This document shows, one piece after another, positions 1-64,000 of a DNA stretch of 64,000 bases. Under the pieces are notes generated by a model. It was given only the letters and a program-made list of their open reading frames with translations. It was not told where the DNA came from and did not search any database. The first letter of the stretch is position 1; every line of letters begins with the position of its first letter. The translations under genes and the position numbers were made by a program. Source of the stretch: Macrostomum lignano (taxonomy: Eukaryota); the NCBI GenBank assembly GCA_002269645.1, contig NIVC01001023.1, positions 248,001 through 312,000 of the forward strand, read 5' to 3'.

Positions 1-2125
1 GTGTGGCAATTGTGAATAGGAGTGTAAGCAATTGAGAATGGGAGTGTGGCAATTGTGAATGGGAGTGTGGCAATTGTGAATGGAAGTGTAAGCAATTGTG
101 AATGGGAGTGTGGCAATTGTGAATGGGAGTGTGGCAATTGTGAATGGAAGTGTAAGCAATTGTGAATGGGAGTGTGGCAATTGTGAATGGGAGTGTGGCA
201 ATTGTGAATGGGAGTGTGGCAATTGTGAATGGGAGTGTGGCAATTGTGAATAGGAGTGTAAGCAATTGAGAATGGGAGTGTTAGCAATTGAGAATGGGAG
301 TGTAAGCAATTGAGAATGGGAGTGTTAGCAATTGAGAATGGGAGTGTTATCAATTGAGAATGGGAGTGTGGCAATTGTGAATGGGAGTGTGGCAATTGTG
401 AATAGGAGTGTTATCAATTGAGAATGGGAGTGTTAGCAATTGAGAATTGGAGTGTGGCAATTGTGAATGGGAGTGTGGCAATTGTGAATTGAAGTGTGGC
501 AATTGTGAATGGGAGTGTGGTAATTGTGAATGGGAGTGTGGCAATTGTGAATTGGAGTGTGGCAATTGTGAATGGGAGTGTGGCAATTGTGAATTGAAGT
601 GTGGCAATTGTGAATGGGAGTGTGGTAATTGTGAATGGGAGTGTGGCAATTGTGAATGGGAGTGTGGCAATTGTGAATTGGAGTGTGGCAATTGTGAATG
701 GGAGTGTGGCAGTTGTGAATTGGAGTGTGGCAATTGTGAATGGAAGTGTAAGCAATTGTGAATGGGAGTGTGGTAATTGTGAATGGGACTGTAAGCAATT
801 GTGAATGGAAGTGTAAGCAATTGTGAATGGGAGTGTGGCAATTGTGAATGGGAGTGTGGCAATTGTGAATGGGAGTGTGGCAATTGTGAATGGGAGTGTG
901 GCAATTGTGAATGGAAGTGTAAGCAATTGTGAATGGGAGTGTGGCAATTGTGAATTGGAGTGTGGCAATTGTGAATGGGAGTGTGGCAGTTGTGAATTGG
1001 AGTGTGGCAATTGTGAATGGAAGTGTAAGCAATTGTGGATGGGAGTGTGGTAATTGTGAATGGGACTGTAAGCAATTGTGAATGGAAGTGTAAGCAATTG
1101 TGAATGGGAGTGTGGCAATTGTGAATGGGAGTGTGGCAATTGTGAATGGGAGTGTGGCAATTGTGAATGGGAGTGTGGCAATTGTGAATGGGAGTGTGGC
1201 AATTGTGAATGGGAGTGTGGCAATTGTGAATGGAAGTGTAAGCAATTGTGAATGGGAGTGTGGCAATTGTGAATGGGAGTGTGGCAATTGTGAATGGGAG
1301 TGTGGCAATTGTGAATGGAAGTGTAAGCAATTGTGAATGGGAGTGTGGCAATTGTGAATGGGAGTGTGGCAATTGTGAATGGGAGTGTGGCAATTGTGAA
1401 TGGGAGTGTGGCAATTGTGAATGGGAGTGTGGCAATTGTGAATGGGAGTGTGGCAATTGTGAATAGGAGTGTAAGCAATTGAGAATGGGAGTGTTAGCAA
1501 TTGAGAATGGGAGTGTTAGCAATTGAGAATGGGAGTGTTATCAATTGAGAATGGGAGTGTTAGCAATTGAGAATGGGAGTGTTATCAATTGAGAATGGGA
1601 GTGTGGCAATTGTGAATGGGAGTGTGGCAATTGTGAATAGGAGTGTTATCAATTGAGAATGGGAGTGTTAGCAATTGAGAATGGGAGTGTTATCAATTGA
1701 GAATGGGAGTGTGGCAATTGAGAATGGGAGTGTTAGCAATTGAGAATGGGAATGTAAGCAATTGAGAATGGGAGTGTAAGCAATTGAGAATGGGAGTGTT
1801 ATCAATTGAGAATGGGAGTGTTAGCAATTGAGAATGGGAGTGTTATCAATTGAGAATGGGAGTGTTAGCAATTGAGAATAGGAGTGTTATCAATTGAGAA
1901 TGGGAGTGTTAGCAATTGTGAATGGGAGTGCAAGCAATTGTGAATGGGGTGTGGCAATTGTGGATGGGAGTGTGGCAATTGTGGATGGGAGTGTGGCAAT
2001 TGGGAATGGGAGTGTGGAAATTGTGGATAGGAGTGTGGCAATTGGGAATGGGAGTGTGGCAATTGTGGATAGGAGTGTGGCAATTGGGAATGGTAGTGTG
2101 GCAATTGTGAATAGGATTGTAGCAG
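1..2125. repeat. Minisatellite array, 21/22-bp unit (GGGAGTGTGGCAATTGTGAAT and variants), probably in an intron of the H6PD gene
   Basis: Unit is directly visible and the array runs off the 5' edge of the window. An internal block of about 277 bp is duplicated (variants at 708/985 and 785/1062). Confidence 0.97.
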
Positions 2126-2224
2126 TTGTGAATGGAAGATAATGATAATGAATGAGATATGATATAAGATGATTTTACAAGCAGTAGAATAACATAACTT
2201 GAACTGCATGCATTCTCACCCCAG

Positions 2225-5200
2225 AATCCCGATGAGTCACCCGCACCTGATGGCGCCATCTCCAGCAGGCGCAGAATCTTCTACCTGTCCATCCCGCCGC
2301 GTTCCTACGCGGATGTGGCACGGGCGGTGCAGCTGGCCTGTCCTCACCCAGCCGGCTCGCCAACCAGCAACGAGTTCGTGCTGGAGAAGCCGTTTGGATC
2401 CGATGCGGAGTCTGCGGAGAGTCTGGCAGCTGAGCTGGCGGAGGCTGGGGTCAGCGAGGCCCAGCTTCATCGAGTTGATCACTACCTGGCTAAGCCTGTG
2501 CTGGCGAGCCTGCTGCAGTTCAGGTGCGTCTGGGCTTCAGTTTTTTATACTTAGAGGCAGGTGTGTGCTCCCTGGCGCACTTTGAGCGACATTGTCACAC
2601 AACCGGCGAGAGGCATTTCTGCCCATTCTGCCGACTCCCCTGAGCAGGCACACAAGCTCGCGGATACGTACGCAGTCATACGCACAGGCATACGCTTACA
2701 CAGGAGTGTACAGCGGCCCTGACTTCATTCATCGTTAGGCATGTACACTTCACTATGCCTTGGGGGTTGGCCTTGAAGGGCGTTAATTGCACGAGCAGAA
2801 CCAAGCCAAGATTCCAATTTAGCTTAAACCTACTACAAATGTGACTGCACTTGGAATCGAGCCTGGGCCGCTGGTACATCAGAGCGCCGCGTTGGACTAC
2901 TGGGCTACGGCCGCCCTTGCGTCTTGGCTGTAGTTTGCGATATTGAATTTGCAGGGGATCATTTTAATTTCTGAAATTGCAAATGACGATTACAAGGACG
3001 GAGCAGTTTTCAACTAGTCTTTTATTAACTAAAATGAAAGTGGCAACCAAACTCGACAAATGAATGACAGGAGCCCAGCTTTTGCCTTTACCAGCTTTGC
3101 CCAGCTTTGCCAGCTTTGAGCCCACTAAGGAGACAGGGGCGCCCACTAAGAGACAGGGGCGCCCACTAAGAGACAGGGGCGCCCACTAAGAGACAGGGGC
3201 GCCCACTAAGGAGACAGGGGCGCCCACTAAGAGACAGGAGCGCCCACTAAGGAGACAGGGGCGCCCACTAAGGAGACAGGGGCGCCCACTAAGAGACAGG
3301 GGCGCCCACTAAGGAGAAAGGGGCGCCCACTAAGGAGACAGGGGCGCCCACTAAGAGACAGGGGCGCCCACCAAGAGACAGGGGCGCCCACCAAGAGACA
3401 GGGGCGCCCCACCAAGAGACAGGGGCGCCCACTAAGAGACAGGGGCGCCCACCAAGAGACAGGGGCGCCCACCAAGAGACAGGGGCGCCCACCAAGAGAC
3501 AGGGGCGCCCACCAAGAGACAGGGGCGCCCCACCAAGAGACAGGGGCGCCCACTAAGAGACAGGGGCGCCCACCAAGAGACAGGGGCGCCCACCAAGAGA
3601 CAGGGGCGCCCACCAAGAGACAGGGGCGCCCACTAAGACACAGGGGCGCCCACCAAGAGACAGCGGCGCCCCACCAAGAGACAGGGGCGCCCCACCAAGA
3701 GACAGGGGCGCCCACTAAGAGACAGGGGCGCCCACCAAGAGACAGGGGCGCCCACCAAGAGACAGGGGCGCCCACCAAGAGACAGGGGCGCCCACTAAGA
3801 GACAGGGGCGCTCACCAAGAGACAGGGGCGCCCACTAAGACACAGGGGCGCCCACCAAGAGACAGCGGCGCCCCACCAAGAGACAGGGACATAACACCAA
3901 ACAATAGTCGATACAATTACCACTAACATTTTATGGTTCGCATTTCGATTGTAAGATAAGATAATCATTTAGCTACGGTATCCATTTGCAGTGTTTTTAG
4001 TAAATTTGTTATTTTATCTTGATGCTACGACACAAAAATAAAGAAATCTGATTCAGAAGTCAGAAGTTTCAGTCGCCATGAGCAGCAGTCATCGCTAAGG
4101 GCCGATTTGCATCACCGTCAGCAGCTCAAAGCTTCAATTGAAACTAAAACAAGTGGAGCTGTGTAAACAACAATTTGCTGGTATTAAGTTTTTAATGGTA
4201 TTAAAGTACAACAAAAGTAGACAATGGTGTGCTACTAAACTTACTTTTGCATGCGATATTTTGTGTCTTCAATTTTTTTAAATGGTAATTTTATTATTTG
4301 TCAGGACATGAGTACAAAAGTACAACAAATAGGTAAAACTTGAAGGTAAAGGATGATCTGGATCTGGGCAGCGGAGAGTTGAAATAAATCAATAATGGCT
4401 CCCTAACCCACTAAACCCTCGCGGCCTCAACCGAAGTACATAAGCAAGTGCTGTCTGTTTGTGCCAATTCCAGACAGGCCAATCCGCACCTGGAGTCGCT
4501 TCTCTCCTCAGCCCATGTTACCCGCGTTGAGGCCGCCATCTGGGAGAGTCTGGGCGTCGAAGGTGAGACAGGCTTCGCCAATTCATTCATTGTTTCATTT
4601 CAATAATGAGCTTCCTTTGCCACATCTTCCGCACCAGACCGTCTGGCATTCTACGACAGCGAGGGCGTCATTCGCGACGTGATGCAGAACCACCTGACGG
4701 AGATGCTGAGCCTGCTGCTGATGGATCTGCCGCCCTCGGAGCCGCCCCCTCCCGACTGGCTGGAATCGGAGAAGTCGCGTCTCTTAGCTGCCTACTGCCC
4801 GCTACTGGGCGAGCGGCACCTCTTGGCTGGCCGGTACGCCGGCTTCGGCGGCTCCTCTGCCACTCCGACATTCGCAGCTGCCGGGCTGACCTTCTGTCGC
4901 AGCGCTCGCTGGCAATCCTTGCCAATTTTTGCTTCAGCCGGCAAGCGGCTGGCTTTCAAGGCGTCCTTCATTCGGCTAAGATTTCAACTGGCAACTGAAC
5001 GCACCGAGGACGAGCTGCTGGTCTTTGTTGGCGGCGACGCCAAGGCAACTGGTCTGGCGCGACCTCTCATTGCCTGTTCCAGCGGTCTTCGCTGCCGACC
5101 CAGCGCCGGTCTTTCCGTGTTGCCCAGCAACGAAGCTGCTCTGCCGTCTGGCGAAGATGCGGCCGAGACTGAGTCATTGTTGCGCTTTCCAACGGATAGA

Positions 5201-7758
5201 TATGCGTTTTTCAGCGCTGTGTCCCAACAGGAGTCTCAGAATTCCTATGTTGCAGTTGTGAGGCAGCTGCTGAGGAGCTCATCTGAGTCACCGATAAATT
5301 CTTGCTTTGTTGGGTCGCCGAGCTTATTGGCCTCCTGGCGTCTCTGGGACCCGGCATTGGCTGCTGTAGCGGACTTAGCAGAGCTGGACGATGAGGATTC
5401 TGGGGTGAGGCTGGGGCCTTTTATATCATTTAATATTCTTCTCTAATAGAAGTACTAAGTTTAGTAAATTTCTTGATAGCTCAATGTTATGTCCTAGAAT
5501 ATGTACCTTTAGACTATCACTAGCAATCTAGTGCTCCCCTTTGGGGCGCCCAAATAAGCAAGTTGCTGAAATTATTCATCCAAATCCTTTTTCAGTTTTT
5601 TAAATCACCTTATTCAAGTTTTTACAAAGATAACAGGAATTCCCAGTAAATAGCAAGCATCCCCCAGATAGCAAGCATCCCCCAAATAGCAAGCATCCCC
5701 CAAATAGCAAGCATCCCCCAAATAGCAAGCACCCCCCAGATAGCAAGCATCCCCCAAATAGCAAGCACCCCCCAGATAGCAAGCATCCCCAAGACCGCAA
5801 GCATCCCCCAAATAGCAAGCATCCCCCAAATAGCAAGCATCCCCCAAATAGCAAGCATCCCCCAAATAGCAAGCATCCCCCAGATATCAAGCATCCCCCA
5901 AATAGCAAGAAGTATCTCCCAGATTTTCCCTGAGAAAGAAAGTTTGTGTTTTTCATTTTGTACAAGCTACTTTATTCCAGAAGCCTAGGACTAGGAGCAA
6001 GGGTAAGACTGTATATCTGCAATAAACTGGTGAAACCGGCGGATTTTTAACCTGCATGAATTCTAATCCCCGTCCCCGGAACTATTCTTAAGCATACTGC
6101 ATTCTCAAAACTGAAGTCATACTCAAACAAAAACTTGTTATTAGTTAGGAAAATGGAAGTAAGCAAAACCGAAGATTACAACGAAGGAATGGTTATATGA
6201 TGCTTTCCCAACATGGAATCTTGTAATAAGAAACTTTTAAACCACAGTTGTTAGTGGTTTCCAGAATAAAACAGTTAAAACACTCGAAAAAACCTGAGCT
6301 TCTTATTTGCATCACGCGAAAGTTTCAATCCTAAGTGCTAGCAAGCAAAAAAATGCCTTGTTGGTTAGCAATCATTTTTACAACTATGTTTCAGCTGCTC
6401 GTCTATCCGTCTAAGTGGCTACCCGACCTAATTACTAAGCGAAGAGGCCAGCTTCAATGGCCAGCATCTCCCAAAATCGAGTCTCCAAGCTCCAAAGCAA
6501 CTCAAACAACAAAAGCGCTGCAGTCAACAGCTAATTTGATTCGTCTGCATCCAGCAGTTTGCAATGGAGCCAGCGATTGCGAGTTTTTACTTCACAGAGG
6601 CTCCCCGCTATCCTTGTCCAGACAGCTGGCATTCCGAATCGCCTCTAAAGTTAAGGAGGCTTTCGTTGCCAGCACAGCCACTGTTTACGGACAGAAAAAT
6701 CAGTTCCATCTCGCTCTGCCTGGTGGCCAGTCGGCCCAAATGCTGATGCAGTTTCTGGCAGCATTGTCAAGGGATGACGACACTTTAGCCAACGCTTTTG
6801 CTACCACTTTGCATATTTGGGTTACAGATGAGCGATGTGTTCACGATGGTGAGTGAATCCATTGTTTTGCCACCTAACATGCTGTTTTAGTGCAGGCAAA
6901 TGGGTGGGTCTAACATTAAATATCAGTGATAAGCTTGAAATAGCATATCAGCGTTTTGAACGCTGACACAGTGTTTACCTTTTATTTTAAAATCTTAAGT
7001 ATAAGTACAAGTGCTTAGTAAAGAACAGGAACACAACGTACACTAGAAATATGCGATGTTCGAGTCCGTTATTTAGTTGCGTATTTTAATGTATGGGTGT
7101 GCCTATTTTAAAAAAAACTATAAAAACAGTTTTTGATTTTGCATTGTCAGATCCCGGATCCGTCGCTCAGAACGAATCGCAACTCAACTCAGCCGTGATT
7201 GATCGAAACTTTCTGCAACAACTTCCTTCAGCTGCCCGATTGCCACTCAATCATCTGCACTTTCCACGACTGCTTACTGCGGATGTCGCTGGTTGCAGAG
7301 CTTCTGCCGGTGCTTATACAAGTGAAGTGGATCACTGGCTCAACTTCAGGAGTAATATTAGCGCCCTGCCACCTAGCTTTGACTTTGTTGTTCTTGGAGT
7401 TGGAACTGATGGGCATGCAGCATCGCTATTCTCACCGCATGATTTGGATAAATGGGACCGCAGCATGCCCATTAGCTCTGCTAAAGACCAGCAAGGATGT
7501 GAGCAATCAGCTCGCGTCACAAATTCACCGAAGGCGCCTTTCTCACGCATCAGTCTTTCCTCCTGTAGAATTGCGAATTCCAGCGAAGTTGCTTTTGTTT
7601 TAGTGAGCAAAGCTAAACAGGCTGCTATCGACCTGATTGCAAAGCCAAGAGAAACTGAATTAAAAACTCCAATTTACGTTCACCTGTTGCGTCTGGTTGG
7701 AACAAAACGTGCCAGACTATGGGTTGACCGTTCTTTGGATTTTAGCAATATTGTTTAG
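2225..7758 (+). CDS. H6PD: Bifunctional hexose-6-phosphate dehydrogenase / 6-phosphogluconolactonase; 5' exons lie outside the window
   Basis: Exons 2225-2523, 4474-4562, 4638-5404, 6395-6848 and 7151-7758, all GT-AG with matching phases (2,1,0,1). G6PD-type motifs IFYLSIPP, EKPFG, RVDHYLAK and FYDSEGVIRDVMQNHL, then 6PGL motifs DERCV and VVLGVGTDGHAASLF. Confidence 0.9.
2541..2917 (-). mobile_element. tRNA-derived SINE, copy 1, inserted just inside an H6PD 5' splice site
   Basis: Alignable along its length with 42087-42452. The minus-strand head has A-box-like TAGCCCAGTAG and B-box-like GGCTCGATTCC, and there is an A-tail (T6 on +). Decayed 16-bp TSD at 2525-2540 and 2918-2933 (3 mismatches). 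Confidence 0.85.
3110..3890. repeat. Intronic minisatellite, 20/21-bp unit CCCAC(C/T)AAGAGACAGGGGCG
   Basis: Tandem unit directly visible. Confidence 0.97.
5650..5910. repeat. Intronic minisatellite, 18-bp unit AAATAGCAAGCATCCCCC
   Basis: Period 18 (TAGCAAG at 5651 and 5669). Confidence 0.95.
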
Positions 7759-8489
7759 AAATATAGCGAATTTTTTCTATTTGTGCTGTATGAAACCATT
7801 ACTGTTTTCTATCTGAAATCTCAGTGCTAAAATGAAATACAAGTGACGATCTTGATTGTTCTACAATAAGTGCTAACAACTAGCATATGTCTTTTATTTT
7901 GAGTATACTTGGACTTTTAACTGCCAAGCTCACCCGGGCCTGCTCGGTCTGCTGAAAGTTTCTTTTAATATTAATTTGTCTTTTTACACACACGCATTGC
8001 AAGTATTACCCGATTCTAACCGAATTTTCTTTACCCCTCTCTCTCCTAATACTAAAACCGACGCGATGTTTGTCTGTGTGTGTATTGCAAGTGAACTCCC
8101 TCAATTCTGCCAAGTCAGCATCGAAACTCATATGGGAAAACTGAAAATTTTCCGGAGCAGGCTTTAGGCTATTTTACTTTTTAATTTTCACATTTTAACA
8201 TCCCTAAAAAGCAGAAAACTGTTTTTTAACTATCAATAACCTTTTTTGGCCCCTCTGCCTCTCTGCAGTGGATGTATGTCTACCACGCTTTTCCCCACAG
8301 ACTATCATAACCGTTACTTTGAAAGTAGAAAGCATCTTTTTATAGATTTCAATTTAACAGTCTTGGTTGACGGAAATGATATTGATATAATTAGATAGTC
8401 GTTTAACGGAGGAGATTTTAATGAAAATCAGTTAAAGCTCATTGAAGCTATCATTTCAGTAATTTCATTAATGGAGGAGGCGAAGAAAT

Positions 8490-8720
8490 AAGTAAGGGAG
8501 TAGAGATGAGAGGAGAGAGAGAGGAGAGTGAAGCGAGAAGAGAAGGGAGAGAGGAGAGAGAAGAGAGATGAAAGATCAGAGATAAGAGAATTAAGAGGAG
8601 ATGTGAGGGAAAGAAGAGTGAAAGAGAGGAGCGCAGAGAGGAAAGATGAGAGATGATAAATTAGACAGTAGAGATGAGAGAGTAGAGATGAGAGAGCAAA
8701 GAGGAGAGAAAAGACAGGAG
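8490..8720. repeat. AG-rich low-complexity tract
   Basis: Almost pure purine run on the + strand. Confidence 0.85.
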
Positions 8721-9313
8721 AATCTGAGTCTGGACAATGGCGCAGTCAGGTTTTGCAAGTGAAAACAAGATATGGTATTTAAAATGCTTTGTAGAGGATT
8801 TGGAGACCATTTGGAAGATGGGATTCAAGTCATTAAATTTCAGATGATGGATTTCAGGGAATGAAATTCTGGCGATGGGAGCTCTTCCCCTTTCTTCTCC
8901 GAAGGAGGAGTTCCACCCGTACATTATAATTCTACTAAAATTAAGTACAATCTATCAAATTATCCATACTGAAATTAGTACTATAAGTCACAAATTAGAA
9001 CTTTGCTATAAAAGTACTCGTGACGTCAAGTAAAGCGTAAGATACGATTTATCTAAAATGCAACGAACAAAAGTCTATATATAAAAATAAGCACATGATT
9101 ATTCAACAGAGAAGTTCAGTTAATCCTGATTTGAGTTAGACTGAAAACCCTTGAGGAAATTAGACACATTGCCATAAATAATAATAATAACATCACGCCC
9201 GCGCCGACCACACAAGTGGCCAAGAGGGACGTCAAATCGCGCTTCAGGACAATTGGTTTCCGCCCGCCAAGCTGCTGAATTCAGAGCGTTGAAGGTCTCG
9301 TTGAACAGCGCAC

Positions 9314-9421
9314 CAGCATGGAGGCTCGGGGATTTGGCTGATTTCTCCGCAGTCTCAACGCAGCGGCGCAGGGTCAGCAGGCTGCAGTTGATGCTGCCGG
9401 CCTCTCGGGTGCGCTCGCCTG
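9314..9421 (-). pseudogene. Isolated exon-like fragment of a kinesin-6 (KIF20/KIF23-like) motor domain
   Basis: The minus strand reads GERTREAGSINCSLLTLRRCVET and, after a frameshift, LRRNQ. This matches the kinesin-6 segment GxRLxEAGNINxSLxTLxxCxxxLRxNQ. Bounded by CAG and GTGCGC. No other kinesin exon recognised. Confidence 0.6.
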
Positions 9422-9429
9422 CTGTGCTG

Positions 9430-9915
9430 GGATGTGGGATGGGGGAGATGGGATCTGGGATGTGGGTGTTATTTGGGAAATGGGATCTGGGATGGGGGAG
9501 ATGGGATTTGGGAAATAGGATCTGGGATGGGGGAGATGGGATTTGGGAAATAGGATCTGGGATGGGGGAGATAGGATTTGGGAAATATGATCTGGGATGG
9601 GGGAGATGGGATTTGGGAAATATGATCTGGGATGGGGGAGATGGAATTTGGGAAATAGGATCTGGGAAGGGGGTGTTATTTGGGAAATGGGATCTGGGAT
9701 GGGGGAGATGGGATTTGGGAAATGGGATCTGGGATGGAGGAGATGGGATTTGGGAAATAGGATCTGGGATGGGGGAGATGGGAGTTGGGAAATGGGAGCT
9801 GGGATGGAGGAGATGGGATTTGGGAACTAGGATCTGGGATGGGGGAGATGGGATTTGGGAAATGGGATCCGGGATGGGGGAGATGGAGATGGGAAATAAG
9901 TTGGGAAATGGGCGA
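9430..9915. repeat. Minisatellite, about 35-bp G-rich unit (GGGAGATGGGATTTGGGAAATAGGATCTGGGATGG)
   Basis: Period 35 (GGATCTGG at 9483 and 9518). Confidence 0.93.
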
Positions 9916-10520
9916 TGGTAGATGGCCTAAAGGTAAAATACGAGTGTTTAATCGTTTTCATTTTGCAAGAAAACCCGCAGTCGCACACTGACTGCCTTAA
10001 GTAGCTAGCCACACACTGCAGTTCTGCTGTTCCCTCAGAGCCAATGGGAGAGGCAGACAGCTGGGCGGAGGCGGCCGCACAAGCCAGCAAAAGCAGCCGC
10101 ATTCTGAGCAGGCAGGGTGAGAAGTGCCTTGGTTTTCTCTGAGGCGCTCAGATGAGCAAACCAGCTTTTGTAACCCCCGGGTTTGGGGGGGGGGTTGGTT
10201 TTGCGCCTTTGTGCGTGCGCAGAGTTGGCGTGGGGGCTGTGCATTGTGTTGTTTTCTACTCTCCTTGTGCAGAGGCCCTCCGCCCGACTGATGAGGGTTT
10301 TTATGTCCAGTTTCAAATTTTGCAGCTGTTGCTTCGTCCCTGTGTTCTCGTCAGCCTCTGTGTTTCTCTGTGTGCCCGTGGTGTTTCTTCCGGGCTGGGT
10401 ACTGAGAATTCGCTGCAGCTGCTCCAGGGCCAATAAAATCTGCTGCAGAAGCAGCCGCTGGCCTGCTATACTCTCGGGCTGAGCTGAGACACCTGCGACT
10501 GACGGACTGAGCTTCCAGTC

Positions 10521-11486
10521 ATGGCACAGCGAGAGAAACCACAACCACCACCATCACAACCACGACCACAACCATCACAACCACCACCACCACCACCACC
10601 ATCAAAACCACGACCACAACCATCAAAACCACCACCACCACCACCATCACAACCACGACCACAACCATCACAACCACCACCACCACCACCATCAAAACCA
10701 CGACCACAACCATCAAAACCACAACCACCACCACTATCACAACCACGACCACAACCATCACAACCACCACCACCACCACCATCAAAACCACGACCACAAC
10801 CATCACAACCACCACTACCACCACCACCATCACAACCACCCCCATCACAACCACCACCACAAACATCACAACCACCACCACCACCACCACCATCACAACC
10901 ACAACCACAACCATCACAACCACCACCACCACCACCATCACAACTACGACCACAACCATCACAACCACCACCACCACCACCACCACCATCACAACTACGA
11001 CCACAACCATCACAACCACCACCACCACCACCACCATCACAACCACGACCACAACCATCACAACCACCACCACCACCACCATCACAACTACGACTACAAC
11101 CATCACAACCATCACAACCACCACCACCACCACCACCATCACAACCACGACCACAACCATCACAACCACCACCACCACCACCATCACAACTACGACTACA
11201 ACCATCACAACCATCACAACCACCACCACCACCACCACCACCACCATCACAACCACAACCACAACCATCACGACCACCACCACCACCACCATCACAACCA
11301 CAACCACAACCATCACGACCACCACCACCACCACCATCACAACTACGACCACAACCATCACAACCACCACCACTACCATCACAACCACAACTACGATTAC
11401 TAAAGCCACTGCGAGAGCCACCAGAACCACCAAGACTGCCACCACAACACTTCCAACTTCCGAGCACACCATCTCTTGACAAAGAA
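10521..11486 (+). other. Triplet-based ACC/ACA/ATC repeat; candidate Pro/Gln/Ser-rich first coding exon of the ankyrin-kinase
   Basis: Frame stays open across about 900 bp. ATG at 10521 lies just after CCAG. Strong donor AA|GTATGT at 11486/11487 in phase 0, compatible with phase-0 acceptors at 11774 or 11828. It could equally be non-coding. Confidence 0.35.
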
Positions 11487-11773
11487 GTATGTGACGTTAA
11501 AGTAACCAAATTGTAGTGAGTTGCAAGTGTACTTGTATGCGCCAGTCGCTAGAGCGGGGTTGGGGGGTTGCTATTGTACAGCATTTACGTGCTTTTCACC
11601 CACCCCTGTCTCCATCTTTTATACCCAGTTATGTAACAATCGTTGCATCGTATTTAACCTGCGTATCGATCTAATAAACGCCAAGAGACTTCGTTAACTC
11701 TCAGTTGTATCTCTCTGCCTTAGTCTAAAAAATTGAAGCATATTATTATTTTTAGTTTCCACTGCAGTTGCAG

Positions 11774-14700
11774 AAACTCACTCACATGTTTGAATGTGCA
11801 GCTTGGGTGCCTCAATTGCAGTTGCAGGAACTCACTCAGCCGGACCCCAGCAACCGGACAAGCGTCGGAGACTCACCAGCCGATCTCCAGACTCTCGCCC
11901 ACGACGTCATCCGAGGTGACTTCGGACAGGTGCGGCGGCTGGCAACGCGCCAGCTGGTCACCAGCGCTGATGCAGATCGTCGGACCGTCCTCATGCTGGT
12001 GGACGACGCTTCTGAGACTCCCATGCACACTGAAAAGTGCATCTTGTACTTATTTGAGCTGGGCGCGAACCCCAAGGCGGCTGACGCGAACGGCGACACG
12101 GCTGCGCACCTGGCAGCCCGGCGGGACCACCTGCGGCTGCTGATGCTGCTGTCGTTCGATGCGAAGTGGCTGCGGAACGACAACGGCGCCACTCCGCTGA
12201 TGGAGGCGGCGCGGACTGGAAGCTGGAAATGCGCCAAGCACCTGCTGCACCTGCTCAGGCAGGACAGGTTCAATGAGTGCGAGAAGCACGGAAACTCGAA
12301 GAGGTCGGAGCTGCTCGAACTGAAGGATCGCGAGGGTCGGACGGCGTCGGACCTGGCGAGGCTCAGCGGCCACTCAGAGCTGGCCAGCTATATCGAGCGG
12401 TGAGTGAGCAGTTCGCTGCTGTGTCCATCAAGTTTTGCAGCATTCGGCTGGGGTGGCCAGAGCTGCAGTCTCAGGCCAGCCAATCAGAGCCAGTCAGCTG
12501 AGCTTGTCTCTGTCTGACTGCTTGATGGGCGAGAGCTGTGATTGGCTGGCTGCCTCCCAGCCAATGGGGTGCCGGTTGATCTCAGTCGAGAATGGAAGCT
12601 GTAGGGCCTTGGTGTGCAGTAAGAGTGTGTGGGTTGAGCTGCAGATGGAGAACTGGGAGGCTGTGCGTGAGTGCTTTGTGAGACATTGTGAGATGAAAGG
12701 AAACTCATGCTGCAGAAATGGAAAATGAGCTGCGTGTGAGAAGTCGGATGCGCTCTCGCCAATGCTGATTGTTGCAGAGCTGCTGCAGTCCTCTTGGAAA
12801 CTCCATCTGAAAGCAGCTCAGATAATTAGGAATTTTAGTTTACTAAATTTATGATGAAAATTCTATTGTAAAACTTGCATTTTGTTTTCTTTTTTATTTT
12901 TCGCGGTGGTAGTTGTCGGATTTGAGAAAATTTCGAATTTGGTGCTCATTTTTGCCGTTGCAGGGAGATGCGGCTGGTTGTGGATGCACATGGCGACATC
13001 TCCGGCCTTACAGCCCAGGTGAGCGGCATCTGCTGTGTCGATGCGGCTGTAGCTGAGCAGCTGTGCTCAAATTTCCCGCTCGCCTTTGCAGGAGGAGGCG
13101 GATCGACAGGAACTGGAGCGGCTGGCCGAGGCGGGCGACTCAGCGGGGCTGCGGCGAGCGGCGACCCGCGGCATCTGCGACCTGCCTGACAGATTTGGTC
13201 GCACCGCGTTGATGTGGGCAGCTCAAAACAGCTCGTGCGGTGATGAGGCTCTGTGGGAGCAGCTGGTACAGCTGGGCGACCCCACCTGTGCGAATATATT
13301 GGCTGAAAGTTTCCTGCACCGTGCAGCCGTGGCTGGCAATTCTGCCGCAGCCTCCGCTCTGCTGGCTGCCGGAGCCTCCGCCAATGCCAGGGATAAGTGG
13401 GAATCCACGCCCCTCATGGTGGCAGCCGAATTTGCGCCCCGCGACACCGCCGCCGCAGTCGGTCGGGTTCTGCTGAACTCACAGGCGGATTGGAGCCTGA
13501 AGGACACAGACGGCAGGACTGCGCTGGATTTGGCCACACAGGAGGGAAACAGCGAACTGGCTAAGCTGCTGCGTGGGTGAGTTTCCATGGCGACTGAGAA
13601 TGTCTCTCTGACTTTGATTTATCATTGATAAACATTATGCTGTAATTTATGATTGAATATTGAGCAGCTGACTGCAGTTGCTCTGAGTGGGCATTTTTAC
13701 ATTTTTGTAGTTTAAATGGGCAGCAGACACTGACTGAGCAGCATTGAGGGAGTTTGCAGTGCAGTTTGACTGCAGATTGCCAGTTGAATATTAATGTTCA
13801 GCTGCCTGCGAGCTGTGAGGCACCAGCAAGCAGTTTGCTGTGACATTTGTGTTCGATTTTAACACAAAATGTTTTGGTGCCTAGTTTATTTAGGTTTAAT
13901 TAGAGCAGAATGAAATAATAAAACACAGAGCATGGGCTCTCATCTGAGTTACTCTGACCTCAGACTCCGCATTGCCTATTTAGGTACAACGGCAAGATTT
14001 ACTTCGACGAGCCTCTGGCATTGCCGTGAGTTTCTTTCAGCACACACAGCTACAGCACACACAGCTACAGCACACACAGCTACAGCACACACAGCTACAG
14101 CACACACAGCTACAGCACACACAGCTACAGCACACACAGCTACAGCACACGCAGCTACAACACACAGCTACAGCACACACAGCTACAGCAAACACAGCTA
14201 CAACACACAGCTACAGCACACAGCTACAGCACACAGCTACAGCACACACAGCTACAGCACACACAGCTACAGCACACAGCTACAGCACACAGCTACAGCA
14301 CACAGCTACAGCACACACAGCTACAGCACACAGCTACAGCACACAGCTACAGCACACAGCTACAGCACACAGCTACAGCACACAGCTACAGCACACACAG
14401 CTACATCACACACAGCTACAGCACACAGCTACAGCACACAGCTACAGCACACAGCTACAGCAAACACAGCTACAGCACACAGCTACAGCACACACAGCTA
14501 CAGCACACAGCTACAGCACACAGCTACAGCACACACAGCTGCAGCACACACACACAGCTACAGCACACAGCTACAGCACACACAGCTACAGCACACACAG
14601 CTACAGCAAACACAGCTACAGCACACACAACTACAGCATGCAAATTATCCCTCAGTGCCTCAATTCGTATCCCCTCAGACCCGTAGGCCACCTGTTCCTG

Positions 14701-15656
14701 GAGCGCTGGGACGCCGTTCGCCTCATCGGCCGCGGAGGCTTCGGCGAAGTCCACGAAGTTCGAACTGACACGGGCGTCACGTGCGCTGCCAAGACTCTCA
14801 GACTGCCTGTGCAGCTCGGTGATGACCTGCCCTCTATGAGCACAGAGATCCACAGAGCTGTCGAGAGCGAGAGAAACCTGTGCCGACTGCGGCATCCCAA
14901 CATCGTCAGGTTCTTGCACATCGCTAGGCCGGAGCCCGCCGCAGTCGTTGTGTTCATGGAGCTGCTGGACGGCCGAAGCTTGGAGAGGTTTATCGACAAC
15001 ACGCCTCTGGACGAGCTGACGATTCGAGAATTCAGCCAACAGGTGAGCATTGTGCATCCTTGATGCTCCTGTTCCTTATACGCAGGAATGATGACTGCTC
15101 ACTGACCGACCGCTCGCAGATCTGCCGCGCGCTGCTCTACCTGCACAGCCGGCAGCCGCCCGTGATCCACAGAGACATCAACTGCTCGAACATAATTGTT
15201 CGTGCTGACAACACGCGAATCAAGCTGATCGACTTCGGCCTGTCAATCAAGCTGGAGCAGTCAGTCAGCCACATCTCAGCCTCCACTCAGTCACCCAAAG
15301 GCACTCTGAACTTCATGGCGCCAGAGCTGCTCGGAGCGGGAGAGTCGGACAGCGTGCAGTACAGCAGAGAGTCGGACATCTGGGCGTTCGGCTGCTCGGT
15401 CTTCCAGATGACGTCTGGTGCGAGGCCGTTTTCAAAGTGCAGCAACCCATGGGCGGTGCCCGAGCTGCTCAAGAAGAGCGGCGCCCCTGCCCTGCCGGAC
15501 GGCCGGTCCGCAGAGCTGAGGGATTTCTACAGCCGCTGCACCGCCAAGGACCGCAGGAGGAGAAGATCCGCGCAGGAGCTGCTGGGGCACGAGTTCCTGA
15601 CGGGTGGGAAGCTGAAAACGCGATTGCTGAGCTCGCTTTTCGGCGCAGGGAACTGA
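11774..15656 (+). CDS. Ankyrin-repeat protein with a C-terminal Ser/Thr (STE/MAP3K-like) kinase domain
   Basis: Exons 11774 (or 11828)-12399, 12964-13018, 13092-13576, 13984-14025, 14679-15042 and 15120-15656, with consistent phases (2,0,2,2,0). Ankyrin motifs GDTAAHLAA, GATPLMEAA, GRTALMWAA and STPLMVAA. Kinase motifs GRGGFG, AAK, HRDINCSN, DFG, GTLNFMAPE and DIWAFGC. The true 5' end is uncertain. Confidence 0.88.
14040..14637. repeat. Intronic minisatellite, 11/13-bp unit (CA)CACAGCTACAG
   Basis: Fills nearly the whole 14026-14678 intron. Confidence 0.95.
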
Positions 15657-16475
15657 CAGAAGCTGAGCTGGTTGTTGGTTCGCCTTAATTCCGATCCCAC
15701 TAATCTTCCCACAAAATGCGGCTACTATTGGTGTGATTCATCTGAGTCACAGTAAATCCTTTTTGCTTTGTTTAGATTAGATTTGCGGTCACTAGCTTGG
15801 TTGATTTATAGTTTATTGGTACATTTAGCTTCCCTCGACCCAGCTACGTAAAACGAATTATAAAGTTTTTGTCAGCTGCCAAACCCAAATATAAAATCTT
15901 CATTTGCCACATAGCTGAGTGGAGCATATAATTGAATTCTCACACCAATTCTTTATAAATTTACTTTGCGAGTGCGAGGGGCGAGAGGAGGGAGGGCAGT
16001 GGAGATGTCAGAGAGGCAGATGCTGACAATGCAGACAGACAGGTGGCTGATAGATAGAGCTTGTGCATGCAGGTGAGAGACACATACCGATTTTGAGTGG
16101 CCCAGACTGCCCTAGAGCTGAGAGGTCAGTGGGCAGAGCTTTGTGGAGACGCTGAGAGACTCGAGGCTGAGCGCCCACCCCGAGCCTGAGGTGCTCCGAA
16201 GCGGGCAGCTGAGACGATGAGGTGCAAAGGAGTTGCCAAGAAATTCAGTATTCTATGAAAGCAGAAGGCGGTCAGTGGGGAGGCACAATGAGCTGCTCAG
16301 AGCCTCTTGCAGTAAGGAGGCTGGCAGTTGTAAATGATGCAGAATGAGGTGGGGCTCGAGGGGCGTCTCGAGGGGGAGGGGGGGGGGCAGCCGCCCTCCC
16401 TCTGGGCAGCGAGGCGCGAGCTGTGTGTCCCGAGCAGCCACTGAGTTTCCACTGCCTGCCGATGCTCATAGCGAT

Positions 16476-16862
16476 GAGGCTGCAGAGATGAGCAGCGCAC
16501 ACCTGAGCTGTCTGAGGCTGCAGAGATGAGCAGCGCACACCTGAGCTGTCTGAGGCTGCAGAGATGAGCAGCGCACACCTGAGCTGTCTGAGGCTGCAGA
16601 TATGAGCAGCACACCCCTAGCTGTCTGAGGCTGCAGAGATGAGCAGCGCACACCTCAGCTGTCTGAGGCTGCAGAGATGAGCAGCGCACACCTGAGCTGT
16701 CTGAGGCTGCAGAGATGAGCAGCGCACACCTGAGCTGTCTGAGGCTGCAGAGATGAGCAGCGCACACCTCAGCTGTCTGAGGCTGCAGAGATGAGCAGCG
16801 CACACCTCAGCTGTCTGAGGCTGCAGAGATGAGCAGCGCACACCTGAGCTGTCTGAGGCTGC
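16476..16862. repeat. Minisatellite, 38-bp unit GAGGCTGCAGAGATGAGCAGCGCACACCTGAGCTGTCT
   Basis: Period 38 (16476, 16514). Confidence 0.95.
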
Positions 16863-17065
16863 AGTGGCGGCTGCTCCCGAATGAGTTGCAGCCCCAGCCT
16901 TGCACAATGGAGACTCTGCATTGTGCTTGAGCACCCTGCCTGCCCCCTCACTGCACCTTCGCTTCTGTGCTCAGAGATGACGGGCGAAGGCTGGGCTGGC
17001 GGCCAGCTGCAATTTTAGCTTTTTTGCTTTCTAAAAACTGGAGAAAACAAACGTTTATTGGGGTT

Positions 17066-17205
17066 TGAGCTGGGATCTGATGGAGAATAGAGAAGCTGAG
17101 CTGTGATCTGATGGAGAATAGAGAAGCTGAGCTGGGATCTGATGGAGAATAGAGAAGCTGAGCTGGGATCTGATGGAGAATAGAGAAGCTGAGCTGGGAT
17201 CTGAT
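17066..17205. repeat. 31-bp minisatellite GCTGAGCTGGGATCTGATGGAGAATAGAGAA, left block
   Basis: Period 31; same unit as 18345-18940. Confidence 0.93.
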
Positions 17206-17392
17206 TGTTGTGTATTCATTCGAAGAAGTCGTTCGACTTCCAATGCCGCTTCGGGCTGTGTCAATGGGGCACGTTTATTATCGTTCTTTCTTTCCCAGTG
17301 AACTCATTTGTAAAGCAATACAAGTTACGGAGCGCGGGGGTTTGAACATAGACTATACAGTCTATCTATCATGCATAAGTGCATATACAACA
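17206..17392 (-). mobile_element. 3' LTR (187 bp)
   Basis: Termini TGTTG...CAACA, directly after the polypurine tract. AATAAA on the minus strand at 17274-17279. Confidence 0.8.
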
Positions 17393-18344
17393 TCTCCCCT
17401 TTCAGAACTGTCCATTCAGTCAGTTGCTCCCTCACATCTCCCCATCAGCACTAGTAGCGCTTCTTGCTCGGGTCCATCATCAGCCTGTTCGGGGGCCGTA
17501 CCGCCCGGCCTGATCTGGTCCGAAGTTCTTGTTTGGCAGTTTCTTTTGGCTCTTGCATTTTGAATCGTAGCTTTGACTGCATCTGGTGTGTTTGCTGTTG
17601 CTGCTGATTACCAGTAGGTTCCGTAGTTCTCCTCGCTTCTTCGGCTGCTAGAACGGGAAGCCTTTTACGTATTAATCGCCTGTTCCTCCGGAGAATTCGA
17701 CCACTAGTCAGCCGGATGAGGTAGTCTCTATTTTCATGATCTCGACGATCGTACCGTGTTTCTCCCAGCGCTTCGTCACGTTGTTTTGAACGACCACTCT
17801 ATCTTGCAATTTCAGAGGTTGCAGTTCTCTTGAAGTCGCGTTGTAGTACCTGGCAACGTGCTCTATAGCGTCATTGGCCTTTTCTTCCACTGTGTCTGCT
17901 GCCTTTTGCCACTCTCGCGAACGCTCGCCTGTGGGCTGGAAGCAAATCTCGTATGGGGTGGCCGAAGAGAATCTGCGCTGGTGATCTACCGTCATACCGT
18001 GGCGTGTTGCAGAAGATATCCTTGGCAGATCCTTGGAGTATTTCTTGGCAGACCTTATCCCAGTCGGGACTTTCTTTACGCAAGTCACACAATCCTCGCA
18101 GCAGCTTCTTCATTTCCTTTACTGCTGATTCTGCCTTGTCGTTACTCTAAGCGTACGTTGGGGATGACGTTTTGTGCTCTATGTTCCACCTCTGTAGGAA
18201 TGCCTTGAATGGCTCTGATGTAAATTGCGGTCCTCCATCTGACCAGATAATATCAAGGGCAGACTTTTCACAAAATCGCTGTCGAAGTGCATTGATAATC
18301 TTGTGAGTCGGAGCATTAGGGCCAAATGAGTTGATTGCCGGCCT
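17206..18344 (-). mobile_element. 5'-truncated Ty3/Gypsy LTR retrotransposon remnant (integrase 3' half, PPT, 3' LTR)
   Basis: The minus strand reads IIWSDGGPQFTSEPFKAFLQRWNIEHKTSSPTYA*SNDKAESAVK, then RNTPRYDGRSPAQILFG-like sequence and C-terminal LRTRSGRAVRPPNRL. PPT AAAGGGGAGA at 17393-17402. Premature stop at 18147-18149 plus frameshifts. Confidence 0.9.
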
Positions 18345-18940
18345 GAAGCTGAGCTGGGATCTGATGGAGAATACAGAAGCTGAGCTGGGATCTGATGGAG
18401 AATACAGAAGCTGAGCTGGGATCTGATGGAGAATACAGAAGCTGAGCTGGGATCTGATGGAGAATACAGAAGCTGAGCTGGGATCTGATGGAGAATAGAG
18501 AAGCTGAGCTGGGATCTGATAAAGAATACAGAAGCTGAGCTGGGATCTGATGGAGAATACAGAAGCTGAGCTGGGATCTGATGGAGAATACAGAAGCTGA
18601 GCTGGGATCTGATGGAGAATACAGAAGCTGAGCTGGGATCTGATGGAGAATAGAGAAGCTGAGCTGGGATCTGATAAAGAATACAGAAGCTGAGCTGGGA
18701 TCTGATGGAGAATACAGAAGCTGAGCTGGGATCTGATGGAGAATACAGAAGCTGAGCTGGGATCTGATGGAGAATACAGAAGCTGAGCTGGGATCTGATG
18801 GAGAATAGAGAAGCTGAGCTGGGATCTGATAAAGAATACAGAAGCTGAGCTGGGATCTGATGGAGAATAGAGAAGCTGAGCTGGGATCTGATGGAGAATA
18901 GAGAAGCTGAGCTGGGATCTGATGGAGAATAGAGAAGCTG
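18345..18940. repeat. 31-bp minisatellite, right block
   Basis: Same unit as 17066-17205, about 19 copies. Confidence 0.95.
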
Positions 18941-19489
18941 CAAAATGCAACAAATGCTTGACAAGCCAGTTTTTTTACAAGCCAAAGGCAGGACAATGAG
19001 ACCGATGGAGAGGCAAACTCGAATATGCAATAGAATTGAATTTTTACATATGCGCAACAAAACACAAGCTGAGCAGAGAGGGAGAGAGAGATTGAGGGTG
19101 AAGTGCATCAAAGAGACGCTGGAAAATTCCAAAACTGATCTGCCACCCCCAAGAGCTTGAGGCACGACTCAAGGCAGTGCAAGAGGTCTGCGACTCGCTT
19201 TTCTGGCATAGCGAATCTTCAAGTGAAAATAAATTTCCGGGAAAATTCCGTGCAGCCCTTTACTATTACGACAAGTGATATTTTTCCATAATACTAAAAT
19301 TGAGTAAGCGATATTGTTTGCAGAAAGTTGAAAGTTTTTTGAACTGGCAGACTGTGTACCCGGGAGAGCCAAAGAAGCAATGCAAAGAGATTGATGGCAG
19401 CTGCAGTGGTTTATTCACGCTTTTGGAGGAGAGATGGGTGTCCCTCAGTATCGATATTGGTCCCTCCCATCGGCTGGCGGCCAGCCCTG

Positions 19490-22400
19490 AACCCACCCTG
19501 CATCCCAGCCTGTCTCTCTCCCTGCCCCTCACCCTACATCCCAGCCTGTCTCTCTCCCTGCCCCTCGCCCTACATCACAGCCTGTCTCTCACCCTGTCCC
19601 TCAACCTACATCCCAGCCTGTCTCTCTCCCTGCCCCTCACCCTACATCCCAGCCTGTCTCTCTCCCTGCCCCTCACCCTACATCCCAGCCTGTCTCTCTC
19701 CCTGCCCCTCACCCTACATCACAGCCTGTCTCTCCCGTCCCTCACCCTACATCCCAGCCTGTCTCTCTCCCTGCCCCTCACCCTACATCCCAGCCTGTCT
19801 CTCTCCCTGCCCCTCACCCTACATCACAGCCTGTCTCTCTCCCTGCCCCTCGCCCTACATCACAGCCTGTCTCTCACCCTGTCCCTCACCCTACATCACA
19901 GCCTGTCTCTCTCCCTGCCCCTCACCCTGCATCCCAGCCTGTCTCTCTCCCTGCCCCTCACCCTACATCACAGCCTGTCTCTCTCCCTGCCCCTCACCCT
20001 ACATCCCAGCCTGTCTCTCCCGTCCCTCACCCTACATCCCAGCCTGTCTCTCTCCCTGCCCCTCACCCTACATCCCAGCCTGTCTCTCTCCCTGCCCTCA
20101 CCCTACATCACAGCCTGTCTCTCTCCCTGCCCCTCGCCCTACATCACAGCCTGTCTCTCACCCTGTCCCTCACCCTACATCACAGCCTGTCTCTCTCCCT
20201 GCCCCTCACCCTGCATCCCAGCCTGTCTCTCTCCCTGCCCCTCACCCTACATCACAGCCTGTCTCTCTCCCTGCCCCTCACCCTACATCCCAGCCTGTCT
20301 CTCCCGTCCCTCACCCTACATCCCAGCCTGTCTCTCTCCCTGCCCCTCACCCTACATCCCAGCCTGTCTCTCTCCCTGCCCCTCACCCTACATCACAGCC
20401 TGTCTCTCTCCCTGCCCCTCGCCCTACATCACAGCCTGTCTCTCACCCTGTCCCTCACCCTACATCACAGCCTGTCTCTCTCCCTGCCCCTCACCCTACA
20501 TCCCAGCCTGTCTCTCTCCCTGCCCCTCGCCCTACATCACAGCCTGTCTCTCACCCTGTCCCTCAACCTACATCCCAGCCTGTCTCTCTCCCTGCCCCTC
20601 ACCCTACATCCCAGCCTGTCTCTCTCCCTGCCCCTCACCCTACATCCCAGCCTGTCTCTCTCCCTGCCCCTCACCCTACATCACAGCCTGTCTCTCCCGT
20701 CCCTCACCCTACATCCCAGCCTGTCTCTCTCCCTGCCCCTCACCCTACATCCCAGCCTGTCTCTCTCCCTGCCCCTCACCCTACATCACAGCCTGTCTCT
20801 CTCCCTGCCCCTCGCCCTACATCACAGCCTGTCTCTCACCCTGTCCCTCACCCTACATCACAGCCTGTCTCTCTCCCTGCCCCTCACCCTGCATCCCAGC
20901 CTGTCTCTCTCCCTGCCCCTCACCCTACATCACAGCCTGTCTCTCTCCCTGCCCCTCACCCTACATCCCAGCCTGTCTCTCCCGTCCCTCACCCTACATC
21001 CCAGCCTGTCTCTCTCCCTGCCCCTCACCCTACATCCCAGCCTGTCTCTCTCCCTGCCCCTCACCCTACATCACAGCCTGTCTCTCTCCCTGCCCCTCGC
21101 CCTACATCACAGCCTGTCTCTCACCCTGTCCCTCACCCTACATCACAGCCTGTCTCTCTCCCTGCCCCTCACCCTACATCCCAGCCTGTCTCTCTCCCTG
21201 CCCCTCGCCCTACATCACAGCCTGTCTCTCACCCTGTCCCTCAACCTACATCCCAGCCTGTCTCTCTCCCTGCCCCTCACCCTACATCCCAGCCTGTCTC
21301 TCTCCCTGCCCCTCACCCTACATCCCAGCCTGTCTCTCTCCCTGCCCCTCACCCTACATCACAGCCTGTCTCTCCCGTCCCTCACCCTACATCCCAGCCT
21401 GTCTCTCTCCCTGCCCCTCACCCTACATCCCAGCCTGTCTCTCTCCCTGCCCCTCACCCTACATCACAGCCTGTCTCTCTCCCTGCCCCTCGCCCTACAT
21501 CACAGCCTGTCTCTCACCCTGTCCCTCACCCTACATCACAGCCTGTCTCTCTCCCTGCCCCTCACCCTGCATCCCAGCCTGTCTCTCTCCCTGCCCCTCA
21601 CCCTACATCACAGCCTGTCTCTCTCCCTGCCCCTCACCCTACATCCCAGCCTGTCTCTCCCGTCCCTCACCCTACATCCCAGCCTGTCTCTCTCCCTGCC
21701 CCTCACCCTACATCCCAGCCTGTCTCTCTCCCTGCCCCTCACCCTACATCACAGCCTGTCTCTCTCCCTGCCCCTCGCCCTACATCACAGCCTGTCTCTC
21801 ACCCTGTCCCTCACCCTACATCACAGCCTGTCTCTCTCCCTGCCCCTCACCCTGCATCCCAGCCTGTCTCTCTCCCTGCCCCTCGCCCTACATCACAGCC
21901 TGTCTCTCTCCCTGCCCCTCACCCTACATCACAGCCTGTCTTTCTCCCTGCCCCTCACCCTACATCCCAGCCTGTCTCTCTCCCTGCCCCTCACCCTACA
22001 TCACAGCCTGTCTCTCTCCGCGCCCCTCACCCTACATCCCAGCCTGTCTCTCCCGTCCCTCACCCTACATCCCAGCCTGTCTCTCTCCCTGCCCCTCACC
22101 CTACATCACAGCCTGTCTCTCTCCCTGCCCCTCACCCTACATCACAGCCTGTCTCTCTCCCTGCCCCTCGCCCTACATCACAGCCTGTCTCTCACCCTGT
22201 CCCTCACCCTACATCACAGCCTGTCTCTCTCCCTGCCCCTCACCCTGCATCCCAGCCTGTCTCTCTCCCTGCCCCTCGCCCTACATCACAGCCTGTCTCT
22301 CTCCCTGCCCCTCACCCTACATCACAGCCTGTCTTTCTCCCTGCCCCTCACCCTACATCCCAGCCTGTCTCTCTCCCTGCCCCTCACCCTACATCCCAGC

Positions 22401-24577
22401 CTGTCTCTCTCCTTGCCCCTCACCCTACATCACAGCCTGTCTCTCTCCCTGCCCCTCACCCTGCATCCCAGCCTGTCTCTCACCCTGTCCCTCACCCTAC
22501 ATCACAGCCTGTCTCTCTCCCTGCCCCTCACCCTGCATCACAGCCTGTCTCTCTCCCTGCCCCTCACCCTACATCACAGCCTGTCTCTCTCCCTGCCCCT
22601 CGCCCTACATCACAGCCTGTCTCTCTCCCTGCCCCTCACCCTACATCACAGCCTGTCTCCCTCCCTGCCCCTCGCCCTGCATCCCAGCCTGTCTCTCTCC
22701 CTGCCCCTCACCCTACATCACAGCCTGTCTCTCTCCCTGCCCCTCACCCTACATCCCAGCCTGTCTCTCTCCCTGCCCCTCACCCTACATCACAGCCTGT
22801 CTCTCTCCCTGCCCCTCGCCCTGCATCCCAGCCTGTCTCTCACCCTGTCCCTCACCCTACATCACAGCCTGTCTCTCTCCCTGCCCCTCACCCTGCATCC
22901 CAGCCTGTCTCTCTCCCTGCCCCTCACCCTACATCCCAGCCTGTCTCTCTCCCTGCCCCTCACCCTACATCACAGCCTGTCTCTCTCCCTGCCCCTCACC
23001 CTACATCACAGCCTGTCTCTCTCCCTGCCCCTCACCCTGCATCCCAGCCTGTCTCTCTCCCTGCCCCTCACCCTACATCCCAGCCTGTCTCTCTCCCTGC
23101 CCCTCACCCTACATCACAGCCTGTCTCTCTCCCTGCCCCTCACCCTACATCACAGCCTGTCTCTCTCCCTGCCCCTCACCCTGCATCCCAGCCTGTCTCT
23201 CTCCCTGCCCCTCACCCTACATCACAGCCTGTCTCTCTCCCTGCCCCTCACCCTGCATCACAGCCTGTCTCTCTCCCTGCCCCTCACCCTACATCCCAGC
23301 CTGTCTCTCTCCCTGCCCCTCGCCCTACATCCCAGCCTGTCTCTCTCCCTGCCCCTCACCCTACATCCCAGCCTGTCTCTCTCCCTGCCCCTCGCCCTAC
23401 ATCCCAGCCTGTCTCTCTCCCTGCCCCTCACCCTACATCACAGCCTGTCTCTCTCCCTGCCCCTCGCCCTACATCCCAGCCTGTCTCTCTCCCTGCCCCT
23501 CGCCCTACATCACAGCCTGTCTCTCACCCTGCCCCTCACCCTACATCCCAGCCTGTCTCTCTCCCTGCCCCTCACCCTACATCACAGCCTGTCTCTCTCC
23601 CTGCCCCTCGCCCTACATCCCAGCCTGTCTCTCTCCCTTCCCCTCACCCTACATCACAGCCTGTCTCTCCCTTCTCCTCACCCTACATCACAGCCTGTCT
23701 CTCTCCCTGCCCCTCACCCTACATCACAGCCTGTCTCTCCCTTCTCCTCACCCTACATCGCAGCCTGTCTCTCTCCCTGCCCCTCACCCTACATCACAGC
23801 CTGTCTCTCTCCCTGCCCCTCACCCTACATCACAGCCTGTCTCTCTCCCTGCCCCTCACCCTGCATCCCAGCCTGTCTCTCTCCCTGCCCCTCACCCTGC
23901 ATCCCAGCCTGTCTCTCTCCCTGCCCCTCACCCTACATCACAGCCTGTCTCTCTCCCTGCCCCTCACCCTGCATCACAGCCTGTCTCTCTCCCTGCCCCT
24001 CACCCTACATCACAGCCTGTCTCTCTCCCTGCCCCTCGCCCTACATCACAGCCTGTCTCTCTCCCTGCCCCTCGCCCTACATCCCAGCCTGTCTCTCTCC
24101 CTGCCCCACCCTACATCCCAGCCTGTCTCTCTCCCTGCCCCTCGCCCTACATCCCAGCCTGTCTCTCTCCCTGCCCCTCGCCCTACATCCCAGCATGTCT
24201 CTCTCCCTGCCCCTCACCCTGCATCACAGCCTGTCTCTCTCCCTGCCCCTCACCCTACATCACAGCCTGTCTCTTTCCCTGCCCCTCGCCCTACATCCCA
24301 GCCTGTCTCTCTCCCTGTCCCTCGCCCTACATCCCAGCCTGTCTCTCTCCCTGCCCCACCCTACATCCCAGCCTGTCTCTCTCCCTGCCCCTCACCCTAC
24401 ATCACAGCCTGTCTCTCTCCCTGCCCCTCACCCTACATCACAGCCTGTCTCTCTCCCTGCCCCTCGCCCTACATCCCAGCCTGTCTCTCTCCCTGCCCCT
24501 CGCCCTACATCACAGCCTGTCTCTCACCCTGTCCCTCACCCTACATCACAGCCTGTCTCTCTCCCTGCCCCTCACCC
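19490..24577. repeat. 5.1-kb satellite, 36-bp monomer CCCAGCCTGTCTCTCTCCCTGCCCCTCACCCTACAT, with a 678-bp higher-order repeat in the 5' half
   Basis: A diagnostic 33-bp variant monomer recurs at 20306, 20699, 20984, 21377, 21662 and 22055 (alternating spacing 393/285). Confidence 0.97.
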
Positions 24578-25599
24578 TCGGGCTCGCTTTTGAAAACCCG
24601 CAGTGCCGAATATCAAAGGCAGTACATTTTACAGTCAACGAGAACGCACAGGCGCAATGCAAAGCAGTGAATGGTGTGAGCTGGGCAGGGTTGGCACTCA
24701 AGCAGTTTGTCTGTGCCGCTGTTGGGCAGCCATCAACCCCCCCCCCTCCAGAGCATTCGCTGCGAGTCTTCTTTTGTCACGCGTTCGCAGGCTGCTGGCT
24801 CGGCCCTCAAACCTCAGCTTCGCCATTGTCCTCTGGGCATTGAGCTCAGCTGGTCTGGAGCTGCTTGGACAGCTGGGGTCTGGGCGAGTAGAGGCCGCTG
24901 TTTTTTCCGCTCCTGTGTGAGCGCAAGTACAGCGCACAGCCCCAACCCCAGCCCTCAACTCATGGCTGGGCGAAGCACAGAGGAAGGAGAGACAGGAGAT
25001 GCAGAGGCCGCACACAGCAGCCCAGCTGCACACAGCGGTGCCTCATCAGCTCTGCCCCATTGTCCAAAAATCACTGCACAAATGTCATCAGCTGTAATAA
25101 TAAGCAGTAGGTTAAATTAATATACTACTACTGAAAATTTTGGCAGTAGCTAGTATAAACAAAAAAAGCAATTTGTAAGCAATAAAAAGGTAAAGCGTGA
25201 AACTGGTGATTTCAGAGCAGCACAAATATTCATGACAATTTTTTGAACATTCGCAATATAGCATGACCCATTCACCCTGCTGCACAAACTGAAATTTAAA
25301 ATATAAATAAATATATATCCAGCAATCAAACTTTGAAAAACTAACTTGTGCGATTAAACTGAGTGGCAGACAGCAGGGCAGTGCAAATTTCAGATAAAAA
25401 AGCTGTGTAAGAAAACGGCACTGCAAAAACATAAGTAGCAATGATGCAATGCACCTTCAGGGCATGCCAATGCAGTTCATGCGGGCGTCTTTGCAGTGGC
25501 TGATTGGGCACAAATTATTGAAAAATCACAAGGATCTGGCAGGCTGGCCCAGCAACTGAGGATCTGGCAGGCTGGCTGCCCAGCAATCCGAAAAGTGCT

Positions 25600-25950
25600 G
25601 TCAGCCCCACAGCGCTGAACTGAGCAGCCATACTCGTATGAAACGCACTCAAAGGCGAGACAATTAACGCTGCACCGAGCAGCCATATGAAACGCACTCA
25701 AAGGCGAGACAATTAACGCTCCACCGAGCAGCCATATGAAACGCACTCAAAGGCGAGACAATTAACACTGCACCGAGCAGCCATCTGAAACGCACTCAAA
25801 GGCGAGACAATTAACGCTGCACCGAGCAGCCATATGAAACGCACTCAAACTGAGCAGCCATATGAAACGCACTCAAACTGAGCAGCCATATGAAACGCAC
25901 TCAAACTGAGCAGCCATATGAAACGCACTCAAACTGAGCAGCCATATCAC
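25600..25950. repeat. Composite repeat: 49-bp units followed by a 28-bp deletion derivative (shared core CAGCCATATGAAACGCACTCAAA)
   Basis: Periods 49 (25681/25730) and 28 (25861/25889). Confidence 0.9.
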
Positions 25951-25960
25951 TCAAAGGCAG

Positions 25961-26569
25961 TCAGGAGCTCCTGCCTGTCCCATCCAGCAGCCGCTTGAGT
26001 CTTTGGTGCTCCGCCGGCTCCAGGAAGCCGATGAGCACGCGGTCCATGATGCGCACCGGGTGCCGCAGGAAGCCGAACACCCGCACGCTGCCGGGGGGCC
26101 GCAGCCGCACCGGCGGGTTGTTGCGGATCCGCCGGCTCCACCGCGATGCCTTCGCCACGGCGGCCTCGGTGGCCAGCCGCTGCTCGTCAACGTCTCTGGT
26201 CTGCAGGCTCACCTGGCGGAGCGCCGACAGGTCGAACTCGCGGCCGCGCTCGTCGCAGAAGAAGCTGAAGCTGGCCAGCGGCAGCAGGTGCGGCGCCAGG
26301 CTGACCCGGCGGGACTTGGCCTCCCGGCTCAGGCAGCCGTGCGAGTCCGCTCGACCGCCGCCGCTTCGCCTCCGATGAACTGCCGTCTGACCTCGTCGTC
26401 GCTCAGCGTCGTCTCCGACACCGTCTCGAAGACGGCGACGCTCGGCGTATTAGGGGAGACGGATGGTAGGTCGCTGGTTCGAATCTTCGATATTCGGGAT
26501 GCTGACGCTCCGCTCCAGCAAATGATGCAGAATGAGAGCAGCGAGGTGTCACTGACTGAGGTGGCAATG
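25961..26569 (-). CDS. Candidate terminal exon of an unidentified gene, with an apparent frameshift near 26350
   Basis: GC-rich, coding-like sequence. TTTAG acceptor at 26570-26571. Frame 1 reads IATSVSDTSLLSF...SDDEVRRQFIGGEAAAV; frame 2 reads DSHGCLSREAKSRRVSLAPHLLPL...RLKRLLDGTGRSS*. No family recognised. Confidence 0.4.
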
Positions 26570-26898
26570 CTAAATATTGGAATAAAATATTGCTCAGATT
26601 TTCATCGCACCTCTAGAATGATCAGCTCATTAAGAATGCTGCCGCTAAAATTAGCAATAAGAGCTCATTCTGGAGCTGAGCACGCCATGAACTCGTGAAA
26701 AACTTATTTCTATAATTTCCGGTTTCGAAGTTCGGTTTCAAATTTTTAAATTCTGGTTTTAAAATTTATTCTTTAACTTCCGTAGTGTGACAAAGGTTAG
26801 ACAACCTCGTCCCAGTCCCATTCCAACTCCTGTTAAAGTCCAAGTCCTGTCTCTGTCTACCCCAGTCTCATCTCCAGTCCCAGCCCCAGCCCATTAAA

Positions 26899-27290
26899 AA
26901 AGCCATGAGAAGACACGAGAAAAGCCATGAGAAGACACGAGAAAAGCCATGAGAAGACACGAGAAAAGCCATGAGAAGACACGAGAAAAGCCATGAGAAG
27001 ACACGAGAAAAGCCATGAGAAGACACGAGAAAAGCCATGAGAAGACACGAGAAAAGCCATGAGAAGACACGAGAAAAGCCATGAGAAGACACGAGAAAAG
27101 CCATGAGAAGACACGAGAAAAGCCATGAGAAGACACGAGAAAAGCCATGAGAAGACACGGGAAAACCATGAGAAGACACGAGAAAAGCCATGAGAAGACA
27201 CGAGAAAAACCATGAGAAGACACGAGAAAAACCATGAGAAGACACGAGAAAAGCCATGAGAAGACACGAGAAAAGCCATGAGAAGACAGG
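26899..27290. repeat. Minisatellite, 22-bp unit AGCCATGAGAAGACACGAGAAA
   Basis: Period 22. Confidence 0.95.
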
Positions 27291-27889
27291 CGACAACTCA
27301 GGAATATGAATAAATAACTGAGCACTAATAAACGCAATGGATGGTCATCGAAGATATTTATTCTATATAAATGTGCATGTCAACAGCTGGAGCTGAATAT
27401 TGAGCTGCCGTGAGACACACTCATTAATGTTTAATTAGCTTTCAGAGCCCTACTCATCAATACAAACAAATAAAAAGCGTATTTTACATAAAAGCGCATT
27501 TAACACTGTGCAGCTAACAAGATCCGGTTCACTAGCACTTTCGGAGTTGTGATACTTGGGTTTGTAATGAGCGATGTTATTTTGGGTTTGGAAGTGCGTT
27601 CAGCACAGCAGCGAAGGCGCGCACGCATTTGTGCCAAACCTGTGCCATGCCGCCAGAGTTGCAGAGCCTCACGACGATCTCGTGCTAAACCAGCTGATCT
27701 TTGGCATCTCATTAGCGAAGGTGCGCGAACGCCTCCTGCTGAGCGAGAGCTCACTCTGGACGGAGCAATCCAGATTGCCGCCAGCGTAGCAGCTGACGAC
27801 GGCTTCAGGAGATCAACGCCAAGAGAGCTTCAGAGGCCAGACAGCGCGACCAATGGCGAAATGCCTGAGATCATCGAATAGTCATCCAT

Positions 27890-28410
27890 GACTGCGGCTG
27901 CCTATTGTACATCGAATTTACCCCGGATCTCAGTTTGTTTCGCTCGGAGTTCACGGACTTCGTCAGCTCGCTCGGCATCAAGCACCGTCGCACTTCGCTC
28001 TACTGCCCACAGAAAGAATGGCGGATTCGAGAGGTTCAACGGCTTCATCAAGACCTCAGTGTGCGCGCCGACGCCCTGCCAGTGAAGCAGGTGGTTCAGG
28101 AGCTGCTGCTGGCGAATCGGTCATCCGAGCACGCGCTGACCAACAAGTCACCGGCTGAACTGATGCTGGGATGAAAGTTCTGCCTGCCACTGGGTCGTCT
28201 TCAACCAGCAAGCACCGAGTCAACGACGGACCAGGAGCCGCGGCGCAGCGCCAAGAAGCGACAGCAGCTGGCCAGGAGCCGCCGCCGGATGCGCAAGCGG
28301 AACACGATCACTCTGACCTTGACAGCCGCTGGAACATCAGCCGCTGCATTCCGGGTGACCACACGGCTTAGGGTGACGGCACAGCTGCCATCTAGATTGC
28401 GGAGATGTCT
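27890..28410 (+). mobile_element. Decayed Ty3/Gypsy integrase fragment
   Basis: FRSEFTDFVSSLGIKHRRTSLYCPQK/NGGFERFNGFIK then NKSPAELMLG across frameshifts. Ends with PSRL, a PPT-like GCGGAGA and TGT at 28406. Confidence 0.75.
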
Positions 28411-28429
28411 TAGTGTCTTAGTGTCTTAG

Positions 28430-28505
<76 letters not shown>
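28406..28505. repeat. (TGTCTTAG)3 followed by a (GTCT)n microsatellite
   Basis: Directly visible. Confidence 0.95.
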
Positions 28506-28823
28506 GAATCCAAATAACTTAGCTGAGTATATTCACAGGCCTTGGCCCACTTGCATACCACTGCAGAGCATCCACAGTGCTTTGGAGGACGCAATTAACC
28601 ATTATGTGGAAATCTCACTTATAAAATATTTTAAACTTCACCAGCGCATTTGATAAATCAGTGGCCGCTGCAACATGATTTTAAAACTTTTTCAATCCAT
28701 TCTCACTTCCACTCACAACTGGCAAAATTTTATTGTTCAGAGCGACGATTTTACCTGTTTGGCGTGACTAACCTTGCTTTTACTATGTAGCAGTGCTTTG
28801 CTTTTAATTTTACTTGATAAGGT

Positions 28824-30181
28824 TTGTCTGTCAGCTGTGCGGGTGTCAGCTGTGCGGGTGTCAGCTGTGTGGGTGTCAGCTGTGTGGGTGTCAGCTGTGT
28901 GGGTGTCAGCTGTGTGGGTGTCAGCTGTGTGGGTGTCAGCTGTGTGGGTGTCAGCTGTGTGGGTGTCAGCTGTGTGGGTGTCAGCTGTGTGGGTGTCAGC
29001 TGTGTCAGTTGTGTGGGTGTCAGTTGTGTGGGTGTCAGCTGTGTGGGTGTCAGCTGTGTCAGCTGTGTGGGTGTCAGCTGTGTGAGTGTCAGCTGTGTTG
29101 GTGTCAGCTGTGTGGGTTTCAGCTGTGTGGGTGTCAGCTGTGTGGGTGTCAGCTGTGTGGGTGTCAGCTGTGTCAGCTGTGTGGGTGTCAGCTGTGTGGG
29201 TGTCAGCTGTGTGGGTGTCAGCTGTGTCAGTTGTGTGGGTGTCAGTTGTGTGGGTGTCAGCTGTGTGGGTGTCAGCTGTGTCAGCTGTGTGGGTGTCAGC
29301 TGTGTGAGTGTCAGCTGTGTTGGTGTCAGCTGTGTGGGTTTCAGCTGTGTGGGTGTCAGCTGTGTGGGTGTCAGCTGTGTGGGTGTCAGCTGTGTCAGTT
29401 GTGTGGGTGTCAGATGTGTGGGTGTCAGCTGTGTGGGTGTCAGCTGTGTCAGCTGTGTGGGTGTCAGCTGTGTGAGTGTCAGCTGTGTGGGTGTCAGCTG
29501 TGTGGGTGTCAGCTGTGTGGGTGTCAGCTGTGTGGGTGTCAGCTGTGTGGGTGTCAGCTGTGTGGGTGTCAGCTGTGTGGGTGTCAGCTGTGTCAGTTGT
29601 GTGGGTGTCAGATGTGTGGGTGTCAGCTGTGTGGGTGTCAGCTGTGTCAGCTGTGTGGGTGTCAGCTGTGTGAGTGTCAGCTGTGTGGGTGTCAGCTGTG
29701 TGGGTGTCAGCTGTGTGAGTGTCAGCTGTGTGGGTGTCAGCTGTGTGGGTGTCAGCTGTGTGAGTGTCAGCTGTGTGGGTGTCAGCTGTGTGGGTGTCAG
29801 CTGTGTGAGTGTCAGCTGTGTGGGTGTCAGCTGTGTGGGTGCCAGCTGTGTGGGTATCAGCTGTGTGAGTGTCAGCTGTGCGGGTGTCAGCTGTGTGGGT
29901 GTCAGCTGTGTGAGTGTCAGCTGTGTGGGTGTCAGTTGTGTGGGTGTCAGCTGTGTGAGTGTCAGCTGTGCGGGTGTCAGTTGTGTGGGTGTCAGTTGTG
30001 TGGGTGTCAGCTGTGTGGGTGTCAGCTGTGTGGGTGTCAGCTGTGTGGGTGTCAGCTGTGTGGGTGTCAGTTGTGTGGGTGTCAGCTGTGTGGGTGTCAG
30101 CTGTGTGGGGGTCAGCTGTGTGGGTGTCAGCTGTGTGGGTGTCAGCTGTGTGGGTGTCAGTTGTGTGGGTGTCAGCTGTGT
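28824..30181. repeat. Minisatellite, 15-bp unit GTCAGCTGTGTGGGT with 9-bp truncated units
   Basis: Directly visible; internal 222-bp block duplication (29085/29307). Confidence 0.97.
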
Positions 30182-30959
30182 TACAATGCTGTAGATTTAA
30201 GCATTAAAATAAACAGCTTTGCAAGGCTCTCTCGATTGTTTCAATAAAAATTAAGCTCACATTCATATTCATATTCAGATGCTAACGAAGCGCCCAGACG
30301 GGCCAGTGAGCAGTGATTTATGAGCAATTAAATTTATTATCATGCACTCATATTAACGTACAATCCACTGCAAGATTCACTCAAGCAAAACTTATTAGCT
30401 AAACCAAATAATAGTATTTCCCATTGTTAGAGTTTCAATCGCGATTCTTCAATCTTTGTAAAATGTTTCTTTTACTTGTTTAATTAATGATAATATACTT
30501 GGCGATGCCAAAATTTTACTAATCAATCTATTTTGTAGTAGACATTGTGGGTCCTTACCTGCTTCATTTTACTTCGCGAAATCGGCCCCGACATTGGCGC
30601 AGACCAGCATTCTCCATAACTGCATCCATCATCTTTGTTGCCCTGCTGGCTCGCTATCGCAAAGATGCCTTCAGAACCGTCTGGTCTCCCTGTCAAAGAA
30701 TTTGCGTTCTGTGCTCGAGCGCTCTTCTCAAACAGGGATTTCAAAGATGAATTATAGAAGAGCGGGAAATTTGTTGAGACTCTTTGGGGTTGACATCATA
30801 GGCACGCATGAAATGAAAGCATGGAATGTTTTGCCTTTTCAAAGACGTGTAGAAACTGGGGTCGGATCGGGTGCCCAACCAATGTACTACTATTTATGTG
30901 CCAATTGTTGCTAAATTTAGCAGAATCGATTGGTTTGAGTCACTGGTTAGCCAACCAAC

Positions 30960-31930
30960 AAGATAAACAAGAACGGAGGAAAATATGCGCAAAGCCGCGG
31001 ACATTGGTCGCTAGGGCTGTTATTCCAGTCTTCAGATCATCCAGTCTTCCAATCTGCGTTCTTCCAGTCCTCCGATGTTGCATCTTCCAGTTTTTCGGGT
31101 CTTCCGGTCTTCCTGTCTACCACTCTTCCCACCTTCCAGTCTACCACCTTAGCCTAAAGTCTATGCCAACGAGGTTTTTAAGTGCCAGTATTTAAGGCTC
31201 TGGTTTTTAACTGCACGAAAGGCTGGCGGTTTTGCGTAAAGTTGCATCACGCTAGTGGGTATACGGACTGCCATTCATCGCTTCTTGCTTGCCTGGCGGG
31301 GCTGTCACTGATCGATAGGCCAGAATTCTTTGAGTTGAATAAGACTGTCAGGGCAACTGACGACGGTGACTTAGGCAAGCTGTCTGCGTACTTTGACCAG
31401 GCTGACCCAAATTAGTTGCAACAAGCGGTGTTCTTCCTGATCGTTTACCATTTTGAATTCAGGGGACGTGAGTGATTACACCTTTCAACAAAAAGGATGT
31501 TGTCGTGAGTTGCCGCGATGAAGAAGTGAAATGCATCGACCTCGTAAAGGGAAAAAGAAGGATAACGTCTCGGCAAAGAGTAAAAGTACGAGTAAGAGGC
31601 AGCAAATAGGCATATTTCTGGTGACTGAAAAGGCCGAATGTCCTGTTGAAGAAATGAATCTTTACTTGTCAAAGCCGTCAGAGGAGAATCCAAATGAAAC
31701 GATGAGGAGTGTTAGTGACCGAAGGAAGTTCTAGACAAGAGCAGCCTGGCTAAACTAATGAAATTACTCGTAATACAAGCTATCTAAAGCTGCCGACCTT
31801 TCTCAATCGTCCAGTACCCATTCGATCGACCGTGATCATGACCTTGTCGGAACGAGGATTCAATCCCGAGCGGATTCAGGGCGTCTCCGGCGACAAGAAA
31901 GCAAAGTGTCGTTAGTTACGCCAAGCCTAT
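30960..31930 (+). mobile_element. Decayed Crypton-type (DUF3504) tyrosine recombinase
   Basis: In order across stops and frameshifts: KNGGKYAQS, IRTAIHRFL, IDRPEFFELNKTVRA, LQQAVFFLIVYHFEFRGRE, CPVEEMNLYLSKP, THSI(R)STVIMTLSERGFNPERIQGVSG(D)K..SY. These match YR boxes R...HxxR...GH...Y as found in Crypton/DUF3504 proteins. Confidence 0.72.
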
Positions 31931-33327
31931 CTCAATGGAAAAAAGCGCACGCTTTCGATTGCAACGACACCTGGCTTGCATCAACCCAAAAGAGACTGGA
32001 TGCCGTACTCCTGCCAAAGCGAGTGGCGCTGGACCTGAAGGTGGCACCTGCTTCCACCACTGTTGAACTACCTGCTTCTATAGTGCGTTTCAGGTCGCGT
32101 CTGCAACCGCGTCGTTTGAGTCGACTGAGAGCTATCTGGAGTCAACTGTTGTGTTGGATAATTAGAAGGCATCAAGTGTTTTATAAACACGTAAGTAGAA
32201 GTGGTTTAAAGTGGTTTAGGTAACTCAGTACTGTCATTTGTTCTATGTTTTATGGTTACATCGAAATTTTTCTAATCAATTATATGCTGGTTTAATAATG
32301 CGCTCTCTAACATACATGTGAAACTGTTGTGAAACTGTTGATTCATGCAAGCTAAACGTAGTCTATGTTAATAAACGGATTAAAGGGGGCAAGTATGTCA
32401 TGGTACAATGTCGGCCATAGACTGGGTTTTAAACTATGCAACAGGAGACAATTTCTTTCCACGACCACAGTCATTAGAAGTTTTCGAGTCGAAAAATGTG
32501 ATGTATGGCGTAAAATATCTGTGCTCATTAATGGAACACATCAGTGAAGTGTGTTCCCTCTCGTAGCTATACAAGAATCATTGCATTCGCGTCACGCGTA
32601 TCCCAGGCACCTATTTGACACGTGGTCACTTGTTATTTGTAATGATTTATCGCCCGACAGGGATTGAGCATTGAAGAAAGTCTCGACATCCGTGAGCACC
32701 TGTATTCAACGTCAAGTGTCGGACCAATGACCACAGTATGTCATAACAGGACAATCAAGATCGTGTAATTTTTTTAGGAGAGACTCCTGGAATAAATACA
32801 CTGCAAAGATAGGAAATATCGTTATTTTATCAAAAAATGATTGCATTCGACCTGGGGCAGTGAAGATTACCATTGTTTAGTTTAGCATGTACATCATGTG
32901 AGAAGTGTCAAACGGTTCGCTAACCTGTTGATCCACAAATGCTGTCCATACGAGTACATGCATACGCGTTCGAATAAGATTACACGTACGTACCCAATCA
33001 AGGTAAAAAATTTCCAATAATTGAAACATGTTCATTCACATTATATACTCGTCTAAAATAATTTACAATAAATACATAAAAGCAGTATGCCAAGAGTAAA
33101 GAGTCAACAGGTCATTTGGTAATAAATGAATTTGTTATTGTACGAACGAAACTGTTATTGAAACAATCAATATGTCAGCATATTTAAACAAGCTATATAT
33201 TTCATGAGAGTATGCATATGCATATATCCAAGTAATGTATATTCAGGAGAGTTCCAGGCTCCACCAATCCAGCTCGGTCTTCTCCCGCAGGAGACTCTGC
33301 CACAGCAGTGCGGGGTGGCAGCGGCCG

Positions 33328-33657
33328 TCACTGCTTGCACACAGCGGCCAGCAGGGCCAGAGCCGCGGTCAGCAGGAGGCCGCTGGGACCGAACTGCCTC
33401 GGCGAAGAGTTGCACAGGTCGGTGTCGCAGCACCAGCTTTTGCTGGTGGCCACGCAGGCAGGGGCAGCCGTGCGGCCGATGACGCCAGCCGCTTTAACCT
33501 TGACGCAGTAGCTGCCGCTGACAGTCTGGGTGCTGCTGGAGACGGAGCTGCAGTCTGCGCAGTCGTAGCACTTGACGGCGTCGGCCGGAGCGGGCAGAAG
33601 GCAGACGGAGGCCAGGAGGCCGAGTGTTGCCAGGCGGTGCACTTGGTGAGGCTGCAT
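33328..33657 (-). CDS. Ly6/uPAR (three-finger) GPI-anchored protein, single coding exon, 109 aa
   Basis: Signal peptide MQPHQVHRLATLGLLASVCLLPAPADA, then VKCYDC...CCDTDLCN (8 Cys) and a hydrophobic C-terminal GPI-type signal. Confidence 0.88.
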   Translation of the reverse strand: MQPHQVHRLATLGLLASVCLLPAPADAVKCYDCADCSSVSSSTQTVSGSYCVKVKAAGVIGRTAAPACVATSKSWCCDTDLCNSSPRQFGPSGLLLTAALALLAAVCKQ

Positions 33658-34878
33658 GCTGATGGTAGGTGATGTCTCACTGAGGCGGGCTGCTGAGTGT
33701 TGGCTTAAATAGATGCGACCAGCCCTCCGCGCCAACCCCAGGTACCGAGGTGCAGTGTGAGCGTGTTGCCTATGCTCAGCCAGTTTAGAATTATTGCAGC
33801 TTGCAGCAACCCCGGCTTGGCCCAGCGGAGGGGAGGGGGGGTTGATGCCGCCTGCACCCCGCAATTCTACCCCGGCCGGAAAGGACGGGCCAATCGGAGA
33901 GCGGCCTGAGCACAGGCACGTGGTGCTACCCATGGGAAACAGCCACCCCAGACCCAGGGCCAGCCGCAACAAGTCTGGTTTGAACGGCTCCAAGACTGGT
34001 ATTATGCTTATTTTGTGATAAAAAGATGCCAAATTAAGTCACATGTTATAGTTGGGCTGGGGCTGACTTTTATTGAACGTAGCGAGGCATCAGTCAGTGC
34101 TGACGCAATTTAATTGGCGGTGAATTTAGTTCAGTCAAGAGTTCATAAAACTCGTTTTTTGAATGGATAGTAACAGCTCTGAACAATCAAATGAAAAAAC
34201 TGCGCGTCGAATGAAAAGGTCGGGTTGAAAACGACCGAGTTTTAAAGGTAAAATGTGCCAACAATCAAAGACACATTCACAGATTTTGGCGCATGACAAG
34301 CAGCTCAAGAAACAGCTCGCAAAGAACCTGAAATCCTTAAACCACTTAATTAAAAGTTACAATGAAAGAATGCTTTTTCTCTTCAGCTAATGGATTATTT
34401 CCAAGGGCCTAGAGATCACAAAGTTAACTAAGTATACTCAGCAACATTGAAAAGCCGCCATCACAGAAGATTCCGTCTGTGGTCGCCACTTTTGAGAGTG
34501 CAGGTAAAGTCTCTCAATCCTGGGAGTGGCGCAACTCAGCTACACCACGGCAGACTTGAGTTGAGGAATGAAGTGGAGGGAGAATATTTATTTCTAATGT
34601 AGTAAAAATTAAAAAATACAGCAGATTTATTAACAGAATAAACATTTTCACCCAGCACACTTTGCATGTTAATTAGATTTGAGCTGTGCAAAACTGGAGC
34701 AGCTCCAATCGCTGGCGTCTGGAATGTGAAACTCTGAGAGTGTCTTGAATAAATATTTTAGTCAAAAAGGTTCGGACAAAAAACTACTTCACGAGCTAAT
34801 TCAAAAAATCACTATTTAGTATTGGAAAGTTCAGTTTAATAAACATGAGTAGGTGCAGCTCCTTCCAGGTGAGAATCA

Positions 34879-36118
34879 CTACTCTATGTCAAATGGTGAC
34901 AGGCATTCACAAAACGCGCCATCTATGTAGTCATGTTTGTTCCTCAGAGATATCGGACAGTCGTTCATCAATGGAATGGTGTTCCATCTGCAGGCATAAT
35001 TCTCAGATTTCCCAGCGTTATCAGGCTGTCCTTTCTGCCACAGATTGGGATCAATGGGGATCCGGCAGGTGTGCCAAAACCAGCCGCCTGCTGGTTCCCT
35101 GCTCCCGGGATCTTGACTGCCTCCGAGGAAAAAACTGAAATGTTGACCCCGTCGCCGTCTGAACCATCTGTCATGCAGCCCTGCCAAGTAAAAATACTTG
35201 GCCCTGTCGATCGGCTCGGCCATGATGGTGAGTCCCCGCTCCGCGTTGCAGCTGGCCAAGGCCGAGTCCCAGCGATGCGAGCGCGTCCGAACGAACTTGT
35301 ACTTCACGCCACACCTGGCGAAGGTAGAGAAGCGTTATCGCCTTTGATTCTCGTAACAAGGGCATTCTCGATGCATTTGTATTAGCCTGGGGCTATCCGT
35401 GGAACATAAATTCATGAAGACCAACCCGAAAGCACAGAGTGACAGAGCATTGAGGGCGGCCGTGCACCTCATGTGACTGTGTCATTCCCTGCGTACCCAA
35501 GGGTTCACTAAATGGGTTAGCAAAGCTGGAACACTTCCTCCTCGGTGGCTGGCACACAGGAAACCCAAAAGACCTACCAGGGCGCTAAGCGAAACAAAAA
35601 CGCACGCACCTGTCGTGATGAAAGTCGGCCGGACACAAGGTGCCCGGTCGCAAGCCCGGCTGTCGCCTCACGTACAGCTTGGCGACGCGATTGCAGCTGC
35701 ACTTGCGCACGTTCTTGCTGCACTTGTCAAACAAAAACAGTCTGCAGTGTCCACCCATCGTTGTGAAGGCTTGGCAGGTCTTGAATAAATTGCAGACTGC
35801 TGCGCATCTCTTGCGCGATTTTATGAAAACGAACCTGAAGACGTACTTGGACTCGATGCAGTCCCGGCCGAAAACTGGATGGTAGTTTTTCAGATAAGCT
35901 GGCTTGTCTGAAGCTGGCTTGTCTGAATCTGGCTGGTCTGAAATCGGTTCAGAGCGGTATCAGAGGCTTGCACAAAGCTATCTGTGCGGTACCTGGTTCA
36001 AAGAAGATTATACTCTTGGAAAACCTTCTTATTAGCTCTCACCTGCCCAGTCAGCGGCTGCAATCAGGCTCAGGGCGAGAACAGCCAGTCCGATGGCGAG
36101 CTTGTTATAATTGCTCAT
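34879..36118 (-). CDS. Secreted PAN/Apple + C-type lectin protein, paralog 1 (QPD motif)
   Basis: Exons 36118-36043 (signal peptide), 35937-35610 (CAAVCNLFKTCQAFT...C, PAN-like) and 35314-34879 (CTLD: WDSALASC, FLGG, WQKGQPDN, MNDC, FCEC). Phases 1 and 2 are consistent. Confidence 0.85.
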
Positions 36119-36901
36119 GTTGGGCAGCAATTTTCCGGATTGAATTGAGACGCGGTGGTTTTTACGCTTTGAGTATTTGTATTTTCCAGATAGAATGCTT
36201 CTTGAGCAGTGCGGTAGCCACTGCTTATTGCACAAATACTGCTGTGAATTCACCTGTATATATATTCTATAATTCAGAAATAATTCACGGATATGCAAGG
36301 GAGATGAAAGCAAAATATCTGCCTTTCTCACATGCAGAAAGCGTTAGTCTCCCGGTTTTGTTCAGGCCGGATATCTTGGATTTACGAACTCGTAAATTCG
36401 CGGCATCCTGTGTGGAATATCCCGGCTTCTTAGCATATTTAATAACACAATGAGAGCGCCAAAGTGAGTGCACTAATTCTGTTTGAGCTTGGAATAGGTG
36501 TACAGTTTATTTTTGGGCTGGAGTGGAGAGAGATGGAGTGGAGAGAGAAGAAATAAGAGATGGTCGCGCGCTTCACCTTGGCATGATGCTGTGATGCCCA
36601 AGAAGCGACGAGATGAAATTCTTTCAAATGCGTTAGCCATTTTTTCCAACTTGCAATAGTGGCAGCACAAGGACCACTAGAAGATACTTGGACGCAACAC
36701 TAAAATATTGCAAAGTATTTGAAGGCTCACTTGTTTGCATTGCAGCTAAGAATTATGTGCTCATAACTGTGTATCAGCTGCGCTTGAAATGATGACATTT
36801 CGCTAGTTTTTTTTAATTTTATTGTCTTTAAGACTGCCTAGCGTCTAAATCTTAGCCCTATGCTGACTAGGCTGAAAAGAAAAGTAAATGCACTTCATAT
36901 A

Positions 36902-37696
36902 TCAAAGCAGGATGCCACACCGTCGGAAGAAGACAGCTGTGATGACCTTGCGGACACTTCTCTCGCGTAGGAATGTGATGGGGTCATCCTTCTCGAAGGC
37001 AATCCACTGCTTGCTCTGGGATTTCGTCTCTAAGCCAAAAAAGTGAACACAAGTTTCATCTCCAGTCAGAATATTGTCCACCCAGTTTGAAGCGCCTGCA
37101 TCAAATTTGTTGAGCATGAAGTTCGCGAACTCAACACGAGCTTGCATCTGGGTCGGGTTCAAATGATGGGGCACCCAACGCGCAGACACTTTCCTCATGC
37201 CCAGATGATCATCCAAGATGGAAATGGCGCTTGAATCCGAAATTCCGACATTTTTCTTGATTTCGCGATCCGTCACTCGTCGATCTTCATCGAGCAGTCT
37301 TCGGACGCTGGCCACTGATGCGTTCGTAATAGTCGAATTGTTCATCATCGTCCAGCTCTAGGCGGCCAGAACGGGAACGACCAAACCGCTTGTACACCAT
37401 CGTCTGGGTTGGGGCTTCATCACCCAATGCTTTTTGAAGCATCTGCAGGCACTCAGGGGCAGATTGGCCAAGTCGAAATTGAACAAGAATTGCGACTCGT
37501 CTGTCACCCTCTGTCAATCGCAGGACAGGGTCTGGTGTTGTATCACTTTTTCGTCCACTGCGTCATCGCATTTTAGTGAAAGGTGCTGAAAATTGACATG
37601 AAAGACTTTAATATCTACTGAAAGAAGTGCATAAAATCTTGTTCTATTTGCTTAAAAGGAAGTTCAATTTTCTGCGAACGTATTTAGCAACCCTCT
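36902..37696 (-). mobile_element. 3'-truncated mariner transposon with a frameshifted transposase
   Basis: HTH region (AILVQFRLGQSAPECLQMLQKALGDEAP), then KVSARWVPHHL and ILTGDETCVHFF. A TIR-like TAGAGGGTTGCTAAATA occurs at the 5' end (about 37681-37697). The rest of the catalytic triad and the second TIR are missing. Confidence 0.88.
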
Positions 37697-39153
37697 ACAG
37701 ATGTCTTTGTGTCAGTGATCACGTCGATCATGTGCAAGCAAAGCGCCATAGCCATAATAAAATTGAAAGCTACTGAGAGACAATACCAAAAGTAGGTCAG
37801 ACTATGACGAGTGCCATGTTACTTTTTCCTCCGTGTATGTAATGCTCAGTGAAGTAGTTTACAAGTCAGCATACGAATTCAACACACAATTCAGAGGCCA
37901 CCCTCCGAGCTTCCATTGAGCAGCTGGACCATCTGTCTCGACGCGACGGAGCAGCTTCCGGTTCGTTGCCTAGGGTCCTCGCTGCTGTGGAAACGGATTG
38001 GCGCTCTGCTAGCGACGCAGCGGTGCGAGGCTACCGGCCGACCAGCGAGGACCGCCCGGACTACGAGGAGACACCGCGGATCGGTCGAGACACGATGGCG
38101 AAAACGATGGACAATGGGCTCTAATGGGCGTGATAACCAATCAAAGATTTCACGAGAGCAGGGTTGGTGATCTCTGCGTTGTATTGTGACTATACTGTGC
38201 GGGAACATGGTTCATCGAAAATTGATTCATAAACCCTGGCCTTGAATTCCAGCTACTCCAAACATAAAGTGAACGCCTTAGTGATCTGAGGGCACATTGT
38301 GACATGCCAGGACCAGTTTACTAACCACACCCAAATTTGGCTGAAGCAAAAATGTGATTCGCGTTGCGAAAATACGGACCTATATACTTGAAGTAGGACT
38401 CTTAGTATATGGGACTGTCGTGCACACTTCCACCTTTAATCAAGCTATGTATGATATAACTGATATGATACCATTTATCATAATGTATCTTATACTGTAT
38501 CATAACCACGTATAACAGTTAGTGTATCACAGGTATAAAAATGAATTCTTTAACACAACTCAACAATTTCTTGAATTGAAGTTGTTTAGCGATGTGTGTA
38601 TATATTTATTCTCATAATCGGAATCAGAATCGATAGAGCAGTTTGAAGTTTAAACAGTTTTTTGTAGTTCGGGTCTACTCTGTATTATGAATTAAGCAAA
38701 GGCACACATCTAATCATATTAATTGTATGCTTAGGCAAAGTTATTAATTGATTTACATTGGCTGAACAACTGGAATTCCTGCACAAAATGATAAGTTACA
38801 CGTGGAAAAGTTAAATATGAGTGCAGGGTGACGCTGCAAGCGGTGCGGGGCTGAGACAGAAAATTTGAAATATAATTTATGCATATTGAAAACTTTGATA
38901 AACTCGTAGAAGTCAAGGCCGATTTTGATAGAACATTCGAAATCGGAAAACGGCAGGAAAGCCTACTGTGTCAAAACTTTAGGGAGGGGCAAAGCATTTT
39001 GCGAATCCGTTAAAAACAAGAGCCACACTGCAGTCTGCAGTCATATCATTGTGTCCACAAACCACCGTCATTTGTCCATGCCAACTGTCTCTGTACCTGC
39101 ATGAGGCACTAATGTCTTAGAAGTGCTATTTAATTGACATTGAAGTCATTCGA

Positions 39154-39893
39154 TCACTCAAAAGGTGACACGCACTCGCACAGCGCACCAACTGCCAGGC
39201 CCGCTTCATCTTTGAAGTCCGCGATGCCGGTCTTCCGTCTGTGCCACACTGTGACGTTCTCAGCTGCGCCTTTATATTTGTTTGGCTCTCCGCCAGCCCA
39301 AAAGCTGGCGCTGGGGCTGCCACCGCAGCTCGTCCAGACCCAGCCGGCAGCTGGTGGCCTCCCAGCCACATCCAGCCACCTGAGAAGGTTTTGGCGTGCA
39401 GCTTCTCAACGTGCTCCATCTCGGTTGAGTCCATCACGTCAGCCATGATCACCAGGCCCGGCTCCGACTCGCAGAGCGGTCTGCTGGCCGACCAGGATGC
39501 GGTGGTGCCGATGGGGCGGTACGTCACTCCGCACAGCTCGTCTCCGTAGCCAGACGGGCACATCGCACCCGGCTCGAGTCCCGGCTGCCGCTTCACGAAC
39601 AGGCGGCCTCTCCGGGAACAGCTGCAGTCCCGCACCGACTTGCTGCACCTGTCGAACACGAACAGCTGGCACGGACCGTCGGCGGTGGTGAAGGCCTGGC
39701 AGCGCTGACTGTCGCTGCACAGCAAGGCGCACATTCGCTCGGAGTCGGTGCTGTGGGTCTCAGTGAACTCGCTGCCGATGCAGAGGCTGCCGTTCACGCT
39801 GTGGAACTGCCCGGCCAGTCCAGCCCGCACCACTGGCTGCGGCACCGAGTCGGTCAGCAGAATCAGGAAGGCCAGGAGGTGAGCGGCAGCCAT
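39154..39893 (-). CDS. Secreted PAN/Apple + C-type lectin protein, paralog 2 (EPN motif); intronless, with a 1-nt frameshift near 39346
   Basis: MAAAHLLAFLILLTDS..., CALLCSDSQRCQAFT, CGVTY...WMWLGGHQLP, then in a second frame GWVWTSC...FWAGGEPN...GALCECVSPFE*. Collinear with paralog 1. Confidence 0.8.
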
Positions 39894-40764
39894 TCTTGCT
39901 GGGAATTGAAGCGGTGGCGCTTGCCTGGGTTTTGGCATCCCGAGGAAGAACAATAGGCTTAATAATCTTGCCCTCATCCGCAGCGGCTCTCTTGATTGGC
40001 TGTGTAGACAATGCGTCTCATTTGGTTGTCATGGCGACAGAGACGCGGAAGAAACAACTTTATACGGCAACTCACTACTTGCCTGCTCTGTTCCCGAGCA
40101 CCCTGCCATACCAGAGAAGCAATCGGCTGATCGGAGTCAGTCTTTGTTTCATAGACGATAACAGTTACCTCGGCAGTGACATTGCATTTTAATACTTAGC
40201 TCGGCTCTGGGGGTGTGTGACGGTCACAGAGGGACAGTATGGAGGGAGGGTCTATGGAACGGCAGTTTACATCACCGGTATTAAAGCCCACGAACTGCGC
40301 ATAGATACTAGTTATCGCAGTTCCATTTCTCGCTCCCCGCTTCTGCTTGCAAGTCACTAAAAAATTTTTTTTATTGTCTTTACAGTCCCAAAAGTTAGCT
40401 TGGACAATTGGCCATTTTTATAACTTCAGTCAAATATTTAATTAAAAATATGTAATACGAGTACATGCATGACCTACCCTGTTCTACAGCTCATAAGTTA
40501 TGAAAACGGGGGGTGGGGGGGCAGAACTGATCTCTCAGGATGAGCCTACTACAGGAGACCCGCTAGTGTTTAATTTCAGTAAAAAAAACACAAGCAGGGA
40601 TAGATGCTGGGTGGAATGCAGCCCCAGTGCCTGCAGACTGACGGCAATTTAATTGGATTTAAGCTGCCTGACCAAAAACCTGGTTAAGCTCCGGTTAGCG
40701 CCAGGGTTGGTGCGGGGGGACATGTATTGAACTCAGCGACTTTTTGGCGATTTGCCTGTTTTGG

Positions 40765-41147
40765 CTCTGACTTGTGAGGTTGACTTGATTCAACTGCTCT
40801 GACTTGTGAGGTTGACTTGACTCAACTGCTCTGACTTGTGAGGTTGACTTGACTCAACTGCTCTGAGTTGGGGGGTTGACTTGACTCAACTACTCTGACT
40901 TGTGAGGTTGATTTGGCTCAACTGCTCTGAGTTGGGGGGTTGACTTGACTCAACTACTCTGACTTGTGAGGTTGACTTGACTCAACTGCTCTGAGTTGGG
41001 GGGTTGACTTGACTCAACTACTCTGACTTGTGAGGTTGATTTGGCTCAACTGCTCTGACTTGTGAGGATGACTTGAATCAACTGCTCTGACTTGTGAGGA
41101 TGACTTGACTCAACTGCTCTGACTTGTGAGGTTGACTTGGCTCAACT
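40765..41147. repeat. Minisatellite, 32-bp unit CTCTGACTTGTGAGGTTGACTTGACTCAACTG
   Basis: Period 32 (40765/40797). Confidence 0.95.
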
Positions 41148-42086
41148 AGAGATGCAACAGTCAGTTACCGATGCACTATGAACAGTTTCGGAGGCGACGC
41201 TGTGTTGAGACTCATCGAGCGCACAGCTACGACGGTGGTTCAGAAGAGACGGAAGCACTTCGGCTACGAGACAAGTTGAAGCGAAGCCCCGGTGAGAGCA
41301 GCTCAATCCTTCCTTGATCTCCCCTTTACCCCCTTCATCCCTCCATGGACCCCTGGCTGGAATATTTCGGTGTATCTGGTCAACTCATCCGGCCAGTCGT
41401 CCGGCTCCACTCGGTCTGGTGCGCGGTTGAACTTTAGGTTCCATCCCTGGTTCTTGAGATGGTGCGTGAATTCCGTGAATTCGATTTCGAGAAATCGAAA
41501 AACGTATTGACCAGGAGTTCTGTAACTTAAATAAGCGCAAGAGCAAGCCATGAACTTTGAGCAAAAGTCGTTGCACATGCATGCATACCACGCATAGAGG
41601 CCTGAAGTCGTACAATAATAAAAACTTTGTCTTGCACGTCAGTAATTCCATGGGTTAGTCTCTTCCAGCGGCTTCCACTGCAGCATATTGGTCAGAAATC
41701 CGAAAGATAATTAGAGCTTCAGAGTAACCCGATGAGGCAAATAACAGGCAATTAGAGTAAACCAAAACTGACGATAGCATGAGTAATGAGACATGCCCTG
41801 AAGCCACTCCATCATTTCAGCCAGCCAGCCAGACCCGGAGGAGAGGATCGGATGGTAATCGATCGATGGCGGCCGCGGACCCCGCCCGGCCACGGGACAA
41901 GATGGAGAAGGTCCGGACCTCCGGAGATGAGCAGAAGAATGTACCGCTGTCCGCTGATGGGAAGGGACTGAGAGCACTTCTGCGCTTCTAGCGCTTCTTA
42001 AGAGCCGCTTCTAACTCAAACAATGCGTTGGAATCCCCACTCCACCTTCCCTGCGCGGGCAGAGCGGATCTCCCTAGCAACTAGCT

Positions 42087-42452
42087 TTTTTATTAGAGAG
42101 GCAGGGGGGTTGTGTGCACCCTGGCGCACTTTAGGCGACATAGGCACACAACCGGCGAGAGGCATTACTGCCCATTCCGCCGACTCCCCTGAGCAGGCAT
42201 ACAAGCGCGCGGATACGTTACGCAGGCACACACTCACACAGGAGTGTACAGCGGCCCTAACTTTATCAATTGTTAGGCATGTACACTTCCCTGCGCCTTG
42301 GGGGGGGGGGGTTGGCTCTCAAGGCCGTTAATTGCACAGGCGAGCCAAGCCGAAATTCCAATTCAGCCCCAAATTAATGTGGCTGCACTTGGAATCGAGC
42401 CTGGGTTGCGGCACACCAGAGCAGCTGCGCTACCGCTGGGCTACGACCCCCC
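42087..42452 (-). mobile_element. tRNA-derived SINE, copy 2, full length with a perfect TSD
   Basis: Head GGGGGTCGTAGCCCAGCGGTAG...GGCTCGATTCC (A and B boxes) and an A-rich tail. TAGCAACTAGCT is duplicated at 42075-42086 and 42453-42464. Confidence 0.9.
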
Positions 42453-44680
42453 TAGCAACTAGCTAATAGTTTAGTGTTTTTTGGGCTACCCTTCATCAGG
42501 GGCTGCGACGCCACTCAAAACACTGCGAATGTGTGTCGTTGTGAAGGCTCTCTCTTCACCTCAAAGGAGTTTGAAATTGAGAATATTGCAAAAGAAACAG
42601 CTTAAATTGCTTCAGCGCTGCTCGTCTCAAAGCTCTACTTAGTCTCAGAGTCGAACATTCAGCCATTGCTGCTCTTCTTTAACTTTGAGTTGCAGCCCGA
42701 AGCCAGCAGGAGTTTCGTTTCTCAACTTCTAAAGGCTGTGGAAGTCCAGGATGAATTACAGGAACCATCATTGCGATCGAAGGACGCTCGAAGTAAAAAC
42801 TCGATTCTCAGTTACAAACTAGTCAAATACTGTCTTCCTAACTACTACCTAGCTAACTACTCATAGTCAAAACAGTAGTATTTGAATGCTACGAGCGTAC
42901 TTACAAATTCAAATATAAAGCTGATAGTGAATGTCTGTTACAAAAAAAGTACAAATGTAGCATTCGATTATCTCATTTTCGATTCTTATAAATAGCTGGA
43001 CACTCTGACGTGTTTATATATTTTTTGACTCGATATCGCGTACGAACAAGAGCCAAAACTTTCTTCTCATAAGAACCTGACCTGCTTCAGTGTCGCTGGA
43101 GTGCCAAGTGCATCATCGGCTAAAAGAGTCCAGTTCAACTTCGGCCTCGAGGTCACTCAGTAGATTTCCTGCTGGTTTGCTTATTACGCAGAAGGAGAGT
43201 GGCGTTTTGTTGACCCACACGGGGGTTCCCACCGCTGTTGTTGGTCTCAGTCACGGAGATCAAGGAGAAAAGTCCGACAGGCAAAAATTGATTATTTTGC
43301 AAGGTAGTTTTACTTCTTGCCTGATCCTTTCACACAGCCCTAAAGATCTGATTGACGACAAATGGCAACTTCTGGTCTGTCCACTCAGTCCTGAATCGGT
43401 GGGAGACTTCAATGCAAAAGTCAACACCTGCAAATCCAGGTACACTTGGATGATTTCATTCACGATCTGACTGTGAATTTGAGATTTCATCAACTCTAAG
43501 TTAGTTCTCTAAGTGGTCCCTGTGACGCTTTTGAACGAAATTAAAATGCTTGTACTAAAAAAAACTCAATGTTGACATTGGCCTGAAGTACAATTTCTAC
43601 ACCAATGAGAGCTATAAATCAGGTCATAAACAAAGCATACAGTTCAAATCCTATATACTAAAAATGAAAATCTTGCTTGCTTTATCGCTATCGTCAGCTA
43701 GTTTATTCTGATTTATTAATTTAGCAATATGGTGATTAGAAAAGCGCGGCCGTCACTCGAAAAAATGGATGCCTAAAATAAACTCTGATTTTGCCCGGAA
43801 TGACTGATGGAACTGATTTCTGCATTGTATGGGGGATGGGATGGTTCTTTCCAGCTCCAGAAATGTTTATGCCTCGGTAAATCTCGCACAACACGAAAGC
43901 TGCACCATCCCCCTGCATGGACTTGCTGCTATTGCAGGCAGTCCCGATTCCGAATTGCTTACCGCGCGGCGTTCGTTTCTTTCCACAAAAAACACGTCAG
44001 CAGCGCTTCGTTAAGCTTCCCCGGGCTGCATGGTTCCGTAAGAAAAATCAATAAAGCCTCCCACACACGGGCACTGCATCATCATCTTTCCAGACCAAAA
44101 ATTCGCTCCTCTCTCATTTTTCTTCTCCGAAGCGGCCCCTCGAAGCCTAACGAGCCGAAACGCCTATCCCCATCAGTTCACATCCTGGAAAAACTTTTAT
44201 ACTTTTTGAAGGCCATTATGGCAGCTAGAGAGACGAAAAAATGGCCCAGTCAAAAACTGCTGGCCGGCACTAAGAAACAGCTTTCGTTTCGGACTGTGCG
44301 TCAAAAAACAGCGTGCGAGGGCGTCAGAGAAGTGGAAAGATTTGTGGGGAAGAAGCCCGTAGTTTCTATACATTCCACTACTGCAGCCTCCGCCTAAATC
44401 TGGCACGGATCTTCCTTTGCTCCTCGCGCGCTGATCCTGATGCAGCTGGCAGCTAGGGATGCTGGTAGAATCGATAAAGCTGCTGTGCAGAAATGCCGCC
44501 TTCACTTCCCTTCGTTCCCTTTCATATTTTGTGAAGGCAAATGCGTCCATGGCCCTCACTGCCTTGCCTGTCCCCATAGGTTAGGATCAGCTACCCAATG
44601 GTTCCAGCCCGTGTCTACCTCGATAAACCTTGGAACGCAACGCACCTCGGGTTTAAAAGCCGGCGCGTGCTGATCTCGCC

Positions 44681-44688
44681 TATAAAAG
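44681..44688 (+). promoter_or_regulatory. Candidate TATA box of the long tropomyosin isoforms
   Basis: TATAAAAG about 147 bp upstream of the ATG at 44828. Confidence 0.45.
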
Positions 44689-44827
44689 GCCGACTACGAG
44701 ACGAAAGGGTTTTGACCGAATTTTTCCACCGATTTTCGAAACCAGGCTTTACTGCTCTTTCTCAGTTGTGATTTCGCTTATCTAGTTTTTTGGAATTGTT
44801 TTCTGAATAATCCTCTGGTACCAAAAC

Positions 44828-47800
44828 ATGGACGCCATCAAGAAGAAAATGCTGGCTATGAAGCTGGATAAGGAGAATGCAATGGACAGGTAATAATGCT
44901 TTTGGAATGCAATGAAGCAATTAGTCACGTATATGTACGACCTATCAATTAAGTTCTTGATCTTGTTCTTGGTCTTAATCTCGTAATTTAAGCCTTTAAT
45001 ATTATATTATTCAGATAAAATAAAAAATTGTAAATGGAAAGTCAAAATTACACGTAACGTTTAGTGTTCAATAATTATCTAATTTAATTTCTAATGCAAA
45101 GTCCACATTTTTACATTCCAGAGCCGATCAGGTAGAAACGAAGCTTAAAGAAAAGGAAGATGAGATGACAAAGAAGGAAGAAGAAATGGGTGAACTGCAG
45201 AAAAAGTTTTCACAGCTGCAGCAGGAACTTGATACGGCACAGGAGTCTCTGGCAGGTGCTAACACAAACCTGGAGGCCACTGAAAAGAGGGCTAATGATG
45301 TGAGTGTTTTGCTTGCTACACAATTTTGTTAAAGCAATTTTTTCCTAGAATTTTTTATTGCAATTAATTAGTTCACAGAGCTTAAGTATCTTCACAATTT
45401 TTTAAAACTCGTTGTCAAGGATTTGTTAAAATGATAACACTCGCGCAGATTTAACTTGCCACGTGACTTAATTTTCGCTTATTTTTATTCTTCACTTCCG
45501 TAGTTTGACTTCTTTACTACGCTACACAACATTTTGTATCAGTATTTCTGACGCGATCAGTATGGCCAATTCCGGACAATCTCAAAGTGTTTTGTCGATA
45601 CTAAAGCAGAAAATGCAGACGCTGCGTAAGGAATTAGACGCGGTTACAGAAGAGCTGGAAAATAAAGACAATGAGCTCGCAGAAGAGGAGAACAAAAAAG
45701 CAGAAGTAGGTGGCTACCTGTTGAATAAGTCAATTTCTTTATTTTTTTATAATTAACTAAATTTCTTTCTTCAGTTTTTATATTAGTTACAAAAAATTCT
45801 TCATTATTTTTTTACTGAACTGTTTGATAACATTTCAAAAAAATTAATTTCTTACTAGAATTCTGAAGCCTGAATAAAGAATGGAAGTTCGAAGGAAAAT
45901 GTATAAATTAATTTAATTTGTAAAATTCCATTGAAATTCATTGATATTTTCTAGAGGTATATCTGATATCAGCATTTTATACCAGGCCCATATTCCATTT
46001 TTCTTTTAAAAGTGGCTTTACTGCTTCGATCAGTAGAGATTCAAAAATTAGAATGATTTGTATGATAAATGCATTTTGCAATTATTTTCTAAATCTGTCA
46101 TCAAAAAATCAATCAAAATCAATAAAAAATCAATTTAATTTTTTGCAAATCACAGCATTGTTTCAATAGGTTTATTATAAATCATTATTGAACATTATAA
46201 ACGCAACTATATTTATTTATAAAGCAATAAAATGATCAACTATACTTAATTTTTAAGATTTGTTTATTTGTTTGTTTGCTTGTCTGTAACACTCTTGTTA
46301 TACTACTATTTTAACGCGAAACATTATTACTAATATCATTATTATTATTACTATTATTATTAATATTTTTAAAATTTTATTAAAACGAAGTCAAAATTAG
46401 ATAAGTGAATTTCAGTCTATAATAGATAAAAGTTTTATGAAATTTTCACCATTCACAGGCCGAGGCCGAGGTGCAGGCTCTGACTCGCCGCATCCGGTTG
46501 ATCGAGGAGGATCTCGAGCAGACTGAGACCCGACTCACCGAGGCCACCCAGAAACTTGAGGAGGCCAGCAAGGCTGCGGACGAGAGTGAGCGGTAAGAAG
46601 ACTCAAAGTTTTCCTATTATTAAATAAAACAAATGACTTTGTTTATTATTGCGTTTCTACGTTTAAAAGCTTCACGTGATTTTCTTTTTTTCAATTTTTA
46701 TAATTCATATTTACTTTACTTTCCTTTGCTTGTATTTTTGCCGTTTTGAGTGCTCAGTACTCAATCACATAGATGAAAATCTAAAACTCTACTCGCTTTT
46801 GGAATCCAACTAAACGCGGCGATCCTGCAGCGCCCTGAAGGTGCTGGACAGCCGCCAGACCGCCGAGGACAGCCAATTGGAGAGTCTGGAACGACAGACT
46901 GATGAAGCCACTGAGCTGGCTGCTGAGAACGAGCAGCGACAAGCAGAGGTGACGCCCCGCCCTCCTTCTGCAATTTGCTCCCGCCGCTCTTTGCAGCCGG
47001 CACAGTTTGATTTCCTTCAGCTCAATTCAATGCATTTTAATCGATCGCTTTAACCATACAATAAAAAATAGTTTGCGCGCTAACTTCCATTGATCCTAAT
47101 GGTGACGGCTGGTCAATGACAGTCTGTATTTCAGGGGTCGGCAAACTTATTTTACCTGAATTGCCTGATAGAGAATCCTGCTCATGACTGCGGGCCAGAT
47201 GACAGCTAGAATAAATCATGGGGAATAGAGGAGAGAAAGAGGAGATGAGAAAATAGATGGGATGAGAGATGGAAGGAGAGATGAGAGGATAAGAGGGAGG
47301 GAGAGAGAGGAGAGATGAAGGAATAGGGGAAGACAGGAGAGGAGGGGGAGAGGGGAGAAGAGTGGAGAAGGGGGAGATGAGAGGAGAAAGGACAGAAGGG
47401 GGGAGAAGAGGGGAGAGGAGAGAAGAGTGGAGAAGGGGGAGGAGAGAGATGAGAGGAGATCACAGGAGAGAGGAAAGAAGGAGAAGAAGAGAGGGGAAGA
47501 GGAGAGAGGAGGGGAGCTGAGAGAAGGGGAAGAGAGGAGAGAAGAGGAGAGAGGAGGAGAGCTGAGAGAAGGAGAGAAGAGACAAGAGGGGGGAGAGGAG
47601 AGAGAAGAGAACCGTGAAGACCTTGAGCGGGGCCGGATTGCTATTGTGAAGTTTCAAAGGACCCGAGAGTATCGAATAGAGGGGGTTGTTGGGCCGGAGC
47701 TCGCCGAAACCCCGATCTGTATTGTGTTTTTTGCACTAAAAAGCTGCTTGAATATTTTAGTACTGTATGTACTTGTATGGCGTGCCAGTAGCCTATACGG

Positions 47801-50800
47801 CTACCTACTGTAAGTAGCTCTAACCGCTTTTTTTACGACGCAGAAATTACAGAAGAAAACATTTTTTTGTTCAGAAAATGCATTTTCATCGCATTCAAAT
47901 CGTAATTATTAAAGTCTTATTGGAAATTAAAGTTCCAATTCGAAACCAGCAGTTTTGCGATAAAAATGCAACGCGATTTTGCGATTTATAACAAAATCTT
48001 AAGTTAAACGTAATGACATGCTATTTATAAATAATCTATTATAACAAATAAGTGCTATAAAATTAGACAAAGGTTTACCTCTCTAACCCATAACGGTTTG
48101 CCTGCTTTAAAATTGGCTGCGATAGATGAAAAACTCATTGCACCTGAGCTCAGCGTCACGACACCGCGCAGTTTTAGCTCAGGTTGCACTCGACCAATTT
48201 TAAAAACAAAATCCACCGCAGAGGTCGCAAGGTGCTTGAGAACCGCTCCATCGCTGATGATGAGCGAATCAACACGCTGGAGGAGCAGCTCAAAGAGGCC
48301 AAGTACATCGCCGAGGACGCCGACCGGAAGTACGATGAGGCGGCCAGGAAGCTGGCCATCACCGAGGGCGACCTTGAGCGGGCCGAGTCGCGTCTTGAGA
48401 GCGCCGAGAGGTGATGAGGCTGCGTTTGAAGGAAGCTGACTTAAGAGCACAGATACTTGAAACACTGGATGGGCCGCTCGCTTTAGTTAGTGACAACTGC
48501 TAACGTACTTGTAAAGTCAGGTATAATATGGCATGATTTTGATTAGTTTCAACAAGTTATTGTCTATGGCTAGAACCGAAAAAACACAATTAGAACGCAC
48601 TTAGGGGCGTAGCCAAGGGGGCAGGGGGTTCCTCTAGTTGGTGCTGGCGCCCCTTGGTGCTGGCGCCCCTTGGTGCTGGCGCCCCTTGGTGCTGGCGCCC
48701 CTTGGTGCTGGCGCCCCTTGGTGCTGGCGCCCCTTGGTGCTGGCGCCCCTTGGTGCTGGCGCCCCTTGGTGCTGGCGCCCCTTGGTGCTGGCGCCCCTTG
48801 GTGCTGGCGCCCCTTGGTGCTGGCGCCCCTTGGTGCTGGCGCCCCTTGGTGCAAGCAATATTTGCAAAGACATCAGGCTGAAGCAAACAAACTTCATTGC
48901 CTACATCTAGATAGCGAGAGGCCCATCCAATGTTCGGAATGAGTTCAATCTGTGACCGAGAGTCCTTCCTAGTGGCAGAATCTGAAGCGTTTACCCTGCC
49001 CAACGCATGCCCTCATCTTTGGCAACAAACTTTTTTTTTGCGAATAACTTAATCATATCTAACACGCTTGTTTACCACACAGTTTGTAAATTTTTAAACA
49101 CTGATTCAGTGTTGCATGCTTGATTTTCTGCTTGACTGTGATGTACTAACCTTGCATCGTGTCCACCTGGAGCAGGTGTACAAGCGCTACTCAGAGGTGG
49201 ACAAAGAGGTGGACGAGGCCGAGGAACGCGCCTCTGTGGCCACCGCCAAGGCGCGTCAGCTCCGCGATGAGTTGACCATCGTGAACATCAATCTGAGGTC
49301 GTTGCAGTACAGCGAGGAGAAGGTCTGAAATTCTCATGCTCACCAGCTATTGGTGTAGGGGGGGGGTGGCAGAGGTTCAAAGCGTTGACGGACAACAAAA
49401 GTACACGCAGAAGGTATCTCTGCTTTTCAGCAAGGGAAACATGCGACAATGGCATGCTGCAATAATGTTTATAACCTGTTGCTTTTTGAGTAAGAATTTT
49501 ATGAGCATATACAATTCAAACATGCTGATGGTTGCGTTGACATGTCAGTTTGTTACTCGAGTTGATACTATTGCTTATTGATTATTGTTCGCGCCTAAAT
49601 GCCAAAAAATTGTTTTTAATGTTTGTATCCTGGTGTAATCCTCGTTTTCGCCGCTCAAATGCAACTTGGAATTCTATTAACGCACTTACTGTATCTTTTA
49701 ATCTGAAACCGCCACTCTGATCCTAAATTCTGATCATTAAACCCTAATCCAGATCCCCAGACCCACTCTGATCCCAATCCAGATCCTCAAACCCACTCTG
49801 ATCCCAATCCAGATCCCCAAACCCACTCTGATCCCAATCCAGATCCCCAAACCCACTCTGATCCCAATCCAGATCCCCAAACCCACTCTGATCCCAATCC
49901 AGATCCCCAAACCCACTCTGATCCCAATCCCGATCCCCAAACCAACTCTGATCCCAATCCCGATCCCCAAACCCACTCTGATCCCAATCCAGATCCCCAA
50001 ACCCACTCTGATCCCAATCTAGATCCTCAAACCCACTCCAGATCCTCAAACCCACTCCAGATCCTCAAACCCAATCCAGATCCCCAAACCCACTCTGATC
50101 CCAATCCAGATCCTCAAACAAACTCTGATCCCAATCCAGATCCTCAAACAACTCTGATCCCAATCTAGATTCCCAAACCCACTCTGATCCCAATCCCGAT
50201 CCCCAAACCCACTTTGATCCCAATCCAGATCCCCAAACCCACTCTGATCCCAATCCCGATCCCCAAACCCACTCTGATCCCAATCCAGATCCCCAAACCC
50301 ACTCTGATCCCAATCCAGATCCCCAAACCCACTCTGATCCCAATCCAGATCCTCAAATCCACTCTGATCCCAATCCAGATCCCCAAACCCACTCTGATCC
50401 CAATCCAGATCCTCAAACCCACTCTGATCCCAATCCCGATCCCCAAACCAACTCTGATCCCAATCCCGATCCCCAAACCCACTCAGATCCCAATCTAGAT
50501 CCTTAAACCCACTCTGATCCCAATCCAGATCCCCAAACCCACTCTGATCCCAATCTAGATCCCCAAACCCACTCTGATCCCCATCCCGATCCCCAAACCC
50601 ACTCTGATCCCAAGCCGCTAATCCAACCAAATCCTGCAGCAAAATCCTTGAGCTCGAAGAGGAGCTCCGAGTGGTCGGCAGCAACATGAAGTCCTTGGAG
50701 ATCTCTGAGCAGGAAGCCGCCCAGCGTGAGGAGTCCTACGAGGAGACCATCCGGGACTTGTCCGAAAGACTCAAGACCGTGAGACCCGCCTGCATGAGTC

Positions 50801-53800
50801 GCGAGAAAGACATTCAGAAAACTTGTTTTATTCAAAAAATATTGATTTCAGTTGCCAGGCCAGGCGTTTCCCCCCGATTCATTTCTACAGCATGCCATGG
50901 TTGCTTGTTTTTTTTGCGCGTGTTTTAGAATCAGTCTTTGTTTTGAGCTGCATGAAATGCACCATGAAACCATAAACACAGCATCCTCTTTGCATGCCCA
51001 ACTGAAACTAAATGCAGGCCTCAAGCAAGGAGACTCACCTGGAGAAGCACATTCAGGAGCTGAAGTTCAAAGTAGACGAGGTAGCTGCTTGTACTCTTTT
51101 TTTCTTCAAATTTTCTTATCCCAGACTCTCGCATGCAGCTCGGTTGAACAGGCGTTTCCATCATTGCTGATTACTGCTTGGCAACTTATTTTTATGCCTA
51201 GACTTAACTTAACTACGTACATTTACTAACCGTCTCCTTTATTCTCCACATCTTCCATTCTCATCAAATTTATTCACCTGATCCCAATTCTCTCCGCCCC
51301 TACCTGTAAATTACCTTCGATCCTGATTCTCCCCTGTAAATTACTCTGTTTCTTATTATCTAAAATCAGAGAAATTCCTTTGATCCCAATTCTTTCTTTT
51401 GAATTCCCCTGATTCCAATTCTTCCACTGTAAATTCCCCTGTTTCCAATTCTTCCCTTTGAACTCCCCTGATCCCAATTCTTCCACTGTAAATTCCCCTG
51501 ATCCCAATTGCTCCCCTGTAAATTCCCCTGATCCCAATTGTTCCCCTGTAAATTCCCCTGATCCAATTGCTCCCCTGTAAATTCCCCTGATCCCAATTGC
51601 TCCCCTGTAAATTCCCCTGATCCCAATTCTTCACCTGTAAATTCCCCTGATCCCAACTGCTCCCCTGTAAATTCCCCTGATTCCAATTCTTCACCTGTAA
51701 ATTCCCCTGATCCCAATTGCTCCCCTGTAAATTCCCCTGATCCCAATTGTTCCCCTGTAAATTCCCCTGATCCAATTGCTCCCCTGTAAATTCCCCTGAT
51801 CCCAATTGCTCCCCTGTAAATTCCCCTGATCCCAATTGTTCCCCTGTAAATTCCCCTGATCCCAACTGCTCCCCTGTAAATTTCCCAGATCCCAATTCTT
51901 CACCTGTAAATTCCCCTGATCCCAATTCTTCACCTGTAAATTCCCCTGATCCCAACTGCTCCCCTGTAAATTCCCCTGATTCCAATTCTTCACCTGTAAA
52001 TTCCCCTGATCCCAATTGCTCCCCTGTAAATTCCCCTGATCCCAATTGCTCCCCTGTAAATTCCCCTATAATTTCCCCCTGTAAATTACTCTAAACCTAA
52101 TATCCAGACTTCTATTCCCTTTCACTTCTCCATCCAGTCAGTATCTTTTCCTCTCCTTTTTTCATGGATCTTCCACCATCGAATCCTGTATTATTTTTTG
52201 ACTAACCATGATTTTTGCAATAACTCCTATAAAAACGGAATGCCTCTAAAACACCTTGGATTGATCTGGCCTGGCGATGAATAACAAGAAACAAAGGTTA
52301 GACTTTAAAATACTCGAACATTAGCTAGCAGTTGGTGTTTAACAATCTCACAAAAAACGCACGAAACACCTCAGGCTGAGCAGCGAGCCACAGAGGCCGA
52401 AAGGCAGGTTGCCAAGCTGCAGAGCGAGGTGGACCGACTGGAGGGTACGACTGAGCACTGTGCTCAACTGCTGCTGTGCCTGCCCAGTCCCAGATTATTA
52501 TTTTGCTTGCTTGCTAAACTGCCATAAAGTTTACAATACTTCTCAGCTGCATGCGAGGGTTTTTGGGTGTTTTGTACTTTCTTTTGGTGCGTGCAATCAA
52601 GTGAACTGGATTCCAGCTACCCCAGACGATTCCAGCTACACCTGACGATTCCAGCTACTACCTGACAATTCCAGCTACCACCTGACAATTCCAGCTACCA
52701 CCTGACAATTCCAGCTACCACCTGACAATTCCAGCTACCACCTGACAATTCCAGCTACCACCTGACAATTCCAGCTACCACCTGACAATTCCAGCTACCA
52801 CCTGACAATTCCAGCTACCACCTGACAATTCCAGCTACCACCTGACAATTCCAGCTACCACCTGACAATTCCAGCTACCACCTGACAATTCCAGCTACCA
52901 CCTGACAATTCCAGCTACCACCTGACAATTCCAGCTACCACCTGACAATTCCAGCTACCACCTGACAATTCCAGCTACCACCTGACAATTCCAGCTACCA
53001 CCTGACAATTCCAGCTACCACCTGACAATTCCAGCTACCACCTGACAATTCCAGCTACCACCTGACAATTCCAGCTACCACCTGACAATTCCAGCTACCA
53101 CCTGACAATTCCAGCTACCACCTGACAATTCCAGCTACCACCTGACAATTCCAGCTACCACCTGACAATTCCAGCTACCACCTGAAAATTCCAGCTACCT
53201 CATGCTCACTATTTTTTTGTTGAGTACTGTTTGTTGTCACTGTGCATGGTTTGTTTTATCCCGCATCTCAATAACCTGCATGCAAACTGACAACCCCAGG
53301 CAGAGCAGAGGGCACTCACCGCAGAACGAGAGGCCCTGCAAATGCAGAAGGAGCTTGATGAGGCCGAAGGTAAAGAAACTGAGAAATGTCGGAGGAAATT
53401 AGAAGTTGTGGATAGGACCCTGTTGGATTCGGGATTCACTGTAGGTCGGCGCCCCTGTCTCTTAGGTTGGCGCCCCTGTCTCTTAGGTTGGCGCCCCTGT
53501 CTATTTGATTGGTTGGCGTCCCTGTCCCTTAGGTTGGCGCCCCTGTCCCTTAGGTTGGCGCCCCTGTCTCTTAGGTTGGCGCCCCTGTCTCTTAGGTTGG
53601 CGCCCCTGTCTCTTTGATTGGTTGGCGCCCCTGTCCCTTAGGTTGGCGCCCCTGTCCCTTAGGTTGGCGCCCCTGTCCCTTAGGTTGGCGCCCCTGTCCC
53701 TTAGTTTGGCGCCCGTCTCTTAGGTTGGCGCCCCTGTCCCTTAGGTTGGCGCCCGTCTCTTAGGTTGGCGCCCCTGTCCCTTAGGTTGGCGCCCCTGTCC

Positions 53801-55394
53801 CTTAGGTTGGCGCCCCTGTCCCTTAGGTTGGCGCCCTTGTCTCTTGGGTTGATGAAAATAAAATTTGAAGTTTTCGAAGCCAGCCTCAACCTCAACCCTG
53901 CATCAATCCGGTGAACTCATCTCTACAGTTGAGCTGCTGCAGAAGAAGGACAGCCTCCTGCAGCTGAAGGGCCAGCTGGAGAGCTACTACAAAGAGATTG
54001 AGAGCATTTAGGCGGCGTTACAGCACAGGTAGATGCAGGTGGTTCACCTCAAACACGGCTTGGCTAACTCAAAAATATCATAATTATTATGGAAAGTTAT
54101 GATACATTATTATTTGGTTTTAATTAGTTTACTCTCAAATTGTTAATTCAATCTGCATTTAACCTGCCGCTAGTCTTTAACTTTGTTTGCTTTATTGCAC
54201 TGATTGCTACCGGTAATTTTATTAAGTGTGAATAATTTTTATTTATACAATATTGCTACGTGCAAAATATTAACCTGATTTTGTTTAGTTATTCTATCTT
54301 AGTAAGAGCGTAATCTTAGCATTGACACTTTAAATACCAATTTCACTGTGTTCCTCGTACTGTAGATATCTCGGAGTCCCACACCCTCGAATCCCACTGC
54401 TGTAAATTCCACACCCTCAAATCCCACATCCTCAATTCCCACTGATTCAAATCCCACACCCTCAAATCCCACTGCTTCAAATCCCACTGCTTCAAATCCC
54501 ACACCCTCAAATCCCACTGCTTCAAATCCCACTGCTTCAAATCCCACACCCTCAAATCCCACCGCTTCAAACCATACACCCTCAAATCCTACTGCTTCAA
54601 ATCCCACACCCTCAAATCCCACTGCTTCAAATCCCACACCCTCAAATCCCACTGCTACAAATCCCACACCCATGCAAAAATCCCACACCCTCAAATCCCA
54701 CTGCTTCAAATCCCACTGCTTCAAATCCAACTGCTACAAATCCCACACCCTCAAATCCCACTGCTTCAAATCCCACTGCTTCAAATCCCACTGCTTCAAA
54801 TCCCACACCCTCAAATCCCACTGCTTCAAATCCCACTGCTTCTAATCCCACTGCTTCAAATCCCCACACCCTCAAATCCCACTGCTTCAAATCCCACACC
54901 CTCAAATCCCACTGCTACAAATCCCACACCCATGCAAAAATCCCACTGCTTCAAATCCCACTGCTTCAAATCCCACTGCTTCAAATCCCACTGCTTCAAA
55001 TCCCACACCCTCAAATCCCACTGCTTCAAACCCCACACCCTCAAATCCCACTGCTTCAAATCCCACACCCTCAAATCCCACTGCTTCAAATCCCACACTC
55101 TCAAATCCCACTGCTACAAATCCCACACCCATGCAAAAATCCCACACCCTGAAATCTCAACTCCTAGAAATCCCATCCCACACTATCAAAACCAACTCCC
55201 AGAAATTCCACATTCTAAAATCCCACACCCTCAAAGTCCCACACGCTAAGTTGGCACTCCCCAAAGTCCCAACAGGTGAAACCTCAACCAACCGCATTCC
55301 CCATCCCGCAGACGAGCTCCTGTCCGAGAAGGAACGCTACAAGGGCATCAGCGAAGAACTGGACCAGACCTTTGCCGAGCTCACCGGCTACTGA
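44828..55394 (+). CDS. TPM: Tropomyosin, canonical muscle-type 284-aa isoform (exon set B)
   Basis: Exons 44828-44889, 45122-45299, 46459-46592, 48222-48410, 50640-50778, 52375-52444 and 55312-55394 total 855 nt. Starts MDAIKKKM and ends [12 protein letters not shown]. Confidence 0.97.
45562..45705 (+). CDS. TPM: Tropomyosin alternative first exon (short 252-aa isoforms)
   Basis: [26 protein letters not shown]...KKAE (48 codons). Phase-0 donor GTAGGT joins the exon at 46459. Confidence 0.88.
46831..46948 (+). CDS. TPM: Tropomyosin divergent exon 4A (aa 125-164)
   Basis: 118 bp, phase 2 to 0, [48 protein letters not shown]; 13/39 identical to the canonical segment. Confidence 0.85.
47220..47615. 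repeat. AG-rich low-complexity intronic tract
   Basis: Purine run. Confidence 0.85.
48639..48851. repeat. Intronic minisatellite, 16-bp unit GGTGCTGGCGCCCCTT
   Basis: Near-perfect tandem copies. Confidence 0.95.
49176..49322 (+). CDS. TPM: Tropomyosin divergent fused exon 5/6A (aa 165-213)
   Basis: 147 bp, phase 0 to 0. [49 protein letters not shown]. Confidence 0.85.
49740..50612. repeat. Intronic minisatellite, 30-bp unit CCCAATCCAGATCCCCAAACCCACTCTGAT
   Basis: Directly visible; ends about 28 bp before the acceptor at 50640. Confidence 0.96.
51018..51080 (+). CDS. TPM: Tropomyosin divergent exon 7A (aa 214-234)
   Basis: 63 bp, phase 0 to 0, [32 protein letters not shown]. Confidence 0.8.
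51370..52085. repeat. Intronic minisatellite, 29/30-bp unit GTAAATTCCCCTGATCCCAATTGCTCCCCT
   Basis: Directly visible. Confidence 0.95.
52613..53200. repeat. Intronic near-perfect minisatellite, 20-bp unit ATTCCAGCTACCACCTGACA
   Basis: Long run of identical units with no spacers. Confidence 0.97.
53300..53369 (+). CDS. TPM: Tropomyosin divergent exon 8A (aa 235-258)
   Basis: 70 bp, phase 0 to 1. [23 protein letters not shown]; 12/23 identical to exon 8B. Confidence 0.88.
53446..53845. repeat. Intronic minisatellite, 21-bp unit GGCGCCCCTGT(C/T)(C/T)CTTAGGTT
   Basis: Its reverse complement nearly equals the unit of 3110-3890. Confidence 0.95.
53929..54011 (+). CDS. TPM: Tropomyosin divergent terminal exon 9A (aa 258-284)
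   Basis: 83 bp, phase 1. (V)[26 protein letters not shown]; same length as exon 9B. Confidence 0.85.
54375..55240. repeat. Intronic minisatellite mixing two 15-bp units (CAAATCCCACTGCTT / CAAATCCCACACCCT)
   Basis: Directly visible; degenerates toward the acceptor at 55312. Confidence 0.93.
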
Positions 55395-56674
55395 ACTCGC
55401 AAATCATTTTTTCTGTTTTCTCATTTCACCGCAACAGCTCTCTCTCAGACTTGCTGGCAGACATTTGTTTCGCATATATTTATTTATTTCAGCAAACAGT
55501 CTGTGAAATATTTAATATGATTTTATTCATTCACCTAGCTGCTCTCTTTCGTATCTGCTTTGCTTATTGTCAATCAGTTTAGAATTTATCATTAATCGAT
55601 TTGCAGTGTTCACCCCACAACAGTTAGAAATTGAAGCCACCCTAAACATGTAGTAGCTACAGACTCAAAAACAGACAAATACAGACAACAATATACTCAG
55701 ACTTGAAAGACTCTTTCTGCATAAGCAGAATTTAATTTCTTTTGTTTCAGTTTAAACAAATTGTCACAATCCGACTCCGCAATACGCATTTATTTATTAA
55801 TGTTTATACTAGAAGGCCGAGCTTAAAAAAGATCAATTTTCAGTGAGCTGAGTTAAATTAATACGCAGAGGTCGTCACGATTCACGCCGAAAAGGGGGGC
55901 GGCTTCAGTCGAACAGGGGTTGACAGAGTTGATAACCAATCTGAAGTAGGCATAACAATAATACTAAACCTTGCGATAAAAATACAATGTCCTCAATACG
56001 CTACTGATATTAGCTGGGGGGACAAAAGTAGCATAGTTGGGAAATGGTCAGCTGAGGACGCAGAATACTCCAAAGCGAGTGGAAGTTTAAAAACTAATAA
56101 AACAGATATAAACAACAAAGCATTTTTGAAAAAAAAACTCAAAATCTGTTTTCAGTGATAAAACCTCCTGACAAAGAAAAGCATTGAAACAGTTGGGGAA
56201 ATATTTATTAGCAAAATATATATAGGGAACAAAAACTGCTGAAAAAAACAACTCTGTTTTTTAGCACACGGCTGAAGGCGGGCGGTTGAAAAGCAAGGAG
56301 AGACAAAAATTAAAACAAAATTAGAATAATTTTATGCACTACTGCCAGCCAAATGAGGAGCGCAAGTAGTGAGTTGCGACTTAAAATTGAAGCTAGAACA
56401 AAGACCTGTTCAATACGGAATAACCTAAGATCTGGGTAATGAAATTTAGAAAAAAACAACAATATTTGACAAAAATTTTTATGGTTAAATGACAGTCCAG
56501 GTTTGAATCTTTAAACATCTGTAATGAGCATTCTAAATGTGTCATGACATTAAAATGTAATGGATATAATTGTTGGCATAATAATGCTATTAAAATATGA
56601 CAAGCAAACAGACAAACGTATTGTACTTTGTAAAAAGGACTAAAAAATATTTTGTATCATTTTAAATTTAGGGC

Positions 56675-57810
56675 AATTCTTAGAAATATTCAGGGACGAT
56701 TCCTAGAAACATTCAGGGCTAATTCTTAGAAATATTCAGGGACGATTCCTAGAAACATTCAGGGCTAATTCTTAGAAATATTCAGGGACGATTCCTAGAA
56801 ACATTCAGGGACCATTCCTAGAAATATTCAGGGACAATTCGTAGAAATATTCAGGGACAATTCCTATAAATATTCAGGGCTAATTCTTAGAAATATTCAG
56901 GGACGATTCCTAGAAACATTCAGGGCTAATTCTTAGAAATATTCAGGGACGATTCCTAGAAACATTCAGGGACCATTCCTAGAAATATTCAGGGACAATT
57001 CGTAGAAATATTCAGGGACAATTCCTAGAAATATTCAGGGACAATTCGTAGAAATATTCAGGGACAATTCCTAGAAATATTCAGGGACAATTCCTAGAAA
57101 TATTCTGGGATAATTCCTAGAAACATTCAGGGTCAATTCCTAGAAACATTCAGGGTCAATTCCTAGAAACATTCAGGGACAATTTCTAGAAACATTCAGG
57201 GCCAATTCCTAGAAACATTCAGGGCCAATTCCTAGAAACATTCAGGGACAATTCCTAGAAACATTCAGGGTCAATTCCTAGAAACATTCAGGGCCAATTC
57301 CTAGAAATATTCAGGGTCAATTCCTAGAAACATTCAGGGTCAATTTCTAGAAACATTCAGGGACAATTTCTAGAAACATTCAGGGACAATTTCTAGAAAT
57401 ATTCAGGGACAATTCCTAGAAACATTCAGGGTCAATTCCTAGAAATATTCTGGGACAATTCCTAGAAACATTCAGGGACAATTCCTAGAAACATTCAAGG
57501 TCAATTCCTAGAAATATTCTGGGACAATTCCTAGAAACATTCAGGGTCAATTCCTAGAAACATTCAGGGACAATTCCTAAAAACATTCAAGGTCAATTCC
57601 TAGAAATATTCTGGGACAATTCCTAGAAACATTCAGGGTCAATTCCTAGAAATATTCTGGGACAATTCCTAGAAACATTCAGGGTCAATTCCTAGAAACA
57701 TTCAGGGTCAATTCCTAGAAATATTCTGGGACAATTCCTAGAAATATTCAGGGATAATTCCTAGAAATATTCAGGGACAATTCCCAGAAATATTCAGGGA
57801 CAATTCCTAG
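56675..57810. repeat. Intergenic minisatellite, 23-bp unit CCTAGAAA(C/T)ATTCAGGGACAATT
   Basis: Period 23 (57121/57144). Confidence 0.96.
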
Positions 57811-57878
57811 ATAGCAGCTATCAGGGAAGACTGGGCGATTTCTCAATAAAAACTGTGATACAAAAACAAAAAAGCAAG

Positions 57879-60800
57879 TCAGTCCTGCCGGTGGTTCTCC
57901 GCCGCAGTCGCATCAAAGCCGCGCAACGCCTCGAGATCCTCTTTGTAGTTTAACCGAATTTTGTCGAACGGTTTCGGATCCAAATCTACTATGGCTAGGT
58001 TCATTAGGAGTCCTCGACCGGACACGGGGTCCTTGGCGTGGGCAACGCTGTCTGGCAGCTCGCTAGCTGGCAGGCGGCTGGGGGCAAGGGTGAGCATGAC
58101 TGAGCAGTCCTTGGCAACCAGGGATGTCAGGTAGGCCTCGTAGTGCTGCGCGGACTGGATCACCGACAGCGGCGCCTGCAGCGACTCCACGAAGTCCTTC
58201 AGGCTGCCCTTGGAGCAGTCCCTGCGGGGGTGTGACCGATTCTCATGGATCACTCATGACCGATTCTCATGGATCACTCATGATCGATTCTCATGAATCA
58301 CTCATGACCGATTCTCATGGATCACTCATGATAGATTCTCATGGATCACTCATGATCGATTCTCATGAATCACTCATGATCGATTCTCATGAATCACTCA
58401 TGACCGATTCTCATGAATCACTCATGACCGATTCTCATGAATCTCTCATGACCGATTCTCATGAATCACTCATGACCGATTCTCATGAATCACTCATGAC
58501 CGATTCTCATGAATCACTCATGACCGATTCTCATGAATCACTCAGTGCAGATTCTCATGAATCACTCAGTGCAGATTCTCATGAATCACTCAGTGCAGAT
58601 TCTCATGAATCACTCAGTGCAGATTCTCATAAATCACTCAGTGCAGATTCTCATGAATCACTCAGTGCAGATTCTCATGAATCACTCAGTGCAGATTCTC
58701 ATGAATCACTCAGTGCAGATTCTCATGAATCACTCAGTGCAGATTCTCATGAATCACTCAGTGCAGATTCTCATGAATCACTCAGTGCAGATTCTCATGA
58801 ATCACTCAGTGCAGATTCTCATGAATCACTCAGTGCAGATTCTCATGAATCACTCAGTGCAGATTCTCATGAATCACTCAGTGCAGATTCTCATGAATCA
58901 CTCAGTGCAGATTCTCATGAATCACTCAGTGCAGATTCTCATGAATCACTCAGTGCAGATTCTCATGAATCACTCAGTGCAGATTCTCATGAATCACTCA
59001 GTGCAGATTCTCATAAATCACTCAGTGCAGATTCTCATGAACCACTCAGTGCAGATTCTCATGAATCACTCAGTGCAGATTCTCATAAATCACAAGAGCA
59101 GCTCACCAAGCGGTATCATTGTCCTGCAGGAACTTGACCAGTCGGTTATAATGCGACAGGGTGCCATCAATACCCAGCCGATCAAGCAGCTGAACAGACA
59201 GAATTCGGCCCAGCACACAGTTGATGCTGAGCTGGGTGGGTTGCTGCTGCTGTTGCTGTTGTTGCTGTTGTTCCTCTTGCATCCGCCTTGAGCACAGCTG
59301 CGAGTAGTGCGAATCAGCTGGATAGGAAAATTCCGCAGAAGCTGACACAGGGGCCTCATCAGAGACGGGTAGCGACTTGAACTCATAGGTGAGTGCCTGG
59401 TAGAGGGTCTCCACAAATCCCGCAATCAGCTGCTCGTCTGTCACCTCGGCGTTGGTTGACGAGGAAGATGACGGAGGAATGTCGAAGAACTCGCGGAGAC
59501 AGGCTGCGAGATCGGCTGGAGACTCGTTGCCGACTATGTAGGCTGGGGTGCCATTCTGGGGTGAGTGGAATGGGGTGTGTGCTTTTGAGAAGTTGGCATG
59601 CGTCGATCGACTGAACATCCGACGTCGACGTTGGATATTTCTAGGAAAAAACTTTATTTCTAGGAAAGAGTTTATTGGGATCGGGTGTTTTTGACGAAGA
59701 GTGAATTGGGGTTCATTGTTGTTAGGAATGTGTACTTTGTGACTGTGTTTCTAGGAAAGTTCAAATTGTGGTGGGGTTTTCTAGGAAACAGTGTACATTG
59801 TGATTGAGTTTTCTAGGAAAGAGTGCATATTGGGTTGATTGCTTTTAGAAAAGTGTGCATTGAGGTTGGGTGTTTCTAGGAAAGAGAGTACATTGAGGTT
59901 GGCTGTTTCTAGGAAAGAGTGTACATGGAGATTGAGTGTTTCTAGGAAAGAGTGTACATAGAGATTGGGTGTTTCTAGGAAAGAGTGTACATTGAGGTTG
60001 GGTGTTTCTAGGAAAGAGTGTACATAGAGATTGAGTGTTTCTAGGAAAGAGTGTACATTGAGATTGGCTGTTTCTAGAAAGAGTGTACATTGAGATTGAG
60101 TGTTTCTAGGAAAGAGTGTACATTGAGGTTGGGTGTTTCTAGGAAAGAGTGTACATTGAGATTGGGTGTTTCTAGGAAAGAGTGTACATAGAGATTGGGT
60201 GTTTCTAGGAAAGAGTTTCATTGTGATTAAATATTTCTAGGAAAGAGGGCAGATTAGAGCTAAATGTCTCTAGAAAACGCTGAACATTAGGACTGAGCAA
60301 TTTTTGAGTGGCCTGTGGGTTTCCAAGAAATACAGCACACCTTCGATGGCTGTTCCCAACAAACAGTAAAACTGATAGAGAAGTCACAAATCCTGCCTAC
60401 CTTGAACACTCGCAAATTATTTTGCGGAGTCTGGATCAGCGACATCAGAGCGGATACCATGCGACTTTTAACGCTGAAAAAAACAATAACACAAACGTGC
60501 TTAATATTACGATGCCTGAAATAAAATGAGATCAAGAATTTCAGATGGCAAATTAAGAAAACTCACCCTGAGAACAGGTCGCATGGACAGTATTGACTTC
60601 GGGTCTCGTATTGGCGACCCTTTTTCTAGAGTAAAGGAGAATTCAAAGAAACCAAAGTTAAAAACACTCGTTTAGACCCGATATTAATCACAGTGGCGGT
60701 TACAAAACAAGACCCTCAACTAACCAGATGAAACTGCATCAAACAGAAGCGACACCAGGTTCTGCGGACTTTCTCCTGCACCAAAGTTGACACGGGTATG

Positions 60801-63752
60801 AAGCCTTGCTTTACCTGTGAAAGCAATTTCGACATTATTTACAAATCTTTCAGAAGCAATTCGTGTATTGAGCTACGAGCGAGCGGAAACTGACCAGGGA
60901 CTTCCTTGAAGTTGTCTGGATTGGAAACGAGATATATATATAATGCCATAAAATCTAGACTTCCACATCCAGTAGAGCTCTTAGAAGGCCTTGACTTTTC
61001 CCAAAATTAATCCAGTCCAGGAAGAGCTCTAGGAGTCCATGACATTTTCAAAATTAGCGTTCAGTCTACGAGAACTCTAGAATTAAAGTCAAAGTCCTCG
61101 GCTTTTCGCAGGCTACAGTCCAGTCAAAAGAAAGCTTAAGGAATCCATGACTTTTCCTAAACTAGCGTCCAGTCCAGGGACAGCTTTAGGAGTCCTTGGC
61201 TTTTCCTAAACTAGCGTTCAATCCAGGGAGAGCTCTAGGAGTCCTTGGCTTTTCCTAAACTAGCGTCCAGTCCAGGGAGAGCTCTAGGAGTCCTTGGCTT
61301 TTCCTAAACTAGCGTCCACTCAAGGAAAGCTCAAACAGCCAATGTTCGAAGTGTGATCGAAAGAGAAATCTACTTCTATAAAAATGTCATATTTTCAGTT
61401 TAATGATTTAACGTAAAAAGTTTATTTAATAAAAAACAGATATTTCAACTTATTTCATATTCCATTTATTAGTAATTCCAGATTTTATTATTAAAAATTA
61501 TAATCCTAAGTATAAGTTTCTAAAAATAAATTGCCTTGAATTTTATGCCCCCCCCCCACATTGTGCGAGAGGTGGACAGCTGCACTGACTGACTCATCGT
61601 GAGACAAGGCAAGGCTGAGGTGGTGGGGTCACAGGAACAATAAAGAGAGGAGAGAGAGATGGGCTAAGGAAACCTCGAGACTCAAACGAGCACATTGGCA
61701 CAATAATAGTAGGTAGGCCAATTTTTAGAAAGCTATAAATAAACTGACTGGACAAAAGCATTGCACACACACAGACCAGCAGAGCAAGAATGATGCAGCT
61801 ACAGAAGCTTCTCAATCTGGCGCTATTGCTAGCAGTTTTGCTAGCAGGCAGAGCACACAGCTCAGATGATGCAGGACAGCCAGCACCGGAGTCAGACTCT
61901 CCAGACTCCGAGGATTTCACTCCGGAGCAGCTAGCCAAGGCCCGGTCCAATTTGGACAAACTTTTCGACGAGAAACTGGACGCAAATCGAGACGGGAAGG
62001 TGAGCCGTCAGGAGCTGATTGCATGGCTGGCAGAAGCCAACAGACAGCAGGCTGCTAGAGAGCTGGATGAGACCTGGCAAGCCTACAACCTGACCACTGA
62101 TGGAGCAGACAGCTTCCTGGACTGGGACAGTCACGCTGCTCGCCGAGCTGCAAGCGTGGACACTGGAACCGCTTCCGGCTCGGAAGAGGAAAAGGCAAAA
62201 GCCAAGCAACAGCAGCAGGCGGAGTTCCAAGCCGAGGTGAAACGAGCTATTGATGAGGCTAGCAAGGAGACTGGGATTGACAAAGCCGGCATCAATGTTG
62301 GCGTGCCGCAGATGCCACCTCCTGAGACACCGGAGCCGACAAAGTCAACAAGAACGGAAGCTGACGGCGGCGGCAGCGAGGCGGAGCATCAGCATCGGCT
62401 GGCGGTGGAACTCGGCCGCGATCGCCGACGCTGGGAAGCCGCCGACGAGGACGGCGACGGCCGGTTGAATCGGCGCGAATTTGCGGCGTTCGCCCTGGCC
62501 GAAGGGGCCGCCGAGGGCGCTGCCGCAGCCTCGCCCGCAATGCGCCGGGTGCTGGCGCTGGAGGCCATGGAGCGGCTGGACTCGGACGGCGATGGCCGAG
62601 TGTCTCTGGCCGAGTTCCTGGCCGGAGCACCGGCCGCAACCGATCCCAAAGCGCCGGACGAGGACGCCAAGAATTTCAAGGACGTCTGGGATGTGAACAA
62701 GGACGGCTATATGGACGCGGAGGAGATGGAGAAGATGCTGGATTATGTGGACTCGGCTGGACCGGCTCACAGCAAGGAGGCTGAGGCTGAAGCTGAGGCG
62801 GCTGAGCTGGCTGATGAAGCTGACAGGCTGATGAAGACGGTCGATTCAAACCTGGACGGCGGTCTGAGCAAAGACGAGGTGCTGGCGAGACTGACGGACT
62901 TCGCCGGCTCCGCTGCTACGGACTACGGCAGCTCGATTGGCATCCATGATGAGCTGTGACGCCTCACAGCTGACTGAGTAGGACTCAATATGCTGAGTAG
63001 GACTGAAGATGCTGAGTAGGACTGAAGATGCTGAGTAGGACTAAAGATGCTGAGTAGGACTGAATATGCTGAGTAGTACTGAAGATGCTGAGTAGGACTG
63101 AAGATGCTGAGTAGGACTGAATATGCTGAGTAGTACTGAAGATGCTGAGTAGGACTGAAGATGCTGAGTAGGACTAAAGATGCTGAGTAGGACTGAAGAT
63201 GCCGAGTAGGACTCAATAGCTGACTAGGACTGAAGATGCTGAGTAGTACTGAAGATGCTGAGTAGGACTGAAGATGCTGAGTAGGACTCAATATGCTGAG
63301 TAGAACTCAAGATGCTGAGTAGTACTGAAGATGCTGAGTAGGACTCAAGATGCTGAGTAGAACTCAAGATGCTGAGTAGGACTTAAGATGCTGAGTGGGA
63401 CTCTTGATGTCAACAAGTGCTCGAATAAATACAATAAATAAGTCATTAACAATTTTCGATGAGTCTAATGTAACAGTTCCTATTTTCGTATTTTATTTTT
63501 TCACTTCTTTTGTCCCCTAAAGGAAACTGGAAAAGTACAAATTCACTAACTCACCTTGAGTTCTATGCACAGAGACGGCCGACCTTCGAGCACGAACTTG
63601 TCAAGTTCGATAGGCAGGAAAGCCACATCCGATGTGATGATGGCCTCGTGATAATGCACATCGATGTCCTTTACCAGCCGGTTTTGGGGACGGAAGGGGC
63701 GCATCAGGGTGTTGATCTGGGTCAAGTACTCAGTGTCCGCGTGCAGCACTTC
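57879..63752 (-). CDS. IPPK: Inositol-pentakisphosphate 2-kinase; 5' exons lie outside the window
   Basis: Exons 63752-63555, 60814-60725, 60625-60567, 60473-60401, 59555-59107 and 58221-57879, with consistent phases (0,0,2,0,2). Motifs RPSLCIELK-VKQGF, CRFCLMQ, YCPCDLFSG, QNNLRVFKNG, AKDCSVML and VDLDPKP. Confidence 0.92.
58235..59092. repeat. Intronic 24-bp minisatellite in two homogeneous domains
   Basis: ATTCTCATG(A/G)ATCACTCATGACCG up to about 58540, then ATTCTCATGAATCACTCAGTGCAG. Confidence 0.96.
59640..60250. repeat. Intronic minisatellite, about 33-bp unit TTTCTAGGAAAGAGTGTACATTGAGGTTGGGTG
   Basis: Directly visible, degenerate at both ends. Confidence 0.92.
60960..61325. repeat. Degenerate 49-bp tandem repeat
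   Basis: TTTTCCTAAACTAGCG at 61201 and 61250; more diverged copies lie upstream. Confidence 0.8.
61790..62959 (+). CDS. CREC-family (calumenin/reticulocalbin-like) secretory-pathway EF-hand protein; intronless, nested antisense in an IPPK intron
   Basis: 389-aa ORF with a signal peptide, EF loops DANRDGKVSRQE, DEDGDGRLNRRE, DSDGDGRVSLAE, DVNKDGYMDAEE and DSNLDGGLSKDE, and C-terminal HDEL. TATA-like TATAAATA at 61734 and AATAAA at 63424. Confidence 0.92.
   Translation: MMQLQKLLNLALLLAVLLAGRAHSSDDAGQPAPESDSPDSEDFTPEQLAKARSNLDKLFDEKLDANRDGKVSRQELIAWLAEANRQQAARELDETWQAYNLTTDGADSFLDWDSHAARRAASVDTGTASGSEEEKAKAKQQQQAEFQAEVKRAIDEASKETGIDKAGINVGVPQMPPPETPEPTKSTRTEADGGGSEAEHQHRLAVELGRDRRRWEAADEDGDGRLNRREFAAFALAEGAAEGAAAASPAMRRVLALEAMERLDSDGDGRVSLAEFLAGAPAATDPKAPDEDAKNFKDVWDVNKDGYMDAEEMEKMLDYVDSAGPAHSKEAEAEAEAAELADEADRLMKTVDSNLDGGLSKDEVLARLTDFAGSAATDYGSSIGIHDEL
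62975..63400. repeat. 19-bp minisatellite GATGCTGAGTAGGACTGAA in the predicted 3' UTR of the CREC gene
   Basis: Period 19 (63001/63020). Confidence 0.95.
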
Positions 63753-63791
63753 CTGTTGGTGTTAGGGATTAGCCTGCTGTGTGATTGGGAT

Positions 63792-64000
63792 GACTGACTG
63801 CACTCTAAGCTACAAAGACCGGTTCTGTGGTGACTGACTGCACTCTAAGCTACAAAGACCGGTTCTGTGGTGACTGACTGCTCTCTAAGCTACAAAGACC
63901 GGTTCTGTGGTGACTGACTGCACTCTAAGCTACAAAGACCGGTGCTGTGATGACTGACTGCACTCTAAGCTACAAAGACCGGTTCTGTGATGACTGACTG
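63792..64000. repeat. Intronic 40-bp minisatellite GACTGACTGCACTCTAAGCTACAAAGACCGGTTCTGTGGT
   Basis: Period 40; runs off the 3' edge. Confidence 0.95.

Follow-up and report, generated by a model that had tools for sequence, protein, structure and literature searches.

The tropomyosin locus of Macrostomum lignano raises the question of whether one gene can encode two C-terminal halves as different from each other as paralogs, and how two such halves would be put to use. An earlier note on the window, by which we mean the whole 64-kb stretch of DNA analysed here, had described a locus with two complete exon sets, here called A and B, that are interleaved exon by exon, and had counted about 50/159 identical residues between their products. 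Our analysis bears this out: A single locus carries both sets, and their divergence over residues 126–284 is at paralog level, with BLASTP of the 160-aa C-terminal halves giving 51/157 identical positions (32 %) in a gapless alignment (E=1e-21). With a probability of roughly three in four, we regard the locus as the M. lignano ortholog of SmTpmII/tpm-2, in which an ancestral tandem duplication gave rise to two co-adapted, mutually exclusive exon sets, three introns were lost and set A is used mainly together with the alternative first exon 1b.

Anatomy of the two exon sets

The exons of the locus are listed in Table 1. The five set-A exons that had been proposed are found at these positions with AG 5' and GT 3' of each and a TAG at the end of the last one, and they are free of stops when translated in the phases assigned to them. 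The exon lengths of the A path and of the B path each sum to 855 nt, confirming the coding length claimed for both, and the genomic order 4A, 4/5B, 5/6A, 6/7B, 7A, 8B, 8A, 9A, 9B was likewise given correctly. Allowing for three fusions, the lengths 118/71/76/63/70/83 can be recovered in both sets, and the tandem homologous copies at each position are equal in length and phase. About 145 nt 5' of exon 1a there is a TATAAAAG motif, and exon 1b would be the start of a short form with a putative internal promoter. A candidate GT donor is present at 54030/54031, 3' of the coding part of exon 9A, and minisatellites are abundant in the region.

Table 1. Exons of the M. lignano tropomyosin locus, in positions of the window.
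Feature	Position	Strand	Description
Exon 1a	44828..44889	+	62 nt, ATG at 44828; long/muscle-type start
Exon 2	45122..45299	+	178 nt; long form only
Exon 1b, alternative first exon	45562..45705	+	144 nt, 48 aa, phase 0, GT donor
Exon 3	46459..46592	+	134 nt; sole coding exon common to all paths
Exon 4A	46831..46948	+	118 nt
Exon 4/5B, fused 4B+5B	48222..48410	+	189 = 118+71 nt
Exon 5/6A, fused 5A+6A	49176..49322	+	147 = 71+76 nt
Exon 6/7B, fused 6B+7B	50640..50778	+	139 = 76+63 nt
Exon 7A	51018..51080	+	63 nt
Exon 8B	52375..52444	+	70 nt
Exon 8A	53300..53369	+	70 nt
Exon 9A, coding part	53929..54011	+	83 nt, ends TAG
Exon 9B, coding part	55312..55394	+	83 nt, ends TGA; canonical C-terminal end

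Both halves are recognized by the Pfam profile PF00261 (Tropomyosin, cut-off 38.6), set A with 87.2 bits over profile positions 84–241 and set B with 197.2 bits over positions 83–241. In its long form of 855 nt and 284 aa, the A path encodes an unbroken heptad coiled coil of canonical length, and 38 of the 46 heptad a/d positions of set A are hydrophobic or Ala by manual count on the translation, far beyond chance. Acidic residues occupy positions 137 (d) and 218 (a) of the A path, as they also do in vertebrate tropomyosin. The C-terminus of set A is devoid of the conserved muscle-type motif DELxxEKExYKxISxELDxTFxEL.., and set A thus does not have a muscle-type end. The set-B exons differ by a single mismatch from the UniProt M. 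lignano tropomyosin A0A1I8FBT4 outside its mis-modelled stretches, that is, the 5' end and the 4/5B–6/7B junction of this partial model, which were left out of the match.

Vertebrate TPM1–4 share with M. lignano the ancestral exon borders, which from exon 3 on delimit 134, 118, 71, 76, 63, 70 and 83 nt, as well as the choice between 1a and 1b promoters, but only some of their positions are duplicated (2a/2b, 6a/6b, 9a–d), other diversity residing in four separate genes. The general statement of the earlier note that duplication is usually confined to a few positions fails for flatworms, since Schistosoma mansoni TpmII duplicates all six positions after exon 3 (PMC4026961), and it is also contradicted by the tapeworm locus described below.

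The same layout in tapeworms and flukes

Recurrent tandem exon duplication with mutually exclusive use of the copies, termed "internal paralogs", is documented for tropomyosin (PMC3342872, PMC9741552). In S. mansoni TpmII (Smp_031770), a common exon E is followed by the mutually exclusive pairs F/G, H/I, J/K, L/M, N/O and P/Q (PMC4026961). As in M. lignano, one common exon precedes tandem duplicates of all later coding exons. In S. mansoni, alternative first exons yield a muscle-type protein of 284 aa besides shorter non-muscle isoforms, as would be predicted for M. lignano. The S. mansoni exons are separate, the members of a pair are reportedly about 50 % identical and mixing is possible, whereas M. 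lignano lacks three of the introns, its sets share 32 % identity and the reading frame locks exons 4–7 into two paths. The 2010 study of tropomyosin internal paralogs by Irimia et al. (Mol Biol Evol 27:1504), which PMC3342872 and PMC9741552 summarize, reportedly did not have Macrostomum among its species.

Cestode counterparts of tpm-2 are the Hymenolepis weldensis locus and Mesocestoides corti Tpm2 HMW. On the H. weldensis contig JBQVRA010000420.1 we found, all with AG/GT borders, exon 1b, exon 3 (134 nt), 4A and 4B (118 nt each), 5B and 5A (71 nt each), 6A and 6B (76 nt each), 7B and 7A (63 nt each), 8B and 8A (70 nt each) as well as 9A and 9B (83 nt each). The A/B order (4A 4B, 5B 5A, 6A 6B, 7B 7A, 8B 8A, 9A 9B) is the same as in M. 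lignano, exon 3 has the same length, exon 1b also lies between exons 2 and 3, and the fused exons of M. lignano have the summed sizes of adjacent H. weldensis exons. The tapeworm retains all introns, which are tiny, with about 3.5 kb from 1b to 9B, whereas M. lignano has lost three. It also has a large additional exon (LFSDY...SGTLI), the sole motif of which that was tested, EPLFSDYG, gave no match within the M. lignano window; this exon is present in tapeworm, fluke and annelid models. In Schistosoma bovis, a fluke closely related to S. mansoni, exons 4–6 follow the M. lignano order (4A, 4B, 5B, 5A, 6A, 6B), so the arrangement recurs over exons 4–9 in H. weldensis and over exons 4–6 in S. bovis. 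As M. lignano has this alternating order, the order is ancient and not peculiar to parasites.

Overall identity is no guide to the orthology of the A sets: M. lignano set A is 28 % identical to Hymenolepis set A and 32–33 % to any B set, and the overall similarity between A sets of different flatworms (28–36 %) is uninformative in this respect. Their orthology therefore rests on exon order and on an R-Q signature in exon 4.

The shared order also bears on the proposals that the introns of tropomyosin harbour set A as a gene of its own, or that the assembly has merged two paralogous genes, both of which we consider extremely improbable. The many minisatellites of the region can confuse assembly, but the interleaved order recurs in H. 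weldensis and S. bovis, whose assemblies are independent, and a nested gene is contradicted by exon 4A, which begins in phase 1 and needs two bases from the end of exon 3, with no start exon between the two.

Our preferred reading, an ortholog of SmTpmII/tpm-2, would have its origin in a flatworm ancestor in which each of exons 4–9 was tandemly duplicated. The copies would then have diverged into two co-adapted sets of internal paralogs under mutually exclusive splicing, set B becoming the conserved muscle-type C-terminal half and set A a fast-evolving coiled-coil half with a probably non-muscle or cytoskeletal role. The introns between 4B and 5B, 5A and 6A, and 6B and 7B would have been lost later, in the Macrostomum lineage.

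Intron loss and reading frame

Compared with the Hymenolepis exon sizes, the three introns missing in M. lignano (4B|5B, 5A|6A and 6B|7B) each separated exons of the same set. Owing to their loss, the exon borders of A and B are out of step, so that exons 4–7 stay open only as all-A or all-B: The joins of 4A to 4/5B, 4A to 6/7B, 5/6A to 6/7B, 4/5B to 5/6A and 4/5B to 7A each run into stops. The A and B versions of exons 8 and 9 are frame-compatible in any combination. Mixed A/B products across exons 4–7 would carry early stops and presumably be degraded.

A potential 38-nt intronic RNA duplex (49430–49467 with 50880–50917) flanks exon 6/7B, and its pairing would loop out this exon for the A path. 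Inverted repeats number nine in the gene and five and three in two control regions, which is not clearly over background. We tentatively propose that in Macrostomum intron loss turned six free exon pairs into a binary switch locked by frame over exons 4–7, an intermediate between combinatorial splicing and two genes, that this switch may make use of long-range RNA pairing, and that the alternating order is at least as old as the ancestor shared by Macrostomorpha, tapeworms and flukes; taken as a whole, this proposal is possible rather than probable.

Probable use of set A and its place in annotation

Several S. mansoni isoforms indicate how the first exons and the exon sets may be combined. 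The cloned non-muscle isoform TpmII.3 was obtained with primers for MKLQIDQ.. (exon 1b) and ..MFTEVENI* (PMC4026961), the latter of which we matched, via the public protein model P0007, to an A-type exon 9. TpmII.4 extends from exon 1a through to a 9B-type end (PMC4026961), HMW tropomyosin isoforms are restricted to muscle in cestodes (PMC4015340), and a review assigns tropomyosin exon copies to two isoforms with alternative promoters (PMC3342872). By analogy with TpmII.3, the A path of M. lignano would most likely be used mainly with exon 1b, giving a short form of about 252 aa. Considering the presence of exon 1b, the span of TpmII.3 from 1b to 9A and the promoter isoforms of the review, this A form and the 284-aa muscle form may have only exon 3 in common. 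The coupling is not strict in S. mansoni, where exon choice is partly combinatorial: TpmII.3 reportedly keeps an exon-4B-type epitope, and TpmII.7 combines a different start with set B (PMC4026961).

The earlier note had inferred that the two M. lignano tropomyosins share promoters and the N-terminal 125 aa. The partly combinatorial choice of starts and exons in S. mansoni (PMC4026961) also speaks for free combination of both sets with both promoters in M. lignano, in which case a 284-aa long form with an A half and shared residues 1–125 would be a major product. The phases permit this, as exon 3 fits 4A no less well than 4/5B and either path measures 855 nt. We nevertheless consider it unlikely, given that the cloned S. 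mansoni isoform with the A-type exon 9 begins in exon 1b (PMC4026961), that the copies are assigned to promoter-defined isoforms in the review (PMC3342872) and that our protein searches returned no long-form A-path protein from M. lignano or any other flatworm.

Searching with the set-A half retrieved one protein record containing set-A residues, the UniParc-only record P0001, which begins in the intron 5' of exon 8B. It carries frameshifts, needing by our own reading 4 inserted nt within exon 8B and an additional T at the 9A stop. Its tail follows the antisense strand of IPPK, a neighbouring gene, with a gap that does not agree with the inferred GT-AG intron of IPPK. P0001 is probably an ab initio prediction from an error-prone assembly, and as an unreliable model it is not counted as cDNA support for joining 8A to 9A or 54030 to 58144. 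A HMMER scan with exon 5/6A gave 0 matches in 1.84 billion representatives, a weak test for a query of 49 aa and a library clustered at 50 %.

These searches, in which neither a transcript nor a reliable protein record of set A turned up, would suit a set of relic exons that have dropped out of M. lignano mRNA, as would the strong divergence of set A (28–33 % to everything) and the want of a canonical poly(A) signal 3' of exon 9A, no AATAAA having been found on the + strand between the 9A stop and 9B. Against such a relic, the five exons (481 nt) are all open, their AG/GT borders are intact, their lengths and phases are exactly the ancestral ones, the stop codon sits at the homologous position, the 38/46 a/d core is preserved and the Pfam score exceeds the cut-off more than twofold. 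Unused sequence would not have kept all these features after the lineage parted from tapeworms and flukes, so that we regard decay of set A as very improbable.

In public models of the M. lignano gene and its orthologs from tapeworms and flukes, the exon sets are erroneously strung together or cut short (P0002, P0005, P0006, P0007 and P0060, the last being A0A1I8FBT4). For annotation, the M. lignano gene requires at least two, and probably four or more, isoform models.

The dual exon-set layout of flatworms is already known from parasitic species, and M. lignano adds an example with intron loss as a further twist. The "internal paralog" layout of flatworm tropomyosin now extends to an early-branching free-living flatworm. 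Its three fusions provide a clean natural case in which intron loss hard-wires the joint use of alternative exons via the reading frame, and they bear on how alternatively spliced exon sets turn into independent genes.

Two exon sets within one tropomyosin gene

A protein search with the canonical isoform ranked flatworm tropomyosins first, and the exonic parts of the partial M. lignano gene model A0A1I8FBT4 in UniProt are identical to the canonical set-B exons (4/5B, 6/7B, 8B and 9B) save for one mismatch, which assigns the window to M. lignano, a very close relative or a paralogous copy. The earlier note had claimed that this gene also carries a second, divergent C-terminal half interleaved with the canonical one. 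All five divergent set-A exons (4A, 5/6A, 7A, 8A and 9A) were indeed found at the positions tabulated below, each preceded by AG and followed by GT, with the last one ending in TAG. They are free of stop codons when translated in the phases dictated by exon 3, which is common to all paths, and the A path and the B path each total 855 nt. Exon 1b, which the earlier note did not name, is a short-form start from an internal promoter and is placed as in Hymenolepis and Schistosoma.

In a gapless alignment of the two C-terminal halves, 51 of 157 residues are identical (32 %, E=1e-21). Set A alone matches the Pfam Tropomyosin profile with 87 bits (positions 84-241, cut-off 38.6), in register with set B, which reaches 197 bits. 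Set A, taken as residues 126-284, has 46 heptad a/d positions, and our count on the sequence puts a hydrophobic residue or alanine at 38 of them; residues 137 and 218 are acidic, as they likewise are in vertebrate tropomyosin. Together with the comparative data, this backs two paralog-level C-terminal halves interleaved within one gene.

On the + strand, AATAAA is absent from the 9A stop to 9B (54012-55311), the first downstream one lying at 56096, beyond 9B. A GT is present at 54030/54031, 19 nt past the 9A stop; it is a matter of speculation that 9A may splice onward from this donor and that transcripts of the A path might in this way use a 3' end further along.

Coordinates of features in the window and of the exons of the Hymenolepis weldensis tropomyosin locus (L001)
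Sequence	Feature	Positions	Strand	Remark
Window	6-phosphogluconolactonase/glucosamine-6-phosphate isomerase-like ORF	6335-7758	+
Window	Ankyrin-repeat and protein-kinase-domain ORFs	11768-15656	+
Window	Tc3/mariner-type transposase fragment	36902-37348	-	weak, under Pfam cut-off
Window	Exon 1a	44828-44889	+	ATG at 44828
Window	Exon 2	45122-45299	+
Window	Exon 1b	45562-45705	+	alternative first coding exon between exons 2 and 3; own ATG, 48 aa, GT donor, phase 0
Window	Exon 3	46459-46592	+
Window	Exon 4A	46831-46948	+	open translation
Window	Exon 4/5B	48222-48410	+
Window	Exon 5/6A	49176-49322	+	open translation
Window	Exon 6/7B	50640-50778	+
Window	Exon 7A	51018-51080	+	open translation
Window	Exon 8B	52375-52444	+
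Window	Exon 8A	53300-53369	+	open translation
Window	Exon 9A	53929-54011	+	open translation, starting (V), then TAG
Window	Exon 9B	55312-55394	+
Window	Minisatellite arrays	48638-48852, 49746-50613, 51372-52067, 52610-53199, 53442-53851, 54390-55126, 56666-57811, 58238-59093
Window	Convergent neighbour gene	57879-59618	-	Pfam inositol-pentakisphosphate 2-kinase matches in two exons
Window	Single ORF, 389 aa	61790-62959	+	several EF-hand matches, C-terminal HDEL
L001	Exon 1b	6001-6141		141 nt
L001	Exon 3	6218-6351		134 nt
L001	Exon 4A	6437-6554		118 nt
L001	Exon 4B	6610-6727		118 nt
L001	Exon 5B	6817-6887		71 nt
L001	Exon 5A	7013-7083		71 nt
L001	Exon 6A	7158-7233		76 nt
L001	Exon 6B	7425-7500		76 nt
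L001	Exon 7B	7582-7644		63 nt
L001	Exon 7A	7754-7816		63 nt
L001	Exon 8B	8536-8605		70 nt
L001	Exon 8A	8753-8822		70 nt
L001	Exon 9A	8999-9081		83 nt
L001	Exon 9B	9380-9462		83 nt

Exon order and exon fusions

The tapeworm gene models P0002, P0005 and P0006 string A-like and B-like exons together in the order of the window. Reading the H. weldensis locus base by base gave AG/GT borders throughout and, for exons 4-9, the order A B / B A / A B / B A / B A / A B, identical to that of the window. In the fluke Schistosoma bovis (L002), exons 4A, 4B, 5B, 5A, 6A and 6B are likewise ordered as in the window, the remainder of the gene falling into an assembly gap. Owing to this common order, the duplicated sets and their arrangement most likely existed already when Macrostomorpha diverged from tapeworms and flukes. 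The odd exon sizes of the window are sums of adjacent same-set Hymenolepis exons (118+71=189, 71+76=147 and 76+63=139), and the unfused borders are also those of the vertebrate TPM genes, which argues for a later loss of three introns in the window lineage rather than a gain elsewhere.

Window A is 28 % identical to Hymenolepis A and 33 % to cestode B, whereas window B and cestode B share 75 %; set A is fast-evolving and set B strongly conserved. The sole mark shared by the A types in exon 4 is an R-Q signature, and orthology of the A sets across flatworms is not proven by sequence identity alone.

As the fusions put the A and B borders out of step, mixing of the sets runs out of frame. Joining 4A to 4/5B leads to a stop after 5 codons, 4A or 5/6A to 6/7B after 3 codons, 4/5B to 5/6A at codon 33 and 4/5B to 7A at codon 15, so that over exons 4-7 only the all-A and all-B paths stay open. 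Both paths leave exon 7 in phase 0, making 8A/8B and 9A/9B frame-compatible in every combination. In flukes, by contrast, where the exons are separate, mixing occurs: the S. mansoni model P0017 pairs 4B with a 5A-type exon.

Database records, repeats and neighbouring genes

The only public protein found to hold set-A residues is P0001 (UniParc UPI0007A1BDAB), which contains the 8A>9A junction and maps to about 52357-54030 and 58144-59238. It consists of intron sequence before 8B, a frameshifted 8B, part of 8A, 9A past its stop and antisense of the kinase gene, and, read by eye, requires two frameshifting differences from the window. We therefore rejected it as dependable evidence for set A; an erroneous gene prediction made on an earlier assembly is its most likely origin. 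For this species the searches yielded no transcript record that includes set A, and exon 5/6A returned zero matches in a full HMMER scan. Public models of this gene from Hymenolepis, S. bovis and Macrostomum (P0002, P0005, P0006, P0007 and P0060) run mutually exclusive exons together or fill the space between them with intron-derived residues, and the "proteins" of 390-437 aa that databases list for the gene are artefacts of annotation.

Between exons 2 and 1b, L001 holds a large non-coiled-coil exon (4886-5629; ..RPEPEG..EPLFSDYG..SDDDY..LNSGTLIQLA..), which seems to represent a third N-terminal variant, of an atypical kind. Conservation of this LFSDY-type exon extends over tropomyosin models of tapeworms, flukes and even an annelid (Dimorphilus), and it occurs in P0011, P0016 and P0017; a motif search of the window for it matched nothing.

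Dense, differing minisatellite arrays (units of 15-30 nt, 13-50 copies) occupy almost every intron in the gene's 3' half as well as its flanks, and arrays of this kind take up a large part of the window, among them a CT-rich one at about 19300-24843 and a GC-rich one at 10466-11516. Their density in the introns is in keeping with the M. lignano genome. About 370 nt of the intron between 4A and 4/5B (47240-47610) consist of purines only; this GA-rich tract is open in all three + strand frames and resembles Glu/Arg/Gly-rich coding sequence. A 38-nt inverted repeat (49430-49467/50880-50917; fold -41.9 kcal/mol with G-U pairs) flanks exon 6/7B and its upstream minisatellite, and a second of 22 nt (48461-48482/48913-48934; 91 % complementary) flanks the 16-mer minisatellite between 4/5B and 5/6A. 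By rough estimates both are stronger than expected by chance. The overall inverted-repeat count in the gene is not clearly higher than in control regions. Such repeats could loop out a B exon for the A path, with the 38-nt pair hypothetically aiding 6/7B skipping, or could be the ends of repeat-bearing insertions.

The neighbouring inositol-pentakisphosphate 2-kinase gene encodes a poly-glutamine run, and a 24-nt minisatellite (58238-59093) takes up the whole of its intron. The product of the 389-aa ORF resembles ER-resident calcium-binding proteins such as those of the reticulocalbin/calumenin type, and the ankyrin-repeat and kinase-domain ORFs are probably one gene.

Precedents in other flatworms

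The data do not bear out a claim to novelty; the gene represents the flatworm form of a phenomenon already in the literature. TpmII of S. mansoni has 17 exons (A-Q), of which exon E is common and the tandem pairs F/G, H/I, J/K, L/M, N/O and P/Q are never co-used (PMC4026961). Its muscle-type clone TpmII.4 comprises 855 bp (MEHIKKK to ELTGN and stop), and the non-muscle clone TpmII.3, found in all life stages, 699 bp, with primers encoding MKLQIDQ.. and ..MFTEVENI and stop (PMC4026961). In the S. bovis model P0007, exon 1b and the last, A-type exon match the ends of TpmII.3, so that in a fluke the A-type end is joined to the internal-promoter start. By analogy with S. mansoni, both forms sharing residues 1-125 is probably not the main situation. 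Tropomyosin exon duplicates have been reviewed as independent in most bilaterian lineages and "assigned" to two promoter-defined isoforms (PMC3342872), and high-molecular-weight isoforms of tapeworms are confined to muscle (PMC4015340).

A literature search for a description of the M. lignano tropomyosin gene found no paper, and for this species the phenomenon apparently lacks an earlier description. The locus here is set apart by three exon fusions, which lock exons 4-7 into two paths.

Follow-up and report, generated by a model that had tools for sequence, protein, structure and literature searches.

Fused exons with staggered boundaries in a tropomyosin gene of Macrostomum lignano bind alternative exons into two series by reading frame

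Introduction

Mutually exclusive tandem exon sets ("MATEs", or internal paralogs) were reportedly described in bilaterian tropomyosin genes by Irimia et al. in 2010. In such a design each pair of copies is a separate cassette and the association between pairs is achieved by regulation. The tropomyosin genes of neodermatan flatworms were reportedly treated by Koziol et al. in 2011, who are also said to have found that planarian internal paralogs had been "externalised" by gene duplication. The canonical exon lengths of 118, 71, 76, and 63 nt are those of vertebrate TPM genes. More generally, mutual exclusivity can be enforced by the reading frame, with products of double inclusion or double skipping undergoing decay, a mechanism that reviews of mutually exclusive splicing include. 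Alternative exons of muscle and neuronal genes are regulated also by Fox-1/RBFOX proteins, whose type of motif is UGCAUG; we know of no description of a flatworm tropomyosin as a Fox-1/RBFOX target. In Schistosoma mansoni, TpmII carries six mutually exclusive tandem exon pairs, exons F/G to P/Q (Silas 2014, PMC4026961). Duplication of tropomyosin exons is recurrent, the copies being assigned to two promoter isoforms (PMC3342872). That tropomyosin genes carry duplicated exons as "internal paralogs" is already known; the fused and staggered version of this design in Macrostomum lignano, described here, is new.

Results

The tropomyosin gene of M. lignano spans positions 44828-55394 of the window (the whole 64 kb stretch of DNA that was analysed), with all exons on the + strand. 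The long isoform (284 aa, muscle-type) starts in exon 1a (44828..44889, 62 nt, donor gtaata), which is followed by exon 2 (45122..45299, 178 nt, codons 21-80), the split at codon 21 being the same as in Echinococcus granulosus. Exon 1b (45562..45705; MANSGQSQS...KKAE, 48 aa) brings an ATG of its own and can serve as the first coding exon instead; joined to the constitutive exon 3 (46459..46592, 134 nt, codons 81-125), it gives by reading frame a 252 aa short isoform. The 3′ end of exon 3 falls within codon 125, in phase 2. An equivalent of exon 1b lies just upstream of exon 3 in Schistosoma margrebowiei, and one is present in a Fasciola retrocopy; in Macrostomum this exon may be tied to the path of the divergent (A) copies.

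Downstream of exon 3 the gene carries a conserved (B) and a divergent (A) series. In the B series, fused exon 4/5B (48222..48410; 189 nt, the sum of 118 and 71; codons 126-188) is unbroken at codon 164, where the sequence over the old junction reads gag followed by gc, and its 3′ end falls within codon 188, in phase 2; fused exon 6/7B (50640..50778; 139 nt, or 76 plus 63; codons 188-234) is unbroken at codon 213. The A series begins with exon 4A (46831..46948, 118 nt, codons 126-164), ending in phase 0 after codon 164, and continues with fused exon 5/6A (49176..49322; 147 nt, or 71 plus 76; codons 165-213), unbroken at codon 188, and exon 7A (51018..51080, 63 nt, codons 214-234). The gene is completed by the conserved exon 8B (52375..52444; 70 nt; codons 235-257 plus 1 nt), its divergent copy 8A (53300..53369, 70 nt), exon 9A (53929..54011) with the alternative C-terminus ...YYKEIESI plus stop, and exon 9B (55312..55394) with the canonical C-terminus ...TFAELTGY plus stop. 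From exon 3 to exon 7A, AG and GT flank the exons at every boundary, and canonical tropomyosin exon lengths add up exactly to those observed. The original prediction that the B series breaks at codon 188 and not at 164 or 213, and the A series the other way round, is borne out by the sequence at every boundary and coordinate. A minisatellite is present in every intron of the gene.

As a chance control, AG-ORF-GT candidates of canonical length were taken from the plus and the minus strand of the 64 kb window (n = 1,405) and scored against two independent references, human TPM1 and the E. granulosus B path. Aside from one sub-window inside exon 3, a score of at least 1.0 per residue was reached by tropomyosin exons only. 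The A exons scored 1.43-2.57 per residue vs. 0.9 for the top unrelated candidate, and no candidate on the minus strand of the window reached 0.8. Sequence from A exons only (4A to 9A, 159 aa) gave a colinear Pfam Tropomyosin match of 86.5 bits (cut-off, 38.6), and the heptad register was kept, with hydrophobic residues at 77% of the a/d positions; the value for B was 81%, and shifted registers gave no more than 48%. Judged by its sequence, the A path encodes a genuine tropomyosin.

The UniProt M. lignano protein A0A1I8FBT4 (P0051) is identical to the B exons, bar one residue and errors of the model; the model joins 4/5B to 6/7B, 8B, and 9B, and its exon 9B is identical. The only transcript-derived M. 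lignano sequence, the ORF P0001, contains exon 8B and crosses the 8A-9A junction (53369/53929). It is aberrant, with a retained intron and with 8B followed by an 8A shortened at a cryptic acceptor (53309-53310), and because it carries this shortened 8A, cryptic sites are used at least occasionally. An A-specific query returned no Macrostomum protein with 4A, 5/6A, or 7A among 5.8 billion sequences. The lack of such database proteins, the sole M. lignano gene model with its B path, and the high divergence of the A copies would all fit a series 4A, 5/6A, and 7A that is a decaying relic, the B path alone being expressed. We consider this very unlikely: the frames of the A exons are intact, their ancestral lengths exact, and AG/GT is found at all boundaries, the Pfam score is as given above and the coiled-coil register is preserved, the 8A-9A splice is present in P0001, and the equivalent A exons make up real mRNA in Fasciola. 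Isoform usage in Macrostomum, as predicted here from the structure of the gene, probably includes 4A, 5/6A, and 7A.

To define the combinations that the reading frame allows, the five middle exons were joined in genomic order in all 32 possible subsets. Only 4A+5/6A+7A and 4/5B+6/7B gave 284 aa. Six subsets were in frame with a wrong length, including 4/5B+6/7B+7A (305 aa), which stays in frame because 7A, at 63 nt, is a multiple of 3; the other 24 had no intact frame to the normal stop and nearly all ran into a premature stop codon. Since none of the lengths 118, 71, and 76 nt is divisible by 3, a full-length product needs one series through codon 234, which agrees with the original prediction that only the same set restores the frame up to aa 234. 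Exons 8 and 9, which had been expected to combine freely, keep the frame in all four combinations. The coupling had also been called hard-wired; this holds for the open reading frame, but not for the choice of splice sites, for which mis-joins are merely unproductive and six in-frame products of wrong length are left. The junction of 6/7B and 7A is the one at which the frame cannot enforce exclusivity. One length-preserving cryptic acceptor (AG) is kept at the old 4B-5B junction.

For comparison we used four neodermatan loci, from E. granulosus (L001), S. margrebowiei (L002), Paragonimus (L124), and Fasciola hepatica (L126), which, judged by their N-terminal sequences, cover both flatworm tropomyosin paralogs. 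In all four species the exons are separate and stand in the order 4A-4B, 5B-5A, 6A-6B, 7B-7A, 8B-8A, 9A-9B (for exon 9 in three, 9A being upstream of 9B in the loci of E. granulosus, S. margrebowiei, and Fasciola, which reach both exons). Introns at codons 164, 188, and 213 are found in both copies in each locus, and the unfused pairs 4B/5B, 5A/6A, and 6B/7B are adjacent. This is the order of tandem duplication that had been proposed from the Macrostomum gene alone, and all four loci present it unfused. Block duplication plus rearrangement was excluded by these orthologous loci. The proposed loss of the 4B-5B, 5A-6A, and 6B-7B introns agrees with the lengths, the Macrostomum exons being exact sums of neodermatan exons. 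From the unfused exons of the relatives and the exact-sum lengths we infer that the stagger goes back to the precise loss of three introns in the Macrostomum lineage.

All six choices of copy orientation agree between Macrostomum and the neodermatans. In sequence, an A copy resembles the A copies of other species no more than it resembles B copies; orthology of the A copies between species rests on position, with a chance of about 1 in 64 for six matching orientations. A fused and staggered ancestral state, or independent staggered segment duplications in Macrostomum, would turn the introns that neodermatans have at 164, 188, and 213 into later gains, or make the common order convergent. It would require gains at exact canonical intron positions and phases, in both copies and in two paralogous genes, and the canonical lengths 118/71/76/63 known for vertebrate TPM genes argue against it, as do the six of six matching orientations. 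We regard it as very improbable, even if sequence cannot demonstrate A-to-A orthology and tropomyosin exon duplication recurs independently across lineages (PMC3342872). The interleaving of two gene copies or haplotypes by the assembly is less credible still, to a degree that we consider negligible. The M. lignano genome is repeat-rich, with the minisatellites of these introns as an example, and near-identical copies with small differences exist (P0051, P0001); yet the gene has one exon 3 and one consistent strand and order, its interleaved order is repeated in four other species, and the fused exons are continuous ORFs within unique sequence.

Motifs of the sequence UGCAUG were found on the + strand 63 nt upstream of exon 5/6A (49113..49118), three times in the 239 nt intron 6/7B-7A (50791..50996; at 50791, +13 from 6/7B, and at 50949 and 50991, -69 and -27 from 7A), and three times in the intron 8B-8A (52548..53282; at 52548, +104 from 8B, and at 53243 and 53277, -57 and -23 from 8A). 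Counted within 150 nt of alternative exons, the motif is enriched 7-11 fold in all five loci, with 7 observed vs. 0.79 expected in the Macrostomum window, 9 vs. 1.14 in E. granulosus, 8 vs. 1.01 in S. margrebowiei, 6 vs. 0.73 in Paragonimus, and 12 vs. 1.06 in Fasciola (L126). Its reverse complement is weakly or not enriched in the same regions. A copy upstream of 8A occurs in each of the five loci, at about 50 nt in four and at 85 nt in Schistosoma. The Macrostomum sites fall in introns in which the B copy precedes the A copy, a pattern noticed post hoc and non-exclusive in the relatives. The enrichment is suggestive of a role for a splicing factor as well. The original prediction of an architectural rather than a factor-based coupling was right as to the frame and too strong in dismissing factors, given that the motif is enriched in all five loci.

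In Fasciola, a processed retrocopy (L125) aligns blockwise to 1b+3, 4A, 5B, 6A, 7A, 8A, and 9A of L126, plus 1 kb of 3′UTR, and records an mRNA with 4A-5B-6A, the short isoform. The combination 4B-5A-6B is carried by annotated protein models of S. margrebowiei (P0010) and S. mansoni (P0008). The relatives mix the exon 5 copies in combinations that are now forbidden by the Macrostomum fusions. Fusion had been proposed to join neighbours of the same set; the fused neighbours do match the series, but the sets need not predate the fusions, as Fasciola joins 4A-5B-6A, and may have come into being only through them. Because the relatives use combinations that the fusions forbid, the fusions have altered the coding repertoire and not the intron count alone. 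The stagger could also be a neutral by-product, the three introns having been lost by drift as the only ones that can be lost without destroying an alternative exon, with coupling already provided by promoter choice and splicing factors. Of the four introns that had exons of one series on either side, three have been lost and 8A-9A is kept, as random permitted loss allows; the conserved UGCAUG enrichment favours control by factors in all flatworms; and the annelid Dimorphilus has fused exons 5+6+7 without a stagger. Against it stand the Fasciola and Schistosoma combinations, which the fusions forbid, and we hold this explanation to be possible, though somewhat doubtful.

Discussion

Our results point to an inherited paired design, three intron losses, two frame-coupled series, and a regulated choice between them, and we consider this explanation as a whole to be likely. 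In the flatworm design exons 4 to 9 each exist as a tandem pair of a conserved B and a fast-evolving A copy. The Macrostomum lineage would then have deleted the introns 4B-5B, 5A-6A, and 6B-7B, each lying between exons that can be spliced to each other, probably by recombination with reverse-transcribed mRNA or by exact genomic deletion, leaving the five exons 4A, 4/5B, 5/6A, 6/7B, and 7A with boundaries out of step between the series. A transcript that enters one series can give 284 aa (or the 252 aa short form) only by keeping to that series up to codon 234, and nearly all crossings lead to a frameshift and an early stop; 16 combinations of four exon pairs collapse to 2 full-length products. 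The frame would in this way serve as a fail-safe clearing mixed products, the out-of-frame ones presumably by decay. The path itself is probably still chosen by regulated splicing, with a possible link to the use of exon 1b. A candidate regulator is a factor of the Fox-1/RBFOX type, which would work through the UGCAUG clusters beside 5/6A, 6/7B, 7A, 8B, and 8A.

As in known RBFOX targets, the Macrostomum motifs, which are predicted sites, are clustered within about 150 nt of alternative exons, strand-specific, and conserved in position among relatives. General frame-enforced exclusivity likewise relies on lengths that are not multiples of 3 to make wrong combinations unproductive; it usually concerns one pair, whereas in Macrostomum staggered boundaries tie four ancestral pairs over 109 codons. 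With bilaterian MATEs the gene shares duplicates equal in length and phase, one conserved and one divergent, and a putative association of copies into long (exon 1a) and short (exon 1b) isoforms; it differs in that the loss of three between-pair introns has welded the cassettes and put the series out of register. The neodermatan genes are of the same family, with conserved and divergent copies in matching order in all six pairs and with exon 1b between exons 2 and 3. They have twelve separate exons and mixed use of exon 5, whereas in Macrostomum five exons replace eight over codons 126-234 and only two full-length versions are left. Like externalisation, by gene duplication in planarians or by retroposition in the Fasciola L125 copy, the Macrostomum fusion cuts mixing between the series; unlike externalisation into two genes, it locks both series within one gene by intron loss.

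Organization of the tropomyosin gene

Translation of the region and comparison with human TPM1 revealed that the + strand of the window carries a complete tropomyosin gene, whose exon coordinates were set by splice signals and reading frame. The long isoform starts in exon 1a (44828-44889, 62 nt) and continues into exon 2 (45122-45299, 178 nt); exon 1b (45562-45705, 144 nt) is an alternative first exon and supplies an ATG of its own. The constitutive exon 3 (46459-46592, 134 nt) is followed by exons of a conserved series (B) and a divergent series (A): 4A (46831-46948, 118 nt), the fused exons 4/5B (48222-48410, 189 nt), 5/6A (49176-49322, 147 nt) and 6/7B (50640-50778, 139 nt), then 7A (51018-51080, 63 nt), 8B (52375-52444, 70 nt), 8A (53300-53369, 70 nt) and finally 9A (53929-54011) and 9B (55312-55394), each of 83 nt with the stop included. 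AG and GT flank all internal exons. Each fused exon is exactly as long as two canonical exons together (189 = 118+71, 147 = 71+76, 139 = 76+63). The breaks originally described were borne out, with series B interrupted in codon 188 (phase 2) and series A after codons 164 and 213 (phase 0). All canonical intron positions (codons 125, 164, 188, 213, 234, and 258) are present when both series are pooled, a complementary subset being absent from each. Adjacent homologous copies share length and phase strictly for exons 8 and 9; exons 4-7 pair in this manner only once the fused exons are split at their ancestral junctions. A UniProt entry from M. lignano (A0A1I8FBT4) differs from the B exons of the window by one substitution; it is a faulty gene model and has intron-derived residues in common with the window. 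The gene is accordingly assigned to M. lignano or a very close relative. Macrostomum belongs to the Macrostomorpha, within Rhabditophora.

Minisatellites occupy almost every intron from exon 4A on, as well as the region just 3′ of the gene. They were found in introns at 47379-47603, 48638-48852, 49746-50613, and 51372-52067, and in introns or just downstream of the gene at 52610-53199, 53442-53851, 54390-55126, and 56666-57811. Each of these places has its own array of 13-50 copies of a 15-30 nt unit (one unit is 91 nt). Most arrays are rich in C on the sense strand; one of them stops 26 nt 5′ of the 6/7B acceptor. Another C-rich repeat array is probably represented by 20001-24000, where G+C is about 0.63 and GC skew is strongly negative (about -0.7).

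Coding capacity and inferred use of the divergent exons

As a chance control, both strands of the 64-kb window were searched for all AG-open frame-GT segments with the length of a canonical exon (n = 1,405), and these were scored against references from outside the window. Only tropomyosin exons reached 1.0 or more per residue, with the exception of one sub-window within exon 3. The A exons scored 1.43-2.57 per residue, the best unrelated segment 0.9, and no segment on the minus strand of the window scored 0.8 or more. With a cut-off of 38.6 bits, the Pfam Tropomyosin profile (PF00261) matched the B long isoform with 303 bits, the short A isoform with 156.5 bits and the A-only exons 4A-9A, in a colinear match, with 86.5 bits. 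In register, hydrophobic residues fill 77% (A) and 81% (B) of the a/d positions; no shifted register of the A-only peptide exceeds 48%. Both paths encode 284 aa and the forms starting in exon 1b 252 aa, in agreement with the lengths of tropomyosin coiled coils (284 aa long, about 248 aa short). Because of the chance-control scores, the Pfam match and the coiled-coil register, we take the A exons of the window, on sequence grounds, to be real coding exons and not noise.

The sole transcript-derived Macrostomum sequence found, an ORF designated P0001, stems from a spliced transcript, with blocks at 52357-52444, 53311-53369, 53929-about 54029, 58144-58227, 59073-59240, and 59431-59538. It confirms the 8A-9A junction. 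It also has a retained intron, joins 8B to a cryptic acceptor 11 nt within 8A (giving 8B plus a truncated 8A) and has the 9A 3′UTR spliced past exon 9B to exons at 58144, 59073, and 59431; in the true frame it is unproductive. Its translation changes frame twice, like the output of error-tolerant gene callers. The downstream exons could be additional exons of the 3′UTR, or could belong to a transcript that is polycistronic or results from read-through. From Macrostomum, the A-specific protein database query returned P0001 alone and the B-path query only the partial UniProt model A0A1I8FBT4. A search of metagenome contigs with a 17-mer from the 3′ end of exon 3, a pattern too short for this purpose, gave 120 chance matches to bacterial-type contigs and no tropomyosin. 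We infer that 4A, 5/6A, and 7A are used in Macrostomum.

Reading frame constraints on the middle exons

All 32 ordered subsets of 4A, 4/5B, 5/6A, 6/7B, and 7A were enumerated for frame. A product of 284 aa resulted from two of them only, 4A+5/6A+7A and 4/5B+6/7B. No intact frame to the normal stop was left in 24 subsets, nearly all of which have a premature stop codon. The other six (4A; 6/7B; 4A+5/6A; 4A+7A; 6/7B+7A; 4/5B+6/7B+7A) were in frame and of wrong length, with 305 aa for 4/5B+6/7B+7A. Since 7A is 63 nt long, the frame cannot bar its inclusion after 6/7B. Wrong exon combinations thus mostly shift the frame and give early stops, so that exclusivity would be enforced by the reading frame. 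The original prediction that only exons of one set restore a full-length frame therefore stands, with the six wrong-length products as a qualification. Exons 8 and 9 were frame-compatible across sets in all four combinations, as had been claimed. At the three old junctions within the fused exons no GT donor is left, and one AG is kept, at 4B|5B.

Ancestral exon arrangement in orthologous loci

With the same exon scan we mapped loci of Echinococcus granulosus, Schistosoma margrebowiei, Paragonimus skrjabini miyazakii, and Fasciola hepatica; the comparison comprised these four neodermatans and the annelid Dimorphilus. All four neodermatan loci have separate exons of 118, 118, 71, 71, 76, 76, 63, 63, 70, and 70 nt, in the order divergent 4, conserved 4, conserved 5, divergent 5, divergent 6, conserved 6, conserved 7, divergent 7, conserved 8, divergent 8. 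Where the locus extends over both copies of exon 9, the divergent one comes first (3/3). Both copies carry introns at codons 164, 188, and 213, which are canonical tropomyosin positions, and indeed the full canonical intron set. The ancestral order deduced earlier from Macrostomum alone is an exact match to this arrangement. All six orientation choices agree between Macrostomum and neodermatans, for which the chance is about 1 in 64. Both flatworm tropomyosin paralogs, judged by their N-termini, are represented among the four loci and carry the predicted order; the duplicated-exon arrangement is therefore old.

The unfused neodermatan exons, with their exact summed lengths, also support the earlier proposal of intron loss, and a scenario of three precise losses in the lineage of Macrostomum is favored as far more economical than at least six gains elsewhere. 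Block duplication with rearrangement, put forward with the original prediction as an alternative to it, is excluded by the unfused order in the four neodermatan loci. Exon-level orthology by sequence was dropped as a test, as across species the similarity among A copies does not exceed that between A and B copies. Their similarity pattern is star-like and that of fast-evolving sequences, and orthology of the A copies consequently rests on position. In Dimorphilus gyrociliatus (L123, 4417-5663) exons 3 and 4 are duplicated and exon 5+6+7 is single and fused, a layout which shows that in a further spiralian lineage exons were duplicated and introns lost independently, without stagger.

The long tropomyosin models of neodermatans (P0002, P0004-P0009) and Dimorphilus (P0007) have an insert of roughly 200 aa, not of coiled-coil type, before exon 3. 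The motifs LGPRLEPEG, LFSDYG, and YLNSGTLIK..IIG.EL.N are kept in it between flatworms and the annelid, and the insert suggests a putative third, conserved alternative N-terminal region. By tblastn this region had no match in the window.

Mixing of exon copies in relatives

A processed, intronless tropomyosin retrocopy with one in-frame TAG stop is present in Fasciola hepatica (JXXN02000547.1; L125, 9930-11697). It aligns block by block to exons 1b+3, 4A, 5B, 6A, 7A, 8A, and 9A of the Fasciola locus, plus about 1 kb of 3′UTR; in its annotation, as "Tropomyosin-2," the stop is bypassed by an artificial intron. This fossil mRNA shows that the divergent exons were spliced into one short isoform, yet with conserved exon 5. 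The annotated Schistosoma proteins P0006 and P0010 differ in exon 5 only, and the S. mansoni model P0008 is 4B-5A-6B. Exon 1b is joined to B exons in the Schistosoma models and, in the Fasciola mRNA, to 4A, 6A, 7A, 8A, and 9A together with 5B. S. mansoni TpmII was described as having six pairs of mutually exclusive exons and a dozen isoforms or more (Silas et al., 2014; PMC4026961).

In Macrostomum each copy of exon 5 is tied to a neighbor, 5B to 4B and 5A to 6A. The mixed forms of Fasciola and Schistosoma cannot be made at full length there, and the fusions thus change what the Macrostomum gene can encode. As Fasciola and Schistosoma mix their exon 5 copies, the exon "sets" may be defined by the fusions rather than pre-existing.

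Control of splice choice

The Fox-1/RBFOX-type motif UGCAUG was enriched 7-11 fold within 150 nt of alternative exons in all five loci, with P from 1e-4 to 2e-9. Observed vs. expected numbers were 7 vs. 0.79 for the window, 9 vs. 1.14 for Echinococcus, 8 vs. 1.01 for Schistosoma, 6 vs. 0.73 for Paragonimus, and 12 vs. 1.06 for Fasciola; the reverse complement was weakly or not enriched in the five loci. The enrichment is robust. All seven sites of the window (49113, 50791, 50949, 50991, 52548, 53243, and 53277) are located in the three introns that connect a B exon to the A exon following it, an assignment noticed post hoc and a placement that is not exclusive in relatives. Three of them fall within the 239-nt intron 6/7B-7A, the sole junction beyond the policing of the frame. 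Upstream of 8A the motif was present in 5/5 loci, at about 50 nt in four and at 85 nt in Schistosoma.

The frame can do no more than discard wrong products. Because the frame cannot pick splice sites and the UGCAUG enrichment is robust, we read the exon architecture as a probable fail-safe on top of factor-based choice, and no substitute for factors. The original description of the coupling as architectural and not factor-based is thus apt for the reading frame, but overstated with respect to factor control. If codons 126-234 come in only two classes in vivo, the densest UGCAUG cluster would guard the 6/7B-7A junction, the only one that the frame cannot police.

Two other ways of selecting exons were considered. 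Steric hindrance is known to make exons 2 and 3 of vertebrate alpha-tropomyosin mutually exclusive. Here, hindrance by short introns does not apply, since the introns between neighboring alternative exons span 239-1317 nt. By a candidate RNA bridge (49430-49467 / 50880-50917; 38 nt, 76% complementary), 6/7B would be looped out. The duplex energy of the introns concerned was no better than that of shuffles, 8 of 100 shuffles reaching it. An Rfam scan of the whole window gave no match.

At 61790-62959 (+) the window also holds an intronless ORF of 389 aa with several EF-hands (Pfam), a C-terminal HDEL and, as read off the sequence, what seems to be a signal sequence at the N-terminus. The product resembles ER-resident calcium-binding proteins of the reticulocalbin/calumenin type, which have multiple EF-hands.

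Comparison with known systems

Exclusivity enforced through the reading frame is a known mechanism. There is no settled answer as to how alternative splicing choices far apart in a gene are coordinated; coupling is common in long-read data and is usually ascribed to promoters, to the kinetics of transcription or to factors in common. If only two classes exist in vivo for codons 126-234, the Macrostomum gene would be a natural case of long-range splicing coupling encoded purely in exon geometry. It offers a natural comparison, as the same twelve ancestral exons are unfused in parasitic flatworms, in which mixing is recorded, and welded and staggered in Macrostomum, in which mixing across codons 126-234 cannot yield a full-length protein. 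RNA interference and transgenesis in M. lignano make the effects of exon geometry, and the cost of mixed tropomyosins, directly testable. As this case shows, intron loss can remodel the alternative-splicing repertoire, beyond gene compaction.

Tentatively, and at less than even likelihood in our judgment, reciprocal intron loss acted as a ratchet by which exon pairs that had been open to independent choice became two interlocked "genes within a gene," removing mixed isoforms that other flatworms make. If true, this would add a third way of separating internal paralogs to gene duplication (planarians) and retroposition (Fasciola).

Irimia in 2010 reportedly described tandem mutually exclusive exons segregating into long and short "internal paralogs" in bilaterian tropomyosin genes, and Koziol in 2011 is said to have found the same design in those of neodermatan flatworms. 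Both works on internal paralogs are cited in PMC3342872. Our literature search yielded no description of Macrostomum tropomyosin splicing or of fused, staggered mutually exclusive exons. What is new here is the welded, staggered form of these exons in Macrostomum and its effect on the isoform repertoire.
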